Source: a bacterium
Lineage (GTDB): Bacteria; Joyebacterota; Joyebacteria; Joyebacterales; Joyebacteraceae
Direction of reading: 5' to 3'
DNA length: 64,000 nucleotides
Assembly (NCBI GenBank): GCA_025774245.1
Contig: JALGWI010000001.1
Span: 20,599-84,598, forward strand
In this document: positions 1 to 64,000 of the stretch, piece after piece
How the letters are laid out: each line of letters begins with the position of its first letter
How positions within the stretch are numbered: the first letter of the stretch is position 1
Notes under the pieces: model-generated
Told to the model about the DNA's origin: nothing
Databases searched by the model: none
The model's input: only the letters and a program-made list of their open reading frames with translations
Made by a program: the position numbers and the translations under genes

Positions 1-249
1 CCGGCCCCGCTCGTCCGCGCCCTCAGGCCATGGATCTGGATCTACCCGGAGATGTCCGCCGAGTGGGGCTGCCGCGGCACGGACTGCGCGCTCTGTGTGC
101 GAAGCTGTCCGGTGACCGCCATCGAGATGAAGGACGGCATCCCGCTCGTCGACCGGCGGGCCTGCGTGGAGTGCCTGTGCTGCCACGAGGTCTGCCCGGA
201 GCACGCGGTGCGGGTGCGCCTCTCGTGGCTCGCCCGGAGGTTCGCCTGA
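1..249 (+). CDS. 3' end of a protein with a C-terminal 2x[4Fe-4S] ferredoxin-like domain (possibly DUF362 family); partial
   Basis: Frame is open from base 1 (PAPLVRALRPWIWIYPEM...). Cys motifs CRGTDCALCVRSCP and CVECLCCHEVCP. Stop at 247-249. Confidence 0.7.
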   Translation, partial: PAPLVRALRPWIWIYPEMSAEWGCRGTDCALCVRSCPVTAIEMKDGIPLVDRRACVECLCCHEVCPEHAVRVRLSWLARRFA

Positions 250-314
250 CGAACGCCGAGCGGGACCCGGCGGCTCACCGCCGACCGCGCCCCGATCGCA
301 GGAAGGAAGACGGG

Positions 315-1238
315 TTGTCCGAAGAGAGGAAGATCACGTTCGCCCATCGCCTGGAGTACGCAGCGACCAGAGCCGCGCAGGGGGTGATCTGCGCGCTCCC
401 GGCGGGCGCGGCCAGAGAGCTCGGCGCGAGCCTCGGAGACGCCGCCTTCTCGCTCGGCATCAGGCGGAAGGTCGTGCTCGGACACCTCGAGAGGATCTTC
501 GGCGACGAGTACTCGGAGGCGGAGCTCGAGCGGATCGCCAGGGAGTCGTACAGGAACTTCGGCCGGCTGACCTTCGAGTTCGGGCGCTTCACGAGGCTCG
601 ACGAGCGGGCGATCGAGAGGACGATCACACTGACGGGCGCCGAGCATCTCCGGGATGCGCTCGACGGCGGTAAGGGCGCGATCCTCGTTGCCGGGCACTT
701 GGGAAACTGGGAGGTCGCCGCGACGCTCGCCGCGCAGGGCTACCCGGTCACCTTCCTCGTCGGCGAGCAGCACAACATCCTGGTCGATCGGCTCATGAAC
801 CGGCTCCGCACGCGGTTCGGCGCCAGGATCGTGCCGGTGACCGGAAGCCTCATGGGCATTCTCCGGGCCCTCCGCGGGAACCGGATCGTCGCCATGCTCT
901 CAGACCAGGACGCCGGGACGAACGGGATCTTCGTCGACTTCCTCGGCCTCCCGGCCTCGACGCCCTACGGACCCGGGCGCTTCGCGGCCCGGACGGGCGC
1001 GCCGCTCCTCCCCGGACTGGCCGTTCGCCACGGCCGCTCGAAGCACGAGCTCGTGATCTGCCCGCCTGTTGCCCCCCCGCCCGAGGGCACATCGCCCGAA
1101 GAGGCGGCTCAATCCTACACGCAGGGGTACACGGCGGCCTTCGAACGGTTCATTCGGGAGCGTCCGGAGCAGTACTTCTGGATGCACCGCCGGTGGAAGA
1201 CGCGGCCCCTCACGGAAACGACCGACGCCGGGCGGTAG
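315..1238 (+). CDS. Lipid A biosynthesis lauroyl/lysophospholipid acyltransferase (LpxL/HtrB family)
   Basis: HLGNWE (Hx4D/E) motif, LSDQD, FVDFLG and PEQYFWMHRRWKT at the C-terminus. TTG start at 315 after GGAAGGAAG. Confidence 0.88.
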   Translation: MSEERKITFAHRLEYAATRAAQGVICALPAGAARELGASLGDAAFSLGIRRKVVLGHLERIFGDEYSEAELERIARESYRNFGRLTFEFGRFTRLDERAIERTITLTGAEHLRDALDGGKGAILVAGHLGNWEVAATLAAQGYPVTFLVGEQHNILVDRLMNRLRTRFGARIVPVTGSLMGILRALRGNRIVAMLSDQDAGTNGIFVDFLGLPASTPYGPGRFAARTGAPLLPGLAVRHGRSKHELVICPPVAPPPEGTSPEEAAQSYTQGYTAAFERFIRERPEQYFWMHRRWKTRPLTETTDAGR

Positions 1239-1271
1239 CCCGGCGCCGGTGCCTCGAATCTGCTCGTCCTC

Positions 1272-1844
1272 CTACAGGAACACGCTGAACCCGGCACGGA
1301 GTCCGATCTGGTGCCCGGTGATGTCCTCCGCGAAGAGCCCGTTCATCTGGTGGTAGTAGTAGGCCTCGAAGTTGAGACAGGCGCTGTCGGTGAAGAACAC
1401 CCGGAGCCCACCGACGAGGGCCGGGAGAACCCACATCGTCTCGTACTCGGTGTCCTCGGAGTCGCTGGCGCTCGCGAGGCCGAGGCCGGCCCCGACGTAC
1501 GGCACCGTCGTACCGCCCCCGTTGAAGTGGTAGAGCACGCCGAACTGCGCGCCGTAGATCGTCTGGCTCCAGTCGCCCCAGAAGTCGTCGCTCGCATAGA
1601 TGATCGGCACGCCGAACGCGAGCTCCCAGTTGTCGGCGACGAAGTACCCGTAGCTCGGCATGAACTCGATCACGGTCTCGGCGGCCGTGTCGTCGTAGTC
1701 CTTGTGGGAGTACGAGGTCCGATCGAACGTGAACCTCCCGGACAGCTCGTGCGAGCCCTTGTCGAGCGGGCCCGACAGGGCGACCGACGAGGACAGGAGG
1801 ACCACCAGGACGGCCACGAACACGACCAGGAACGGTGCTCTCAT
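1272..1844 (-). CDS. Small outer-membrane beta-barrel protein (8-stranded OmpA/OmpW-like)
   Basis: Signal peptide MRAPFLVVFVAVLVVLLSSSVALS, alternating aromatic beta-strands (YGYFVADNWELAFG, VPYVGAGLG) and C-terminal GFSVFL. Confidence 0.75.
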   Translation of the reverse strand: MRAPFLVVFVAVLVVLLSSSVALSGPLDKGSHELSGRFTFDRTSYSHKDYDDTAAETVIEFMPSYGYFVADNWELAFGVPIIYASDDFWGDWSQTIYGAQFGVLYHFNGGGTTVPYVGAGLGLASASDSEDTEYETMWVLPALVGGLRVFFTDSACLNFEAYYYHQMNGLFAEDITGHQIGLRAGFSVFL

Positions 1845-2067
1845 CGTCTCCCTCCATTCTGCTCCGGCGTCGAAACAGGGGACAGGCCCCCGGAGCTCCG
1901 AGGGGCCCCGCCGCTCCGCCACCGAATGCCTGACCTACTCATGGGACGCACCACGGCGTCCCACTCCGATTGAGTCTTAGCGGAATGAAGGCAAGGAAGT
2001 GAAGGGAGAATGCGATGAGCGGTCATTCAGGACGGTCGCGCGCACCGGGCAGGATCGGCACCAACGA

Positions 2068-2098
2068 GAAGGGAGCCGCCTCGCGACGGCTCCCTTTC
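2068..2098. terminator. Probable intrinsic terminator hairpin downstream of the minus-strand outer-membrane protein gene
   Basis: AAGGGAGCCG-cctcgcga-CGGCTCCCTT forms a 10-bp stem about 35 nt past the TAG at 2133-2135. Confidence 0.6.
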
Positions 2099-2132
2099 GA
2101 TGCTGCTCGTGCTGGAACGTGCCGTGGCCGGG

Positions 2133-2970
2133 CTAGCTCCCCCAGCCGACGTAGAGACCGAATCCCCACAGGGCGGAGCACGCCGTTCTGCATGGTGTAC
2201 TCGAAGGCCGGGTTGATCCAGACGCCGTTCTCGGCGCTGTTCTCGACGGTCGTGCGGGCCGTGATCTCCTCGTCCGCGTCTCCCCCGAAGTAGCCGTCAG
2301 CATCGAACCGGAGCTGCATCACCTCGCTGAGGTAGTACGTGTACCCCAGCATGAAGTGGACTTCGCTTCCCGGAGTGTACTTCTCCGTCCCGCGGGCGAC
2401 GTCCGTCTCATTCGCCATTCTGTACCGGTAGCCGAGCGAGCCGTAGAACATGCCGGGGCCCGCCGGGAAATCGGCCAGGAGCGCGACGTCGACGTCGTAC
2501 TGGCCCGACCCGGTGGGAAGATCGCCCGCATCCGGCTCGTTGTCGCCCAACGGGATCTTCACGCCGAGCTGGGCGGTGACCGCCGGCTCAGGCATGAACA
2601 TCCAGCGCGCGTAGGTCCAGAGATCGCCCAGGCTGGAGCCCGACACGTCATCGGCGCCGTCCTGCGAGTACGAGTCGCTGAGGTATCCGGGGATAGCGCC
2701 GAGCTCGAACTGGTCGTTGAAAGCGTAGTAGAGATCGATCGGCACCCAGATCCGGGTGCCGCTCCCGTTGTCCGCGAAGTCGTAGCTGCTGCCCTCGTGG
2801 TCGTACCCCTTGTCCGCCATGAAGTAGTAGAAGGTGGCGTCGAGGCCGAACGTGCCGGCCGCGTGAGTCGTCGCCGTGCGGCGCGTGTAGAGGACGTCGT
2901 ACGCGCTGGCGGGAGCCGCCAGGGCGACGATCAGCGCTATGGCCACCACAAACAGAATTCCGCGTCTCAT
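2133..2970 (-). pseudogene. Outer-membrane beta-barrel 'transporter' (MetA-pathway/phenol-degradation-like channel) with an apparent deletion/frameshift near the 3' end
   Basis: Signal peptide MRRGILFVVAIALIVALAAPASA; motifs GSSLGDL, LGVKIPLG, LPTGSGQYD. After EYTMQNGVL the frame becomes low-complexity, while another frame gives ALWGFGLYVGWGS* ending at 2133. Confidence 0.6.
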
Positions 2971-3197
2971 TCGTGTGCCTCCTGGTTGGTTCATGTCTGC
3001 CATTCGAACATCCAACGTGAACCCCCGGCGGGGTTCGGGTCGGTTCTCGTCAGTGTTCACCTCCTTCTGGCTGGTCGGGGCCTCGCGCCCCATCTTCCCC
3101 AGAAATCCTCGGTTGTCTGGTGCGAGCCGCCCGACCCCTCCGGTCGGCACGCCCTGTTCGAGTCTCCTTTCCGTGCTCTCCGGCCAGAGCCGGATCT

Positions 3198-3488
3198 CTA
3201 CTGGAAACCTATCTGCTTCCCGGGCTGGTTCTCGCCTGCCGTGCTGATCTCTCCGTGCTTCTCCTCGTACCTCGCGATGTTCCCTTCGAGCGCCTTCAGG
3301 AGCGCCTTGGCGTTCTGCGGGGCCATGACGACCCTGGCGTGGACCCGGCTCTTCTTGGCGCCGGGCAGCACGCGGATGAAGTCGACGACGAACTCGGCGG
3401 GGGAGTGGGTGATGACGGCGAAGTTGGCGTAGATGCCTTCGGCCTCTTCGTCGCGAAGCTCGATGTTGATCTTCTTCTGCTCGGGCAT
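3198..3488 (-). CDS. DUF3467 domain protein
   Basis: Motifs INIEL..EEAEGIYANFAVITHSPAEFVVDF, RVVMAPQNAKALL.AL..NI.RYE..HGEI and C-terminal IGFQ. GGAGGAG RBS. Confidence 0.85.
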   Translation of the reverse strand: MPEQKKINIELRDEEAEGIYANFAVITHSPAEFVVDFIRVLPGAKKSRVHARVVMAPQNAKALLKALEGNIARYEEKHGEISTAGENQPGKQIGFQ

Positions 3489-3543
3489 ACGCTCCTCCGC
3501 TGCACCGGTCCGTCTCGCGCCCCGCCACAAGCAAGTCGGCGCA

Positions 3544-3572
3544 AACATATGAGCGGCCGGGAGGGTTGTCAA
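3544..3572 (-). promoter_or_regulatory. Sigma70-like promoter for the DUF3467 gene
   Basis: Minus strand reads TTGACA-N17-TATGTT. Confidence 0.55.
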
Positions 3573-3943
3573 GTGAATATTGGGGCGGCGGTTAGCAAGC
3601 TTCGTGCCACCCGTCGGAAGCGGTGCAGTCGCGCCGCCGTCCGTGACGCAGTGTGTTCGCTCCGTTCGGGCGCTCGGACCGCCGCATCGGGAGCGCACGC
3701 TCGGGGCAGCTTCCCTCCCTCTCATCTCTCCAGCTCGCGCCCCGCTGGTTGACGTCCCGCGCCGGTTGTGCACGTGTTGGACTCGCTCGGAGATCGCAGG
3801 GTGTCGGGACGCGTGACCGTCACCGACGGACCGGCGCCTCGAGTGTGGTCGGACGCAACGCAAGCTCGATCGGCCCGCACGACGGAGGCCCGGGGGCCAC
3901 GCGCCGGGAAGCGACGAGCTATCAGCTTTGCTGCACTATTCGC

Positions 3944-3972
3944 TTGACAGGTTTCGGCGGAGATGATATTGT
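3944..3972 (+). promoter_or_regulatory. Sigma70-like promoter for the DUF4046-like gene
   Basis: TTGACA(3944)-N17-TATTGT in a locally AT-richer stretch. A second TTGACA occurs at 3985. Confidence 0.55.
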
Positions 3973-4077
3973 GGGCTTGAATGATTGACACATGGTAAGA
4001 ACTGTGGGATAGGACAACGCGGAACTTCTGAGATTATGCGGCTTTGTCGGTTGTCCGAGCTGTAGGCTGGAGGGGCT

Positions 4078-4941
4078 ATGGTTACGGAGCTGAAGAAGTT
4101 GGACACCTCCGGGACGACGACCGAGCTGGATCGGAGTGCTGTGATCCAGGTGTATGAAGACGTGTTCGCGAATCGCAGACGGAGGTTTCCGAACAACTTC
4201 TTCCGTGGCGAAGCCGGGCGCGTGCGCGCCGCGATCATCACGCGGTATCTCCTCGAGGACAAACTCGGGATCAGAGTCGAGGACATACCTCGGGCGATCC
4301 ACAAGAAGCTCTTCTATGAGAATGGTCTGACCTGGATGTTGGGAAGTTGTTTCGACTGGTCACCGTACAAAGCGATCGACAACGCGTACCCGGGTCGATT
4401 CCACAAGTGGCAGTTCAATGTCAAGGGTATGTGGCAGGGCCCCGACCGCTTCAAGCTCGCCGCCGAGGCGACCCGGTGGATGATCGAGACTGTCGAGGGC
4501 GTGCCGGTCGATGAGATTCCGCAGCGGATCTCGGCGACGACGTTTGGCAAGTACAACCTCCGCGGAATGCTGTCGGTCTGTTTCCGCGGTTCGTTCTTCC
4601 GCGCCATCGAGAACGCGTACCCGGGGAGATTCCATCCTTGGGAGTTCCGCAACGTGCCGAAGAACTTCTGGCAGGGCGACCAGGGCCTCGTGAACGCGCG
4701 CCGCGCAACGCGCTGGCTCTGCGAGGAGACGCTGGGTGTTGAGAAGGAGCGCGTCTTCCAGGACGTGACGTACCACCTGTTCCGCGAGCACGGACTGGGG
4801 GGGATGCTGACCGGCTGTTTCTCCGGATCGTCGATCCAGGCGCTCCACAACGCCTACCCGGATCTCATCGTGCCCAAGCATCCCAAGCGCAAGCCGAGGA
4901 AGAGAAGGACGATCGAACCTGTCAAGTTGACGGAGGCGTAG
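4078..4941 (+). CDS. DUF4046-like repeat protein (three ~77-aa repeats, basic tail)
   Basis: Three copies of [F/W]..G.....A...TR[YW]L.E...G...E.IP......F..[Y/H/N]GL.GML..CF..S...A[I/L].NAYP, the first two followed by GRFHxWxF. GGAGG RBS. Confidence 0.7.
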   Translation: MVTELKKLDTSGTTTELDRSAVIQVYEDVFANRRRRFPNNFFRGEAGRVRAAIITRYLLEDKLGIRVEDIPRAIHKKLFYENGLTWMLGSCFDWSPYKAIDNAYPGRFHKWQFNVKGMWQGPDRFKLAAEATRWMIETVEGVPVDEIPQRISATTFGKYNLRGMLSVCFRGSFFRAIENAYPGRFHPWEFRNVPKNFWQGDQGLVNARRATRWLCEETLGVEKERVFQDVTYHLFREHGLGGMLTGCFSGSSIQALHNAYPDLIVPKHPKRKPRKRRTIEPVKLTEA

Positions 4942-5067
4942 ACGGGGACGTCGCACTCTCGACCGAGCTTCCGACGATCATCCGCGGCCGGTTCGCAGCA
5001 GCGAGCCGGCCGCGTTTCGTGCTGTCCGGAGACCGCACGCCGGCGGTCGGCGGGAGCGCGCGCGGGC

Positions 5068-5096
5068 TTGACTCCCTCGGGGCCATCCTCTAGCAT
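5068..5096 (+). promoter_or_regulatory. Sigma70-like promoter for rfaE1-rfaE2
   Basis: TTGACT-N17-TAGCAT about 40 nt upstream of the start. Confidence 0.55.
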
Positions 5097-5137
5097 TCAC
5101 GTGCCCGCGGCTACGACGCTGCAACGGAGGTGCGAAC

Positions 5138-6148
5138 GTGGCGACGATCGAGCAGTCGAGACTCACGGAAATCGTCGGGAGGTTCCCCTCGCTCAGGGTA
5201 GCGATCCTGGGCGATCTGATGCTCGACCGGTACGTCTGGGGACAGGTCACCCGCATCTCGCCGGAGGCTCCGGTCCCGGTCGTTGAGGTCACGAGGGACA
5301 GCGTCCGGTTCGGCGGCGCGGCGAACGTTGCCGAGAATGTCGCTGCGCTCGGCGCGTCGGCGGCGCTCATCGGCGTGGTCGGCGAGGACGCCGCGGGGAA
5401 CCAGCTCGTGTCGCTCCTGGGAGAGAGGGGCGTCGACGTCGGCGGCGTCGTCCGGGTGCCCGGACGGCCGACGACGACCAAGACGAGGATCATCGCCCAC
5501 AATCAGCAGGTCGTGCGCGCCGACCGCGAGTCGACGGTCGACCTTCCGGAGGAGAACCGCGCGGCGGTCGTCGAGGCGCTCCGCGCGGCGCTCGAGACCG
5601 CCGATGCGCTCGTCGTCTCCGACTACGGAAAGGGCGTCATCACCGAGTCGACGCTCGCCGCTGCCGTCTCGGCGGCTCGGGACGGCGGGAAGATCGTCTG
5701 CGTCGACCCGAAGGAATCCCACTTCCTGAGTTACGTCGGCGTGACGGCGATCACGCCGAACCAGATCGAGGCGGGGAACGCGGCCGGCACGAGGATCACG
5801 GACGAGGCGTCGCTCGAGATGGTCGGTTGGGCGCTCCAGGAGCGGCTCGGTGCGGAGTGCGTTCTCATCACCCGGGGAGAGCACGGGATGGCCCTCTTCA
5901 TGAAGGGGGGAGATCTCGTCTATCTCCCGACGGTGGCGCGAGAGGTCTACGACGTCACCGGGGCCGGCGACACGGTCGTGAGCACGCTCGCGGTCGCGCT
6001 CGCCGCCGGCGCGACCATGGTGGAGGCGGCGATCGTCTCCAACCACGCTGCGGGCGTCGTGATCCGCGAGATCGGCACGGCCTCCGTCGTGCCCGAGGAG
6101 ATCGTGCGCTCGTTCGCGGAGGAGGGGGAGGACGCCGTTCATGGGTAG
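5138..6148 (+). CDS. rfaE1: D-glycero-beta-D-manno-heptose-7-phosphate kinase (HldE kinase domain, PfkB family)
   Basis: GDLMLDRY, RISPEAPVPVV, GGAANVA, SDYGKG, VDPK, TPN..EA, DVTGAGDT. Confidence 0.93.
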   Translation: MATIEQSRLTEIVGRFPSLRVAILGDLMLDRYVWGQVTRISPEAPVPVVEVTRDSVRFGGAANVAENVAALGASAALIGVVGEDAAGNQLVSLLGERGVDVGGVVRVPGRPTTTKTRIIAHNQQVVRADRESTVDLPEENRAAVVEALRAALETADALVVSDYGKGVITESTLAAAVSAARDGGKIVCVDPKESHFLSYVGVTAITPNQIEAGNAAGTRITDEASLEMVGWALQERLGAECVLITRGEHGMALFMKGGDLVYLPTVAREVYDVTGAGDTVVSTLAVALAAGATMVEAAIVSNHAAGVVIREIGTASVVPEEIVRSFAEEGEDAVHG

Positions 6149-6626
6149 GATCGTGTCGCGGGAAGAGCTGGCGAACGACTGCGAGCGGGCCAGAACCATG
6201 GGTCTCACGGTCGTCTTCACGAACGGGTGTTTCGACATTCTCCATCGCGGCCACGTGCACTACCTCGCCAGGGCGAAGGAGCTGGGTGACGTCCTCGTCA
6301 TCGGGGTGAACACGGACCGCTCGGTGCGGGAACTCAAGGGGCCCGGCCGGCCGATCGTTCCGGAGGAGGACCGGGCGGCCGTCCTGGCCGCGCTGGCGGC
6401 GGTCGACCTCGTCTGCCTCTTCGACGAGCCGACGCCCTACGAGCTCGTCCAGGCCTGCCAGCCGGACGTGATCGTCAAGGGCGCGGGGTACACGCGCGAG
6501 ACGATCGTGGGGGCCGACATCGTCGAGGCCCGGGGCGGGAAGGTCGTCGCCGTCGAGGCCCTCGAAGGACGGTCGACGCGGTCGATCATCGAGAGGATCC
6601 GAGACGAAGGCCGCGGCCGGACGTGA
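6141..6626 (+). CDS. rfaE2: D-glycero-beta-D-manno-heptose-1-phosphate adenylyltransferase
   Basis: VFTNGCFDILHRGH, LKGPGRPI, FDEPTP, PDVIVKG, STRSII. Overlaps rfaE1. Confidence 0.93.
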   Translation: MGRIVSREELANDCERARTMGLTVVFTNGCFDILHRGHVHYLARAKELGDVLVIGVNTDRSVRELKGPGRPIVPEEDRAAVLAALAAVDLVCLFDEPTPYELVQACQPDVIVKGAGYTRETIVGADIVEARGGKVVAVEALEGRSTRSIIERIRDEGRGRT

Positions 6627-6719
6627 CCCGCGCTCGGTCGGGTCGACGCGGTCCGTGGTCCGCTCGCAGGCTTCGCCCACCCTGCGGTGCCTTTCCTGAT
6701 CAACTCCTCACTCTTTCGC

Positions 6720-6748
6720 TGGACTCGTTTGGCGGGATGAGTTATCAT
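6720..6748 (+). promoter_or_regulatory. Possible sigma70-like promoter for the energy-metabolism cluster
   Basis: TGGACT-N17-TATCAT about 180 nt upstream of the ATG at 6932. Confidence 0.4.
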
Positions 6749-6931
6749 AGCTTTCTTGGCTGACTCGGGGCGGTGGTCGGAAACCGCCCGCACTCTTTGA
6801 TCCGGGGATCCCCCGCTGGGCAGCGCCCCCAGGCGCGTGATCACGGGGGCTCTCTTGCGCAGAGCCCGGACGAAACGGCGAGGTCCGTCCGGCTCGTCTG
6901 AATGCACCAGGTGGACTTCAAAGGAGGAGGG

Positions 6932-8242
6932 ATGCAGAGGCGACGTGTCGTGATCATGGGAGCGGCCGGGAGGGACTTCCACAACTTCAATCTCGTCTAC
7001 CGCGACCGCCAGTCGCACGAGGTCGTCGCCTTCACCGCGACGCAGATTCCGGACATCGCCGGAAGGGCGTACCCGGCTGAGCTCGCCGGCTCGCTCTACC
7101 CGCACGGCATCCCGATCCACCCCGAAGAAGATCTCCCCGCTCTCATCGCCGAGCACAAGATCGACGACGTCGTCTTCGCCTACAGCGACGTGCCGCACGA
7201 GTACGTGATGCACAAGGCTTCGCAGGTGAACGCTCTCGGGCCGCACTTCCTCCTGCTCGGCGCTGAGGAGACCATGGTGAAGTCGAAGCGGCCGGTCGTT
7301 TCGATCTGCGCCGTCCGGACCGGCTGCGGCAAGAGTCAGACGACGCGGAGCGTCGCGGAGATCCTCACCGGGCAGGGGAAGCGCGTGGTCGTCATCCGCC
7401 ACCCGATGCCGTACGGCGACCTCAGGGATCAGATCTGGCAGCGCTTCGGCGAGTACGACGACATGATCCGCGAGAAGTGCACGATCGAGGAGATGGAGGA
7501 GTACGAGCCGCACATCGCGCGCGGAAACGTCGTGTACGCGGGCGTCGACTACGAGCGCATCCTCGAGGAGGCGGAGAAGGAGGCCGACGTCGTTCTCTGG
7601 GACGGCGGGAACAACGACGCCTCTTTCTACGTTCCCGACCTCCTCATCGTCGTGGTGGACCCGCACCGCGTCGGCCACGAGCTCACGTACTACCCGGGCG
7701 AGCAGAACCTCAGGAGCGCCGACGTCGTCCTCATCAATAAGGAGGACACGGCCAGACTCGAAGACATCGAGCAGCTTCAGAAGAACATCGCTTCGGTCAA
7801 CCCGGACGCCGCGATCATCCATGCGCACTCGCCGGTCACCTTCGAGGAGAAGGTCGACCTCAAGGGCCTGAAGGTCCTCGTCGTCGAGGACGGCCCGACG
7901 CTGACCCACGGCGGCATGAAGATCGGCGCGGGCACCGTCGGGGCGCTCGCCGCCGGGGCCGTTCCGGTCGACGCGAGGGAGCACGCCACCGGGAAGATCG
8001 CGGAGATGTACGAGAAGTATCCGTCGATCGGTACGCTCCTCCCGGCCGCCGGCTACAGCCCGGAGCAGGTGGCCGACCTCGAGGCCACCATCAACGCCGT
8101 CGACTGCGACTACGTGATCATCGGCACGCCGATCGACCTCCGCAAGCTCATCGACATCAAGAAGCCGAGTGTGAGGGTAAGCTACGAGCTCGAGGTCGTC
8201 GGCGGCCCGAGTCTCGAGGACGTTCTTTCGGACGCGCTCTGA
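6932..8242 (+). CDS. P-loop 'GTPase' of the cyclic 2,3-diphosphoglycerate synthetase-like family; probable arginine synthetase (ArcE-type)
   Basis: MGAAGRDFHNFN, EVVAFTATQIP, AVRTGCGKSQT P-loop, RHPMPYGDL, CTIEEMEEYEPH, WDGGNND, VEDGPTLTHGGM, GTPIDL. AGGAGG RBS. Confidence 0.75.
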   Translation: MQRRRVVIMGAAGRDFHNFNLVYRDRQSHEVVAFTATQIPDIAGRAYPAELAGSLYPHGIPIHPEEDLPALIAEHKIDDVVFAYSDVPHEYVMHKASQVNALGPHFLLLGAEETMVKSKRPVVSICAVRTGCGKSQTTRSVAEILTGQGKRVVVIRHPMPYGDLRDQIWQRFGEYDDMIREKCTIEEMEEYEPHIARGNVVYAGVDYERILEEAEKEADVVLWDGGNNDASFYVPDLLIVVVDPHRVGHELTYYPGEQNLRSADVVLINKEDTARLEDIEQLQKNIASVNPDAAIIHAHSPVTFEEKVDLKGLKVLVVEDGPTLTHGGMKIGAGTVGALAAGAVPVDAREHATGKIAEMYEKYPSIGTLLPAAGYSPEQVADLEATINAVDCDYVIIGTPIDLRKLIDIKKPSVRVSYELEVVGGPSLEDVLSDAL

Positions 8243-8318
8243 TCGGGCACGCGCGGGCGGGAAGGCAGTGCCGCCGCCGGCGCAATCCCGACGCGCGCGA
8301 CCATCGAGGGAGGCGCCA

Positions 8319-9458
8319 TTGAAGATCCACGAGTATCAGGCGAAGGAGATCCTCATGCGCCACGGCGTCCCGATCCCGCGGTTCGAGATCGTGACGACGC
8401 CGGCGGACGCCAGGAAGGCGGCCGAGGACATCGGGAGGATGGTGGTCGTCAAGGCGCAGGTTCACGTCGGCGGGCGCGGGAAGGCCGGCGGCGTGAAGCT
8501 CGCCAAGACCGCGGATGAGGCCGAGGCTCACGCCTCGAACATCCTCGGAATGGACATCAAGGGCCTCACGGTCGAGAAGATCATGATCTCGGACGCCGTC
8601 GATATCGACCGGGAGTACTACATCGGGATGATCGTCGACCGCCAGACGAAGAAGCCCGTCTACATGGTGAGCGAGGCGGGCGGGATCGACATCGAGCAGG
8701 TCGCGAACGAGACCCCCGAGAAGATCCACAAGCTGGCCATCAACCCGGTGAAGGGCCTCTCCGCCGCCGACGCCTCGACCCTGGCCGCGAAGATCGAGTC
8801 GCGTCCCGAGGTGGCCGCGAAGGTCGCCGAGTTCATCACGAAGCTCTACGACGGCTTCATCGGGAGCGACGCGTCGCTGGCCGAGATCAACCCGCTCGTC
8901 GTCACGCCGGACGGGGAGGTGTGGGCCGTCGACGCCAAGATGAACATCGACGACAACGCGCTCTACCGCCACCCCGACATCGCCGAGATGCGCGATCCCG
9001 CGGGCGAGACCGACGAAGTGAGGAAGGCGAGGGAGATGGGGCTCTCCTACGTCAAGCTCGACGGCAACGTCGGGTGCCTCGTCAACGGCGCCGGGCTGGC
9101 GATGACCACGATGGACGTCATCCAGCACTACGGCGGCGCGCCGGCGAACTTCCTCGACATCGGCGGAAGCTCGAGTCCCGACAAGGTCGTCACCGCGCTC
9201 GAGATCATCACGTCCGACCCGAACGTCAGGTCGATCCTCATCAACATCTTCGGCGGGATCACGCGCTGCGACGACGTGGCCAGAGGCCTCGTGCAGGCGC
9301 TCGAGCAGACGTCGATCGAGATCCCGATCGTGGTGCGGCTGACCGGGACCAACGAGGACGAAGCCAGGAAGATCCTGGCCAAGCACCAGTTCGTCTCCGC
9401 CACCACGATGGACGAGGCGGTCGAGAAGGCTGTCGAGCTGGCGAAGCAGCCGGCGTAG
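8319..9458 (+). CDS. sucC: Succinate--CoA ligase (NDP-forming) beta subunit
   Basis: [70 protein letters not shown] start. Confidence 0.95.
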
Positions 9459-9471
9459 CAAGGAGGCAGGC

Positions 9472-10344
9472 TTGAGCATCTTCGTCGACGAGAACACGCG
9501 CGTTTGCGTACAGGGGATGACCGGCCGCGACGGCGCGTTTCACACGAGGAGCATGGTCGAGTACGGGACGAAGGTCGTCGCGGGCGTGACGCCGGGCAAG
9601 GGCGGGCAGGAGATGGACGGGATCCCGGTCTTCAACACCCCGAAGGAGGCCGTCGACGCCACGGGGGCGAACGCCTCGATCCTCTTCGTTCCCGCGAAGT
9701 TCGCCGCCGGGGCCGTCATCGAGGCGGCCGAGGCGGGCGTCAAGGTCGTCGTCTGCGTGAGCGAGGGAATCCCGACGCTCGAGGTGTCGAAGATCTACCA
9801 GAGGCTCGGGGAACTCGGCACGCGGATGATCGGACCGAACTGCCCCGGGATCATCAGTCCCGGCAAGTGCAAGCTCGGGATCATGCCCGGCCGGATCCAC
9901 GAGCAGGGCGGGATCGGCGTCGTGTCGCGGAGCGGAACGCTGACCTACGAGGTCGTCGACCAGCTCGGGCGTCACGGGTTCGGGCAGTCGACCGTCATCG
10001 GCATCGGCGGCGATCCGATCATCGGCACGAGCTTCATCGACGCGCTCGACGCGTACGAGAAGGACCCCGAGACCGAGGCGGTCATTCTGATCGGAGAGAT
10101 CGGAGGGACCGACGAGGAGCAGGCGGCCGACTTCATCAAGGCGAACATGTCGAAGCCGGTTGTGAGCTTCATCGCGGGCCGCACGGCTCCTCCGGGCAAG
10201 CGCATGGGCCACGCCGGCGCCATCATCGCCGGCGGGAAGGGCACGGCGCAGGAGAAGATGGACGCGATGGCGGCGGCCGGCGTACCCGTGGCCGATCGTC
10301 CGAGCGAGCTTCCTGGTCTCATCAGAGCCGCGCTCGGGAGGTGA
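9472..10344 (+). CDS. sucD: Succinate--CoA ligase alpha subunit
   Basis: [41 protein letters not shown] and RMGHAGA with the phospho-His. Confidence 0.95.
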
Positions 10345-10346
10345 GG

Positions 10347-10718
10347 ATGACGAAGCAGGGAACCGACGGGGCTACCGACAGGAAGTGGCGCTATCCCGAC
10401 AGGAGCGAGCACCCCGACGTCGAGATCTTCGTGTACGACAAGTGGTGCAAGGCCTGCGGCATCTGCTACGCGCTCTGCCCGGTCGGCGTCTTCGAGGCCG
10501 ACAAGGCCGGCTGCCCCGTGGTCGCGCATCCCGAGAAGTGTATCGCCTGCAACCTCTGTGAGATGCTCTGTCCGGACATGGCGATCACGGTCTACAAGGA
10601 GCGGAAGAAGGCCGCCGCGAAGGCGGAAGGCGCAGGCAAAGGATCGGCGGCGAAGGCCGCCGCCGACGCGGGCGCAGAAGGCAGCGACTCGAAGAAGGGC
10701 GGTGAGACGAGACCCTAG
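10347..10718 (+). CDS. 2-oxoacid:ferredoxin oxidoreductase delta subunit (2x[4Fe-4S] ferredoxin) with Ala/Lys-rich tail
   Basis: [13 protein letters not shown] and [16 protein letters not shown]. Lies directly upstream of the alpha subunit. Confidence 0.85.
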
Positions 10719-10733
10719 GACGGGGTCGACGCC

Positions 10734-11885
10734 ATGGCCGGGAACAACAAGACCAGCAAGCAGGTCATTCAGGGGAACGAGGCCTGCGCTATCGGGGCTC
10801 TCGCGGCAGGAGTGACGTTCTTCGGCGGCTACCCGATCACGCCGTCCTCGGAGATCGCGGAGATCCTGTCGCAGACGCTCCCGCTCGTCGGGGGGCGTTT
10901 CATCCAGATGGAGGATGAGATCGCCTCGATCGCCTCGATCATCGGCGCCTCGCTCGCGGGAGCGAAGTCGATGACCGCCACGAGCGGTCCGGGCTTCTCA
11001 CTCATGCAGGAGAACCTGGGCTTCGCCGCGATCGCCGAGATCCCCTGCGTGATCGTGAACGTGCAGCGGGCCGGACCGTCCACGGGGCTTCCGACGCAGC
11101 CTGCCCAGGGTGACGTGCAGCAGACCCGCTGGGGGACGCACGGCGATCATTCGATCATCGCTCTCGCGCCGTCCACCGTCCTCGAGTGTTTCACGATGAC
11201 GATCGACTGCGTCAATCTGGCGGAGGCGTACAGGACGCCGACGGTCCTCCTCATGGACGAGGTCATCGGCCACATGCGCGAGACCGTCGTCCTGCCTCCA
11301 CGGAGCTCCTACAAGGTTGTCGAGCGCCGCACGCCCGATCCGGACACCACGGACTACTGCCCGTTCGAGTGCGACGGGACCGAGGTCGCTCCTCTGGGCG
11401 CCTTCGGCGGCGCCCACAGGTTCCACGTGACGGGCCTCACGCACGACCGGCACGGCTTCCCGACGATGGTCGGGGAGGAGGTCGACCGCAAGATCCGCTG
11501 GATCGTCGACAAGATCGAGGACAGGGCGGACGAGCTCGCCGACCTCGAGGAGTTCGAGACGGACGACGCCGACGTGCTCCTCTTCGCGTACGGATCAACG
11601 GCGAGGGTCGCGAAGTCCTCCGTTCGCGCGCTCAGGGAGCGGGGGGTCCGAGCCGGGATGATCCGCGCGAAGACGATCTGGCCATTCTCGCGGAAGCGCC
11701 TCAAGGAGCTCTCGGGAAGGCTCAAGCTCATCGTCGTGCCCGAGATGAACCTCGGGCAGCTCATCATCGAGGTCGAGCGGGCGATCGCAGGCACCGTTCC
11801 GGTGCGGCACCTGGGTCGCATCGACGGGCACCTGTTCGAGCCCGACGAGATCACCGAATTCGTCCTGCGGGAGGTGGGGAAATGA
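10734..11885 (+). CDS. korA: 2-oxoacid:ferredoxin oxidoreductase alpha subunit (probably 2-oxoglutarate)
   Basis: [52 protein letters not shown]. Confidence 0.9.
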
Positions 11886-12784
11886 GCCAGGCCATCGAGA
11901 CGGCGCGGACCTACCTCCGACCGAGCAAGAAGCTCCCGACGGTCTGGTGCGGCGGCTGCGGCCTCGGCATCGTGATGAGCGCGATGATACGCGCCATCGC
12001 CCGCGTCGGGTGCGAGAAGAACGACGTGGCGGTGGTGTCGGGGATCGGCTGCACCGGCCGCCTTCCCACGTACGTCGATTTCAACACGCTCCACACCACG
12101 CACGGCCGCGCGCTCGCGTTCGCAACCGGCGTGAAGCTCGCCACCCCCTCGCTCACCGTCATCGCCGCGATGGGAGACGGCGACGCGCTCGCGATCGGCG
12201 GCAACCACTTCATCCACTCCTGCCGCCGGAACATCGACATGACGGCGATCGTCGCCAACAACTCGATCTACGGCATGACGGGGGGGCAGTACTCCCCGAC
12301 GACGCCACACGGGAAGAAGGGGACGACCGCCCCGTACGGCAACGTCGAGCACGCCTTCGACGTGGCGGCTCTGGCCGTCGGTGCGGGCGCGACCTTCGTG
12401 GCCCGGTCGTCGGTCTACCACGCCAGGGAGCTCGACAAGCTCATCGAGAGGGCGATTCGTCACAAGGGCTTCTCGGTCGTGGAGGCCGTGTCGAACTGCT
12501 ACACCAGCTACGGGAGGCTCAACAAGTACTCGTCTCCCGTCGACATGTTGAGATGGATGAAGGAGAGCTCGGTCACGGTCGGGGCGGCGGAGGAGATGGC
12601 GCCGGAAGAGCTCGAGGGGAAGTTCACGCGCGGCGTGATCACCGAGCGGGAGCTCCCGGAGTTCATCGAGTCCTACGACGGTCTGGCGAAGCGCCTGGCC
12701 TCTGATCCGGCAGCGATCGAACGGGTCAAGGGCATCATCCGGACGTTCGACGAGACGGCCGAGAGACTGAACGCAAAGGGGTAG
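11882..12784 (+). CDS. korB: 2-oxoacid:ferredoxin oxidoreductase beta subunit (TPP-binding)
   Basis: WCGGCGLG, SGIGC, HTTHGRA, GDGDALAIGGNH, NNSIYGMTGGQYSPT. Confidence 0.9.
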   Translation: MSQAIETARTYLRPSKKLPTVWCGGCGLGIVMSAMIRAIARVGCEKNDVAVVSGIGCTGRLPTYVDFNTLHTTHGRALAFATGVKLATPSLTVIAAMGDGDALAIGGNHFIHSCRRNIDMTAIVANNSIYGMTGGQYSPTTPHGKKGTTAPYGNVEHAFDVAALAVGAGATFVARSSVYHARELDKLIERAIRHKGFSVVEAVSNCYTSYGRLNKYSSPVDMLRWMKESSVTVGAAEEMAPEELEGKFTRGVITERELPEFIESYDGLAKRLASDPAAIERVKGIIRTFDETAERLNAKG

Positions 12785-12881
12785 CGCGCCTGGTCATCGG
12801 CGGGACGGGCGGGACCGGCGGCTGTCCGGACACCGACCCCGGCCCGACGGCGCCGGGGCGCGCACGAGGTATCCAAAGCTC

Positions 12882-13439
12882 ATGAGCGAAACAAAGGGCA
12901 GGTACGAGATCCGCCTCTCGGGCGCCGGCGGCCAGGGACTGATGCTGGCCGGCAAGCTCCTCGCCGAGGCGGCGTCGGTCTACGACGGGAAGAACGCGGT
13001 GCAGACGCAGAGCTACGGTCCGGAGGCGCGAGGCGGGAAGAGCAAGACCGACGTCGTCATCTCCGACGGGGAGATCGATTACCCGAAGGCGACGAAGGTC
13101 AACGTGCTCCTCGCCATGAGCCAGCCGGCCCTCGACGAGTACATCGGCTCGCTCCAGCCGGGAGGCATGCTCGTGGTCGACTCCTACCTGGTGGAGGAGC
13201 CAGGACGGGACGACGCCATCGCCATCCCGTTCACGATGCTCGCCCTCGAGGAGTGCGGTCGGAAGCTCTTCGCGAACGTCGTGGCGCTCGGGGCCGTCGC
13301 CGAGTTGACGCAGGCCGTCACCTGGGACAGCCTCCGTTCCGCAGTCCTCGCGAGGGTGCCGAAGGGCACCGAGAAGATCAACGACAGCGCTCTCGACGTG
13401 GGGCGCCAGGCCGCGCGGCAGTTCCTCGAAGGGAAGTGA
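12882..13439 (+). CDS. korC: 2-oxoacid:ferredoxin oxidoreductase gamma subunit
   Basis: EIRLSGAGGQG, QTQSYGPEARGG, IDYP, NVVALG. Confidence 0.88.
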   Translation: MSETKGRYEIRLSGAGGQGLMLAGKLLAEAASVYDGKNAVQTQSYGPEARGGKSKTDVVISDGEIDYPKATKVNVLLAMSQPALDEYIGSLQPGGMLVVDSYLVEEPGRDDAIAIPFTMLALEECGRKLFANVVALGAVAELTQAVTWDSLRSAVLARVPKGTEKINDSALDVGRQAARQFLEGK

Positions 13440-13440
13440 C

Positions 13441-13863
13441 ATGGAAACGACCTTCCTCATGATCAAGCCACGGGCCGTCGCCGACGGCCTGGTCGGCGAG
13501 ATCATCGCGGCGCTCGAGGACGGGGGCTTCGCCATCGCCGGCGTCGCATCGCGCCGACTCACCGTCGAGGAGGCGTCCGGCCTCTACGAGGCTCACGTGG
13601 GGAAGCCGTTCTTCGGGGCCCTCGTGGAGTTCATGACGTCGGGCGTCTCGATCGGCATCCTCCTGAACGCCCCGGACGCCATCGCGGCGCTCAGGAGGCT
13701 CGTGGGGGCGACCAAGCCGTCCGAGGCAGAGCCGGGCACGATCCGGGCGCGCTTCGGGAAGGACCTGCAACAGAACGCGGTTCACGCGTGCGACTCCGCC
13801 GAGAGGGTGGAGCGCGAATCGGGATTCTACTTCGGCGACTGCCCGAGGGCCGTCGTCGGTTGA
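13441..13863 (+). CDS. ndk: Nucleoside diphosphate kinase
   Basis: TFLMIKP, Y..HVGKPFF, GAT.P.EA.PGTIR..FG and NAVH(AC)DS with the catalytic His. Confidence 0.9.
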   Translation: METTFLMIKPRAVADGLVGEIIAALEDGGFAIAGVASRRLTVEEASGLYEAHVGKPFFGALVEFMTSGVSIGILLNAPDAIAALRRLVGATKPSEAEPGTIRARFGKDLQQNAVHACDSAERVERESGFYFGDCPRAVVG

Positions 13864-13905
13864 CTGCCCGTCGAGCCGGGCGAACGAGCGGGTTCTGGAG
13901 TGGAG

Positions 13906-14397
13906 ATGGAGAAGACGGCTCTTCGTGGTGAAGACGCGGCGGACCGGCTCGCTGTCGTCGACGAGGTCGCGTCGAAGTACGCCGGCACGAAGGGCGCCCT
14001 GATTCCGATTCTGCAGAACGTCCAGTCGCGGATCGGATACCTCCCGACCGAGGTGATGGAACGGATCGGCGAGAAGGCCGGCGTCCCCGCCGCGCAGGTG
14101 TTCGGCGTCGCGAGCTTCTACTCGCAGTTCAGGCTCGAGCCCGTGGGCAGGTACGTCGTCAAGGTGTGCCACGGTACCGCCTGTCACGTTCAGGGAGCGG
14201 GAGCGATCACCGAGGCCGTCTGTTCGGAGCTCGGCGTCGAGGACGGCGAGACGACGGCCGACGGGAAGTTCACCGTCGAGTCGGTCGCCTGCATCGGCTG
14301 CTGCAGCCTGGCGCCGGTGATCATGATAGAAGAGAACTCGTTCGGGCGTCTGACGCCCGACGAGGCGCGCAGGATCGTGAGGGAGTACGGAGACTAG
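13906..14397 (+). CDS. NuoE/HydC-like [2Fe-2S] subunit
   Basis: LIPILQ..Q...GYLP, GVASFYSQF, VCHGTACHV and CIGCCSLAPV. Confidence 0.9.
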   Translation: MEKTALRGEDAADRLAVVDEVASKYAGTKGALIPILQNVQSRIGYLPTEVMERIGEKAGVPAAQVFGVASFYSQFRLEPVGRYVVKVCHGTACHVQGAGAITEAVCSELGVEDGETTADGKFTVESVACIGCCSLAPVIMIEENSFGRLTPDEARRIVREYGD

Positions 14398-14470
14398 CGC
14401 GGGGAGGAGCGCCGCGCGCCGTGCCGGCCCGGAGCCGGCGGGCGCGTGGCGCTTGCGCGAGGAGACCACG

Positions 14471-16258
14471 GTGGCGGATCGGGGCACTCAGATGACGGTC
14501 ACGGTCGGGCTCTCGAGCTGCGGCATCGCGGCGGGCGCCGCCGATGTGATGGCCGCCTTCGAGAGAGAGATCGAGAAGCGCGGCTTGGACGTCCGCCTGA
14601 GAAGAACCGGTTGCATCGGGATGTGCTACTCCGAGCCGATCGTCGATGTCGACGCGCCGGGAGCGGGGCGGCACACCTACGGCGGCATCACCGCGGACCA
14701 GGTCGAGCGCATCGTCGACGAGCACATCGCCGGCGGCGCGCCGGTCGACGAGTGGCTCGTGCGGGCGGAGGGAAGGGATCTCCCCGACGAGGCGTACTAC
14801 TCGCGGCAGGTGAGGCTCGTCCTCAGGAACGCCGGGATGATCGATCCCGAGTCGATCGACGAGTACATCGAAGCCGGAGGCTACGCGGCTCTCGAGAAGG
14901 CCGTCACGTCGATGAAGCCCGAGGAGGTCGTCAAGGAGATCACCGATTCGGGCCTCAGGGGACGCGGCGGGGCCGGGTTCCCGACCGGCGTGAAGTGGGA
15001 TCTCGCGAGGAAGCAGCCGGGCGGGAAGAAGTACGTCATCGTCAACGCCGACGAGGGCGATCCCGGCGCGTTCATGGACCGGAGCATCCTGGAGGGCGAT
15101 CCGCACTCCGTCCTCGAGGGTCTGGCGATAGCCGCCTACGCGATCGGGGCGGACGAGGGCTACTTCTACGTGCGGGCGGAGTACCCGCTCGCCGTGAAGC
15201 GCCTCGGCATCGCGATCACGGACGCGCGGGAGCGCGGGTACATCGGCGAGAACGTGTTCGGGAGCGGCTTCTCGCTCGACGTCTACATCAAGGAAGGCGC
15301 GGGCGCGTTCGTCTGCGGTGAGGAGACGGCGCTCATGGCGTCGATCGAGGGGCGACGGGGGATGCCCAGGATCCGTCCGCCCTACCCGGCCGCCGAGGGC
15401 CTCTGGAAGAAGCCGTCGAACATCAACAACGTCGAGACCTACGCGAACGTCGCCTGGATCATCTCGAACGGGGCCGAGGCCTACGCGAGCCACGGCACCG
15501 AGACCAGCAAGGGCACGAAGGTCTTCGCCCTGGCCGGCAAGATCGAGCGCGGCGGGCTCGTGGAGGTCCCGATGGGGATGACGCTCCGCGAGGTCATCGA
15601 CGAGGTCGGCGGAGGCGTACCCGGGGGCCACGACTTCAAGGCCGTGCAGCTCGGCGGCCCGTCCGGCGGCTGCATCCCGCGCGAGTTCATCGACATCGCG
15701 GTCGACTACGAGTCCGTGACGAAGACCGGCGCGATCATGGGATCGGGCGGGATGGTCGTCATGGACGACACGACCTGCATGGTCGACATCGCGCGTTTCT
15801 TCCTCAACTTCACCCAGGACGAGAGCTGCGGGAAGTGCACGTTCTGTCGCGTCGGCACGAAACGGATGCTCGAGGTGCTCGAGAGGATCTGCGGGGGGGA
15901 GGGGCGCGAGGGCGACATCGAGCTCCTCGAGGAGCTCGGAGAGCAGATCATCGCGTCGTCGCTCTGCGGACTGGGCCAGAGCGCCCCGAATCCCGTGGTG
16001 ACGACCCTCAAGTACTTCAGGGACGAGTACGAGGCGCACGTCAAGGAGAAGCGCTGCCCGGCGCACGCATGCAAGGCTCTCATCACCTACGGCATCGACG
16101 CGGAGAAGTGCACGGGTTGCACGCTCTGCACCAAGGTGTGTCCCACGGGCGCGATCGCAGGCGAGAAACGGGAGCTGCACACGATCGACCAGGACCTGTG
16201 CACGAAGTGCGACGCGTGCAGGCGGGCCTGCAAGTTCGACGCTGTCACCGTGGATTAG
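14471..16258 (+). CDS. NuoF/HydB-like FMN/NADH-binding subunit of a HydABC/Bfu-type complex
   Basis: N-terminal thioredoxin-like [2Fe-2S] domain (GCIGMC..EP), SGLRGRGGAGFPTG, NADEGDPGAFMDRS, GAGAFVCGEETAL, ESCGKCTFCR and a C-terminal 2x[4Fe-4S] domain. Confidence 0.9.
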   Translation: MADRGTQMTVTVGLSSCGIAAGAADVMAAFEREIEKRGLDVRLRRTGCIGMCYSEPIVDVDAPGAGRHTYGGITADQVERIVDEHIAGGAPVDEWLVRAEGRDLPDEAYYSRQVRLVLRNAGMIDPESIDEYIEAGGYAALEKAVTSMKPEEVVKEITDSGLRGRGGAGFPTGVKWDLARKQPGGKKYVIVNADEGDPGAFMDRSILEGDPHSVLEGLAIAAYAIGADEGYFYVRAEYPLAVKRLGIAITDARERGYIGENVFGSGFSLDVYIKEGAGAFVCGEETALMASIEGRRGMPRIRPPYPAAEGLWKKPSNINNVETYANVAWIISNGAEAYASHGTETSKGTKVFALAGKIERGGLVEVPMGMTLREVIDEVGGGVPGGHDFKAVQLGGPSGGCIPREFIDIAVDYESVTKTGAIMGSGGMVVMDDTTCMVDIARFFLNFTQDESCGKCTFCRVGTKRMLEVLERICGGEGREGDIELLEELGEQIIASSLCGLGQSAPNPVVTTLKYFRDEYEAHVKEKRCPAHACKALITYGIDAEKCTGCTLCTKVCPTGAIAGEKRELHTIDQDLCTKCDACRRACKFDAVTVD

Positions 16259-16335
16259 GATGTCCTCCAGTCGGCCCGGCGGGCGGATCGGCGTGATACC
16301 TGGGGGCGGGCACGAATCTGGGAAGAGGTTCTCAG

Positions 16336-19300
16336 TTGGCGCTCATCAAGATCTCCCTGAACGGTCGAGAGGTTGAGGTCGATGCGGCCTCGACGATCCT
16401 CGAGGCTGCGCGGCAGCACGGGATCGAGATCCCGACGCTCTGCGACGATCCGCAGCTCCCACCCTTCACGTCGTGCTGGATCTGCGCGGTCAAGCTCGAA
16501 GGAATGAAGAGGTACATCCCGTCGTGCGGCACGCGGGTGGCGCCCGGCATGAAGATCTGGACCGACACGGACGACGTCCGGGCCGTCAGGAAGATGGCTC
16601 TCGAGCTCCTTCTCTCGAACCACCGGGGCGACTGCGTGGCGCCGTGCAAGGCCGCGTGCCCGGCCGGCGTCGACGTCCAGGGATACATCGCGCTCATCTC
16701 CCAGGGGAAGTACCGGGAGGCGGCGAAGCTCGTCAAAGAGGTCAATCCGTTCCCGCTCTCGATCGGTCGCGTCTGCACGCGGCCCTGTGAGTCGGAGTGT
16801 CGCAGGAACGCCGTCGACGGTCCGGTCGGGATCGACTATCTCAAGCGCTTCGCGGCCGACTGGGACGCCGGCCACGACGACGCCTACGTCCCGACGACCG
16901 CCGCCTCGACCGGCCGCCGCGTGGCGATGGTCGGGGCCGGTCCGGGGAGCCTGACCGCCGCCTACTACCTCGCCCAGAAGGGGCACGAGGTGACGATCAT
17001 GGAGGCGCTCCCTGCGGCCGGCGGCATGCTCCGCTACGGCATCCCGGAGTACCGCCTTCCGAAGAAGACGCTCGACACGGAGATCGGTCTCATCACCACG
17101 CTCGGCGTGCGCGTCGAGTACAACAAGGCCCTCGGCCGCGACTTCAAGCTCGCCGACCTCTTCGCCGACGGGTACGACGCCGTCTTCCTCGGACTCGGGG
17201 CGATGGGGAGCCGGAAGATGAAGGTCCCCGGCGAGGAGCTCGAGGGCGTCTGGGCCGGGACGGAGTTCCTGAAGAAGATGGGACTCGGCGAGGACGTGGC
17301 GATCGGCAAGCACGTCGCCGTCATCGGCGGCGGCAACACGGCGGTCGACGCCGCGAGGACGAGCCTCCGGCTCGGCGCCGAGAAGGTGACGATCGTCTAC
17401 CGGAGGTCGCGCACCGAGATGCCCGCCTGGGACGTCGAGGTCGAGGCCGCGCTCGAGGAGGGCGTCGAGATGCACTTCCTCGCCGCCCCGACCAGGATCG
17501 AAGGCGAGGGCGCCTGCGAGAGGATGGAGTTCATCCGGATGGAACTCGGGGAACCCGACGAGAGCGGCCGCAGGCGGCCGGTTCCCGTCGAGGGCTCCGA
17601 GGCCATGCTCGAGGTCGACAACGTGATCGCGGCCATCGGGCAGGTACCCGACCTCTCCGCGATCCACGAGACCGTCGAGAGCGACCCGGAATCGCTCGAG
17701 GCCAAGCTCGAGCTCACGCGCTGGGGAACGATCGTGGCCGACGAGACGACCGGGGCCACCTCGGTCGAGCGCGTCTACTCCGGCGGCGACGTCGCCCGAG
17801 GAGCGGCGACCGCCATCGAGGCGATCGCCGACGGAGGCAAGGCCGCGGCGGCCATCCACAGTTACCTCACGGGCGAGACCGAGTACGTCCCGCCGTCCTA
17901 CTTCAACATCACGAAGGAACGATGGGACTCGTTCCCGGAGAGCCAGCTCGTCGGGATCGAGAGGAGCGAGCGCGAGCGGATGCCTGAGCTCGGGGTCGAG
18001 GAGAGGATCCGCATCTTCGAAGAGGTCGAGCTCGGGTACACCGAGGAGCAGGCCCGCAGGGAGGCGGCGCGCTGCCTCGAGTGCGGCTGCGTGGGAGCGT
18101 TCACGTGCCAGCTCCGCGAGTACGCCGCCGAGTACGGCGCCTCGTCCGACCGTTTCGGCGGCGAGGTCGTCGAGGATCCCGCCGACGAGCGCCATCCGTT
18201 CATCCGCCTCGAGCCCGAGAAGTGCATCCTGTGCGGGCGCTGCATCCGGATCTGCCAGGAGGTGGAGGGCGCGGCCGCGCTCGGTTTCTTCCGGAGGGGC
18301 TTCCAGACGCAGATGAAGCCGGCTCTCGAACAGGCGCTCGCGGGGACGACCTGCGAGTCGTGCGGGCAGTGCGTCACGAGCTGTCCGACCGCCGCCATCT
18401 CGGCCGTCGCCGACCTTCCGAAGCCCGGTCCGTGGGCCCTCGAGGCGACGCGGTCGACGTGCAGCTTCTGCGGGACGGGGTGCGCGATCGTGCTCCGTAC
18501 CGTGGAGGGCAGCCTGGCGACGATCGAGCCCGCCCCCGACGCGGGCATCAACGAGGGCAACCTCTGCGTCCGCGGACGGTTCGGGCATCTCGCGGCCGGG
18601 GAGAGGCTCGCTTCCCCGCTCGTGAAAAGGAACGGAAAGCCGGCCGCGGCCTCCTGGGACGACGCGGTCGGGCTCGTGTCGAAGCGCCTCATGGCGGTCG
18701 CCCGCGAGCACGGCCCCGGGGCCGTGGCGGTCTTCGGCTCGCCGGGGCTCACGAACGAGGAGGCCTACCGTCTCCAGCAGCTGGCCCGCGCCGGGCTCGG
18801 GACGCCGAACGTCGCGTCGTTCGGCCTCGCCCGCGAGTCGGCGGTCTTCGAGGCGCTCTCTCGCGCGTTCGGGCGCGCTGCTTCGACGGCGTCGTACGCC
18901 GACCTGAGATCGGCCGAGACGATCCTCCTCATCGACTCGGACATCGCCGAGGAGGAGACCGTCTCCGGGATCGCCATACGGAAGGCGGTCGCCGCCGGCG
19001 CGCGCCTCGTCGTGATCTCGCCCGACGAGACGAGGATGGCGAGGCTCGCCGACGTCTGGATCCGTGTCGGGCGCGCCGACGTCGGAAGCGTGCTGGCGGC
19101 GATGATCGAGCACGCCACCTCGAAGGGACTCGCCGGACCGGCGAGGGTGACGCAGGGCGTCGACAACCTGGAGGAGTTCAAGGCCGCGGTCGCGGCCATC
19201 TCCGAGGGCGGGAGGGTCGCCGAGGGCGAGCCCGTCGTGAAGGGCGGCGACACCACAGATGCGATCGTTGCGGCGGCCGAGGCCTACGCGTCGGCCTCGC

Positions 19301-20196
19301 GGGCCGTCCTGGTCGCGACGGGGACGGCGTTCGAGCCGGCGACCGCCGGCCGCGACGCCTCGCTCGCCGTCGGGCTTGCGGTCCTCTCGGGCCACGCCGA
19401 GGGCGGAGGATCGGGGATCCTCTTCCTCAGGGCCCGGGCAAACGGGCAGGGTCTGACCGACGCGGGTCTCGACCCGCGCTTCCTGCCCGGTCACGCCCCC
19501 GCGACCTCCGCCGATGCCCGCGCGCGCGTCGGGAAGCTCCACGGGGCGCCGGTACCGGCGCCTTCTGTCGGCGACGCCGCCGCGCTGTTTGCAGCCATCG
19601 AAGACGGGAGCGTCCGCGCGGCCCTCGTGGTCGGGGAGGATCCGGTGGCCGGAGCGGACGACCCGGACCGGGTCCGCCGCGTCCTCGGGAAGCTCGACTT
19701 CCTGGCCGTCCTCGACGTCGGGGAGACGGAGACGACGCCACTCGCGGCCGCCGTCCTGCCGCTCGCCTCGCTCGGCGAGCGGGCCGGGACGTTCACGAAC
19801 AGCGAGCGGCGAGTGCAGCGCGTGGGCGGGCCCCTCGCGCCGCCCTCGGGTCGCACGAACCTCGAGGTGCTCGGCGCCCTGGCCGTAGGCCTGGGACTCG
19901 GGACGGTCGAGACCGACGCGATCGCGGTGGCGAAGGAGGCCGGCGCTGCCTGGAACGGCACAGGCAACGCCGGAGGCAGTGCGGCCGACGGCTTCCGCTG
20001 GGGGGGCGAGACCCTCTACCCGGACCGCTTCGCGACCGGAACCGGGCGCGCGGACCTCTCGGTCCCGGAGCCTCGCACGCCTGCCGTCGTGTTCGATCCC
20101 CGCTGGGCCGATCCTCTGGAGGGCCGGCTCTCCCATTACGCCGAGGACGCCGGGCTCCCGCCGCACGTCGTCGCGCGCGGGGGAGATCGACCTTGA
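16336..20196 (+). CDS. Fused [2Fe-2S] + GltD/NfnB-like FAD/NAD(P)H oxidoreductase + [4Fe-4S] + degenerate molybdopterin-oxidoreductase fold (A subunit of the trimer)
   Basis: IPTLC..SCWICAV..PSC; CVAPCKAACP, GRVCTRPCE, VGAGPGSL, GGMLRYGIPEYRLP, GGGNTAVD, YRRS; CILCGRCIRIC, CESCGQCVTSCP, CSFCGTGC..NLCVRG; GTFTNSERRVQ. Confidence 0.85.
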   Translation: MALIKISLNGREVEVDAASTILEAARQHGIEIPTLCDDPQLPPFTSCWICAVKLEGMKRYIPSCGTRVAPGMKIWTDTDDVRAVRKMALELLLSNHRGDCVAPCKAACPAGVDVQGYIALISQGKYREAAKLVKEVNPFPLSIGRVCTRPCESECRRNAVDGPVGIDYLKRFAADWDAGHDDAYVPTTAASTGRRVAMVGAGPGSLTAAYYLAQKGHEVTIMEALPAAGGMLRYGIPEYRLPKKTLDTEIGLITTLGVRVEYNKALGRDFKLADLFADGYDAVFLGLGAMGSRKMKVPGEELEGVWAGTEFLKKMGLGEDVAIGKHVAVIGGGNTAVDAARTSLRLGAEKVTIVYRRSRTEMPAWDVEVEAALEEGVEMHFLAAPTRIEGEGACERMEFIRMELGEPDESGRRRPVPVEGSEAMLEVDNVIAAIGQVPDLSAIHETVESDPESLEAKLELTRWGTIVADETTGATSVERVYSGGDVARGAATAIEAIADGGKAAAAIHSYLTGETEYVPPSYFNITKERWDSFPESQLVGIERSERERMPELGVEERIRIFEEVELGYTEEQARREAARCLECGCVGAFTCQLREYAAEYGASSDRFGGEVVEDPADERHPFIRLEPEKCILCGRCIRICQEVEGAAALGFFRRGFQTQMKPALEQALAGTTCESCGQCVTSCPTAAISAVADLPKPGPWALEATRSTCSFCGTGCAIVLRTVEGSLATIEPAPDAGINEGNLCVRGRFGHLAAGERLASPLVKRNGKPAAASWDDAVGLVSKRLMAVAREHGPGAVAVFGSPGLTNEEAYRLQQLARAGLGTPNVASFGLARESAVFEALSRAFGRAASTASYADLRSAETILLIDSDIAEEETVSGIAIRKAVAAGARLVVISPDETRMARLADVWIRVGRADVGSVLAAMIEHATSKGLAGPARVTQGVDNLEEFKAAVAAISEGGRVAEGEPVVKGGDTTDAIVAAAEAYASASRAVLVATGTAFEPATAGRDASLAVGLAVLSGHAEGGGSGILFLRARANGQGLTDAGLDPRFLPGHAPATSADARARVGKLHGAPVPAPSVGDAAALFAAIEDGSVRAALVVGEDPVAGADDPDRVRRVLGKLDFLAVLDVGETETTPLAAAVLPLASLGERAGTFTNSERRVQRVGGPLAPPSGRTNLEVLGALAVGLGLGTVETDAIAVAKEAGAAWNGTGNAGGSAADGFRWGGETLYPDRFATGTGRADLSVPEPRTPAVVFDPRWADPLEGRLSHYAEDAGLPPHVVARGGDRP

Positions 20197-20221
20197 CTTG
20201 GGGCCCATCCGTTTCTACCAT
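20193..20221 (+). promoter_or_regulatory. Sigma70-like promoter for the rpmF-plsX-fab operon
   Basis: TTGACT-N17-TACCAT. The -35 element overlaps the stop codon of the upstream gene. Confidence 0.55.
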
Positions 20222-20307
20222 GATGCTCATCCTTCGAGCCTTGGGCAGGGACCCCGGCGGGGGTCTCTGCGGACCAGGAGCCACACGTTAGAACCGTCGG
20301 AGGCACT

Positions 20308-20496
20308 ATGGCAGTTCCCAAGAAGAAGACGTCGAAGGCGAGGGGGAGAAAGCGAAGGACGCACAAGAAAGCGGTTCGTCCCTCATTTTCTGCCTGCCCT
20401 TCGTGCGGCGAGCCCAAGCTCTCGCACCGCGTCTGCCCGCACTGCGGAACGTACAACGGGCGCGAGATCGTGAGCGGGGAGAAGGAGAAGGAATAG
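20308..20496 (+). CDS. rpmF: 50S ribosomal protein L32 (Zn-ribbon type)
   Basis: [35 protein letters not shown]. Confidence 0.95.
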
Positions 20497-20497
20497 C

Positions 20498-21532
20498 GTG
20501 CCGGGTGTCCCGGGAAGCCGCCAGGCAGGCGGCGCCGATGAGACCACGAAGCCGGTTCGGATCGCGGTGGACGCGATGGGGGGGGATAACGCGCCGGCCG
20601 TCGAGGTGGAGGGGGCACTGGCCGCTGCGCGGGCGTCCGGCGGGCGGGTCGATGTCGTCCTGGTCGGGCGGACCGACCTGATCGAGGAGGAGCTCAGGAA
20701 GCACGACCGCGATGGAGTCGGCGTCTCCGTCGTCCACGCGGACGAGGTGATCGGGATGGGCGAGTCCCCCGCGAACGCCGTGCGGAGGAAGCGCAACTCC
20801 TCGATCGTCGTGGCGACCGGGCTTCACAGACAGGGCGAGGTCGACGGGCTCGTCAGCGCCGGCAACACCGGAGCCGCCGTGGCGTCGGCACTTCTCGGGC
20901 TCGGGATGCTCTCGAGCGTCCGGCGCCCGGCCATCGCGAGCCTCTTCCCGACCGTGGAGGAGCCCTCGCTCGTTCTCGACGTCGGCGCCAGCATCGACAG
21001 CCGCCCGAGCGACCTTCTCGAGTTCGCGTTGATGGGCGACGCCTTTGTGCAGTACGTGATGGGCCGCGAGAAGCCGCGCGTGGCCCTCATGAACATCGGC
21101 GAGGAGAGCACCAAGGGGAGCGAGCTCACGCAGGAGGCTTACCGCCTCCTCTCCGAGAGCCCGCTCAACTTCATCGGGAACGTCGAGGGCAGGAGCTTCC
21201 TGCGGGGCCGCGCCGACGTGGTCGTCTGCGACGGGTTCGTCGGGAACGTCATGCTCAAGCTCACCGAGGGCGTCATCGACATCATCACGAGCGTCCTCAG
21301 GGACGGTGGAGACAGAGACGGCCTCGCCGCCCTGAAGAGGGAGTTCGACTACGCGGAGTACGGCGGCGCTCCCCTTCTCGGGGTCAACGGCGTCGTCATC
21401 ATCGCTCACGGGAGTTCCTCGGCGAAGGCGATCATGAACGCCGTCAAGGTGGCGGCACGCTTCGTCGATACGGATCTCGACGAGAAGATCGTGAGCCGAC
21501 TCAAGGAGACAGCGACCCAGAATGGCCGATAG
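20498..21532 (+). CDS. plsX: Phosphate acyltransferase PlsX
   Basis: IAVDAMGGDNAP, VSAGNTGA, RPAI, LDVGA, NIGEESTKG, GNVEG, DGFVGNV, YGGAPLLGV. Confidence 0.95.
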   Translation: MPGVPGSRQAGGADETTKPVRIAVDAMGGDNAPAVEVEGALAAARASGGRVDVVLVGRTDLIEEELRKHDRDGVGVSVVHADEVIGMGESPANAVRRKRNSSIVVATGLHRQGEVDGLVSAGNTGAAVASALLGLGMLSSVRRPAIASLFPTVEEPSLVLDVGASIDSRPSDLLEFALMGDAFVQYVMGREKPRVALMNIGEESTKGSELTQEAYRLLSESPLNFIGNVEGRSFLRGRADVVVCDGFVGNVMLKLTEGVIDIITSVLRDGGDRDGLAALKREFDYAEYGGAPLLGVNGVVIIAHGSSSAKAIMNAVKVAARFVDTDLDEKIVSRLKETATQNGR

Positions 21533-22514
21533 CAAGAAGACAGCCTACATCGCGGGGCTCGGCATGGCCGTTCCTCCGAAGGTGGTGACGAACGACGACT
21601 TCTCGAAGTTCCTCGACACCACGGACGAGTGGATCACGCAGATGACCGGGATCAAGGAACGTCGATACATCGACGAGAACACGGCGACTTCGGACCTCGC
21701 CACGGAGGCGGCCAGGAAGGCGCTTGCGAGCGCGGGCGTCGATCCCGGAGAGATCGACATCATCATCATCGCCACCGCGACCCCGGACACGCTCTTCCCG
21801 ACGACGGCGTGCCTCGTGCAGCACGCGATCGGCGCGAAGAACGCGTTCGCCTACGACGTGGCCGCCGCCTGTAGCGGCTTCATCTTCGCCCTCGTGCAGG
21901 CGCTGCAGTTCATCGTGGCGGGCACCGTCGAGACCGCCCTCGTCATCGGCGCGGAGACCCTGACGACGGTCGCGGACATGACCGACAGGAACACGTGCGT
22001 CCTGTTCGGGGACGGCGCCGGCGCGGTCGTCGTCAAGGGCTGCGATCCTCCCCGCGGGATCATCGACCACTACCTCCGTTGCGACGGGTCCTTGAGCGAG
22101 TACATCAAGCTCCCGGGCGGCGGTTCGAGGAGGCCCCCGTCCCACGAGACCGTGAACGAGCGGCTCCACTACATCAAGATGCAGGGGCGCAAGGTCTACG
22201 TGAACGCCGTCAAGGAGATGGGCGACGCGGTCGTCACGGTCCTCGAGAGGCAGGGGCTCACGGGAGACGACCTCGACCTCCTGTTCCCGCACCAGGCGAA
22301 CATCCGCATCATCCAGGCCGTCGCCGAGCGGGCCGGCTTGCCGATGGAGAAGGTCTACGTCAACATCCAGAAGTACGGCAACACCTCCGCGGCCTCGATT
22401 CCTCTCGCGCTCGCGGAAGCGGCGGAGGAGGGCAGGCTCAAGGAGGGGATGCTCATCGCGATGGTCGCCTTCGGCTCCGGATTCACGTGGGGATCGGCGC
22501 TCATGCGCTGGTAG
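21522..22514 (+). CDS. fabH: 3-oxoacyl-ACP synthase III
   Basis: DTTDEWI..TGI.ERR, AACSGF, LFGDGAGA, HQAN.RI, GNTSAAS. Confidence 0.95.
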   Translation: MADSKKTAYIAGLGMAVPPKVVTNDDFSKFLDTTDEWITQMTGIKERRYIDENTATSDLATEAARKALASAGVDPGEIDIIIIATATPDTLFPTTACLVQHAIGAKNAFAYDVAAACSGFIFALVQALQFIVAGTVETALVIGAETLTTVADMTDRNTCVLFGDGAGAVVVKGCDPPRGIIDHYLRCDGSLSEYIKLPGGGSRRPPSHETVNERLHYIKMQGRKVYVNAVKEMGDAVVTVLERQGLTGDDLDLLFPHQANIRIIQAVAERAGLPMEKVYVNIQKYGNTSAASIPLALAEAAEEGRLKEGMLIAMVAFGSGFTWGSALMRW

Positions 22515-22567
22515 CACCCGGGGCGGCTCCCGGATCACGGGGCCGCCGCCACGAAAGGTCTCCCGCC

Positions 22568-23506
22568 ATGGAACGGATAGCGTTCCTCTTCCCGGGACAG
22601 GGCTCGCAGGCCGTGGGCATGGCCGAGGATCTCTACGAGAACTCGGGCAGCGTCCGCGAGATCTACGAGCGCGCCTCCGAGGCGATCGACCTCGACCTCG
22701 CGAGCCTCACGTTCGACGGCCCGGAGGAGGAGCTCAAGAAGACGGTCAACACCCAGCCGGCGCTCCTTGTGGCGAGTGTCGCCGCCCACACGCTCCTCGT
22801 CGAGCGGGGCGTCGAGCCCTGGGCCGCGGCCGGCCACAGCCTCGGCGAGTACAGCGCGCTCGTGGCGGCGAAGAGCCTGACCCTCGAGGACGCCGTCCGC
22901 GCGGTCCGCGAGCGTGGCAGGCTGATGTACGAAGCAGGCCTCGAGCGCCCCGGCACGATGGCCGCCGTGATCGGCCTGACGGAAGATCAGATCGAGCCGA
23001 TCGTCAAAGAGGCCGCCCTGGACGGAGTCGTCCAGATTGCGAACCTCAACGCCCCGACCCAGATCGTGATCTCGGGAGAGGTCGCGGCCGTGAAGCGCGC
23101 GATGGATCTCGCGGCGACCGGCGGGGCGAGGCGCGTGATCCAGCTGAACGTCAGCGGCGCATTCCACTCGGAGCTCCTGGAATCGGCGCGCCGGGGGCTC
23201 GCCGAGCTCCTCGACCGCACGACCTTCGAGCAGCCGCAGTGCTTCTTCGTCTCGAACGTCACGGGCACGGCGATCGAAGACCCGGAGGAGATCCGCCGGA
23301 GGCTCGCGCAGCAGATCGTCAAACCTGTTCGCTGGGCCGACTGCATGCGGGCCCTCGTGAACCGCAAGGCCTCGCTCATGGTCGAGGTCGGCCCGGGCAA
23401 CGTGCTCCGCGGCCTCATGAGGAAGATCGAGCCCGAGGTGAGAGCAGTGAGCGCCGGGCGGATCGGCGACATCGACAAGCTTCCGGCCGCGATAGCGGCC
23501 GGCTGA
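22568..23506 (+). CDS. fabD: Malonyl-CoA:ACP transacylase
   Basis: FLFPGQGSQ, TQPAL, GHSLGEY, SGAFHS, EVGPG.VL.GL. Confidence 0.95.
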   Translation: MERIAFLFPGQGSQAVGMAEDLYENSGSVREIYERASEAIDLDLASLTFDGPEEELKKTVNTQPALLVASVAAHTLLVERGVEPWAAAGHSLGEYSALVAAKSLTLEDAVRAVRERGRLMYEAGLERPGTMAAVIGLTEDQIEPIVKEAALDGVVQIANLNAPTQIVISGEVAAVKRAMDLAATGGARRVIQLNVSGAFHSELLESARRGLAELLDRTTFEQPQCFFVSNVTGTAIEDPEEIRRRLAQQIVKPVRWADCMRALVNRKASLMVEVGPGNVLRGLMRKIEPEVRAVSAGRIGDIDKLPAAIAAG

Positions 23507-23546
23507 GCGGTGCTCGTCCGAGCGCGAAGGAGGAAGGGGAGGAGCG

Positions 23547-24287
23547 ATGACCCTCGAAGGGAGAAAGGCCGTCGTCACCGGCGGCGGTCAGGGGATCGGA
23601 AAGGCGATCGCCCTCAAACTCGCTTCGCTCGGCGCGGCCGTCGCCGCGGTCGACATCAACAAGAAGGGCGCGAAGGAGGTCGCACACGAGATCGCCGAGT
23701 CCGGTGGAGCGGCTTTCGCCTATCGGCTCGACGTGTCCGACGCGGAAGAGGCGACCGAGGTCATGAAGTCCGCGGCCGAGGATCTCGGCGGGATCGATGT
23801 CTTGGTGAATAACGCGGGCGTCACGCGCGACAACCTCATCATCAGAATGTCCCCGGCCGACTGGGATCACGTGCTCCAGGTGAACCTCACCGGCGCCTTC
23901 AACTGCATCCGGGCCGTGGCGCGGGGCATGATGAGCCAGAGGTACGGGAGGATCGTCAACATCTCCTCGATCATCGGTCAGGTGGGGAACATCGGCCAGG
24001 CGAACTACGCGGCCTCGAAGGCGGGGCTCATCGCCCTTACGAAGACCGTGGCGAGGGAGCTCGGACCGCGCGGCATCACGGCGAACGCCGTCGCGCCGGG
24101 CTTCATCGAGACGGCGATGACGGAGTCACTCTCGGAGAAGGTGAAGGAGGAGTTCGCCGCGAAGATCCTCTTGAGGAGGCTCGGAACGCCCGAGGACGTC
24201 GCGAATCTGGTTGCGTTCCTCGCGTCGGATGAGGGAAACTACATAACCGGTCAAACGATCAACATTGATGGAGGGATGGTCTGGTAG
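23547..24287 (+). CDS. fabG: 3-oxoacyl-ACP reductase
   Basis: TGGGQGIG, NNAGVTRD, GNIGQANYAASKAG, VAPGFIET. Operon context. Confidence 0.95.
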   Translation: MTLEGRKAVVTGGGQGIGKAIALKLASLGAAVAAVDINKKGAKEVAHEIAESGGAAFAYRLDVSDAEEATEVMKSAAEDLGGIDVLVNNAGVTRDNLIIRMSPADWDHVLQVNLTGAFNCIRAVARGMMSQRYGRIVNISSIIGQVGNIGQANYAASKAGLIALTKTVARELGPRGITANAVAPGFIETAMTESLSEKVKEEFAAKILLRRLGTPEDVANLVAFLASDEGNYITGQTINIDGGMVW

Positions 24288-24335
24288 CGTTTTGGCCGTC
24301 CCGGGTGCAGGAGAGAGCGAGGGGGAGAACCTCAC

Positions 24336-24584
24336 ATGGCAGACGTGACAGAGAAGGTGAGACAGGTCATAGCGGAGAAGCTCCAGATCGACGCCGGGCA
24401 GGTGACGATTGAGGCGTCGATCGTCGAGGACCTCGGGGCGGACTCGCTCGAGCAGGCCGACATTCTCTTCTCTCTCGAGGACGAGTTCGGCATCACGGCG
24501 GACGACACCGACGAGGCGGAAGGCCTCAAGACCGTCGGCGACATCGTGACCTACCTCGAGAAGAAGGTGGAGGCCGCTTCGTAG
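24336..24584 (+). CDS. acpP: Acyl carrier protein
   Basis: DLGADSL phosphopantetheine site, EDEFGI, TVGD. Confidence 0.93.
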
Positions 24585-24750
24585 CACACAGGTTGGGGCG
24601 GCCGGGGTCCCGCGACGATGTCGGGCCCGCGGCCGCCCTCATTCGATTCCCCGACGGGCCCACGGGCGCGGCCGGCGGCGGCCGCGGCATCGAACAGGGC
24701 GCGTGCGGGGAAGGTCCTCCCACGAAGGGAAGGGCCAGGAGAGGGCAGGA

Positions 24751-25992
24751 ATGTCTCGGAGAGTGGTGGTCACCGGCATGGGGGCAGTGAGTCCCCTCGG
24801 AATGAGTGTAGAGAGCACCTGGGAGTCCCTCCTGGCCGGCAAGAGCGGCGCCGGTCCCGTCCGGGCGTTCGACGCGTCCGGTTTCCTCGTGCGCATCGCG
24901 TGCGAGGTGAAGGGCTTCGACGTCGAGGCCTTCATGGACAAGAGGGACGCCAGGAAGATGGACCTCTGCACGCAGTACGCGGTGGCCGCTGGAACGATGG
25001 CCTGGAAGGACGCCGGTTTCGACGGGGGAGGTTTCGATCCCGAAGCGACCGGTGTGATCGTCGGATCCGGAGTAGGGGGGATCCAGACCTTTGGGACCCA
25101 GCATTCGATTCTCATGGAGAAAGGGCCGCGTCGCGTCAGCCCGTTCTTCATCCCGATGATGATCGCGGACATGCCGTCGGGTGCGATCTCGATCAAGCTC
25201 GGACTCAAGGGGCCGAACTTCGCCACGGTCTCCGCCTGCGCGTCGGGCGCTCACGCGATCGGCGTGGCGTTCCGCGCGATCGCGCGCGGCGACGCCGACG
25301 TCGTCGTGAGCGGCGGAGCCGAAGCCGCCGTCTGTCCGATCGCCCTTGCGGGATTCGCCAACATGAAGGCGATCTCCACGAGGAACGACGACCCCGAGAA
25401 GGCATCGAGGCCGTTCGACGCGGACCGTGACGGCTTCGTGCTGGGCGAGGGAGCCGGCATCGTTGTGCTCGAGGAGCTCGAGCGCGCGAAGGCCCGCGGC
25501 GCGCGGGTACACGCGGAGGTCGTCGGCTACGCGGCGACCGCCGACGCGCACCATATCACGGCGCCTGCGCCCGACGGCGAGGGCGGCGCGAGGGCGATGG
25601 CGACGGCGATCGCCGACGCCGGGATCGCTCCCGAAGACATCCAGTACGTCAACGCGCACGGCACGTCGACCCCCCTGAACGACAAGTTCGAGACCGCCGC
25701 ACTGAAGACGGTCTTTGGCGACCACGTTGCGAAGCTGGCCGTTTCGTCGACGAAGTCGATGACCGGTCACCTCCTCGGCGCGGCCGGCGGTGTCGAGTTC
25801 ATCTTCACCGCCCTCGCCACCAGGGAATCCGTGATCCCGCCGACGATCAACTACGAGACGCCGGATCCTGAGTGCGATCTCGACTACGTTCCCAACCAGG
25901 CCAGGGAAGCGAATGTCACCTTCGCGCTGACGAACTCGTTCGGTTTCGGAGGGCACAACGCAGTTCTTGCCGTCCGCCGGTTCGAGGAGTAG
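24751..25992 (+). CDS. fabF: 3-oxoacyl-ACP synthase II
   Basis: [57 protein letters not shown]. Confidence 0.95.
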
Positions 25993-26005
25993 CGACGACG
26001 CGCCC

Positions 26006-26860
26006 ATGGCCAAAACCAATCGTCTGATTCAGCGACTCAAAGCGCTCAGGAAGCGCGACTCCGGCATTCCGCGGGAGAGGCAGCGATCGCTTCGGCGGCT
26101 CTGCGATCTCCTTGGCGTCCGGTTTCTCGATCTGCGTCTGTTGAACCAGGCGCTCATGCACCGTTCGTACGTGCATGACGTCGCCCTGGACAGGGGCGAG
26201 TCGAACGAGCGGATGGAGTTTCTGGGCGATGCGGTCCTGGGACTCCTCGTCAACGAGCACCTCTACGCGCGCTTCGAGCAGAGGCAGGAGGGGAGGCTCA
26301 CTAAGATCAAGTCGCTCGTCGTGAGCGAGCCGATCCTCATGAAGAGGGCGGAGGAGATCTCGCTCGGCGACTACATCCTGCTCTCGGAGAACGAGCGGCT
26401 CTCCGGCGGCGCGATGAGGGCCTCGATCCTGTCGGACGCCTTCGAAGCCGTGATCGGCGCGATCTATCTCGACTCGGGACTGCTGGCCGCCCGCGGGTTC
26501 GTCGAGAGGCACCTGCTTCTGGGCATCGACGAGCTGCTCGAGATCGACGAGTACAAGAACTACAAGAGCATGGTCCAGGAACACGCCCAGAAGAAGATGG
26601 GGTCGAGACCCCGGTACCGCGTCGTCTCCGCCAAGGGTCCCGAGCACGAGCGGACCTTCTTCGTCGAGCTCCGGCTCGGCGGTCGCGCCCTCGGGCGGGG
26701 CGAAGGGAAGAACAAGAAAGAAGCCGAGCAGCTGGCGGCGAGGAACGCCCTTGCGAAGCTCGGCCTGCTGGCTGAGAACAACGGCCGACGCCGGTCCAGG
26801 TCGCGGCGCTCCCGCCGCGGGCGGCGCCCGCGCCAAAGGAAGAAGGGGGGCGCGAAATGA
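26006..26860 (+). CDS. rnc: Ribonuclease III
   Basis: ALMHRSY, NERMEFLGDAVL, DAFEAVIGAIYLD and a dsRBD (NYKSMVQE..GPEH..KKEAEQ.AA). Arg-rich tail. Confidence 0.95.
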   Translation: MAKTNRLIQRLKALRKRDSGIPRERQRSLRRLCDLLGVRFLDLRLLNQALMHRSYVHDVALDRGESNERMEFLGDAVLGLLVNEHLYARFEQRQEGRLTKIKSLVVSEPILMKRAEEISLGDYILLSENERLSGGAMRASILSDAFEAVIGAIYLDSGLLAARGFVERHLLLGIDELLEIDEYKNYKSMVQEHAQKKMGSRPRYRVVSAKGPEHERTFFVELRLGGRALGRGEGKNKKEAEQLAARNALAKLGLLAENNGRRRSRSRRSRRGRRPRQRKKGGAK

Positions 26861-28056
26861 GCTCGACCCTCACCGAGAAGGAAGCCGCGGGCTCGCGGCT
26901 GACCGAAGAGCAGCAGATGTTGAAGGAGCTCTGCGCGCAGATCGCCCGCGAGAAGATCCTCCCCGTCCGCGCCGAGTACGACGAGACCGGCGACTTCCCG
27001 TGGGACGTCGTCAAGGTCATGGCCGACTCGGACATCTACGGGGTCTACATCCCGGAGGAGTACGGCGGGTTCGGGGGCGGCGTCACCGAGATGTGCATCG
27101 CCACCGAGGAGCTGTCGAAGGTCTGCGGCGGGATCGCGCTCGCCTTCGCCGCCTCGGCGCTCGGCGCCTACCCGATCCTCCTCTTTGGGAACGACGAGCA
27201 GAAGGCGAAGTACCTGCCGCCGATCGCTGCGGGCGAGAAGCTCGCAGCCTTCGGGCTCACCGAGGCGAACGCGGGGAGCGACGCCGGCGCCATCGAGACC
27301 AGGGCGGAGCTTCAGGGGGACGAGTACGTCCTGAACGGCACGAAGCAGTGGATCACGAACGGCGGCGAGGCCGAGATCTACACCGTGATCGCGCGCACGA
27401 AGAAGGGGACCGGCATCCGCGGCATCTCGGCGTTCATCGTCGAGAAAGGAACCCCCGGGTTCGACTTCGGCAAGAAGGAGAACAAGATGGGGATCCGCGG
27501 GTCGGCGACCCGCGAGTTGATCTTCCAGGACGTCCACGTGCCGAAGGAGAACCTGCTCGGTCGCGAGGGCATGGGGTTCATAGTCGCGATGCGCACCTTC
27601 GACAAATCGCGGCCCGGCGTTGCGGCGCAGGCGCTCGGCATCGCCGAGGGCGCCTTCGACGAGGCCGTGAAGTACGCGCGGCACCGCGAGCAGTTCGGGC
27701 AGCCGGTCGCGTCGTTCCAGGGGCTCCAGTTCATGCTGGCCGACATGGCGACCCAGATCGAGGCGGCCCGGGCGCTCGTCTACGAGGCGGCGAGGATGGT
27801 CGACTCGGGCGAGAAGGACATCGGCAAGATCTCGGCGATGGCCAAGGTCTTCGCCTCCGACGTGGCCATGAAGGTCACGACCGACGCCGTGCAGGTCATG
27901 GGCGGTTACGGCTACATGAAGGAGTACCCCGTCGAGAAGATGATGCGCGACGCGAAGATCACCCAGATCTACGAGGGCACGAACCAGATCCAGCGCTCGA
28001 TCATCGCCTCGTCGATCATCAAGGAGAGCGCCGCGAAGGAGAAGAGGGGGAAGTAG
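26857..28056 (+). CDS. Acyl-CoA dehydrogenase (butyryl-CoA dehydrogenase-like)
   Basis: FGLTEANAGSDA, LNGTKQWITNG, KMGIRGS, REQFGQPV..FQ, GGYGYMKEYPVE..MRDAKITQIYEGTNQIQR. Confidence 0.93.
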   Translation: MSSTLTEKEAAGSRLTEEQQMLKELCAQIAREKILPVRAEYDETGDFPWDVVKVMADSDIYGVYIPEEYGGFGGGVTEMCIATEELSKVCGGIALAFAASALGAYPILLFGNDEQKAKYLPPIAAGEKLAAFGLTEANAGSDAGAIETRAELQGDEYVLNGTKQWITNGGEAEIYTVIARTKKGTGIRGISAFIVEKGTPGFDFGKKENKMGIRGSATRELIFQDVHVPKENLLGREGMGFIVAMRTFDKSRPGVAAQALGIAEGAFDEAVKYARHREQFGQPVASFQGLQFMLADMATQIEAARALVYEAARMVDSGEKDIGKISAMAKVFASDVAMKVTTDAVQVMGGYGYMKEYPVEKMMRDAKITQIYEGTNQIQRSIIASSIIKESAAKEKRGK

Positions 28057-28137
28057 CGGCGGGGAGTCGCCGGCCCTCGACCGCCGCGCTGCCCGGCGCG
28101 GCGGCCCGAGGCGCCCCCTTCACTCACGGACGGACGC

Positions 28138-28929
28138 ATGAAGATCGTCGTTCTCATCAAACAGGTTCCCGACACCACCGACGTCCGGATCGATCCGGAG
28201 ACGAACACCCTCGTCCGCGAGGGTGTTCCGTCGATCGTGAACCCGTTCGACATGTACGCGATCGAGGAGGCGCTCAAGATCCGCGAGGAGGCGGGCGACG
28301 GGACGGTGACGATCATGTCGATGGGACCGCCGCAGGTCGAAACCTCCCTCAGGGAGGCGATCGCGCTCGGTGCCGACGACGCGATCCTCCTGTCGGACCG
28401 CGCGTTCGCGGGCTCCGACACCTGGTCGACCTCGTACACGCTCGCGGCCGGGATCCGGAAGCTCGGCGTCCCCGACGTCATCCTCTGCGGCAAGCAGGCG
28501 ATCGACGGCGACACGGCGCAGGTCGGGCCGGGCGTCGCGCAGTTCCTCGACGTGCCCCAGGTCACCTGCGTGAAGAAGCTCGAGATCGCCGACGGGAAGG
28601 CCCGGGCGGAGCGCATGCTGGAGGACGGGCACGACGTCCTCACGGTGTCGCTCCCGGCCGTCTTCACCGTCGTGAAGGAGCTCAACGAGCCCAGGCTTCC
28701 CTCACTCAAGGGGAAGATGAAGGCAAAGAAGGCGGAGATCACGGTGTGGGGACAGGACGACCTCGAGGTCGATCCTGCCGAGCTGGGGCTCGACGGGTCG
28801 CCCACGCGGGTCATCCGGATCTTCGCGCCGGAGCCGCGCGCATCCGGCACCGTCTTCGAGGGCGAGATCGACGAGACCGTCGAGTCGCTGGCGAAAGAGC
28901 TCGTCTCGATCCTGACGGGCGAGGCGTAA
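28138..28929 (+). CDS. etfB: Electron transfer flavoprotein beta subunit
   Basis: KQVPDT, NPFD..AIEEAL, DRAFAGSDTWST, CGKQAIDGDTAQVG, NEPRLP, GSPTRV. Confidence 0.93.
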   Translation: MKIVVLIKQVPDTTDVRIDPETNTLVREGVPSIVNPFDMYAIEEALKIREEAGDGTVTIMSMGPPQVETSLREAIALGADDAILLSDRAFAGSDTWSTSYTLAAGIRKLGVPDVILCGKQAIDGDTAQVGPGVAQFLDVPQVTCVKKLEIADGKARAERMLEDGHDVLTVSLPAVFTVVKELNEPRLPSLKGKMKAKKAEITVWGQDDLEVDPAELGLDGSPTRVIRIFAPEPRASGTVFEGEIDETVESLAKELVSILTGEA

Positions 28930-28987
28930 GAGGGCCGGGCACCGGGGCAGGCCCCACGGCGGGCCCCATCGGCCAGGGAGTGCGGCG

Positions 28988-30184
28988 TTGAGCAGTATCG
29001 AGGTCATCAGGGACCGCTGCGTCGGCTGCGAGCTCTGCATCAAGGCCTGTCTCTACGACGCCATCGAGATGCAGGACGGCATCGCCGTCATCAAGGACAA
29101 CTGCACGCTCTGCGGCGCGTGCGTCGAGCCGTGCAAGTTCGACGCGATCATCCTGAGACACGAGGCCGTGCACGAGCGCGCGCCGATCGGCGACTTCCGG
29201 GGTGTCTGGGTCGTGGCCGAGCAGCGCGGCGGCGAGATGCACGGCGTCTCGTACGAGCTTCTCGGCAAGGGGAGGGAGCTCGCCGACACGCTCGGAACGA
29301 CGCTCGGGGCCATCCTGATCGGCAGCGGCGTCGAGGACCTCGCTCCCGACCTCATCGCGCACGGCGCCGACACGGTCTACGTGGCCGACGATCCCGCGCT
29401 TACGCACTACCTCGACGAGCCCTACGCGGCCGTCGTCGCCTCGCTCATCGACGAGCACAAGCCCGAGATTGTTCTCACCGGCGCGACGTCGACCGGGAGG
29501 TCGCTCATTCCGCGGGTCGCGATCTCGGTGCGCTCGGGGCTCACGGCCGACTGCACCGGCCTCGCGATCGACGACGAGAAGGGTCTCCTGCTCCAGACGC
29601 GCCCCGCGTTCGGCGGAAACATCATGGCCACGATCGTCTGCCCGGACCACCGTCCCCAGATGGCGACGGTGCGGCACAAAGTCATGACGGCGCTCGAGCC
29701 CGACGCCACCCGGAAGGGCGAGGTCGTGAAGAAGACCGTCACCGCAGACCTCCTCGCGTCGCGTTCGGCGTTCGTCGAGTTCGTGAAGGACCTCACGCAG
29801 ACCGTGAACATCGCCGAGGCCGACATCATCGTCTCCGGCGGCCGCGGCCTCGGGGGGCCCGAGAACTTCAAGGTCGTGGAGGAGCTCGCCGAGACGCTCG
29901 GCGGCGCCGTCGGGGCGTCGCGCGCGGCGGTCGACGCGGGGTGGATTCCGTACTCGCACCAGGTGGGTCAGACCGGCAAGACCGTCCAGCCGAAGCTCTA
30001 CGTCGCCTGCGGCATCTCGGGCGCCGTGCAGCACCTCGCAGGCATGCAGTCCTCCAAGTGCATCGTCGCCGTGAACAAGGACCCCGACGCGCCGATCTTC
30101 AAGGCCGCGACCTTCGGGATCGTCGGCGACGTCTTCGAAGTGCTCCCCGCGCTCAAGAAGAGGCTCGAGAAGGAACTCGGGTAG
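28988..30184 (+). CDS. etfA: Electron transfer flavoprotein alpha subunit with N-terminal 2x[4Fe-4S] domain
   Basis: CVGCELCIKAC and CTLCGACVEPC, then GLTADC, RPAFGGN, RPQMATVR, VSGGRG, QVGQTG, GISGAVQH. Confidence 0.92.
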   Translation: MSSIEVIRDRCVGCELCIKACLYDAIEMQDGIAVIKDNCTLCGACVEPCKFDAIILRHEAVHERAPIGDFRGVWVVAEQRGGEMHGVSYELLGKGRELADTLGTTLGAILIGSGVEDLAPDLIAHGADTVYVADDPALTHYLDEPYAAVVASLIDEHKPEIVLTGATSTGRSLIPRVAISVRSGLTADCTGLAIDDEKGLLLQTRPAFGGNIMATIVCPDHRPQMATVRHKVMTALEPDATRKGEVVKKTVTADLLASRSAFVEFVKDLTQTVNIAEADIIVSGGRGLGGPENFKVVEELAETLGGAVGASRAAVDAGWIPYSHQVGQTGKTVQPKLYVACGISGAVQHLAGMQSSKCIVAVNKDPDAPIFKAATFGIVGDVFEVLPALKKRLEKELG

Positions 30185-30337
30185 CCCACACGACAATCGG
30201 GTCGAGATCCCCCGGGCACCCGGTGTCCCGCCGGAGGAGAAGGGCCTCGCCGGAGACACGAGCATCCTCCCGCCGTGGGCGCTATCAATCGAGGATCTTC
30301 CACAAGACTGGCTTCAGCGCCTCCATCGTGTATGCAG

Positions 30338-30366
30338 TTGACATCAAAGTCTGCACGCAGTATACT
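30338..30366 (+). promoter_or_regulatory. Near-consensus sigma70 promoter for the beta-helix protein pair
   Basis: TTGACA-N17-TATACT, flanked by imperfect inverted TGCAG/CTGCA motifs. Confidence 0.7.
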
Positions 30367-30489
30367 ATCGTCCAATTCGACTGCAACCCAATCACGAAGC
30401 TCCCTGCCAGGGAGCGTGTCTGCGCGCGGCAGCACTACCTCACGTGAGCCCCTCGCTGCGACGCAGTGCGTCCGAAACCGGAGGTGGAG

Positions 30490-33156
30490 ATGAGACCGCT
30501 CGCGACCATGCTCCTCGTTCTGGCGCTTGCTGTGGGTGCGAACGCCGGCCAGAACCCCGACATCAACATCTTCATCGAGTTCAACAACGGCGAGAACCGG
30601 ATCGATCCCGCAGTGAACGATCTGATCTCGGCCTACGTCTGCTTCGAGAACTTCGGCGACGGGGGCGGGATGACCGGAGCCGAGTTCCGGTTCAACAGGA
30701 CGTTTGGCGGGATGAAGCTCGGCGAGACGAACCTCCTCGGTGGCATCGAGCTGGGCGATCCGGAGACAGGCGACGGGTGGTCAATCACGGCCCCGTCCTG
30801 CGTGTTCCCGGACCCTGGAGGAGTCGTGGTCGCGGCGAAGGTGGACTACATCTTCCTGGGACCCGCCGGCATCATCGAGATCCTGCCTCATGCCCTGAAC
30901 GGGGCGAACGTCAACGACTGCTTCGCCGCCATCGACACGTGGTGCGTCCGGCTCGATCCGTCGGGGCACGGTGGGGTGTGGATGGATCCCCCGCCCGGGG
31001 ACTGCCCGTCGACCGACCCCAATCCGCACCGCTTCGACGTGCCGGCCGAGTACGAGACGATCCAGGCAGCCATCGACGCGGCGGCCCCCATGGACACGGT
31101 GTACGTGGCAGCTGGTACGTACGCGACATCGACGAACGGGGAGGTGTTCCCGATCGCGCTCGCAGACAGTGTTCTGGTGATGAGCGCGTCCGGTGCCGAG
31201 TCGACGATCGTGGACGCCGAGGATCAGGCATCGGTCTTCCATGGGGGGAACACGATTCTACGGGGTCTCCTCCAGGGCTTCACGATCACCTGGGGACTGG
31301 CGGACAACGGAGGCGGCATCCACCTCGACGACGTCGGCAGCCACGTCGCCGACTTCCTCGTCGAGGACTGCATCTTCTCTGAGAACCGTGCATGGTACCA
31401 CGGCGGAGGAGCATACATGTTCCAGTCCCGGGTCGTCTTTTCGGATTGCGCGTTCGTCAACAACGAGGCTCTCTTCGAATCGGGCGGCGGCGCGTACGCG
31501 TGGTCCGATGTCGCCTCGGAACGCTCGCTCTTCGGAGGCTGCACGTTCACCGGGAATGAGGCAGGTTTCTCCGGAGGCGCTGGGGCATCCCAAGGGGATG
31601 GGGCGTTTCCGTTTGTGGGGTGCACGTTTGTCGGAAACAGCGCCGAGGGGGAAGGCGGAGCGCTGCAGATCCCGAGCTCGGTGAGCTCTTGTATCTTCAT
31701 CGGCAACTTCGCTGGCTTCGGCGGGGCGTTGCACCATGCAGGCTGGGTGCGGGATTCGGTCTTCTGGGGCAACTGGGCCGAGTTTGGCGGGGCGATCCGC
31801 AACGCGTCCTCCGTCGAGAACTGCACGTTCGTGGGAAACGACCCCAGCGCCATCGACACCTCGAGTGGGGCCGAGGTGGTCCTCGTGGACAGCTCGCTGG
31901 TGGCGTTCAACACGGGGGGACCGGCGATCCCGTGTACCTTCGGGCCCGCGACGCTCACCGGCTGCAACGTGTACGGTAACGCTGGGGGCGACTGGGTGGG
32001 GTGCATAGCCGACCAGTACTGGTCGAGCGGGAACATATCCTTCGACCCTCTGTTCTGTGATGAGGAGGGCGGCGACTTCACGCTCTGCGAGAGTTCCCCG
32101 TGCGCGGCGGACAACAACCAGTACGGGGGGCGGATCGGCGCGCTGGGCGTGGGCTGCTCCGGGTGCGGGATCACGTCGATCCTGAACGTCCTCGACGTCC
32201 CGAATGACCAGGGCCGGTTCGCGCGTGTCAGCTGGGGGAGATCCCGCTTCGACGGCCCGGGGATGTTCGATCAGATCACGGGGTACGAGCTTCACCGCCG
32301 ACAGGACGCCCGCGCGCCGCGAGCGCCCCGCGGCCCGGCCGAGCCTCGCATGTCTGCGAGCGCGGAAGGCTCGCTGCGCATCGGCGGATGGGACTACGTC
32401 GCGACCATACCGGCGCACGGGGACTCGCTCTACCAGTACGTTTCTCCGACACTCTGCGACTCGACGGCCGAGTTCGGCATCTGCTGGTCCGTCTTCCTCG
32501 TGCGAGCGGCCACGGAGGATCAGCTTCTCTTCTTCGACTCGCCACCGGACAGCGGGTACTCGGTCGACAACCTGGCGCCCGAGGCTCCAGCCAATCTGAT
32601 GGCGGAAGGTGGGGTTGATGTCGTCGCGCTCTCGTGGGATCCGAACGAAGAGGAGGACCTCGACTACTACGCCGTCTACCGAGATACGGTCGAGAACTTC
32701 GTCCCGACCGAGCCCATCGGCTACACGACGGACGAGCTGTTCGAGGACGCGAACCCTCCGGTGGCGCCGGAGCTGTGGTACCGGGTGACGGCCTTCGACT
32801 TCAGCGGGAACGAGAGCGAGCCGTCGGCCTCGGCAGGCGCGACGGCGACGGGCGTCGAGGCCGAACCTCTCCCGACCACGCTCGTCCTCCACGGTAACTT
32901 CCCCAACCCCTTCAATCCGTCGACGGAGATCGTGTTCGGACTCCCGGCCGCGACCTCCGTGACGATCACCGTCTATGACGTCAGCGGGCGCGCGGTCAGG
33001 CGACTTCTCAAGGACGCGCGCACGGAAGCCGGCTCGCACACGGTGCGGTGGGACGGCCGTGACGACGCAGGACGGATCGTCCCCTCCGGCGTCTACGTCT
33101 ACACGCTCGTCGTCGAAGAGGAGACGCTCAGGCGTCGGATGCTCTTGCTCAAGTAA
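30490..33156 (+). CDS. Secreted right-handed beta-helix (pectin-lyase fold/Pmp-like) protein with FN3 and FlgD-Ig/Por-type C-terminal domain
   Basis: Signal peptide; VPAEYETIQAAIDAA; repeated CxFxxN.A..GGA; DNLAPEAP FN3; NFPNPFNPSTEI..WDGRDD.G..VPSGVY..RRMLLLK. Confidence 0.82.
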   Translation: MRPLATMLLVLALAVGANAGQNPDINIFIEFNNGENRIDPAVNDLISAYVCFENFGDGGGMTGAEFRFNRTFGGMKLGETNLLGGIELGDPETGDGWSITAPSCVFPDPGGVVVAAKVDYIFLGPAGIIEILPHALNGANVNDCFAAIDTWCVRLDPSGHGGVWMDPPPGDCPSTDPNPHRFDVPAEYETIQAAIDAAAPMDTVYVAAGTYATSTNGEVFPIALADSVLVMSASGAESTIVDAEDQASVFHGGNTILRGLLQGFTITWGLADNGGGIHLDDVGSHVADFLVEDCIFSENRAWYHGGGAYMFQSRVVFSDCAFVNNEALFESGGGAYAWSDVASERSLFGGCTFTGNEAGFSGGAGASQGDGAFPFVGCTFVGNSAEGEGGALQIPSSVSSCIFIGNFAGFGGALHHAGWVRDSVFWGNWAEFGGAIRNASSVENCTFVGNDPSAIDTSSGAEVVLVDSSLVAFNTGGPAIPCTFGPATLTGCNVYGNAGGDWVGCIADQYWSSGNISFDPLFCDEEGGDFTLCESSPCAADNNQYGGRIGALGVGCSGCGITSILNVLDVPNDQGRFARVSWGRSRFDGPGMFDQITGYELHRRQDARAPRAPRGPAEPRMSASAEGSLRIGGWDYVATIPAHGDSLYQYVSPTLCDSTAEFGICWSVFLVRAATEDQLLFFDSPPDSGYSVDNLAPEAPANLMAEGGVDVVALSWDPNEEEDLDYYAVYRDTVENFVPTEPIGYTTDELFEDANPPVAPELWYRVTAFDFSGNESEPSASAGATATGVEAEPLPTTLVLHGNFPNPFNPSTEIVFGLPAATSVTITVYDVSGRAVRRLLKDARTEAGSHTVRWDGRDDAGRIVPSGVYVYTLVVEEETLRRRMLLLK

Positions 33157-33248
33157 CGGGCACTGCGCCCGGATGGATGGGCCTCGCGCGGGCGAGGCGA
33201 GCGCGGGATAGCGGCCGCGCCCTGGACACCAGACGGAGGAAACGGACG

Positions 33249-36200
33249 ATGAGACGACTGCTGCTCGCGCTGCTCGCGATGTTCGTGGCTGTCGGCGTGA
33301 TCCAGGCCGGCCAGAATCCCGACATCAACATCTTCATCGAGTTCGACAACGGCGAGAACCGAATCGACCCGGTGACCAACCAGTTCTTCTCGGCCTACGT
33401 CTGCTTCGAGAACTTCGGTCCCGGCGGGGGGATGACCGCCGCCGAGTTCCGGTTCAACAGGACCTTCGGCGGGTTGAAGCTCGGCGAGACGAACCTCCTC
33501 GGTGGCATCGACCTGGGCGATCCGGAGACGGGAGACGGCTGGACGATCTCCGCTCCGTCCTGCGTGTTCCCAGACGCCGGAGGAGTCGTGGTCGCGGCAA
33601 AAGTGGACTACCTCTTCCAGGGACCCGCTGGCATCATCGAGGTTCTGCCTCATGCCCTGAGCGGGGCGAACGTCAACGACTGCTTCGCCGCCGTCGACAC
33701 GTGGTGCGTGCGGCTCGATCCGCCCGGACACGGAGGCGTGTGGACGGATCCCCCGCCCGGGGACTGCGAATCGACCGATCCGAACCCGCACCGCTTCGAC
33801 GTCCCTTCCGAGTACGCGACGATCCAGGCAGCCATCAACGCGGCAGCCATCGGGGACACCGTGTACGTGGCAGCCGGCACCTACGCGACGTCGACGAACG
33901 GCGAGACCTTCCCGATCATGCTCCGCGAGGGACAGACGGTGATGAGCGAGTCGGGAGCCCTGTCGACGACCGTTGACGCCGAGGGACAGAACACGGTCCT
34001 CGAAGCGATGACCCTGACCTCGCCCGTTCTGCTCAAGGGCTTCAGGATCACCGGGGGAGCCGCGATGATACGAGGCGGCGGCCTCAAGTGCGAGGCGGTC
34101 GACGCACTCACGGTCGAGAACTGCATGTTCAATTCGAACAGCTCGCCCACCGAGGGGGGTGGAGTCTACGTCAGCAGCAGCCCGGTCGCGTTTCGCGACT
34201 GCGCGATCTCCTACAACGACAGCTACAATGGTGCCGGTGTGTACTCTTGGAGCACCTCGGGAGCGGACATGCCGAGCTTCGAGGACTGCACGTTCTTCGA
34301 CAACACGGCAGTAGGGGACGGCGCCGCGGCCAAACTCGACGGCTTCGCGTTTCCGTCCTTCGACGGGTGCACCTTCGCAGGAAACAGCGCTGGCGGGAAC
34401 GGCGGAGCGCTGCATCAACCGGGCGACGTGATCGACTGCGTGTTCTGGGCGAACACCGCAGTCGAGGGTGGTGCCGTGTACGACGCCTGGTTCATTGACA
34501 GATGTCTGTTCTGGGAGAACGAGGCCACGCTGACGGGCGGGGCCGTGGTGGGCGGCTACCAGCTGAACCGGAGCACCTTCGTGGGCAACATCCCGAACGT
34601 CCTCTTCTGCAACGGCGACGACGTGGCCATGTACAGTGACATCCTCGCGTTCAACGGGGGCGAGCCGATCGTGCCTCCCGGCGGCAGCGCCACGCTCTCC
34701 TGCAGCGACGTGTACGGTAACGCCGCCGGCGATTGGGTCGGGTGCATCGCCGGTCAGCTCGGCGTGAGCGGGAACATCTCCCAGAATCCTCTCTTTTGTG
34801 ACGCGGAGGTTGGCGACTTCTATCTCTGTGCCGACTCGCCGTGCGCGGAGGAGAACAACCCCACGTGCCTGCAGATCGGCTTCTACGGCGTCGGCTGCGC
34901 GGGCTGCTGGACAGGCCCTGTCCATGAGGTCCCCGGCGAGTACGCGACGATCCAGGCGGCGATCGACGCAGCGGCGCCGGGCGACACGGTGCTCGTCGCC
35001 GCCGGCACCTACGCTACCTCCACGAACGGCGAGTCGTTCCCGATCACGCTCCGCGAGGGACAGACGGTGATGAGCGAGTCGGGAGCCCTGTCGACGATCG
35101 TGGATGCCGAGGGGCAGGCCACAGTACTCGAAGCGCTGTACCTGACGTCGCCTGTTCTGCTCAATGGCTTCAAGATCACCGGGGGAAACGCGATGTTGCG
35201 CGGAGGCGGCCTCAGATGCGAGTCGGTCGAAGCGCTCACGGTCCTGAACTGCGCGTTCGACTCGAATAGCTCGCCCACCGAGGGCGGTGGAGTTTACGTC
35301 TCAGGCAGCCCGGTCGGGTTTCATAACTGCTCGATCACCTTCAACGAGAGCGGCGATGGTGGCGGTGTAAGCTGCTGGAGCAGCGCAGTCTGGGAGGTGC
35401 CGAGCTTCGAAGACTGCACAATCTCCTACAACACGGCTGCAGGGGACGGCGGAGCGGCGAAGCTCAACGGCTTCGAGTTTCCGTCTTTCGAGGGATGCAC
35501 CTTCGCGTGGAACACTGCCGGCGGGAACGGCGGAGCGCTGTACGAACCGGGCGACGTGATCGACTGCGTGTTCTGGGGGAACGCGGCAATCGAGGGGGGC
35601 GCGGTGTACGACGCCTCGTTCGTGGACAGGTGCCTCTTCCGGGAGAACGTGGGGCTCGCAACAGGCGGCGCTGTGGTCGGCGGCTTCCAGTTGAACCGGA
35701 GCACCTTCGTGGGCAACAGCCCGAACGTCCTCGACTGCAACGGCGACGACGTGGCCATGTACAGCGACATCGTGGCGTTCAACGAGGGCGAACCCATCGT
35801 GGATAGCGGCGGAAGTGCGACACTGGCCTGCTGCGACGTGTTCGGGAACGCCGCAGGTGACTGGGTGGGAAGCATATCGGGCCAGAATGGAGTGACCGGG
35901 AACATCTCCCTGAACCCCCTCTTCTGCGATGCAGAGATCGGTGACTTCGAGCTCTGTGCAGACTCTCCGTGTGCGGAGGAGAACAACCCCGTGTGCCTGC
36001 AGATCGGCGTCTACGGTGGTGGATGCGCCGAATGCTGGTTCGGGCCGGTGCACGAGGTCCCTGCCGAGTACGCGACGATCCAGGCGGCGATCGACGCGGC
36101 GGCGCCGGGCGACACAGTACTGGTCGCGGCGGGGACCTACGCGACGTCGACGAACGGCGAGTCGTTCCCGATCACCTTGCGGGACGGCGTACTCGTGATG

Positions 36201-38156
36201 AGCGAGTCGGGAGCCCCGTCGACGATCGTGGATGCCGAAGACCAGGACACGGTCTTCCGGGCGGAGGGCCCGGCCTCGCCAGAGCTTCTGCAGGGCTTCA
36301 CGATCATGAGAGGAAGCGGGGCAATCGAGGGTGGCGGGATCTTCTGCGCTCTCGTCGAGGGGTTCACGATCGAGGACTGCACCTTCTCCGACAACGAGGC
36401 GCTCCTGCGGGGAGGCGGAGCGTACCTCAACTACAGCCCCGTCAGCTTCCGTGGCTGCACGTTTACCGGCAACAGTGCTGTCCTGGAGGATGGCGGCGGC
36501 GTGTATGTATGGGCCGACATCTCCGGAACGGCGCCGGACTTCGAGGACTGTTCGTTTCTGGGGAACACCAGCGGAAACGACGGTGGTGCGGCATGTACCA
36601 TCGGGGCCACAGCCTCCTGGTTCGTTCGGTGCACCTTCCTGGGGAACAGCGCCGACCGCAACGGCGGGGCCGTGGACCTGGCAAACAACGTGCGTGACTG
36701 CGTGTTCGCTCTGAACACGGCGGAGTATGGGGGGGCGCTCTACAACCCCACGACTGTGCACGGCTGCGTCTTCTGGGCGAACTCGGCGACATTGGGCGGG
36801 GCGGTAACCAGTGCCTTCTCGGTGTCCCAGTGTACCTTCGTGGGCAACAGCCCGAACGCCATCGACTGCGGCGGGGATGACACGGACATAGAGAACACCA
36901 TCGTGGCGTTCAACTTCGGTGGTGAGCCGATCGTGTGCTCCGGCGGCAACCCGACGCTCATCTGCTGCGACGTGTACGGCAACGCCGGCCCCGACTGGGG
37001 CGAGTGCACATCCGGCCAGTACGGAGTCAACGGGAACATCTCCGTCGACCCGCTGTTCTGCGACCACGAGAACGGCGACTTTACGCTGTGCGTGGGCTCA
37101 TCGTGTGCCGAGGGGAACAACCCCGGGTGCGGCCAGATCGGTGCTCTCGGTGTCGACTGCGACGACTGCGGGGACGCCACGATCCTGAGCGTCATCGACG
37201 TCCCGGACGACCAGGGGAGATTCGCGAGGGTCAGGTGGGCGAAGTCGCCCTTGGACACTCCCGGCAATCTCCTCGCCATCACCGGGTACGAGCTGCACCG
37301 CCGTCAGGACGGCCGAGCGCGCGACTCCGAAGAGCTGGCGGCGTCCACTCCGGTGGCGCCTCCGGCGGGATCCCCGCGGATGGACGGGTGGGACTACGTC
37401 ACCATGATCCCGGCGCACGGAGACTCCGTCTACCAGTACGTCTCTCCGACGCTCTGCGACTCGACGGCCGAGTCCGGAATCTGCTGGTCGGTCTTCCTCG
37501 TGAGGTCGGCGACCGATGATCCCTTCCTCTACTTCGATTCCCCGCCCGACAGCGGGTACTCGGTCGACAACCTCGCGCCTGAGGCTCCGACCAGTCTGAT
37601 GGCGGATGGCGACGTCGGTGTCGTCGCGCTCGTGTGGGATCCGAACGAGGAAGAGGATCTCGACTACTACGCGGTCTACCGCGATACCGTCGAGGACTTC
37701 GTGCCGAGCGAGCCGATCGGCTTCACGACGGACGAGCTGTTCGAGGACACCGATCTGCCCGCGGTCCCGGAGCTGTGGTATCGCGTGACGGCCTTCGACT
37801 TCAGCGGGAACGAGAGCGAACCGTCGGCATCGGCGGCCGCGACGGCGACGGGCGTCGAGGCCGAACCTGTCCCGACCGCGTTGGTGCTCAATGGCAACTT
37901 CCCCAACCCCTTCAATCCGTCGACGGAGATCGGGTTCGGACTCCCGACGGCGACCTCCGTGACACTCACCATCTATGGCGTCAGCGGCCGGGTGGTCAGG
38001 CGGCTCGTCACGGGCTCTCGCATGGAGGCCGGCACTCACGCGGTGCGCTGGGACGGCCGCGACGATGCCGGACGGGTCGTTCCCTCGGGTGTCTACGTCT
38101 ACACCCTCGTCGCCGACGAGGAGACACTCCGGCGTCGGATGCTCCTGCTGAAGTAG
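33249..38156 (+). CDS. Secreted paralogue with three tandem beta-helix modules, FN3 and FlgD-Ig/Por-type C-terminal domain
   Basis: Same N- and C-terminal domains as the upstream gene. Three modules each start with EYATIQAAI. Confidence 0.82.
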   Translation: MRRLLLALLAMFVAVGVIQAGQNPDINIFIEFDNGENRIDPVTNQFFSAYVCFENFGPGGGMTAAEFRFNRTFGGLKLGETNLLGGIDLGDPETGDGWTISAPSCVFPDAGGVVVAAKVDYLFQGPAGIIEVLPHALSGANVNDCFAAVDTWCVRLDPPGHGGVWTDPPPGDCESTDPNPHRFDVPSEYATIQAAINAAAIGDTVYVAAGTYATSTNGETFPIMLREGQTVMSESGALSTTVDAEGQNTVLEAMTLTSPVLLKGFRITGGAAMIRGGGLKCEAVDALTVENCMFNSNSSPTEGGGVYVSSSPVAFRDCAISYNDSYNGAGVYSWSTSGADMPSFEDCTFFDNTAVGDGAAAKLDGFAFPSFDGCTFAGNSAGGNGGALHQPGDVIDCVFWANTAVEGGAVYDAWFIDRCLFWENEATLTGGAVVGGYQLNRSTFVGNIPNVLFCNGDDVAMYSDILAFNGGEPIVPPGGSATLSCSDVYGNAAGDWVGCIAGQLGVSGNISQNPLFCDAEVGDFYLCADSPCAEENNPTCLQIGFYGVGCAGCWTGPVHEVPGEYATIQAAIDAAAPGDTVLVAAGTYATSTNGESFPITLREGQTVMSESGALSTIVDAEGQATVLEALYLTSPVLLNGFKITGGNAMLRGGGLRCESVEALTVLNCAFDSNSSPTEGGGVYVSGSPVGFHNCSITFNESGDGGGVSCWSSAVWEVPSFEDCTISYNTAAGDGGAAKLNGFEFPSFEGCTFAWNTAGGNGGALYEPGDVIDCVFWGNAAIEGGAVYDASFVDRCLFRENVGLATGGAVVGGFQLNRSTFVGNSPNVLDCNGDDVAMYSDIVAFNEGEPIVDSGGSATLACCDVFGNAAGDWVGSISGQNGVTGNISLNPLFCDAEIGDFELCADSPCAEENNPVCLQIGVYGGGCAECWFGPVHEVPAEYATIQAAIDAAAPGDTVLVAAGTYATSTNGESFPITLRDGVLVMSESGAPSTIVDAEDQDTVFRAEGPASPELLQGFTIMRGSGAIEGGGIFCALVEGFTIEDCTFSDNEALLRGGGAYLNYSPVSFRGCTFTGNSAVLEDGGGVYVWADISGTAPDFEDCSFLGNTSGNDGGAACTIGATASWFVRCTFLGNSADRNGGAVDLANNVRDCVFALNTAEYGGALYNPTTVHGCVFWANSATLGGAVTSAFSVSQCTFVGNSPNAIDCGGDDTDIENTIVAFNFGGEPIVCSGGNPTLICCDVYGNAGPDWGECTSGQYGVNGNISVDPLFCDHENGDFTLCVGSSCAEGNNPGCGQIGALGVDCDDCGDATILSVIDVPDDQGRFARVRWAKSPLDTPGNLLAITGYELHRRQDGRARDSEELAASTPVAPPAGSPRMDGWDYVTMIPAHGDSVYQYVSPTLCDSTAESGICWSVFLVRSATDDPFLYFDSPPDSGYSVDNLAPEAPTSLMADGDVGVVALVWDPNEEEDLDYYAVYRDTVEDFVPSEPIGFTTDELFEDTDLPAVPELWYRVTAFDFSGNESEPSASAAATATGVEAEPVPTALVLNGNFPNPFNPSTEIGFGLPTATSVTLTIYGVSGRVVRRLVTGSRMEAGTHAVRWDGRDDAGRVVPSGVYVYTLVADEETLRRRMLLLK
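33810..37170 (+). repeat. Intragenic tandem repeat with an 1128-bp (376-aa) period, three copies
   Basis: GAGTACGCGACGATCCAGGC starts at 33810, 34938 and 36066. Copies 1 and 2 are clearly more alike than either is to copy 3. Confidence 0.85.
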
Positions 38157-38180
38157 CGGCGCCGCTCGAGCAGATCATAC

Positions 38181-38218
38181 GAAGAGGCCCCCGGCCATGT
38201 TCGCCGGGGGCTTCTCTC
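38181..38218. terminator. Probable bidirectional terminator between convergent genes
   Basis: GAAGAGGCCCCCGGC-catgttc-GCCGGGGGCTTCTCTC stem-loop. Confidence 0.65.
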
Positions 38219-38261
38219 GTTCTCGGTCGTGTGGCTGGACTCTCGGCCGCGCTCGCCACCG

Positions 38262-39563
38262 CTACTGCGCCAGCTCCGCCCGGAGTCTCGAAAGCCTCTC
38301 CTGGACCAGCCGGTCCATCTCCTCGATTCCCGATGGAAGCGCGGGCCAGGGCTTGCGCGCCGGAACCGTCGCGTACTCGGGAGGGAACCTGTCCAGGTGC
38401 TCGTGCGGCATCATCTCGACCAGAAGACGTCCGTCCATGTCGGTCGGGATCGGCGCTCCGACGAGAGCGAGGAGCGTCGGGGCGAAGTCGATCGTCGCGG
38501 GCCGAAAAGGCGTGTGGCTCCTCTCGAGCCCCTGCCCCCTCACGACGAGGACGCCGGGAGGCCCGTTCACGTGGCCGCCGGAGTATCCGGGGAGGTCGAA
38601 GACCGGGTGGGTGCCGTACGTCGAGCAGACGACGAAGATCGTGTTGTCGTCCGCGAGCCGCAGGAACCTCTCCACGGTCTCGTCGACAAACGCGTAGTAG
38701 TTCGGGAGCACGTCCTCGTAGCGGGCGAACGACGCCGGCAGGTCGTGGAAGAGCTCGGGCGAAGCCGGGGCGATGAAGCGATGCCCGACGGCGTCGAGTC
38801 CGCCGAGGTAGACGAACGAGAGCTGCGGCTCCTCCTCGGCGATGAGCCTCGCCGCCAGATCGGCGACGACCGAGTCTGCGAGGTAGCTCCACCGGGCCGC
38901 CAGGACGTGGTCGAACCACCTCCGGTCGACCGGCAGTGACGGATCGAGGATCTTCTCTCCGAACCCGGCGGCGTATCGCGAGAGGTTCGCGTCCACGACT
39001 CTGGCGATCCGGGCCGCGAGCGCGTCCGAGGCGGTCTCTCCGGCTCCCGAGCCGAAGAGCGCCGGCGCGAGGGACGCTTCGTGCGCGCCGCTCGCGGGCG
39101 AATAGGGCGCCACGACCGTCGGCGCGTCGGGGCCGACCGGCCACGCGCCGGGCCAGCCGACCGCGATGGTCCTGACCCCCGCGTCGGCCGCGATCCTCGC
39201 GACCTCGGGCACCGCTCCGAAGAGCCTCGGGTCGTCGCCCTCCAGTCTCTCCCGCTCGGCGTCGGTCGGGGGGCGGCCGCTCGCGAATCGCGTCCACCCG
39301 ACGTGCGGGAGCACCGGGCGGTCCGCGACGACCTCTCCCGTCATCCCCGCCCGGAGGAGCCGCTCCAGTGCCGGGAGCTTGCCCTGCTCGATGTACCTCC
39401 CGACGAGGAACCAGTCGAGTCCGTCGACCGCGACCACCATGACCCTGACCTCGGTGTCGGGAGCCTCCGTGACCTCGCCTGCCGGCCGCCACACGATGGC
39501 GAAGGCGAGGAACGCAAGTGCGATGGCGAGAAGGACCGCGAGAGTCGTGCGCCTTGTCTTCAT
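38262..39563 (-). CDS. Membrane-anchored alkaline phosphatase superfamily (type I phosphodiesterase/NPP-like) protein, degenerate active site
   Basis: N-terminal TM helix; VVAVDGLDW, GKLP.L..L, YLGGLDAVGHRF, YY.FVD, DFAPTLL.LVG.PIP.DMDGR. Confidence 0.72.
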   Translation of the reverse strand: MKTRRTTLAVLLAIALAFLAFAIVWRPAGEVTEAPDTEVRVMVVAVDGLDWFLVGRYIEQGKLPALERLLRAGMTGEVVADRPVLPHVGWTRFASGRPPTDAERERLEGDDPRLFGAVPEVARIAADAGVRTIAVGWPGAWPVGPDAPTVVAPYSPASGAHEASLAPALFGSGAGETASDALAARIARVVDANLSRYAAGFGEKILDPSLPVDRRWFDHVLAARWSYLADSVVADLAARLIAEEEPQLSFVYLGGLDAVGHRFIAPASPELFHDLPASFARYEDVLPNYYAFVDETVERFLRLADDNTIFVVCSTYGTHPVFDLPGYSGGHVNGPPGVLVVRGQGLERSHTPFRPATIDFAPTLLALVGAPIPTDMDGRLLVEMMPHEHLDRFPPEYATVPARKPWPALPSGIEEMDRLVQERLSRLRAELAQ

Positions 39564-39625
39564 GAGCTGTTTCTCCCAGGCTTTGTTTCTTGCCGAGTGT
39601 AGCTAGTGGTAGTAGACTCAATAGC

Positions 39626-42520
<2,895 letters not shown>

Positions 42521-42601
42521 CGACGGGCGCCCGCCACCATTCCTGACTGAGCCCTCAGATCTGCAGGAGCTTCCTGCCGCCGCGGCGCGTGGAGGAGTAC
42601 G

Positions 42602-43354
42602 ATGAAGGGGAATGGGGGCTCGGCTTCGAGGTTCCGCCCGGGCGACTTCGACACCTGGGCCGAGTACTACGCGCACTACCAGCGCGAGCTCGCGAACCGG
42701 TTCCTGATTCCGTTCCTCGAGAGCCACGGTGTCTCCGTTGACGGAGTGGCGGTGCTCGACATCGGCTGCGGCGACGGTGGGTGCACGACGGCCTTCGCGG
42801 AGCGGGCGGATCGGTGCGTCGGTGTCGACGTCGGCGACTTCCCCTGGGAGAACACCCCGAAGCTCGAGTTTCTGAAGGGCGACATCCTCGATCCGACCGT
42901 CGCGGCCCCGCTCGCCGGACGCTTCGATCTCGTGCTCCTCCGCGACGTCATCGAGCACATCGAAGACAAGGCGAAGCTCCTCGAGCACGTCTCGGCCGCG
43001 ATGAGGGGCGAGGGGAACGTGCTCGTGACCTTCCCGCCGTACTACTCGGCGTTCGGAGCTCACCAGCAGGTCGAGCTCCGCGGGTCGCGGCTCCGCTACG
43101 TTCCCTACATGCACGGGCACCCGGACCTCGCGCACGTCGCCAGGACGAGGATGACGATCGGGGGGTTCGAACGGCTGGTGAAGAAGGGCGGGATGCGGAT
43201 CCGCGCTCGCGCTCTCTATCTTCTCCGGCCCTCGTTCGAACTCCGCTACGGTCTGCCAACGGTCCGTTTCGCCCTGCCCTGGCTCGCGGGCGCCCGCGAG
43301 GTCCTCTCCACCGGAGCGTACTACCTCCTGGAGGACGGAGGGCGTAGCGAGTGA
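42602..43354 (+). CDS. Class I SAM-dependent methyltransferase
   Basis: VLDIGCGDGG, GVD, FDLVLLRDVIEHI, FPPYYSAFGAHQQ. Confidence 0.82.
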   Translation: MKGNGGSASRFRPGDFDTWAEYYAHYQRELANRFLIPFLESHGVSVDGVAVLDIGCGDGGCTTAFAERADRCVGVDVGDFPWENTPKLEFLKGDILDPTVAAPLAGRFDLVLLRDVIEHIEDKAKLLEHVSAAMRGEGNVLVTFPPYYSAFGAHQQVELRGSRLRYVPYMHGHPDLAHVARTRMTIGGFERLVKKGGMRIRARALYLLRPSFELRYGLPTVRFALPWLAGAREVLSTGAYYLLEDGGRSE

Positions 43355-43408
43355 GTGGCCCGGCCGGCCGGAACGCCGCGAAGCACCAGCCTCCGGGCCA
43401 GAAACGGC

Positions 43409-43437
43409 TTGACCCTCCGCGTTGCGCCGCCTAGTAT
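43409..43437 (+). promoter_or_regulatory. Sigma70-like promoter for the gcv operon
   Basis: TTGACC-N17-TAGTAT about 100 nt upstream of gcvT. Confidence 0.5.
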
Positions 43438-43536
43438 CGGAGGATATGTTCAGCCGCCCCCAGGGCGCATCCGTGGTGGCACGTCCACGAACGACGGTCC
43501 CGCGACGACTCGACGAGACGACTCGGGGAGAGGACG

Positions 43537-44679
43537 GTGATCGCGACGATCGTTGCCGAACGGAGAACCGCGCTCTACGAGCAGCACGTGGCTGCCGGCG
43601 CCAGGATGGTCGACTTCTTCGGCTGGGCGATGCCCATCTACTATCGGGGCATCGTCGCCGAGCACGACCGCGTCCGAGCCACGGCGGGCATCTTCGACGT
43701 CTCGCACATGGGGCAGCTCGTGCTGCGTGGCGCCGACGCGCTCGCGGCGGTCGAGCGGGTGACGACCAACCGCGTCGCGTCGCTCAGGGAGGGGCGCGTC
43801 CAGTACTCGATCATGTGCTACGAGCACGGCGGAATCGTCGACGACGCTCTCGTCTATAACCTCGGAGACCGGTACATGCTCGTGGTCAACGCGTCGAACT
43901 GCGACAAGGACCTCGAGTGGATCCGGTCGAACATCTCCGGCGACGTGACGCTCGAGGATCACTCCGACCACACCCAGCTGGTCGCGATCCAGGGACCGGC
44001 GGCGGAGGCGGTGCTCGGGCGGATCGTCGACGTGGACCTCTCGTCGGTCGCGTACGCCCAGTCGCTCCAGCTCGACGTCCTCGGGAAGAGGACGCTCGTC
44101 TCCCGTACCGGATACACCGGCGAGGACGGCTTCGAGATCTACGGCGCCAACGATCACGCCGGACCGGTGTGGGACGCGCTCCTGGAGGAAGGGGCCGCGT
44201 GGGAGGTCGAGCCGATCGGTCTCGGGGCGCGGGACACGTTGCGGCTCGAGATGGGCTACCATCTCTACGGCCAGGACATCGACGAGACGAGGACACCCGT
44301 GGAGGCCGGGCTCTCGTGGGTCGTCAAGACCGACAAGGGCGGTTTCATCGGCCGCGACGCGATCCTCGAGCGGAAGAAGAAGGGGGCGCGCGAGCGCCTC
44401 ACCGGGTTCGAGCTCGAGGGGCGCGGCATCCCGCGGCAGGGACATCGCATCCTCGTCGACGGCGAGGACGCGGGCGTCGTCACGAGCGGGACGTACTCGC
44501 CGAGCCTCGGCAGGGGCATCGGCCTCGGCTACGTGAAGACGGAGAGCGTCAAGGCGGGCGGCGGGAAGATCGGCGTGGGCGCGGAGCTTGCGATCGAGAT
44601 CCGTGGACGCGCGATCCCTGCGAAGACCGTGAGGCCCCCCTTCTATCGGGAAGGGACCGTCCGCAGCAGGAAGGCATAG
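43537..44679 (+). CDS. gcvT: Glycine cleavage system T protein (aminomethyltransferase)
   Basis: GARMVDFFGWAMP, FDVSHMG, VVNASN, SRTGYTGEDGFE, GLGARDTLRLEMG..LYG. Confidence 0.96.
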   Translation: MIATIVAERRTALYEQHVAAGARMVDFFGWAMPIYYRGIVAEHDRVRATAGIFDVSHMGQLVLRGADALAAVERVTTNRVASLREGRVQYSIMCYEHGGIVDDALVYNLGDRYMLVVNASNCDKDLEWIRSNISGDVTLEDHSDHTQLVAIQGPAAEAVLGRIVDVDLSSVAYAQSLQLDVLGKRTLVSRTGYTGEDGFEIYGANDHAGPVWDALLEEGAAWEVEPIGLGARDTLRLEMGYHLYGQDIDETRTPVEAGLSWVVKTDKGGFIGRDAILERKKKGARERLTGFELEGRGIPRQGHRILVDGEDAGVVTSGTYSPSLGRGIGLGYVKTESVKAGGGKIGVGAELAIEIRGRAIPAKTVRPPFYREGTVRSRKA

Positions 44680-44773
44680 GACACAGGCACAGAGGGGCAC
44701 GGACCGGCATCGGGCCGCCCGCGACGGGAGCGGGAGCGAGACGCGGTCCACCGACAGGAGAGCGAGGTTGACG

Positions 44774-45151
44774 ATGGGCAACGGGGACCTCAGGTACACC
44801 GACACGCACGAGTGGCTGAACATCGAGGATGGCGAGGTGACGATCGGCCTCACGGAGTACGCGCAGGGCGAGCTCGGGGACATCGTCTTCATCGAGCTGC
44901 CGGAGGTCGGTCGGGCGGTCGAGACCGGAGACGTTCTGACGACCGTCGAGTCGGTGAAGAGCGTCAGCGAGATCTACGCGCCGGTCGCCGGCGAGATCAC
45001 GGGAGCGAACGAGGCGCTCGACGCGGATCCGGGACTCATCAACACCGACGCGGAGGGCGAGGGGTGGATCTTGAAGATGATGCTCGCCCCCGACGCCGAC
45101 CTGTCGGCCTTCATGACCGCTGAGGATTACAAGGCGCACACGAAGGGGTAG
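44774..45151 (+). CDS. gcvH: Glycine cleavage system H protein
   Basis: YTDTHEW, GLTEYAQGELGDIVF, VESVK lipoyl-Lys, GEGWI. Confidence 0.95.
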   Translation: MGNGDLRYTDTHEWLNIEDGEVTIGLTEYAQGELGDIVFIELPEVGRAVETGDVLTTVESVKSVSEIYAPVAGEITGANEALDADPGLINTDAEGEGWILKMMLAPDADLSAFMTAEDYKAHTKG

Positions 45152-45153
45152 CG

Positions 45154-46509
45154 GTGCCGTACGTTCCGAACACCGACCGCGACCGACGCGCGATGCTCGA
45201 CACGATCGGCGCGGCGTCCGTGGATGAGCTCTTCGCCGACGTTCCGGCCGAGCTCAGAACGTCGGGGGATCTCGACGTTCCGGGCCCCCTCTCGGAGCTC
45301 GAGCTCCTGCGGCACATGCGGAAGCTCGCCTCCGCGAACAGGACGACCGACGACGTCGTGTCGTTCCTGGGCGGGGGCGTCTACGACACCGTCGTGCCGT
45401 CGGCCGTTCGGCACATCACCGGCTTGCCTCACTTCTACACCGCCTACACCCCCTACCAGGCGGAGGCGAGCCAGGGGACGCTCCAGAGCATCTACGAGTT
45501 CCAGTCGCTCATCGCGCGGCTGACGGGCCTCCCCGTCGCGAACGCGTCGATGTACGACGGCGCGTCTGCGGCCGCGGAGGCGTGCGTGGCGGCGCTCGCC
45601 GTCACGAGGAAGAGGAAGATCCTGCTCTCGGCGACGACGAACCCGGCCCTGAGGGCGGTCACGAAGACGTACCTGGGCGCGTCGGGCGCCGAGGTCGTCG
45701 AGCTTCCCTCGCGCGACGGCGTGACTGACGTCGACGTGCTCGGCGACGCCCTCGGGGACGCCGCGGCCGTGGTCGTCCAGCACCCGAACTTCTTCGGGCT
45801 GCTCGAACCGGTCGCCGAGATCGGAGAGCGCGTCTCGGAGTCGAGTGCGCTCCTTGTCTCGTCGGTCGATCCGATCTCCCTCGCGCTCCTGGCACCCCCG
45901 TCCGCGTACGGCGCCGAGATTGCGGTCGGCGAGGGGCAGTGCCTCGGGGCGCCGGTCGCCTTCGGCGGCCCGCTCCTGGGTTTCATGGCGACGACGCGGA
46001 AGCACGTCCGGCGGCTCCCCGGCAGGATCATCGGCGGGGCGACCGACGACGAGGGCCGGCGCGGCTACATCATGACGCTCCAGACGCGCGAGCAGCACAT
46101 CCGTCGTGAGAAGGCCACGTCGAACATCTGCACGAACCAGGGCCTCGTTGCCCTCGGGGCGACGGTCTATCTCTCGCTCCTCGGGAAGGCGGGCTTGAGA
46201 GAGCTGGCCGTCCAGCTCGCCTCGAAGGCGCGCTACGCAGCCGACGCGCTCTCGCACGTGCGGGGCGTCAAGCTCCGCTTCGACGGTCCCTTCTTCCGGG
46301 AGTTCGTGGTCGAGCTTCCGTTCGACGCGGCGCGCACGAAGTGCGAACTCTCGAAGATCGCAATCTGGCCCGGCATCAACTGCGGCTGCTACTACGACGA
46401 CATGAAGAACTGCCTCCTCGTGACCGTCTCCGAACGGCACACGAGGGAGGACATCGATACGCTGGCCTCGGCTCTCGAGGCCATCATCGCTACCGGAGGA
46501 ACGGCGTGA
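45154..46509 (+). CDS. gcvPA: Glycine dehydrogenase (decarboxylating) subunit 1
   Basis: YTAYTPYQAEASQGTLQ, ANASMYDG, PGRIIG, LQTREQHIRREKATSNICTNQ. Confidence 0.96.
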   Translation: MPYVPNTDRDRRAMLDTIGAASVDELFADVPAELRTSGDLDVPGPLSELELLRHMRKLASANRTTDDVVSFLGGGVYDTVVPSAVRHITGLPHFYTAYTPYQAEASQGTLQSIYEFQSLIARLTGLPVANASMYDGASAAAEACVAALAVTRKRKILLSATTNPALRAVTKTYLGASGAEVVELPSRDGVTDVDVLGDALGDAAAVVVQHPNFFGLLEPVAEIGERVSESSALLVSSVDPISLALLAPPSAYGAEIAVGEGQCLGAPVAFGGPLLGFMATTRKHVRRLPGRIIGGATDDEGRRGYIMTLQTREQHIRREKATSNICTNQGLVALGATVYLSLLGKAGLRELAVQLASKARYAADALSHVRGVKLRFDGPFFREFVVELPFDAARTKCELSKIAIWPGINCGCYYDDMKNCLLVTVSERHTREDIDTLASALEAIIATGGTA

Positions 46510-48074
46510 GCACGGCGACCGAGAGGGAGAGAGGCGCCGGGAACGGGCGAGGCGCGGGCAGCGGGCGAGGCGCCGGCAACGGGCGGGACGCCGCGGGCCC
46601 GAACGAGAGGGTGCTCGAGCCGACGATCTTCGAGCTCTCCTCGCCGGGCCGGACGGGACATCGCCTGCCGCCGCTCGACGTCCCCGAGATCGACCTTGGG
46701 GCCGCGTTCGGTACCGCGCTCCGCGAGGCTCCCCCCGAGCTTCCCGAGCTCTCCGAGCCCGAGGTCGTCCGGCACTTCACCCGTCTCGCCGAGATGAACC
46801 ACCACGTCGACCGGGCGATCTACCCTCTCGGATCGTGCACGATGAAGTACAACCCGAAGATCAACGAGGACGTGGCGGCGCTGCCCGGCCTCGCCGGCGT
46901 TCACCCCGAGGCCGAGGGGGAGTACGCGCAGGGCTCGATCGCGCTCCTCCACCACCTCGGACGCCTCCTCTGCGAGATCTCGGGCATGGACGCCGTGAGC
47001 CTCCAGCCGCCGGCGGGAGCCTCGGGCGAGCTCGCAGGGATGCTGATCGTCCGCGCCTACCACTCCGATCGCGGCAACCCCAGGAGCAGGGTCATCGTCC
47101 CGGACTCGGCGCACGGCACGAACCCGGCGAGCGTAGCGCTCGCGGGATACGAGGCCATCGAGATCGCCTCCGGCCCCGACGGGCGGATCGACGTCGACGC
47201 CCTGCGGGCCGCCGTCGACGACGAGACCGCGGCCGTCATGATCACGAACCCGAACACGCTCGGCGTCTTCGAGACGAGGATCCACGAGATCGTCGACGTG
47301 GTCCACGCCGCCGGCGGCCTCGTCTACCTCGACGGCGCGAACCTGAACGCGTCGCTCGGGGTCGTTCGGCCGGGCGACGAGGGGTTCGACATCATGCACT
47401 TCAACCTGCACAAGACGTTCTCGGCGCCGCACGGCGGCGGCGGCCCGGGGTCGGGGCCGGTCGGCGTGATGGCGCACCTGGCCCAGTACCTCCCGTATCC
47501 GGTCGCCGCGCGCGACGAGACGAAGGCCGAGGGATACGAGTACTACATGGACTACGACCGGCCGAAGTCGATCGGCAGGGTGCACGCGGCGTACGGCAAC
47601 TTTCTCGTCGCGGTGAAGGCGTACGCGTACATCCTGACGCTCGGGCCGGCGGGGTTGAGGAGGGTCGCGGAGAACGCGGTCCTCAACGCGAACTACCTCC
47701 AGAAGCTCCTCGCGCCGCACTACGACCTCCCGTACGGGGGATACTGCCAGCACGAGTTCGTGCTCTCGGCGTCGAGGCAGAAGGAGGAGAGCGGGGTCAC
47801 GGCGCTCGACATCGCGAAGCGGCTCCTCGACTACGGGCTTCACGCCCCGACGATCTACTTCCCGCTCATCGTGAAGGAAGCGCTCATGATCGAGCCGACC
47901 GAGACGGAGAGCAGGGAGTCGCTCGACCGCTTCGCCGACGTCATGCTCGCGATCGCGCGCGAGAGCCGGGAGAGCCCCGAACTCGTGACCGGCGCGCCGA
48001 CGACGACACCGGTCGGCCGCCTGGACGAGGCGCGGGCGGCCAAGGACCTGGACGTGGCCTGGGAGAACGACTGA
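46506..48074 (+). CDS. gcvPB: Glycine dehydrogenase (decarboxylating) subunit 2
   Basis: YPLGSCTMKYNP, SAHGTNPAS, NLHKTFS.PHGGGGPG (PLP Lys), EPTETES. GTG start overlaps the gcvPA stop. Confidence 0.96.
   Translation: MSTATERERGAGNGRGAGSGRGAGNGRDAAGPNERVLEPTIFELSSPGRTGHRLPPLDVPEIDLGAAFGTALREAPPELPELSEPEVVRHFTRLAEMNHHVDRAIYPLGSCTMKYNPKINEDVAALPGLAGVHPEAEGEYAQGSIALLHHLGRLLCEISGMDAVSLQPPAGASGELAGMLIVRAYHSDRGNPRSRVIVPDSAHGTNPASVALAGYEAIEIASGPDGRIDVDALRAAVDDETAAVMITNPNTLGVFETRIHEIVDVVHAAGGLVYLDGANLNASLGVVRPGDEGFDIMHFNLHKTFSAPHGGGGPGSGPVGVMAHLAQYLPYPVAARDETKAEGYEYYMDYDRPKSIGRVHAAYGNFLVAVKAYAYILTLGPAGLRRVAENAVLNANYLQKLLAPHYDLPYGGYCQHEFVLSASRQKEESGVTALDIAKRLLDYGLHAPTIYFPLIVKEALMIEPTETESRESLDRFADVMLAIARESRESPELVTGAPTTTPVGRLDEARAAKDLDVAWEND
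46533..46586 (+). repeat. Three imperfect 18-bp tandem repeats encoding GAG[N/S]GR at the GcvPB N-terminus
   Basis: ggcgccgggaacgggcga / ggcgcgggcagcgggcga / ggcgccggcaacgggcgg. Confidence 0.75.
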
Positions 48075-48077
48075 CGC

Positions 48078-48551
48078 GTGGAGAGCCTGACGTGGAGGGC
48101 CTGGCCGATGCTGCGGAGCCCGGTGAGGGCGGCCGTGGCGATCGTGTTCCTGGGGCTCGTCGGGTGGACGCTCCAGACGCTGTTCCACACGGGGTTCTTC
48201 ACGATCGTGGCGGTTCTCCTCCTGTGGAGCCAGGTGGCGGTCTTCTTCCTGCCGACGAAGTACACGCTGACGAGCGAGACCGTGACGGTGAAGGGGATCG
48301 TCAGCAAGAAGGAGAAGGACTGGGACGAGTTCCGGAGCTACTACACGGATCCCAACGGCCTCCTGCTCTCGCCCTTCGTTGAGCGCTCGAGGCTCGAGAA
48401 GTTCCGGGGGGTGTCGCTCCAGTTCCACGGCAACCGGGACGAGGTGATCTCGTTCGTCGAGACGATCATGCGACCCCGTCTCAGGGGGGACACCGATGTG
48501 GGCGATGCGGGACAAGGGGCGCGCGGAGGCGAAGCGGGACGAGCACCGTGA
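48078..48551 (+). CDS. Hypothetical membrane protein (two TM helices plus a PH-like beta domain)
   Basis: Starts 3 nt after the gcvPB stop. Two hydrophobic helices, then FFLPTKY..W.EFRSY..D.NGLLLSPF..SRLE.FRG. Confidence 0.7.
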   Translation: MESLTWRAWPMLRSPVRAAVAIVFLGLVGWTLQTLFHTGFFTIVAVLLLWSQVAVFFLPTKYTLTSETVTVKGIVSKKEKDWDEFRSYYTDPNGLLLSPFVERSRLEKFRGVSLQFHGNRDEVISFVETIMRPRLRGDTDVGDAGQGARGGEAGRAP

Positions 48552-48867
48552 GGTGATGGACCGCTTCGCCCAGAGGGTCATCGATTGGAGGATGACAGCC
48601 GTCGCGATCATGTTCCTCGAGTCGACGAAACCGTTGTCGTTTCTCGGGAACCAGGCCCTCATTTTCTTTCAGCCGATCGTGCAGTCGATCTTCAACTTCA
48701 AGAGCTACGACGAGGTGGCCGAGATCCTCGAGGACAGGGAGAACATCGAGTATCTGTTGTGCAAGATAGAAGCACTGGAAGCAGAGCGGCGTGATGCCGA
48801 GCGGGACGGGAAGCGGAAGAAGAGGGAAGAAAAGCTCGCCGCGAAGAGACTGAAGGAAGGATCCTGA
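48496..48867 (+). CDS. Hypothetical small helical protein
   Basis: AIMFLESTKPLSFLGNQALIFFQP..EDRENIEYL; charged tail; TGATG coupling to the next gene. Start could instead be 48556. Confidence 0.7.
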   Translation: MWAMRDKGRAEAKRDEHREVMDRFAQRVIDWRMTAVAIMFLESTKPLSFLGNQALIFFQPIVQSIFNFKSYDEVAEILEDRENIEYLLCKIEALEAERRDAERDGKRKKREEKLAAKRLKEGS

Positions 48868-50669
48868 TGAGTGAGAACGGGAAGGTCAAGGCCATCGTCG
48901 CGACGGACTGTGGCAGCACGACGACGAAGGCGATCCTCATCAAGCTTGTCGATGGGGAGTATCGGCTGATCGTCCGGGGCGAGGCTCCGACGACGGTCGA
49001 GTCGCCGTTCGAGGACGTGACGCGAGGCGTGCTGAACGCGATCAGGGAGGTGGAGGAGCTCTCGGGTCACGAGATCCTCGACGGCGAGACGATCATCCAT
49101 CCGAACGACGGCAACCGTGGCGTCGATCTCTATCTCTCGACGTCGAGCGCGGGCGGCGGACTCCAGATGATGGTGGCAGGTGTCGTCATGAGCATGACGG
49201 CCGAGAGCGCCGAGCGCGCCGCCCTCGGCGCCGGCGCGATCGTCATGGACGCGCTGGCCTCGAACGACGGGCGGCTCGCGCACGAGAAGATCGAGCGGAT
49301 CAGGCATCTCCGGCCAGACATGATCCTCCTCTCCGGGGGGATCGACGGCGGGACGATCACGCACGTGGTGGAGCTCGGCCAGGTCATCTCCGCGGCCGAT
49401 CCCAAGCCGCGCCTCGGGATCGGGTACAACCTGCCGATCATCTACGCCGGGAACGTGGAAGCCCGCGGCGAGGTCGAGGCCCTCTTGGGCGACAAGACCG
49501 CGCTGTCCCTCGTGGACAACCTGCGGCCGGTCCTCGAGCGGGAGAACCTCGGTCCCGCGAGGGACATGATCCACGACCTCTTCATGGAACACGTCATGGC
49601 GCAGGCGCCGGGCTACAACAAGCTCATGAGCTGGACCGACGCTCCGATCATGCCGACGCCGGGCGCGGTCGGCTCGATCATCGAGACGATCGCGGACCGG
49701 CAGGGGATCGAGGTCGTCGGCGTCGACATCGGCGGCGCCACGACCGACATCTTCTCGGTCTTCCAGAACACGTTCAACCGGACCGTCTCCGCGAACCTCG
49801 GCATGAGCTACTCGGTATCGAACGTCCTCGCCGAGGCCGGGATCGAGAACGTGATGCGCTGGGTCCCGTTCGAGCTTCCCGAGCTCGGTGTCCGGAACCG
49901 CATCAAGAACAAGATGATCAGGCCGACGACCGTCCCACAGGCGCTCGACGACCTCAAGCTCGAGCAGGCGATCGCGCGCGAGGCGCTGCGGCTCGCGTTC
50001 GAGCAGCACAAGTCGTTCGCCGTCGGTCTCAAAGGCGTCCAGCAGGAGAGGACGATCTCCGACGCGTTCAGCCAGTCGGCGTCGGGCGAGACGCTCGTCG
50101 ACATGATGGACCTCGACCTCCTCGTCGGGTCCGGGGGCGTGCTCTCGCACGCTCCGAGGAGGCAGCAGGCGGCGATGATGCTCATCGACGGCTTCCTCCC
50201 CGAGGGCGTGACGCGGCTCGCGGTCGACTCGATCTTCATGATGCCGCAGCTCGGCGTCCTGGCGGAGGTGCACGAGAAGGCCGCGACCGAGGTCTTCGAG
50301 AAGGACTGTCTCATCCACCTCGGCACGCTCGTGGCGCCGGTGGGAACGACGCAGGAGGGGAAGCCCTGCATCAAGCTCGAGGCCTCGCTTCCCGACGGCA
50401 CGTCGATCGACGAGGACATCCCCTTCGGCGAGATGAGGGTCTACCCGCTGGGTGTGGGGGAGACCGTCGACGTCAAGCTCACACCGGCCCGCGGCTTCGA
50501 CGCCGGCGCCGGCGCCGGGAAGGTCATGGAGGCGACGCTCGCAGGCGGGGTCGTGGGGCTCATGGTCGACGCGCGGGGAAGGCCCTTCGCTCTCCCGGTC
50601 GACGCGAGCCAGCGGGTCGCGAAGCTCAGCAGATGGGCGAAGGCGTTCGACGCCTACCCGGAAACGTAG
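48867..50669 (+). CDS. GlmL/MutL-family (glutamate mutase accessory-like) ASKHA ATPase with C-terminal extension
   Basis: ATDCGSTTTK (phosphate-1), SSAGGGL, LLSGGIDGG, YAGN, MPTPGAV, VDIGGATTDIFS (phosphate-2), RTVSANLGMSYS, GSGGVLSHAP, DARGRP. Confidence 0.8.
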   Translation: MSENGKVKAIVATDCGSTTTKAILIKLVDGEYRLIVRGEAPTTVESPFEDVTRGVLNAIREVEELSGHEILDGETIIHPNDGNRGVDLYLSTSSAGGGLQMMVAGVVMSMTAESAERAALGAGAIVMDALASNDGRLAHEKIERIRHLRPDMILLSGGIDGGTITHVVELGQVISAADPKPRLGIGYNLPIIYAGNVEARGEVEALLGDKTALSLVDNLRPVLERENLGPARDMIHDLFMEHVMAQAPGYNKLMSWTDAPIMPTPGAVGSIIETIADRQGIEVVGVDIGGATTDIFSVFQNTFNRTVSANLGMSYSVSNVLAEAGIENVMRWVPFELPELGVRNRIKNKMIRPTTVPQALDDLKLEQAIAREALRLAFEQHKSFAVGLKGVQQERTISDAFSQSASGETLVDMMDLDLLVGSGGVLSHAPRRQQAAMMLIDGFLPEGVTRLAVDSIFMMPQLGVLAEVHEKAATEVFEKDCLIHLGTLVAPVGTTQEGKPCIKLEASLPDGTSIDEDIPFGEMRVYPLGVGETVDVKLTPARGFDAGAGAGKVMEATLAGGVVGLMVDARGRPFALPVDASQRVAKLSRWAKAFDAYPET

Positions 50670-50760
50670 CCCTTGAGGCGCGGCCGGCGCAGACGGAGTC
50701 CGCCGCCGGGAGCCGCGCGGGTATCGGTTACGATCACACTGAGTTCCAGGAGCAGAAGCA

Positions 50761-51888
50761 ATGGCACACGCATACACACCAGGCCTGAGGGTCGCGGAAC
50801 TGACGGTGCTCAGGAAGGAGCGCCGCCTCCCGATCAAGGGAGATGTTCTCGTCGACGTGGGCGACGCCGTGACCTCGGACACCGTCGTCGCGAGGACACA
50901 CCTCCCGGGGAACGTCCAGCTCGTGAACGTGGCGAGCAAGCTGGGCCTTCCGCCGGAGGACCTGCCGACCGTCATGGTGAAGAAGGAAGGCGACCCGGTC
51001 GAGAAGGGCGAGCCGATCGCCACGACGAAGGGGTTCTTCGGGCTCTTCAAGTCGAACGTCCCGTCGCCGTGCGCGGGCTCGCTCGAGAACATCTCGACGG
51101 TGACCGGACAGGTCATCCTCCGCGAGCCGCCGTCCCCCATCGAGATCGACGCGTACGTCGACGGTCAGGTCGTCGAGGTCTTCGAGGCGGAGGGGGTCGC
51201 GATCGAAACCGTCGGGACGTTCATCCAGGGCATCTTCGGCGTCGGCGGTGAGCGGACCGGCGAGATCAGGGTGGCCGTCGCGAATCCCGGGGAGGTCCTC
51301 GACGCGTCGAAGCTCGACGATTCGATGAAGGGCCAGGTGGTCATCGGCGGCTCGCACGTCACGTGGGACGGGCTCCAGAAGGCGATGAAGATCGGAGCGT
51401 CCGGCGTCGTCGTCGGCGGGTTCGACGACCCCGATCTCAAACGCCTTCTCGGGAAGGACCTGGGCGTCGCGATCACCGGGCAGGAGGACGTCGCGACCAC
51501 GCTCATCCTGACGGAGGGCTTCGGTGAGATGGCCATGGCCCACGGGACGTTCGATCTCCTGAAGAAGCGCGAGGGGCGGAAGGCGTCGATCAACGGCGCG
51601 ACCCAGATTCGCGCGGGCGTCATGAGGCCCGAGATCGTGGTGCCGATCACCGAGGAGCGGGAGAGCGTCCGGGAGGAGGCCGCGAGCGAGGCGACCGGCC
51701 TCGAGATCGGAAGCGCGATCCGCGCTATCCGCGAGCCGTACTTCGGGAGGCTCGGCGAGGTCACCGAGCTTCCGAACGAGCTCCGGAAGATGGAGTCGGA
51801 GTCGATGGTCCGCGTGCTCCAGGTGCGCTTCGAGGACGGCTCGGAGGCGCTCCTGCCGAGGGCCAACGTCGAGATGATCGAGCACTGA
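50761..51888 (+). CDS. Conserved hypothetical protein with barrel-sandwich-hybrid-like N-terminal motifs and a KOW/SH3-like C-terminus
   Basis: GDVLVDVGDAV..DTVVA and KKEGDPVEKGEPIA..VPSPCAG; IQGIFGVGGE; GVAITGQED..LILTEGFG; INGATQIRAGVMRPE; IREPYFG..G.V; PRANVE. Confidence 0.75.
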   Translation: MAHAYTPGLRVAELTVLRKERRLPIKGDVLVDVGDAVTSDTVVARTHLPGNVQLVNVASKLGLPPEDLPTVMVKKEGDPVEKGEPIATTKGFFGLFKSNVPSPCAGSLENISTVTGQVILREPPSPIEIDAYVDGQVVEVFEAEGVAIETVGTFIQGIFGVGGERTGEIRVAVANPGEVLDASKLDDSMKGQVVIGGSHVTWDGLQKAMKIGASGVVVGGFDDPDLKRLLGKDLGVAITGQEDVATTLILTEGFGEMAMAHGTFDLLKKREGRKASINGATQIRAGVMRPEIVVPITEERESVREEAASEATGLEIGSAIRAIREPYFGRLGEVTELPNELRKMESESMVRVLQVRFEDGSEALLPRANVEMIEH

Positions 51889-52009
51889 ACCGGTCCGCCC
51901 GGTCCCCGGCGCGCCGCAGGAGCCGGGGGCGGAGGAGCGCCGGAGATTTCGGCTTTCGCGAGCCGCCTGCGTGTCCGGGCGCTGAGGGAAGGGCGCGGGG
52001 ACATTTGGC

Positions 52010-52038
52010 TTGACAGGCGCCTGGCCGTCTGGTAACTT
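52010..52038 (+). promoter_or_regulatory. Sigma70-like promoter for the membrane cassettes
   Basis: TTGACA-N17-TAACTT with an extended -10 TG. Confidence 0.65.
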
Positions 52039-52109
52039 TTTTCCACTTTCCGGACCGTCTCGAGGGGGCAGGCTGCCGCCTGTACACCGGACCGTGAGGG
52101 GAGAGTTGG

Positions 52110-53348
52110 ATGCGGCGTGACAGAGGGCGCTCGATGAGGGCGCGCACACCAGCAGGGTTCGTCGTCGGCGTCTTGTCGATCTCGGCCCTGTTCTTGTGTT
52201 CGGCCGCGCTCGCGCAGGAGGAGATCGAGGCCGCGCCGGCCGACAGCCTCCCGCCTCTCTCGCCCCCGACGTCGGTGATGATCTCGGACACCCCGAACGA
52301 CCGCGGGTTCTCGATCAACGTCACCTGGGCGCTCTCCAGCGACGACGAGGCCGGGAGGGTGACGTCGTACCGGATCTACAGGACGTCGGATCCGGACACC
52401 GGCTTCGCGTTCGCCGGGCGGGTCTCGCCGGGGGACACCGAGTACCGCGACGGCGATGCGCCCGAGGGAGAGCTCGTCTACTACCGCGTCTCCGCTACCG
52501 ACGACGTCGGCGCAGAGTCGCCGTCCGAGACCTCGGCCCCGACTCAGGCCGTACCGCAGTGGTTCAACAAGGAACGCATCAACGTCCTGATCGCCGTGTT
52601 CATCTTCGTCGCGGCGATCGTCTACTTCGTGGTGTCGGCGCGCCGGGGGAAGGACCTCTTCATCAGACGCCTCGCGGGGCTCGACGAGGTCGACAACGCG
52701 GTCGGTCGCGCCACCGAGATGGGCAAGCCGATCCTCTACATCTCGGGCCTCTCGACAGTCTCCGACGTCGCGACGATCGCGGCGATCAACATCCTGGGCG
52801 AGGTCGCGAAGAAGACAGCCGAGTACAACACCCGGCTCATCGTGCCTTGCGCCGACCCCATCGTCATGGCCGTCGAGCAGGAGGTCGTCAAGGAGGCGTA
52901 CGCCAAGGTCGGAAGGCCCGACTCCTACAACGAGGACGACGTCTTCTACCTGACGAGGAGCCAGTTCGCGTACGTCGCGGGCGTGAACGGCATCATGGTG
53001 CGTCAGCGACCCGCGACGATCCTCTACATGGGCATGTTCTTCGCCGAGTCGCTCGTTCTCGCCGAGACCGGCGCCTCGGTCGGAGCGATCCAGATCGCGG
53101 GGACCGACGCCGTGACGCAGCTTCCGTTCTTCATCACGGCGTGCGACTACACGCTGATCGGCGAAGAGCTCTACGCGGCGAGCGCCTACCTCTCTCGCGA
53201 GCCCGTTCTCCTGGGCGGTCTCAAGGGACAGGACACGCTCAAGATGGTGATCGCGATCACCATCATTCTGACGACCATCGTGGCGACGCTCGTCGCGGTG
53301 AACGCGATCGGGGCCGATTTCATGACGCCGCTTCTGATCACGCAGTAG
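52110..53348 (+). CDS. Cassette 1 gene A: signal peptide + FN3 domain + DUF6754-like membrane domain
   Basis: DTPNDRG..I.VTW..YRIYR..YYRV (FN3); TM; FIRRLAGL..VD.AVGRATEMGKP, FFAESL.LAETG, QIAGT..QLPFF..CDYTLIGEELYAASAYLSREP. Alternative start 52134. Confidence 0.8.
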   Translation: MRRDRGRSMRARTPAGFVVGVLSISALFLCSAALAQEEIEAAPADSLPPLSPPTSVMISDTPNDRGFSINVTWALSSDDEAGRVTSYRIYRTSDPDTGFAFAGRVSPGDTEYRDGDAPEGELVYYRVSATDDVGAESPSETSAPTQAVPQWFNKERINVLIAVFIFVAAIVYFVVSARRGKDLFIRRLAGLDEVDNAVGRATEMGKPILYISGLSTVSDVATIAAINILGEVAKKTAEYNTRLIVPCADPIVMAVEQEVVKEAYAKVGRPDSYNEDDVFYLTRSQFAYVAGVNGIMVRQRPATILYMGMFFAESLVLAETGASVGAIQIAGTDAVTQLPFFITACDYTLIGEELYAASAYLSREPVLLGGLKGQDTLKMVIAITIILTTIVATLVAVNAIGADFMTPLLITQ

Positions 53349-53408
53349 CGGCAGGGGGAGGATCCCGCGCGTCCGCGCGGGCAAGCCGAAGGTCCGAGGG
53401 GTCAGAGG

Positions 53409-54041
53409 ATGTTGCGTCGAAGGCTACCGCTGCTGCTGTGCTTCATCGCCGGTCTCTTCATGGCGGTCCAGTACTACGTCCCCCACCACTCGGTGCAGAG
53501 TGCCTACGAGACGTTGCTGCTCTGGCTCCAGACGCTTCTCGCCTTCGCGTTCCTCCTCGGGACCGTGAGTCTGATCCGGGTCCACTACCACAAGATCAGG
53601 AACAAGGCTGCCGACCGCGGGTTCAGCCTCGTGATGTTTGCGGGGCTCTTCGCCATGCTCGGTCTCGGCTTCTTCCACCCGTCGCACCACGCGCCGGGGT
53701 CGCCGTTCAACCTGATGTTCCTGAACGTCCAGGTGCCGATCGAGGCGACGATGTTCTCGCTCCTGGCGTTCTACGTTGCCTCGGCCGCCTTTCGCGCCTT
53801 CCGCGCGAGGACGCTCGAGGCGACGCTGCTGCTCGTCGCGGCAGCGATCGTGATGCTCGGGCGTGTCCCGATCGGGGAGATGATCTCGAGCACGATCCCC
53901 GAGGCCACCCGCTGGATCCTCGAGGTGCCGAACCTCGCCGCGAAGCGTGGGATCATGATCGGCGTCGGCCTCGGCATGATGGCGACGTCGCTCAAGATCA
54001 TCCTCGGCATCGAGCGCGCGTGGATGGGCGGAGGCGACTAG
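53409..54041 (+). CDS. Cassette 1 gene B: polytopic membrane protein
   Basis: Five to six hydrophobic helices; P.EATMFSLLAFYVASAAFRAFRAR, VMLGRVP.G, PN.AAKRGI.IG..LG, LKIILGIER. Confidence 0.8.
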   Translation: MLRRRLPLLLCFIAGLFMAVQYYVPHHSVQSAYETLLLWLQTLLAFAFLLGTVSLIRVHYHKIRNKAADRGFSLVMFAGLFAMLGLGFFHPSHHAPGSPFNLMFLNVQVPIEATMFSLLAFYVASAAFRAFRARTLEATLLLVAAAIVMLGRVPIGEMISSTIPEATRWILEVPNLAAKRGIMIGVGLGMMATSLKIILGIERAWMGGGD

Positions 54042-54086
54042 ACGTCGTCTCTACGTGGGCGCGGACGGCCGCGCCCGGAGGCACTG

Positions 54087-54944
54087 ATGGCTTCATCGAT
54101 GACCCGGTTCTTCGAGAGGTTCCTCAAGATCGACAGGCGCTGGATCTTCCTCGCGATTGCCATCGCGGTGGTCATCCCGTTCTTCGCGCCTCTCGGTCTC
54201 CCCGTCGACGTGACGCCACCTGTTCAGCGCCTCTACGACGCGGTCGACGAACTCGAGGCGGGAGGAGCTCCTCTCCTTCTCTCGATCGACTACACGCCGG
54301 CGACGTCTCCCGAGCTCGAGCCGATGTCGACGGCAATCCTGCGCCACGTGTTCGAGAAGGGCGTCCGGGTCATCGTGATGACGCTTCACCCGGCCGGCTA
54401 CGGCATGGCCGAGAGCGCGATCCTCAGGGCGGCGGAGGAGGCGGGGGCCGAGTACGGCGAGGACCTCGTGTACCTCGGCTTCCAGCCGGGCACGTCCGCG
54501 GTGATCCTGGGCCTCGGCGTCAACATCACGAACGTCTTCCCCGAGGACGCATACGGGACGCCGCTCTCAGAGATTCCCCTGATGGAGGGGATCCGGAACT
54601 ACGACGACATCCCTCTCCTCATCTCGCTGGCCGGGTGGTCGGCGTCGGAGGCGTGGGTCTACTTTGCGCACCAGCCCTACGGACAGAGGGTCGGCGGCGG
54701 TGTGACGGCGGTCATGGCAACCGATCTCTACCCGTACCTCGATTCGGGCCAGCTCGTTGGTCTTCTGGGCGGGATGCGTGGTGCGGCGGAGTACGAGGTG
54801 CTCATCGGGCGGCCCGGCTCCGGAGCACGGGGCATGGACTCGCAATCGGTGATTCACCTGATCATCATTCTTTTGATCGTGCTTGGGAACGTCGCCTATT
54901 TCGCGACGAGAAGGCAGCGGAAGCTGGCGGGAGAAGGAACCTAG
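54087..54944 (+). CDS. Cassette 1 gene C: membrane-anchored protein with a large soluble alpha/beta domain
   Basis: IDRRWIF + TM; DY.P...PEL.PM, EYGEDLVYLG, FP.D.YGTP..EIPLM, YPY..SGQLVGLLGG.RGAAEYE, GMDSQS..H + TM. Confidence 0.8.
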   Translation: MASSMTRFFERFLKIDRRWIFLAIAIAVVIPFFAPLGLPVDVTPPVQRLYDAVDELEAGGAPLLLSIDYTPATSPELEPMSTAILRHVFEKGVRVIVMTLHPAGYGMAESAILRAAEEAGAEYGEDLVYLGFQPGTSAVILGLGVNITNVFPEDAYGTPLSEIPLMEGIRNYDDIPLLISLAGWSASEAWVYFAHQPYGQRVGGGVTAVMATDLYPYLDSGQLVGLLGGMRGAAEYEVLIGRPGSGARGMDSQSVIHLIIILLIVLGNVAYFATRRQRKLAGEGT

Positions 54945-55005
54945 ACTCGGGACCCCGGGGCCTCTGGACCCGGGTGCCCGCGGGCCTGACCTCGCGGAGG
55001 CAGAC

Positions 55006-55869
55006 ATGGAGTTCTCCACCCTCATCTGGACGACTATCGGGGTCATCCTGACGCTCTGCGTCTACAGCTTCCTGTACAAGGACAACCCGTTCTACAAGTT
55101 CGCCGAACACCTGGTCGTCGGCGCGTCGGCCGGCTACTACCTCGTCATCTACTACTACAACTTCATCGACCCGAACGTCGTGCGTCCGGTCTTCCAGCTC
55201 GAGCACGGTGGCCAGGCCATCGCGCTCGGCGGCTTCGAGTGGTGGATGGCGCTCATCCCCGGTCTCCTCGGCCTCCTTCTCTACGCGCGGTTCTTCCCCA
55301 AGATCGCGTGGGTAGGACGCTGGCCGCTCGGCATCTACGTCGGCGGTTACGCCGGTCTCGGCATCTCGCCGGTGATGCAGGCGCGCGTCATCGATCAGAT
55401 GCGGGCCGCTTCGTCGCCCCTGGCCTCGATCGTCGGGCCGGGCGAGGTGGTCGATCCGTTCGCCGCGGTGACGAACACCGCACTCGGCTTCGTCATCTTC
55501 GCCGTGATGACCTATTTCCTCCTCGCGAAGCGGCACCTCGGCTCCAGGGGAATCGCCGCGATGATCGGGGTGATCGCCGCCTCGGCCGTCGTCGGCTACG
55601 GTGGCTATGTGGTGCTGACGGCGTTGTCGGCTGCGAACGTCGTGTCGACGACGAGCATCCTCCTGGTCGTCGGGCTCCTCGGTACCCTCGCGTACTTCTT
55701 CTTCTCTCTGAGGCACACGGGCCTCCTGGGCGGGCTCGCCCGGATCGGCATCGTGTTCCTCATGGTGGGATTCGGCGCCTCATTCGGCTACACGGTCATG
55801 TCGAGAATCTCGCTCCTGATCGGCAGGGTGGGTTTCCTCATCGACTGGATCGGGATGTTCTCCTCGTAG
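55006..55869 (+). CDS. Cassette 1 gene D: polytopic membrane protein
   Basis: LTLCVYSFLYKDNPFYKFAEHL.VG..AGY, RWPL, YFFFS..H.G, FLMVGFGASFGYTVM.R.SLLIGR. GGAGG RBS. Confidence 0.8.
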   Translation: MEFSTLIWTTIGVILTLCVYSFLYKDNPFYKFAEHLVVGASAGYYLVIYYYNFIDPNVVRPVFQLEHGGQAIALGGFEWWMALIPGLLGLLLYARFFPKIAWVGRWPLGIYVGGYAGLGISPVMQARVIDQMRAASSPLASIVGPGEVVDPFAAVTNTALGFVIFAVMTYFLLAKRHLGSRGIAAMIGVIAASAVVGYGGYVVLTALSAANVVSTTSILLVVGLLGTLAYFFFSLRHTGLLGGLARIGIVFLMVGFGASFGYTVMSRISLLIGRVGFLIDWIGMFSS

Positions 55870-55911
55870 GCCGGTGGACCTGATGGACAGACCGCCGCCC
55901 GCGGGGCGGCC

Positions 55912-55941
55912 GAGGGGAGCGAAGAACGCCCCCTCTTTTCT
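55912..55941 (+). terminator. Possible intrinsic terminator between the two cassette copies
   Basis: GAGGGG(A)GCG-aagaa-CGCCCCCTC followed by TTTTCT. Confidence 0.45.
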
Positions 55942-55949
55942 CGTCACGG

Positions 55950-57182
55950 ATGCGCGGTTCGATGATGAGAGCATCTCTTGCAGTTCTCTCCATACTCGTG
56001 CTCTCCCTCACGTTCGGCTGGGCGTGGGCCCAGGACGAACTCGTGCTTGAGGGCGTTGAGCCCGCGTTGTCCGACACCCTTCCGCCAGATCTGATCCCGC
56101 CAGCGCCTGCCGCCGGCCTCACTGCCGTCGACTACGTCGACAACAACGACTCCGGAAACAAGATCGACCTCTCCTGGACGACCTCGCCGGACGACGGCGA
56201 CGGAGCGGCCGACGTCACCGGCTACCAGGTCTGGAGGTCGGAGACGGCCGCCGGGCCGGGAGACACGCTCGCGTTCGTCGCGGCGGGGCAGGCCGGCTAT
56301 CTCGACGAGACCGCTGAGCCCGGCACGCCCTACTACTACAGCGTCACCGCCTTCGACGGCACGAACCACTCCGACGCCGTCTCCTTCGGCCCCGTCGCGG
56401 GCGCCCGCAACTGGTTCACCGCCACGCGCGCCGCCGTCCTCGTGCTCGTGTCGGTCTTCTTCGGCCTGGTCCTCGTCTTCACGCAGCTCGCGGAGCGGGG
56501 CGCCAAGCTCTTCGTGCGCCGCATTCCCGGCCTGAACGCGATCGAGGAGGCCGTCGGACGCGCCACCGAGATGGGCAGGCCGGTCCTCTACGTTCCCGGC
56601 ATCGGCGAGATCGACAACATCATGACGATCGCGTCTCTGACGATCCTCTCGCACGTGGCGAAGATCACGGCGCGCTACGAGACGCCGCTCATCGTCCCCA
56701 CCGCGCGGGCGGTCGTTATGTCGGCGGCCGAGGAGGTCGTCAAGGAGGCCTACGCGGAAGTGGGGAAGCCGGACGCGTACAACCGCGACAACATCCGGTA
56801 CCTCTCGGACGCGCAGTTCGCCTTCGCCGGGGCCGTGAACGGCATCATGCTCAGGGAGAAGCCGGCAGCGAACCTGTATCTCGGCGCGTTCTGGGCCGAG
56901 TCGCTCCTCCTGGCGGAGACCGGATTCGAGGCCGGGGCGATCCAGGTCGCCGGGACCGCGATGGTCTCGCAGCTCCCGTTCTTCGTGACGGCGTGCGACT
57001 ACACACTCCTCGGAGAGGAGCTCTACGCCGCGAGCGCGTACCTCTCGCGCGAGCCCAAGCTCCTCGGCGGGCTCAAGGGCTCCGACTGGATGAAGGTCGT
57101 CACGATCGTCCTCATCGCGGCCGGCATCATCATGAACCTCGTGGGCGCGGACGCGTTCGTCGAGTGGTTCCACACGAGCTAG
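55950..57182 (+). CDS. Cassette 2 gene A: signal peptide + FN3 domain + DUF6754-like membrane domain
   Basis: Paralogue of 52110-53348: FVRRIPGL.AIEEAVGRATEMGRP, AESLLLAETG, QLPFFVTACDYTLLGEELYAASAYLSREP. Alternative start 55962. Confidence 0.8.
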   Translation: MRGSMMRASLAVLSILVLSLTFGWAWAQDELVLEGVEPALSDTLPPDLIPPAPAAGLTAVDYVDNNDSGNKIDLSWTTSPDDGDGAADVTGYQVWRSETAAGPGDTLAFVAAGQAGYLDETAEPGTPYYYSVTAFDGTNHSDAVSFGPVAGARNWFTATRAAVLVLVSVFFGLVLVFTQLAERGAKLFVRRIPGLNAIEEAVGRATEMGRPVLYVPGIGEIDNIMTIASLTILSHVAKITARYETPLIVPTARAVVMSAAEEVVKEAYAEVGKPDAYNRDNIRYLSDAQFAFAGAVNGIMLREKPAANLYLGAFWAESLLLAETGFEAGAIQVAGTAMVSQLPFFVTACDYTLLGEELYAASAYLSREPKLLGGLKGSDWMKVVTIVLIAAGIIMNLVGADAFVEWFHTS

Positions 57183-57194
57183 CGGAGTGACCCT

Positions 57195-57869
57195 GTGAGA
57201 AGAGAGATCCCGATAGCGATCACGTTTCTGATCGGCATCTTCATGATCGTCGACTTCTTCGTCCCGCACACGGCCGTGACCACGGCCGCGGACGAGATCA
57301 AGCAGTGGGGGATCATCGTGATCGCCGCCTCGATCCTGCTCGGGATCGGGAACCTCGTCAGGGTCCACTCGAAGAACATCGCCAGGAAGAACAGAGGGTG
57401 GGGCTACAGCATCATCACGCTCGCGGTCATGGCGGTGATGCTCTTCCTCGGCCTGTGGCCCGGAGCGCACCTGGGCCCGAACGAGGCGATCGGGACCGTG
57501 TCGGAGGGAACGCCCTTCAACTGGATGTTCATTCACATGCAGGTGCCGCTCCAGAGCACGATGTTCTCGCTCCTGGCCTTCTTCATCGCGTCGGCCGCGT
57601 ATCGCGCGTTTCGCCTGCGCTCCGCGGAGTCGAGTCTCCTGCTCATTGCCGCGATCATCGTCATGCTCGGTCGCGTTCCCCTTGGGGCGTACCTCACGAG
57701 GAACCTGCCGGAGCACGCGCAGCTCCCGTGGATCACGGAGACGATCATGGCCTATCCGAACATGGCGGCGTTTCGGGGGATCCTCATGGGCGCCGCGCTC
57801 GGCGTGATGGCGATGGGTCTTCGTATCATCCTCGGGATCGAGCGATCGTATCTGGGCGGAGAGAAATAG
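57195..57869 (+). CDS. Cassette 2 gene B: polytopic membrane protein
   Basis: Paralogue of 53409-54041: QVPLQSTMFSLLAFFIASAAYRAFR, VMLGRVPLG, PNMAAFRGI, LRIILGIER. Confidence 0.8.
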   Translation: MRREIPIAITFLIGIFMIVDFFVPHTAVTTAADEIKQWGIIVIAASILLGIGNLVRVHSKNIARKNRGWGYSIITLAVMAVMLFLGLWPGAHLGPNEAIGTVSEGTPFNWMFIHMQVPLQSTMFSLLAFFIASAAYRAFRLRSAESSLLLIAAIIVMLGRVPLGAYLTRNLPEHAQLPWITETIMAYPNMAAFRGILMGAALGVMAMGLRIILGIERSYLGGEK

Positions 57870-57885
57870 GGGGGAAGCGGAGCGG

Positions 57886-58740
57886 ATGGCGAAGGGATTC
57901 GACATACGGAGCATCGACCGCAGGATCATCTTCGTGCTGATCTTCGTGGCGGTCGCGATCCCGCTCATCAAGCCCCTCGGGCTCCCGGTCGGTGTCTCGC
58001 CGCCCGTCCAGTCGCTCTACGACGCCGTCGACGCGCTGCCGCCGGGGACGATCGTCATGCTGGGTGGCGACTACAGCCCCGACACGGTTGCCGAACTCCA
58101 GCCGATGGCGATCGCGTTCCTGCGCCACGCCTTCAGGAACGACCTTCGGGTCGTGATCACGTGCCTCTGGCCGGCCTCGCCGCCGCTCGTCGAGGCCGCG
58201 CTGGCGCCGCTCGTGGATGAGTTCGACAAGGAGTACGGGGTCGACTACGTGAACCTGGGGTACATGACCGGCGGTCCCGTGACGATCCTGGGCATGGGCA
58301 ACAGCATCCCGGGCACGTTCCCTCGGGACTACTACGGCACGCCGGTCGCAGAGATCCCACTCATGCGGGAGGTCGACAACCTCGACGACATCGAGCTCGT
58401 GATGGAGGTGTCTGCCGGCACCCCGGGCACGCGGGAGTGGGTGCAGCAGGCCGTGAGCAGGTTCAGCGTCACCCTCGGGGCCGGCACGACGGCCGTCGGC
58501 GCGCCGAATTTCTATCCGTACATATCGAGCGGGCAGCTGGTCGGGCTCCTCGGAGGACTCAAGGGCGCCGCCGAGTACGAGATCCTCGTGGGTGCCCCGG
58601 CGGACGCGGTGAAGGGCATGGACGCCCAGTCGATCGTGCACGCTCTCATCGTCTTCTTCATCCTGTTCGGGAACGTGGTCTACTTCGTGAGCGGGCGTCC
58701 TTCGGCAGGCTCGCTGACGGCATCGAGGGGTGAGCGATGA
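57886..58740 (+). CDS. Cassette 2 gene C: membrane-anchored protein with a soluble alpha/beta domain
   Basis: Paralogue of 54087-54944: IDRRIIF, DYSP..AELQPM, EYGVDYVNLG, YPY.SSGQLVGLLGGLKGAAEYE, GMDAQS..H. Confidence 0.8.
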   Translation: MAKGFDIRSIDRRIIFVLIFVAVAIPLIKPLGLPVGVSPPVQSLYDAVDALPPGTIVMLGGDYSPDTVAELQPMAIAFLRHAFRNDLRVVITCLWPASPPLVEAALAPLVDEFDKEYGVDYVNLGYMTGGPVTILGMGNSIPGTFPRDYYGTPVAEIPLMREVDNLDDIELVMEVSAGTPGTREWVQQAVSRFSVTLGAGTTAVGAPNFYPYISSGQLVGLLGGLKGAAEYEILVGAPADAVKGMDAQSIVHALIVFFILFGNVVYFVSGRPSAGSLTASRGER

Positions 58741-59423
58741 GCAGCTGGGTGGAGCAGTTCTTCGGTGGCGGGGCCGGGACGTCGGCGGCGATGTTCTGGG
58801 GCACGTGGGTCGCCGCGCTCCTCACGCTCTGCATCTACAGCTTTCTGTACAGGGACAACCCGCTCTACAAGTTCGCGGAGAGCCTCTTCGTCGGGATCGG
58901 CGCCGCGTACTGGCTCGCGATCCTCTACCACAACACCCTCAAGCCGAAGCTCTTCGTCGCGCTCTTTCCGGGTGACTCGGGCGAGCCGGTCCTCTGGTAC
59001 CGCATTTTCCCGGGCATCCTCGCGGTCTTCATGCTCCTCAGGTTCTACCCGAAGATCTCCTGGCTCTCGCGCTGGTCCCTCGCGTTCATCGTGGGGATGT
59101 ACGCGGCCGTCAACCTGACGGGATTCGCGCAGGCGGACTTCGTCGAGCAGATCTACGCGACGATGAGGACCCCGCTGGTCGGCGGGGGAGCCCTCTTGTT
59201 CATCCTGAACCTGTCCGCGATCATCGGCGTCGTCTCGGTTCTGATCTACTTCTTCTTCTCGAAAGAGCACAAGGGCCCCATCGGCGCCGTGGCCAAGGTC
59301 GGGATCTGGTTCCTCATGGTGGCCTTCGGGGCGTCTTTTGGATACACGGTGATGGGGCGCGTCTCCCTCCTGATCGGGAGAATGACGTTCCTCCTCAGGG
59401 ACTGGCTGCACGTTATCGACTAG
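58737..59423 (+). CDS. Cassette 2 gene D: polytopic membrane protein
   Basis: Paralogue of 55006-55869: LTLCIYSFLYRDNPLYKFAE, YFFFSKEH.G, FLMVAFGASFGYTVMGRVSLLIGR. ATGA overlap with gene C. Confidence 0.8.
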   Translation: MSSWVEQFFGGGAGTSAAMFWGTWVAALLTLCIYSFLYRDNPLYKFAESLFVGIGAAYWLAILYHNTLKPKLFVALFPGDSGEPVLWYRIFPGILAVFMLLRFYPKISWLSRWSLAFIVGMYAAVNLTGFAQADFVEQIYATMRTPLVGGGALLFILNLSAIIGVVSVLIYFFFSKEHKGPIGAVAKVGIWFLMVAFGASFGYTVMGRVSLLIGRMTFLLRDWLHVID

Positions 59424-59550
59424 CCCCGCCCGGTTCCCGGGGCTTCTGCCGCCCGACTGCGAGCCCCCCGCACCATTCGCGACCACCGATTCGTTCCGTG
59501 GGCGAGCGCGCCCGCGCGGATGCGGCCGTCTGATCATCGGAGATCGAAGA

Positions 59551-60357
59551 GTGACATCCTGGCGCTTCCTCGACACGGGGGCGCGCGACGGCGCGACCAA
59601 CATGGCGATCGACGAGGCGCTCCTCCTGGGAGTCCAGCGGGGGAGCTCTCGGCCGACGGTGCGCGTCTACGCGTGGGACCCGCCGACGGTGTCGACCGGC
59701 CACTCGCAGCGCGCGGAGGACGAGCTCGACCTTGCGGCCTGCGGGCGGGCGGGCGTCGGGGTCGTGCGGCGGCCGACCGGCGGACGCGCGGTGCTGCACG
59801 CCGGCGAGCTTACCTACTCGGTGACGGGCCCCTCGTGTGTCCCGCCGCTCGGGGGGACCATCATGGAGTCGTACCGCGCCGTGGCGCTCGGGCTGATCGC
59901 GGCCCTCCGGTCCTTAGGCGTCGACGCCGAGTTCGAGCGCGTGGCCACGGAGGCGCGGGGGAGGGAGGGCGGCGCGAGCCCGCCGTGCTTCGTGAGCGCC
60001 GGCCGCTTCGAGATCGTGGTCGGCGGGCGCAAGCTCGTGGGGAGCGCGCAGAGACGCGCCGAGGGAGCAGTGCTGCAACACGGCTCGCTCCTCCTCGACG
60101 GCACGCACGCCGGGCTCGCCGACCTCGTGCACGCGCGCAACGAGCGGGAGCGAGCCGTGTTACGGCGCTCCCTCGAATCGAAGACGACCGACCTCTCGAC
60201 CATCCTGGGTCGCGGCGTCGCGTTCGACGAGATCGCTCCGGCGATCAGGGGCGGATTCGGGGAAGCGTGGGGCATCGAACTGGCTGAGGGGCCGCTCACC
60301 GAACCCGAGATGGAGGAGGCCCAGCACCTTGCAACTGGCTATGAGCTGGTCGCTTAG
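59551..60357 (+). CDS. Lipoate-protein ligase / octanoyltransferase (LplA/LipM family, catalytic domain only)
   Basis: WR..DTG..DGATNMAIDEAL, RRPTGGRAVLH..ELTYS, CF, GRKLVGSAQ.R, LQHGS. Confidence 0.9.
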   Translation: MTSWRFLDTGARDGATNMAIDEALLLGVQRGSSRPTVRVYAWDPPTVSTGHSQRAEDELDLAACGRAGVGVVRRPTGGRAVLHAGELTYSVTGPSCVPPLGGTIMESYRAVALGLIAALRSLGVDAEFERVATEARGREGGASPPCFVSAGRFEIVVGGRKLVGSAQRRAEGAVLQHGSLLLDGTHAGLADLVHARNERERAVLRRSLESKTTDLSTILGRGVAFDEIAPAIRGGFGEAWGIELAEGPLTEPEMEEAQHLATGYELVA

Positions 60358-60373
60358 ACGCGGCAGAAAGCAG

Positions 60374-60402
60374 TTGACAGTCCTTGCGCAGCGGTGTAGC
60401 AT
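60374..60402 (+). promoter_or_regulatory. Sigma70-like promoter for the TonB-dependent receptor locus
   Basis: TTGACA-N17-TAGCAT about 100 nt upstream of the ATG at 60500. Confidence 0.6.
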
Positions 60403-60499
60403 GCCAAGTAGAGGAGACGAGCGACCGGTCCTCGCCTATTCCCCGGGCGAAGCAGCGTGTATCTGTGTGCCGGACAACCCCCGAGGAGATGATGAGAGA

Positions 60500-63244
60500 A
60501 TGAGACTACCGAGACCGAAGTCCCGGGAGAACGGACTCGCATGTGTGCTTCTCGCGTGCATTCTCGTGACGCTCATGGCCTCGGTCCCCGCGTTTGGGCA
60601 GGGGACGGGCAAGATCACGGGGGTTGTGTCCGACGGCGACACGGGGGGCCCCCTCGCGTGGGGCAACGTGTCCGTCGTGGGGACGCCCTACGGCGCCACG
60701 ACGAACCAGGCGGGCGAGTACGTCATCGACTTCGTGCCCGTGGGTACGTATGTCGTGCAGGCGTCGTTCATGGGTTACACGGCGCAGAGGGTGGCGGACG
60801 TGGCGGTGACGCAGGATCGCTCGACCGAGGTCAACTTCGTGCTCCCCAGTGAGATTCTGGAGGCTGAGGAGGTGGTCGTCGAGGCTCTGCGGCCGATTAT
60901 CGACACCGAGGCCACCGCAACGCGCAGGCAGATGGACAGCGAAGAGGTCAAGGTCCGGCCGATCAACACCATCGAGGAGGCGATCGCGACGCAGCCGGGC
61001 GTCGTCCTGCACGAGGGCGAGATCCACGTGCGAGGCGGCCGAGCCGGCGAGGTCAAGATGTACGTCGACGGCGTGGCCATCAGCAACAACGCGACCGGCA
61101 CTGGCGGCCTCGAGGTCAGCCTCTCCTCGCTGTCCGAGTTCGAGCTCCTCTCGGGTGGATTCGACGCCGAGTACGGCAACGTGCAGTCGGGCGTCATCAA
61201 CCTCCAGACGAGAGAGGGCGGCAGGAAATTCTCGGGCGAGGTCAGGTACCTGACCGACGACTTCGGAGCGCCCGAGAAGACCTACGACAACTTCGACAAC
61301 CTGAGGTTCGGCATGGGCGGTCCGCTCTTCACCGAGAAGCTCCGTTACTACGTCTCCGGCGAGGGGCGCTTCAGCGACACCTACCTCAAGACGAGCGAGG
61401 TCAGGCCGCGGACCGAGCACGAGATCCTCGGGTTCAGCGTCACGGCTCGCGAGCGCCAGGCCGCCCTCGTCTCCGGCCAGGGCAAGATCTCTTACTTCCT
61501 GACGCCCACGAGGAAGCTCACCGGCGAGTATCTGATGTCGCAGACCAGGTCCGACTACTACGACCACCGCTACTCGCGCCTGGGCTACTGGTCGCGCGAG
61601 TACGAGGATTGGTCGCACGTGGCGCTCGACACGACCTACGCGGCGTACAACGCGGCCGAGCACACGCCCGAGACGGTCACCGAGTTCACGCAGACGAAGT
61701 TCTCGTGGCGGGACGCCGTGAGCCCCACGACGTTCTACACGCTGCGGGTGGCCTGGTTCAGCTCCGACCAGACGTTCCAGCTCAACGAGGATCCGAACAG
61801 GTACTGGTGGGAGGCCTACGTCGCCGGCGCGCGCTTCACCGACCCCGACTCGAACGGCAACCTGAACCCCGAGCCGGGATACTACAGGGTCTGGGGAGAC
61901 CTGCTCGGGTGGACCCATCAGGTCAGCAAGGCGACGACGATCAAGGCCGACCTCACGAACCAGAGCAGCGCGACGCACCAGCTCAAGAGCGGCTTCGAGA
62001 TCGTGTACAACGAGCTCGACGTCACCGAGTTGTCCCTGGGGAGTCTCATCCCGAGCGCGAGCGACACGCTCGTGGATGGCTACAAGTTCTTCGACTGGGA
62101 CAGGGCGCTCAACACTGACGAGCGCAACTTGCACAACATCTACAACGGCTTCCCCGCGAATGGCGCCATCTACCTGCAGGACAGGATGCGATACGAGGGG
62201 ATGATCGTGAGGGCGGGCCTGAGGCTCGACTGGTCCGATCCGGGCCCGGCCTCGGGCGTCGGCGAGTACCAGATCTGGCGTGAGAGGATGAAGGCGGTCC
62301 TCTCGCCGAGGCTCGGCATCGCTCACCCGATCTCCGACCGGGACGCGCTCCACTTCCACTACGGCAGGTTCTACCAGATGCCGCACCTCACCGCCTACTA
62401 CGAGGCGGGGGAGGATCTCGAGAACGCGGCCGCCGGCCGGGTGATCGGTTACTCCGGCCTCGAGCCCGAGGTCACGACGTCGTACCAGTTCGGCGCGGAG
62501 CACCAGTTCTCCCAGAACCTGGCGATGGACGTGACCGGGTTCTACAAGGACATCTTCGGGCTCCTCGCGACGGAGACGTTCAGAAGAGGGCCGACCGAGG
62601 GCACGGTCTATCCATACGTGAACAAGGACTACGCGTCCGTGAGGGGGGTCGAGTTCAAGCTCACGAAGCGGTTCTCGAATTACTTCTCGGGCAACTTCAG
62701 CTACACCTGGCTCCACGCGACCGGCGTATCGTCCGACCCGAATCAGGGTGCCCAGGCCGACCAGGACGACGCGATCAAGCGTGAGCCTCTGAAGGAGATC
62801 CCGCTCGACTGGGACGAGCGGCACACCGTGACCGGGTTCCTCTTCTTCAGCGATCCGGGGAACTGGGAGGTCACGTTTGACTATAACTACGGCAGCGGGT
62901 CGCCCTACACCCCTCAGTTCCTGGGGCAGAAGGTCATCATCCCCGAGACCGTGAACTCCGGGAGGCTGCCGTCGCACCAGGTGCTGAACATGCGGGGCAC
63001 CAAGAAGTACAAGCTGTACGGTCAGGAGTTCAGGCTGTTTTTCGAGGCACTGAACGTCTTCGACAAGAGGAACGTCGTCCGTCTCGGCGCCTACGGAGCG
63101 GAGTACTACACCGAGGCGGGAGACCCGGGCGGGGGCTTCGTGGAGGTCGACCAGGAGGGCCGTGAGTATCTCCAGCCGCTTCGTGATCCGTCGTCCTACG
63201 CGGAGGGCCTCACCATCAGAATCGGCGTCGCCATCGATTGGTAG
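60500..63244 (+). CDS. TonB-dependent receptor with N-terminal carboxypeptidase-regulatory-like domain
   Basis: Signal peptide; GKITGVV.D..TG.PL..NV..GT..GA.T...GEY; plug HVRGGR..EV..YVDG, SGGFDAEYG..QSGVIN; barrel SPRLGIAHPIS, HYGRFYQ.P, LEPE.T; C-terminal W. Confidence 0.9.
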   Translation: MRLPRPKSRENGLACVLLACILVTLMASVPAFGQGTGKITGVVSDGDTGGPLAWGNVSVVGTPYGATTNQAGEYVIDFVPVGTYVVQASFMGYTAQRVADVAVTQDRSTEVNFVLPSEILEAEEVVVEALRPIIDTEATATRRQMDSEEVKVRPINTIEEAIATQPGVVLHEGEIHVRGGRAGEVKMYVDGVAISNNATGTGGLEVSLSSLSEFELLSGGFDAEYGNVQSGVINLQTREGGRKFSGEVRYLTDDFGAPEKTYDNFDNLRFGMGGPLFTEKLRYYVSGEGRFSDTYLKTSEVRPRTEHEILGFSVTARERQAALVSGQGKISYFLTPTRKLTGEYLMSQTRSDYYDHRYSRLGYWSREYEDWSHVALDTTYAAYNAAEHTPETVTEFTQTKFSWRDAVSPTTFYTLRVAWFSSDQTFQLNEDPNRYWWEAYVAGARFTDPDSNGNLNPEPGYYRVWGDLLGWTHQVSKATTIKADLTNQSSATHQLKSGFEIVYNELDVTELSLGSLIPSASDTLVDGYKFFDWDRALNTDERNLHNIYNGFPANGAIYLQDRMRYEGMIVRAGLRLDWSDPGPASGVGEYQIWRERMKAVLSPRLGIAHPISDRDALHFHYGRFYQMPHLTAYYEAGEDLENAAAGRVIGYSGLEPEVTTSYQFGAEHQFSQNLAMDVTGFYKDIFGLLATETFRRGPTEGTVYPYVNKDYASVRGVEFKLTKRFSNYFSGNFSYTWLHATGVSSDPNQGAQADQDDAIKREPLKEIPLDWDERHTVTGFLFFSDPGNWEVTFDYNYGSGSPYTPQFLGQKVIIPETVNSGRLPSHQVLNMRGTKKYKLYGQEFRLFFEALNVFDKRNVVRLGAYGAEYYTEAGDPGGGFVEVDQEGREYLQPLRDPSSYAEGLTIRIGVAIDW

Positions 63245-63375
63245 CCGGTGCCATGAAGCCAGGGGGAGCGGGCGCATCGCCCGAGCGCCCGCCGTCATGA
63301 ACTTCCACGAGGCATCGACGCCGGGGTGACGACGTCAAAGACCATGTACCAGCAGTGTCCGCACGGAGGTAGTGG

Positions 63376-64000
63376 ATGACACTTGGCAGCACGGGGCGAA
63401 GGGCAGGTGGCGCTCCCGGACGGGCGGAGCGCTTTCTAGCAGGAACGACCCTCACGTTGCTCGTCGGCCTGTTTCTGGTGTCGGCCGTGGAGGTCGCGCC
63501 GGCGAGGATGGATCCGTCCGATCGCGGTCTGAACGAGCAGGCCCAGGCGGTGCATAACTCGCGCGTCTATCAGTTCTACGGCTGGTACCACAGCGTCGGC
63601 CAGCTTCTCCTGCACGTGTCGAACCTCGGCTACTTCGGGGACTGGGACGCGGACCTGACGGCGCCTTCGGCCGAGTGGCCGGCGGGGAGCGGGCACGAGT
63701 ACCTGTACGCGGGTGGAATCTGGGTCGGCGGGATCGTGCTCAATCCCGTCACGGGGTTGCAGGACACGCTCGTCTCGGCCGCCGTCTACCAGCAGGAGTT
63801 CCGCCCTAATCCCGACGACCTCCTCGACACGATCTTCGAGACGTGGGAGGGCGCGGCCAACAGCATCCGGCTCGGTGACGACGACAACGACTGCGGCCCA
63901 CCCCACGTCCCCGATCCGCACAATCCGTTCGAGTGGTTCGACGAGGATCCGTTCGACGGCGTCGACAACGACGACGACGGGCTGACCGACGAGGACTACG
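63376..64000 (+). CDS. Secreted protein, 5' part only (acidic, DxDNDxDG Ca-binding-like motifs); not in the supplied ORF track
   Basis: ATG at 63376 after GGAGGT; frame stays open to the window end. Hydrophobic signal, then HSVGQLLLHVSNLGYFG, SAEWPAGSGHEYLYAGGIWVGG and DEDPFDGVDNDDDGLTDEDY. Confidence 0.75.
   Translation, partial: MTLGSTGRRAGGAPGRAERFLAGTTLTLLVGLFLVSAVEVAPARMDPSDRGLNEQAQAVHNSRVYQFYGWYHSVGQLLLHVSNLGYFGDWDADLTAPSAEWPAGSGHEYLYAGGIWVGGIVLNPVTGLQDTLVSAAVYQQEFRPNPDDLLDTIFETWEGAANSIRLGDDDNDCGPPHVPDPHNPFEWFDEDPFDGVDNDDDGLTDEDY

Follow-up and report, generated by a model that had tools for sequence, protein, structure and literature searches.

A conserved gene set combining an ASKHA-fold ATPase, its soluble partner and repeated four-gene membrane cassettes

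Gene content and layout of the locus

In the 64,000-nucleotide stretch of DNA that was analysed (the window), 12 same-strand ORFs were located between gcvPB (stop at 48074) and a lipoate-ligase gene of family PF21948 (59551). Two A-B-C-D cassettes follow g1, g2, the 600-aa ASKHA ATPase L and its 375-aa partner H; all are listed here with the flanking genes:

gcvT, gcvH, gcvPA and gcvPB, 43537..48074, + strand: context, outside the system; gcvT assigned by Pfam, the others from translations
g1, 48078..48551, + strand: 157 aa, two TM helices and a small soluble domain; accessory subunit
g2, 48496..48867, + strand: 123 aa, without TM helix; accessory subunit
L, 48867..50669, + strand: 600 aa, ATPase of the ASKHA (actin/Hsp70/sugar kinase) fold; proposed energiser
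H, 50761..51888, + strand: 375 aa, soluble partner of L
A1, 52110..53348, + strand: 412 aa, with a predicted signal peptide and exported FN3-like domain, then a cytoplasmic DUF6754 between two TM helices
B1, 53409..54041, + strand: 210 aa, polytopic, 5-6 TM with the N-terminus inside (hydropathy and K+R profile)
C1, 54087..54944, + strand: 285 aa, with a predicted extracytoplasmic alpha/beta domain between two TM helices; candidate substrate-binding subunit
D1, 55006..55869, + strand: 287 aa, polytopic, about 6 TM; start moved from 54883
A2, 55950..57182, + strand: 410 aa, second FN3-TM-DUF6754-TM subunit
B2, 57195..57869, + strand: 224 aa, polytopic membrane subunit, 45% identical to B1
C2, 57886..58740, + strand: 284 aa, TM-alpha/beta-TM, 49% identical to C1
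D2, 58737..59423, + strand: 228 aa, polytopic membrane subunit, 35% identical to D1
Lipoate/octanoyl ligase-family gene (LplA/LipM-like), 59551..60357, + strand: context; PF21948, E 9.5e-38

ORF positions and the paralogy of the two cassettes (35-49% identity) confirmed the twelve co-oriented genes and two four-gene sets of the sequence-only reading. The start of D1 at TTG 54883 was replaced by ATG 55006, which is most likely the true start because it follows a GGAGG. The first gene, g1, begins 3 nt after gcvPB and overlaps g2 by 56 nt, and g2 and L are joined at a TGATG; L and H are separated by 91 nt, H and A1 by 221 nt, and genes within and between cassettes by 12-80 nt or -4. A terminator-like site was looked for at the gcvPB/g1 junction and none was seen, and a consensus scan, performing at chance level, placed a sigma-70-like site upstream of gcvT. 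Judging from this layout, co-transcription of the gene set with gcv is plausible. The ligase-family gene scored below all six NCBIfam cut-offs and most simply serves GcvH. A third A-B-C-D cassette was found on another contig (contig C1), immediately downstream of a gene for L-lysine 6-transaminase, giving three cassettes per L-H pair in the host genome.

Neither g1 nor g2 matched a Pfam or NCBIfam family. The g1 protein has two hydrophobic segments and therefore is not soluble; its small soluble domain is presumably PH-like, a label given by eye. Among 80 loci, g1 adjoined L in 25, Bacillota and Latescibacterota included, and g2 was present in 35.

Families and predicted folds of the proteins

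L matched PF13941 over residues 10-481 (E 2.6e-126; 422.5 bits against a cut-off of 27), with the motifs DCGSTTT and DIGGATT, which we take to be phosphate-1 and phosphate-2, and GSGG conserved; weak Pfam matches to Hydantoinase_A were also seen. It is of a long GlmL-like type with a C-terminal extension of ~120 aa, and shares its ASKHA core with GlmL/MutL of glutamate (methylaspartate) mutase and Or-4/OraF of ornithine aminomutase. Those proteins, however, are 450-487 aa long, and L is always paired with H. In a passage of PMC4682846, MutL is described as the chaperone by which glutamate mutase is reactivated. A corresponding role for L as helper of a B12-dependent mutase was rejected, on three grounds. 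It scored under all three NCBIfam cut-offs (NF040745, 225 of 475 bits; NF040744, 218 of 600; TIGR01319, 163 of 204). GlmE (PF06368) and OraE-type (PF09043) proteins had no matches in the host genome (G000, 97.4% complete); the PF09043 control genomes were silent, yet the model matched OraE in other genomes. Finally, 43 H-linked L sequences split from nine short GlmL/OraF-type sequences (SH-aLRT 100) in a quick tree subject to a long-branch warning, B12-enzyme neighbours being Pfam-confirmed for six of the nine. Genome G025 carries both types, the short one within an ora operon. Three of the six B12-binding matches in the host genome resembled, by eye, methionine synthase, a corrinoid protein and the methylmalonyl-CoA mutase small subunit. 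The genes of the set co-occur without glmS/glmE, in support of the earlier reading.

The AF2 model of H (pLDDT 87.5) contained a barrel-sandwich hybrid region (about 11-150), a swivel beta/beta/alpha domain (152-296) and a KOW/SH3-like domain (311-375). Its fold matches included the PTS enzyme I His-domain (Z 9.6), rifampin phosphotransferase (8.8), KOW (8.7), RraA (8.4), pyruvate kinase (8.2) and NqrA (8.0); the swivel domain aligned with 2wqd at Z 9.6 (rmsd 2.7, 105 aligned), other swivel domains tying within about 1 Z. Pfam matches to barrel-sandwich families in the window were weak and below cut-off, and weak RnfC/NqrA-type matches occurred in 92 and 45 of 107 H members, respectively. With the register set against the window's GcvH, the hairpin tip reads F92 F93 G94 L95 F96 (83-97 of 107 members) and contains no Lys, K90 and K97 flanking it at about 80% conservation; the proposed lipoyl-type hybrid shuttle was accordingly not upheld. 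No His was conserved except H3 (88%), and none was among the commonest residues at 219-227, which, from secondary structure and the phospho-His motif, we take to be the expected phospho-His position. As judged from the model, H lacks both lipoyl-Lys and phospho-His. Residues T239, E242 and T281 were invariant, and no Cys reached at least 70% in the alignments of H, B, C or D. Of 72 longer H homologues, 71 were fusions with H behind L. The alpha subunit of diol/glycerol dehydratase reactivase unites an ASKHA ATPase with a swivel domain, as the L+H pair does, which is a lead for the pair; reactivase was absent from the 50 fold matches and 25 Pfam families listed, and no dehydratase context was found.

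In the cassettes, A1 and A2 (47% identical) matched DUF6754 (PF20539; E 4.5e-121 and 7.6e-116, respectively), A2 also matching fn3 at E 0.006; FN3/Ig matches in the window proteins were weak and below cut-off. The model of A1 residues 140-412 (pLDDT 83.3) gave Sir2Af2 (Z 11.9, rmsd 3.4, 142 aligned), transhydrogenase domain III (Z 9.6) and the CODH small chain (Z 9.4) as top matches of DUF6754, at 7-14% identity. These three are grouped in SCOP as DHS-like NAD/FAD-binding domains. Sir2Af2 led by about 2 Z in a second search (Z 11.3-11.9) and tied at Z 9-10 in a wide search, with RCK, GT-B, SIS and SDR domains within about 1 Z; sequence-level support was lacking, DUF6754 profile scores against ETF-alpha (24 sequences) and PntB domain III (4 sequences) falling within those of shuffles. 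DUF6754 is predicted to be a cytoplasmic Rossmann-like domain, probably nearest sirtuins, and residues T332, C345 and D346 of A were near-invariant.

C1, with 3969 relatives at 50% clustering, aligned end to end with A in hhalign (68-72%, E 3-5e-5; best of 20 block shuffles 11.5%), but at 11-25% when restricted to the soluble parts. The K+R bias of A1 supports its membrane orientation, and that of C1 is opposite; C is probably an inverted, outward-facing homologue of DUF6754. B1 had no family match above the Pfam and NCBIfam cut-offs, homology between B and D was looked for and not detected, and D2 contained the conserved stretches FFFSxEHKG and GASFG. P-loop ABC ATPase, binding-protein, EcfT/S and DctPQM families had no matches at E<=0.1 (Pfam, NCBIfam) in the 12 proteins, and fold searches with the H and DUF6754 models placed no subunit in a described complex, both in agreement with the earlier statement that the composition is unlike classical ABC, TRAP, ECF or Rnf/Nqr systems.

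Distribution and genomic context

Searches covered 251 Bacillota and 151 Thermoproteota genomes. H and DUF6754 were each found in 20 Bacillota, 19 being shared among 21 positives, and each in three Thermoproteota, all shared; they co-occur even where the genes lie far apart. In two Bacillota, g2-A-B-C-D-L-H forms one operon, headed by g2. Across genomes the L-H pair accompanies one to thirteen cassettes, with seven DUF6754 copies and one H in archaeon G356 and 13 cassettes to five L-H pairs in G025. The order A then B, C, D was kept in 72 of 73 cases, many of them close kin. Exceptions were a divergent cassette in G122, where H was not found, and L-H in G035, where DUF6754 was not found; H also stood without L or a cassette in the fetched flank in 29 of 59 loci outside the host family. 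The gene set is thus widespread, consisting of a shared ATPase pair and membrane modules, and no paper describing it was found in the literature. Co-occurrence, cassette order and the absence of placement in a known complex support the earlier proposal of a conserved, undescribed membrane system.

The gcv genes lay upstream of the system in 15 of 21 host-family loci. Outside the family, gcvPB and a lipoate ligase were within the fetched flank in 5 and 7 of 59 loci, respectively, and one or the other was near in 10 of 30 loci holding both L and H, and in none of nine Bacillota loci. In G025, G026, G275 and G356, gcvP and L-H lay 60 kb to 1.8 Mb apart; in G060, which has the system, it was not found, and 153 gcvP-positive Bacillota genomes were without the complete system. 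Nevertheless, gcvP was present in 18 of 19 Bacillota carriers versus 153 of 232 non-carriers (p 0.009), and in 3 of 3 archaeal carriers versus 48 of 148 others, in counts where kin are not independent. The gcv link is therefore one of lineage synteny and shared lifestyle: the dedicated tie to glycine cleavage in the sequence-only reading was not sustained, while the gcvP enrichment among carriers still speaks for an indirect connection to amino-acid fermentation.

A candidate importer with a shared energiser, and its alternatives

ATP-coupled transport, proposed earlier, is also the leading reading here: we give about even chances to an ATP-driven importer with exchangeable substrate modules. 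In a fuller version, to which we give slightly less than even chances, bacteria and archaea would possess a new class of primary-active transporters that run on an actin/Hsp70-fold ATPase. An L-H energiser would be shared among up to 13 exchangeable four-subunit modules, and two homologous Rossmann-like domains in inverted orientation would form the basis of each module, the outer capturing cargo and the inner docking the ATPase. In the importer reading, each cassette would build one substrate-specific module of about 14-16 TM helices, with B and D as translocation core, the outward alpha/beta domain of C binding or gating cargo, and the soluble L-H docking on the DUF6754 of A inside. L would hydrolyse ATP and, in the manner of its chaperone-type reactivase relatives, grip and release a Rossmann-type client through the swivel and KOW surfaces of H, and the cycle would flip the module between outward- and inward-open states, one or few L-H pairs serving many modules. 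Shared ATPases also serve many modules in group II ECF transporters; that likeness to ECF/ABC importers, with scattered substrate-specific modules, is one of working only, since here the ATPase is of the ASKHA fold, modules have four subunits, and P-loop ABC and ECF matches are missing.

This importer reading draws on the H-DUF6754 co-occurrence, the operon and L-H fusions, the constant cassette order, the copy ratios, and the end-to-end A-C alignment with opposite K+R bias. Conservation among the G025 paralogues was highest for A (45% mean identity versus 36-38% for B, C and D), which fits a docking site common to the modules. Against the reading, the structure models, of H and A, revealed no established transporter fold, A-C similarity falls in the soluble parts, B-D homology was not detected, and G122 and G035 each seem to hold one half of the system. 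The cargo would most likely be small organic nutrients on which anaerobes that ferment amino acids depend, whether peptides, amino acids or acylated derivatives. No family-5 (Opp/Dpp) binding protein is encoded in the host genome, its third cassette follows the L-lysine 6-transaminase gene, and G025 is, in passages of PMC10215811, a peptide and amino-acid fermenter. Peptidase/amidohydrolase genes showed borderline enrichment beside G025 cassettes (9/26 versus 18/111, p 0.05), but not beside 19 further cassettes (6/37, p 1.0), and the regulator enrichment of G025 (4/26) did not recur elsewhere. The cassettes do not simply stand in for Opp, because Opp-type binding proteins occur in 11 of 23 host-family genomes and G025 has four oligopeptide ABC systems (the same passages of PMC10215811).

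Group translocation or a trans-membrane enzyme appears unlikely. L would be a kinase and H a mobile phosphoryl or acyl carrier, A and C passing the group across the membrane or modifying cargo during passage (PTS-like import, or export or modification of an envelope component). The phosphotransferase-like matches of the H middle domain, the invariant residues of H and near-invariant ones of A, and the nucleotide-binding neighbours of DUF6754 fit such chemistry; however, H shares the swivel fold of PTS enzyme I without its His, its partner is ATP-type rather than PEP-type, no EII family matched in the window proteins, and the non-phosphorylated RraA and aconitase X have the same fold at tied Z. 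We consider it rather unlikely that A-B-C-D works by itself as an ion-driven secondary transporter, with L-H as a linked but physically distinct ATP-dependent enzyme of the hydantoinase/oxoprolinase kind that acts on the imported substrate. The Hydantoinase_A matches in L, the frequent distance between L-H and cassettes, the loci with H alone, and D-aminopeptidase genes abutting L-H in eight Bacillota loci and one archaeon would agree with this, but neither Pfam nor fold makes H a hydantoinase-B-type subunit, DUF6754, highly conserved on the cytoplasmic side, would lack a partner, and the single H of G356 with seven divergent cassettes better fits a shared energiser. A sensory array is improbable: cassettes would act as receptors (C sensing outside, A signalling inside) that report to a common L-H kinase/adaptor, much as chemoreceptors do to CheA-CheW, in keeping with many divergent membrane modules per genome, few L-H pairs and the SH3-like KOW end of H, but the about 12 TM helices of B and D exceed signalling needs, and across phyla no conserved output domain or regulator adjoins L-H. 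Least probable is a complex for transport or ion translocation that serves specifically glycine cleavage or lipoyl chemistry, H being its lipoyl-type shuttle. The gcv synteny, the gcvP enrichment and the likeness of the H hybrid to RnfC/NqrA N-termini (Z 7.7-8.0 over 64 residues) speak for it; the missing Lys and Cys, the Bacillota loci, distant or missing gcvP, and thirteen paralogous modules, unlike a single bioenergetic complex, oppose it. The set also resembles Rnf/Na+-NQR in two ~210-aa polytopic subunits, and differs in the absence of flavin or Fe-S family matches, in an ATPase in place of redox subunits and in its many paralogous copies. The ion-pumping role suggested earlier was not supported.

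On the fuller version, uncultured anaerobes that ferment protein and necromass would use these modules as a main route for taking up nutrients.

Gene set and genomic distribution

All twelve genes of unknown function that the sequence-only reading had listed were found on the + strand, flanked by gcvPB on one side and a lipoate-ligase-family gene on the other, and its spacings held (3 nt between the gcvPB stop and g1, a 56-nt g1/g2 overlap, and a TGATG junction between g2 and L). Here g1 and g2 are small accessory genes, L encodes a 600-aa ASKHA ATPase (PF13941), H its 375-aa soluble partner, and A-B-C-D are the membrane genes of each cassette; the start of D1 is most likely at 55006. The host genome (G000; 3.2 Mb) contains a single L, a single H and three cassettes. 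The third is:

G000:C1 47.4-52.5 kb (L001:7411-12474): third A-B-C-D cassette, immediately 3' of genes for L-lysine 6-transaminase and an R15P-isomerase-like protein

A MacAB-type ABC exporter cluster precedes the third-cassette region on the same contig. A weak terminator-like hairpin lies within the 221 nt that separate H from A1 (window 52014-52031), and transcription of the cassettes may be separate from that of gcv-g1-g2-L-H. On the 3' side of the lipoate ligase lies a TonB-dependent receptor-like gene (window 60329-63244) with its own sigma-70-like site (60374-60402).

The gene set occurs in both bacteria and archaea, and H and A are each represented by at least 8000 clusters at 90% identity. 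Among the best 80 of 564 genome loci with H, taken for neighbourhood counts, L was present in 48, g2 in 35, g1 in 25 and A in 29 (the host's own locus, L001, being left out of the count for A). H stood alone in 29 of the 59 loci among these 80 that lie outside the host family (Joyebacteraceae), mostly from WOR-3; in two such genomes that were checked, L and DUF6754, the domain carried by A, sit elsewhere in the genome. The proposed co-occurrence was borne out in other phyla, in counts that include non-independent kin: of 251 Bacillota genomes, 20 had DUF6754 and 20 had H, with 19 in common, and the same 3 of 151 Thermoproteota genomes had both. DUF6754 was present in 22 of 23 host-family genomes, the remaining one also being without a canonical H. 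In 72 of 73 cases A was followed by B, C and D (the one miss was a short stray match), and two Bacillota have a single operon g2-A-B-C-D-L-H. The cassettes are part of one system with the L-H pair. The complete 2.3-Mb genome of Ca. Fermentithermobacillus carboniphilus (G025) carries 13 cassettes (52 cassette genes; A is truncated in one cassette) and five L-H pairs, and additionally an ordinary 486-aa GlmL-type gene within an ornithine aminomutase operon; an archaeal genome (G356) has a single H alongside seven cassettes, in one of which B is shortened.

A gene of 315-318 aa without a Pfam match follows H in nine loci from Bacillota and Bathyarchaeia (L052:12110-13063; also L019-L022, L048, L076, L027 and L030), and possibly encodes a further accessory subunit. 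In several Bacillota, tsaE, with tsaB/tsaD-like genes, follows H or D (L136, L138, L139 and L022), which is probably synteny only.

Adjacency to gcv was seen within the host family, where gcvPB adjoins 15 of 21 loci, and not in Bacillota, where neither gcvPB nor lipoate ligase was near any of the nine loci among the best 80 of 564. Among the 59 non-family loci of the same 80, gcvPB was near in 5 and lipoate ligase in 7; of the 30 with both L and H, 10 had one or the other nearby. At genome level, gcvP was found in 18 of 19 Bacillota carriers versus 153 of 232 others; among archaea it was present in all 3 carriers versus 48 of 148 others. It mostly lies far from L-H. Most simply, these patterns would reflect an ancient insertion into an operon of gcv and lipoate ligase within one group of phyla, together with a common amino-acid-fermenting lifestyle.

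The ATPase L and its partner H

The PF13941 match of L is strong, yet L missed three curated GlmL/Or-4 cut-offs. As the sequence-only reading had anticipated, L is present in G000 without a detectable GlmE gene; neither a GlmE nor an OraE-type gene was found in this 97.4% complete genome. In a quick maximum-likelihood tree (52 rows; long branches meet), 43 H-linked L proteins separated from nine short proteins with an SH-aLRT of 100, and B12-enzyme genes were confirmed next to six of those nine. A role for L as a B12-mutase helper was rejected on these three grounds (scores, missing mutase gene, separate clade). PF13941 was found in 102 of 251 Bacillota genomes, in most of them as the short type. 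Some L-H fusions carry the database name 'glutamate mutase L', an error corrected here, which can falsely imply glutamate fermentation in genome reconstructions. Proteins of about 620 aa with a C-terminal B12-binding domain and otherwise no Pfam match (L143:7144-8994; L144:1185-3050) adjoin divergent short GlmL and PrpF genes, and are possibly an unnamed B12 mutase.

The ASKHA phosphate motifs are kept across 42 aligned L sequences, and we infer that L hydrolyses ATP; identity of L between phyla is 59-72%. Fusions of L and H made up 71 of the 72 longer H homologues, and the two work as a pair. An apparent H-A fusion (P0402) was discarded as a read-through artefact, being a shortened singleton that retains the signal peptide of A after H. 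A divergent second class of L-H fusion lacks the KOW domain (G001:C16, G007:C113, G008:C8; P0444-P0462); DUF6754 was not found in G008.

The predicted model of H (pLDDT 87.5) comprises barrel-sandwich hybrids, a swivel domain and a KOW domain. The top matches of the swivel were near-tied (PTS enzyme I, Z 9.6; rifampin phosphotransferase, 8.8; RraA, 8.4), and H lacks both the lysine that serves as carrier in lipoyl domains and a conserved histidine in the swivel. Because the invariant residues of H concentrate in the swivel and KOW domains, these are suggested to be binding surfaces. Residues 1-8 (MAHAYTPG; window 50761-50784), near-invariant in the main clade and of low confidence in the monomer model, are likely a docking peptide. 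PDB sequence searches with H gave only matches with E>=0.017, and the ESM Atlas only unnamed look-alikes.

The membrane module

Residues 140-412 of A1 were modelled (pLDDT 83.3) as a six-stranded Rossmann-like domain between two TM helices. The structures nearest to its DUF6754 were Sir2Af2 (Z 11.9), transhydrogenase domain III (9.6) and the CODH small chain (9.4), and RCK, GT-B and SIS domains tied in a wide search. Since profile comparisons of DUF6754 with ETF-alpha and PntB dIII stayed within shuffles, as did those of C, nucleotide binding by the modelled domain is only a lead. FN3 is an add-on to A, because the A proteins of G025 and G356 (255-305 aa) are too short to accommodate it; A is the most conserved subunit among the G025 paralogues.

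With deep alignments, A and C aligned from TM1 to TM2 (probability 68-72%, E 3-5e-5; best of 20 block shuffles, 11.5%); the soluble parts alone gave 11-25%, and shallow alignments 14.6% and 1.4%, which deeper ones raised. Lys+Arg counts put the domain of A inside and that of C outside. The module therefore probably has homologous A and C domains on both membrane faces, around B and D, which have about six TM helices each and no detected homology to one another. Four C subunits (P0150, P0232, P0238 and P0264) tolerate large inserts, reaching up to about 550 aa, one with a domain duplication, as would suit a position outside the cytoplasm; the insert of P0150 contains Ig-like repeats by eye. PDB sequence searches returned nothing for L or A and only E>=0.79 for C, and the ESM Atlas no look-alike for DUF6754.

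Mechanism, cargo and significance

The system lies outside every family tested, and no description of it was found in the literature covered (main texts, mostly open access). We give an even chance to an ATP-driven importer in which a common L-H energiser would dock on exchangeable A-B-C-D modules, an organisation like that of group II ECF systems. Group translocation or a trans-membrane enzyme is an unlikely alternative for a set whose swivel domain resembles PTS enzyme I and lacks the conserved histidine. Less likely is a secondary transporter paired with an independent soluble enzyme, and a sensory array is improbable. The gcv-coupled ion pump of the sequence-only reading is the least probable.

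For cargo of such an importer, peptidases/amidohydrolases made up 9 of the 26 genes flanking cassettes in G025 versus 18 of 111 genes in ten arbitrary regions (borderline, p 0.05; neighbour classes assigned by hand from matches), and regulators 4 of 26 versus 1 of 111. The peptidase/amidohydrolase enrichment was not replicated at 19 further cassettes in six genomes (6 of 37 flanking genes) and was dropped (pooled 15 of 63, p 0.23, with background genes taken solely from G025 and two DUF885 neighbours uncounted); Amidohydro_3 was next to cassettes in 4 of 63 versus 2 of 111 (p 0.19). Family-5 binding proteins are absent from G000 and from 12 of 23 host-family genomes. PMC10215811 describes G025 as fermenting peptides and amino acids without respiration, and as possessing four oligopeptide ABC systems as well. 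The lifestyle of the hosts and individual neighbouring genes make nutrients derived from amino acids or peptides the best guess.

D-amino-acid enzymes recur by the system (L119:7536-8663; L152:8439-9266; L110:8702-9745; L155:3053-4057) and suggest, without statistical support, D-peptide or cell-wall-derived cargo. A DmpA-type S58 peptidase gene lies 5' of g1-L-H in eight Bacillota loci, an M55 D-aminopeptidase gene directly after H in G356, and D-Ala-D-Ala ligase-like genes close to two cassettes.

To our knowledge, every importer driven by ATP relies on a P-loop, P-type or rotary ATPase; a membrane module powered by an ATPase of the ASKHA fold would introduce a new principle of coupling. The gene set matters also by its size, its range across bacteria and archaea and its strong conservation, and its 13 paralogues within a single complete genome offer a ready panel for ligand screens.
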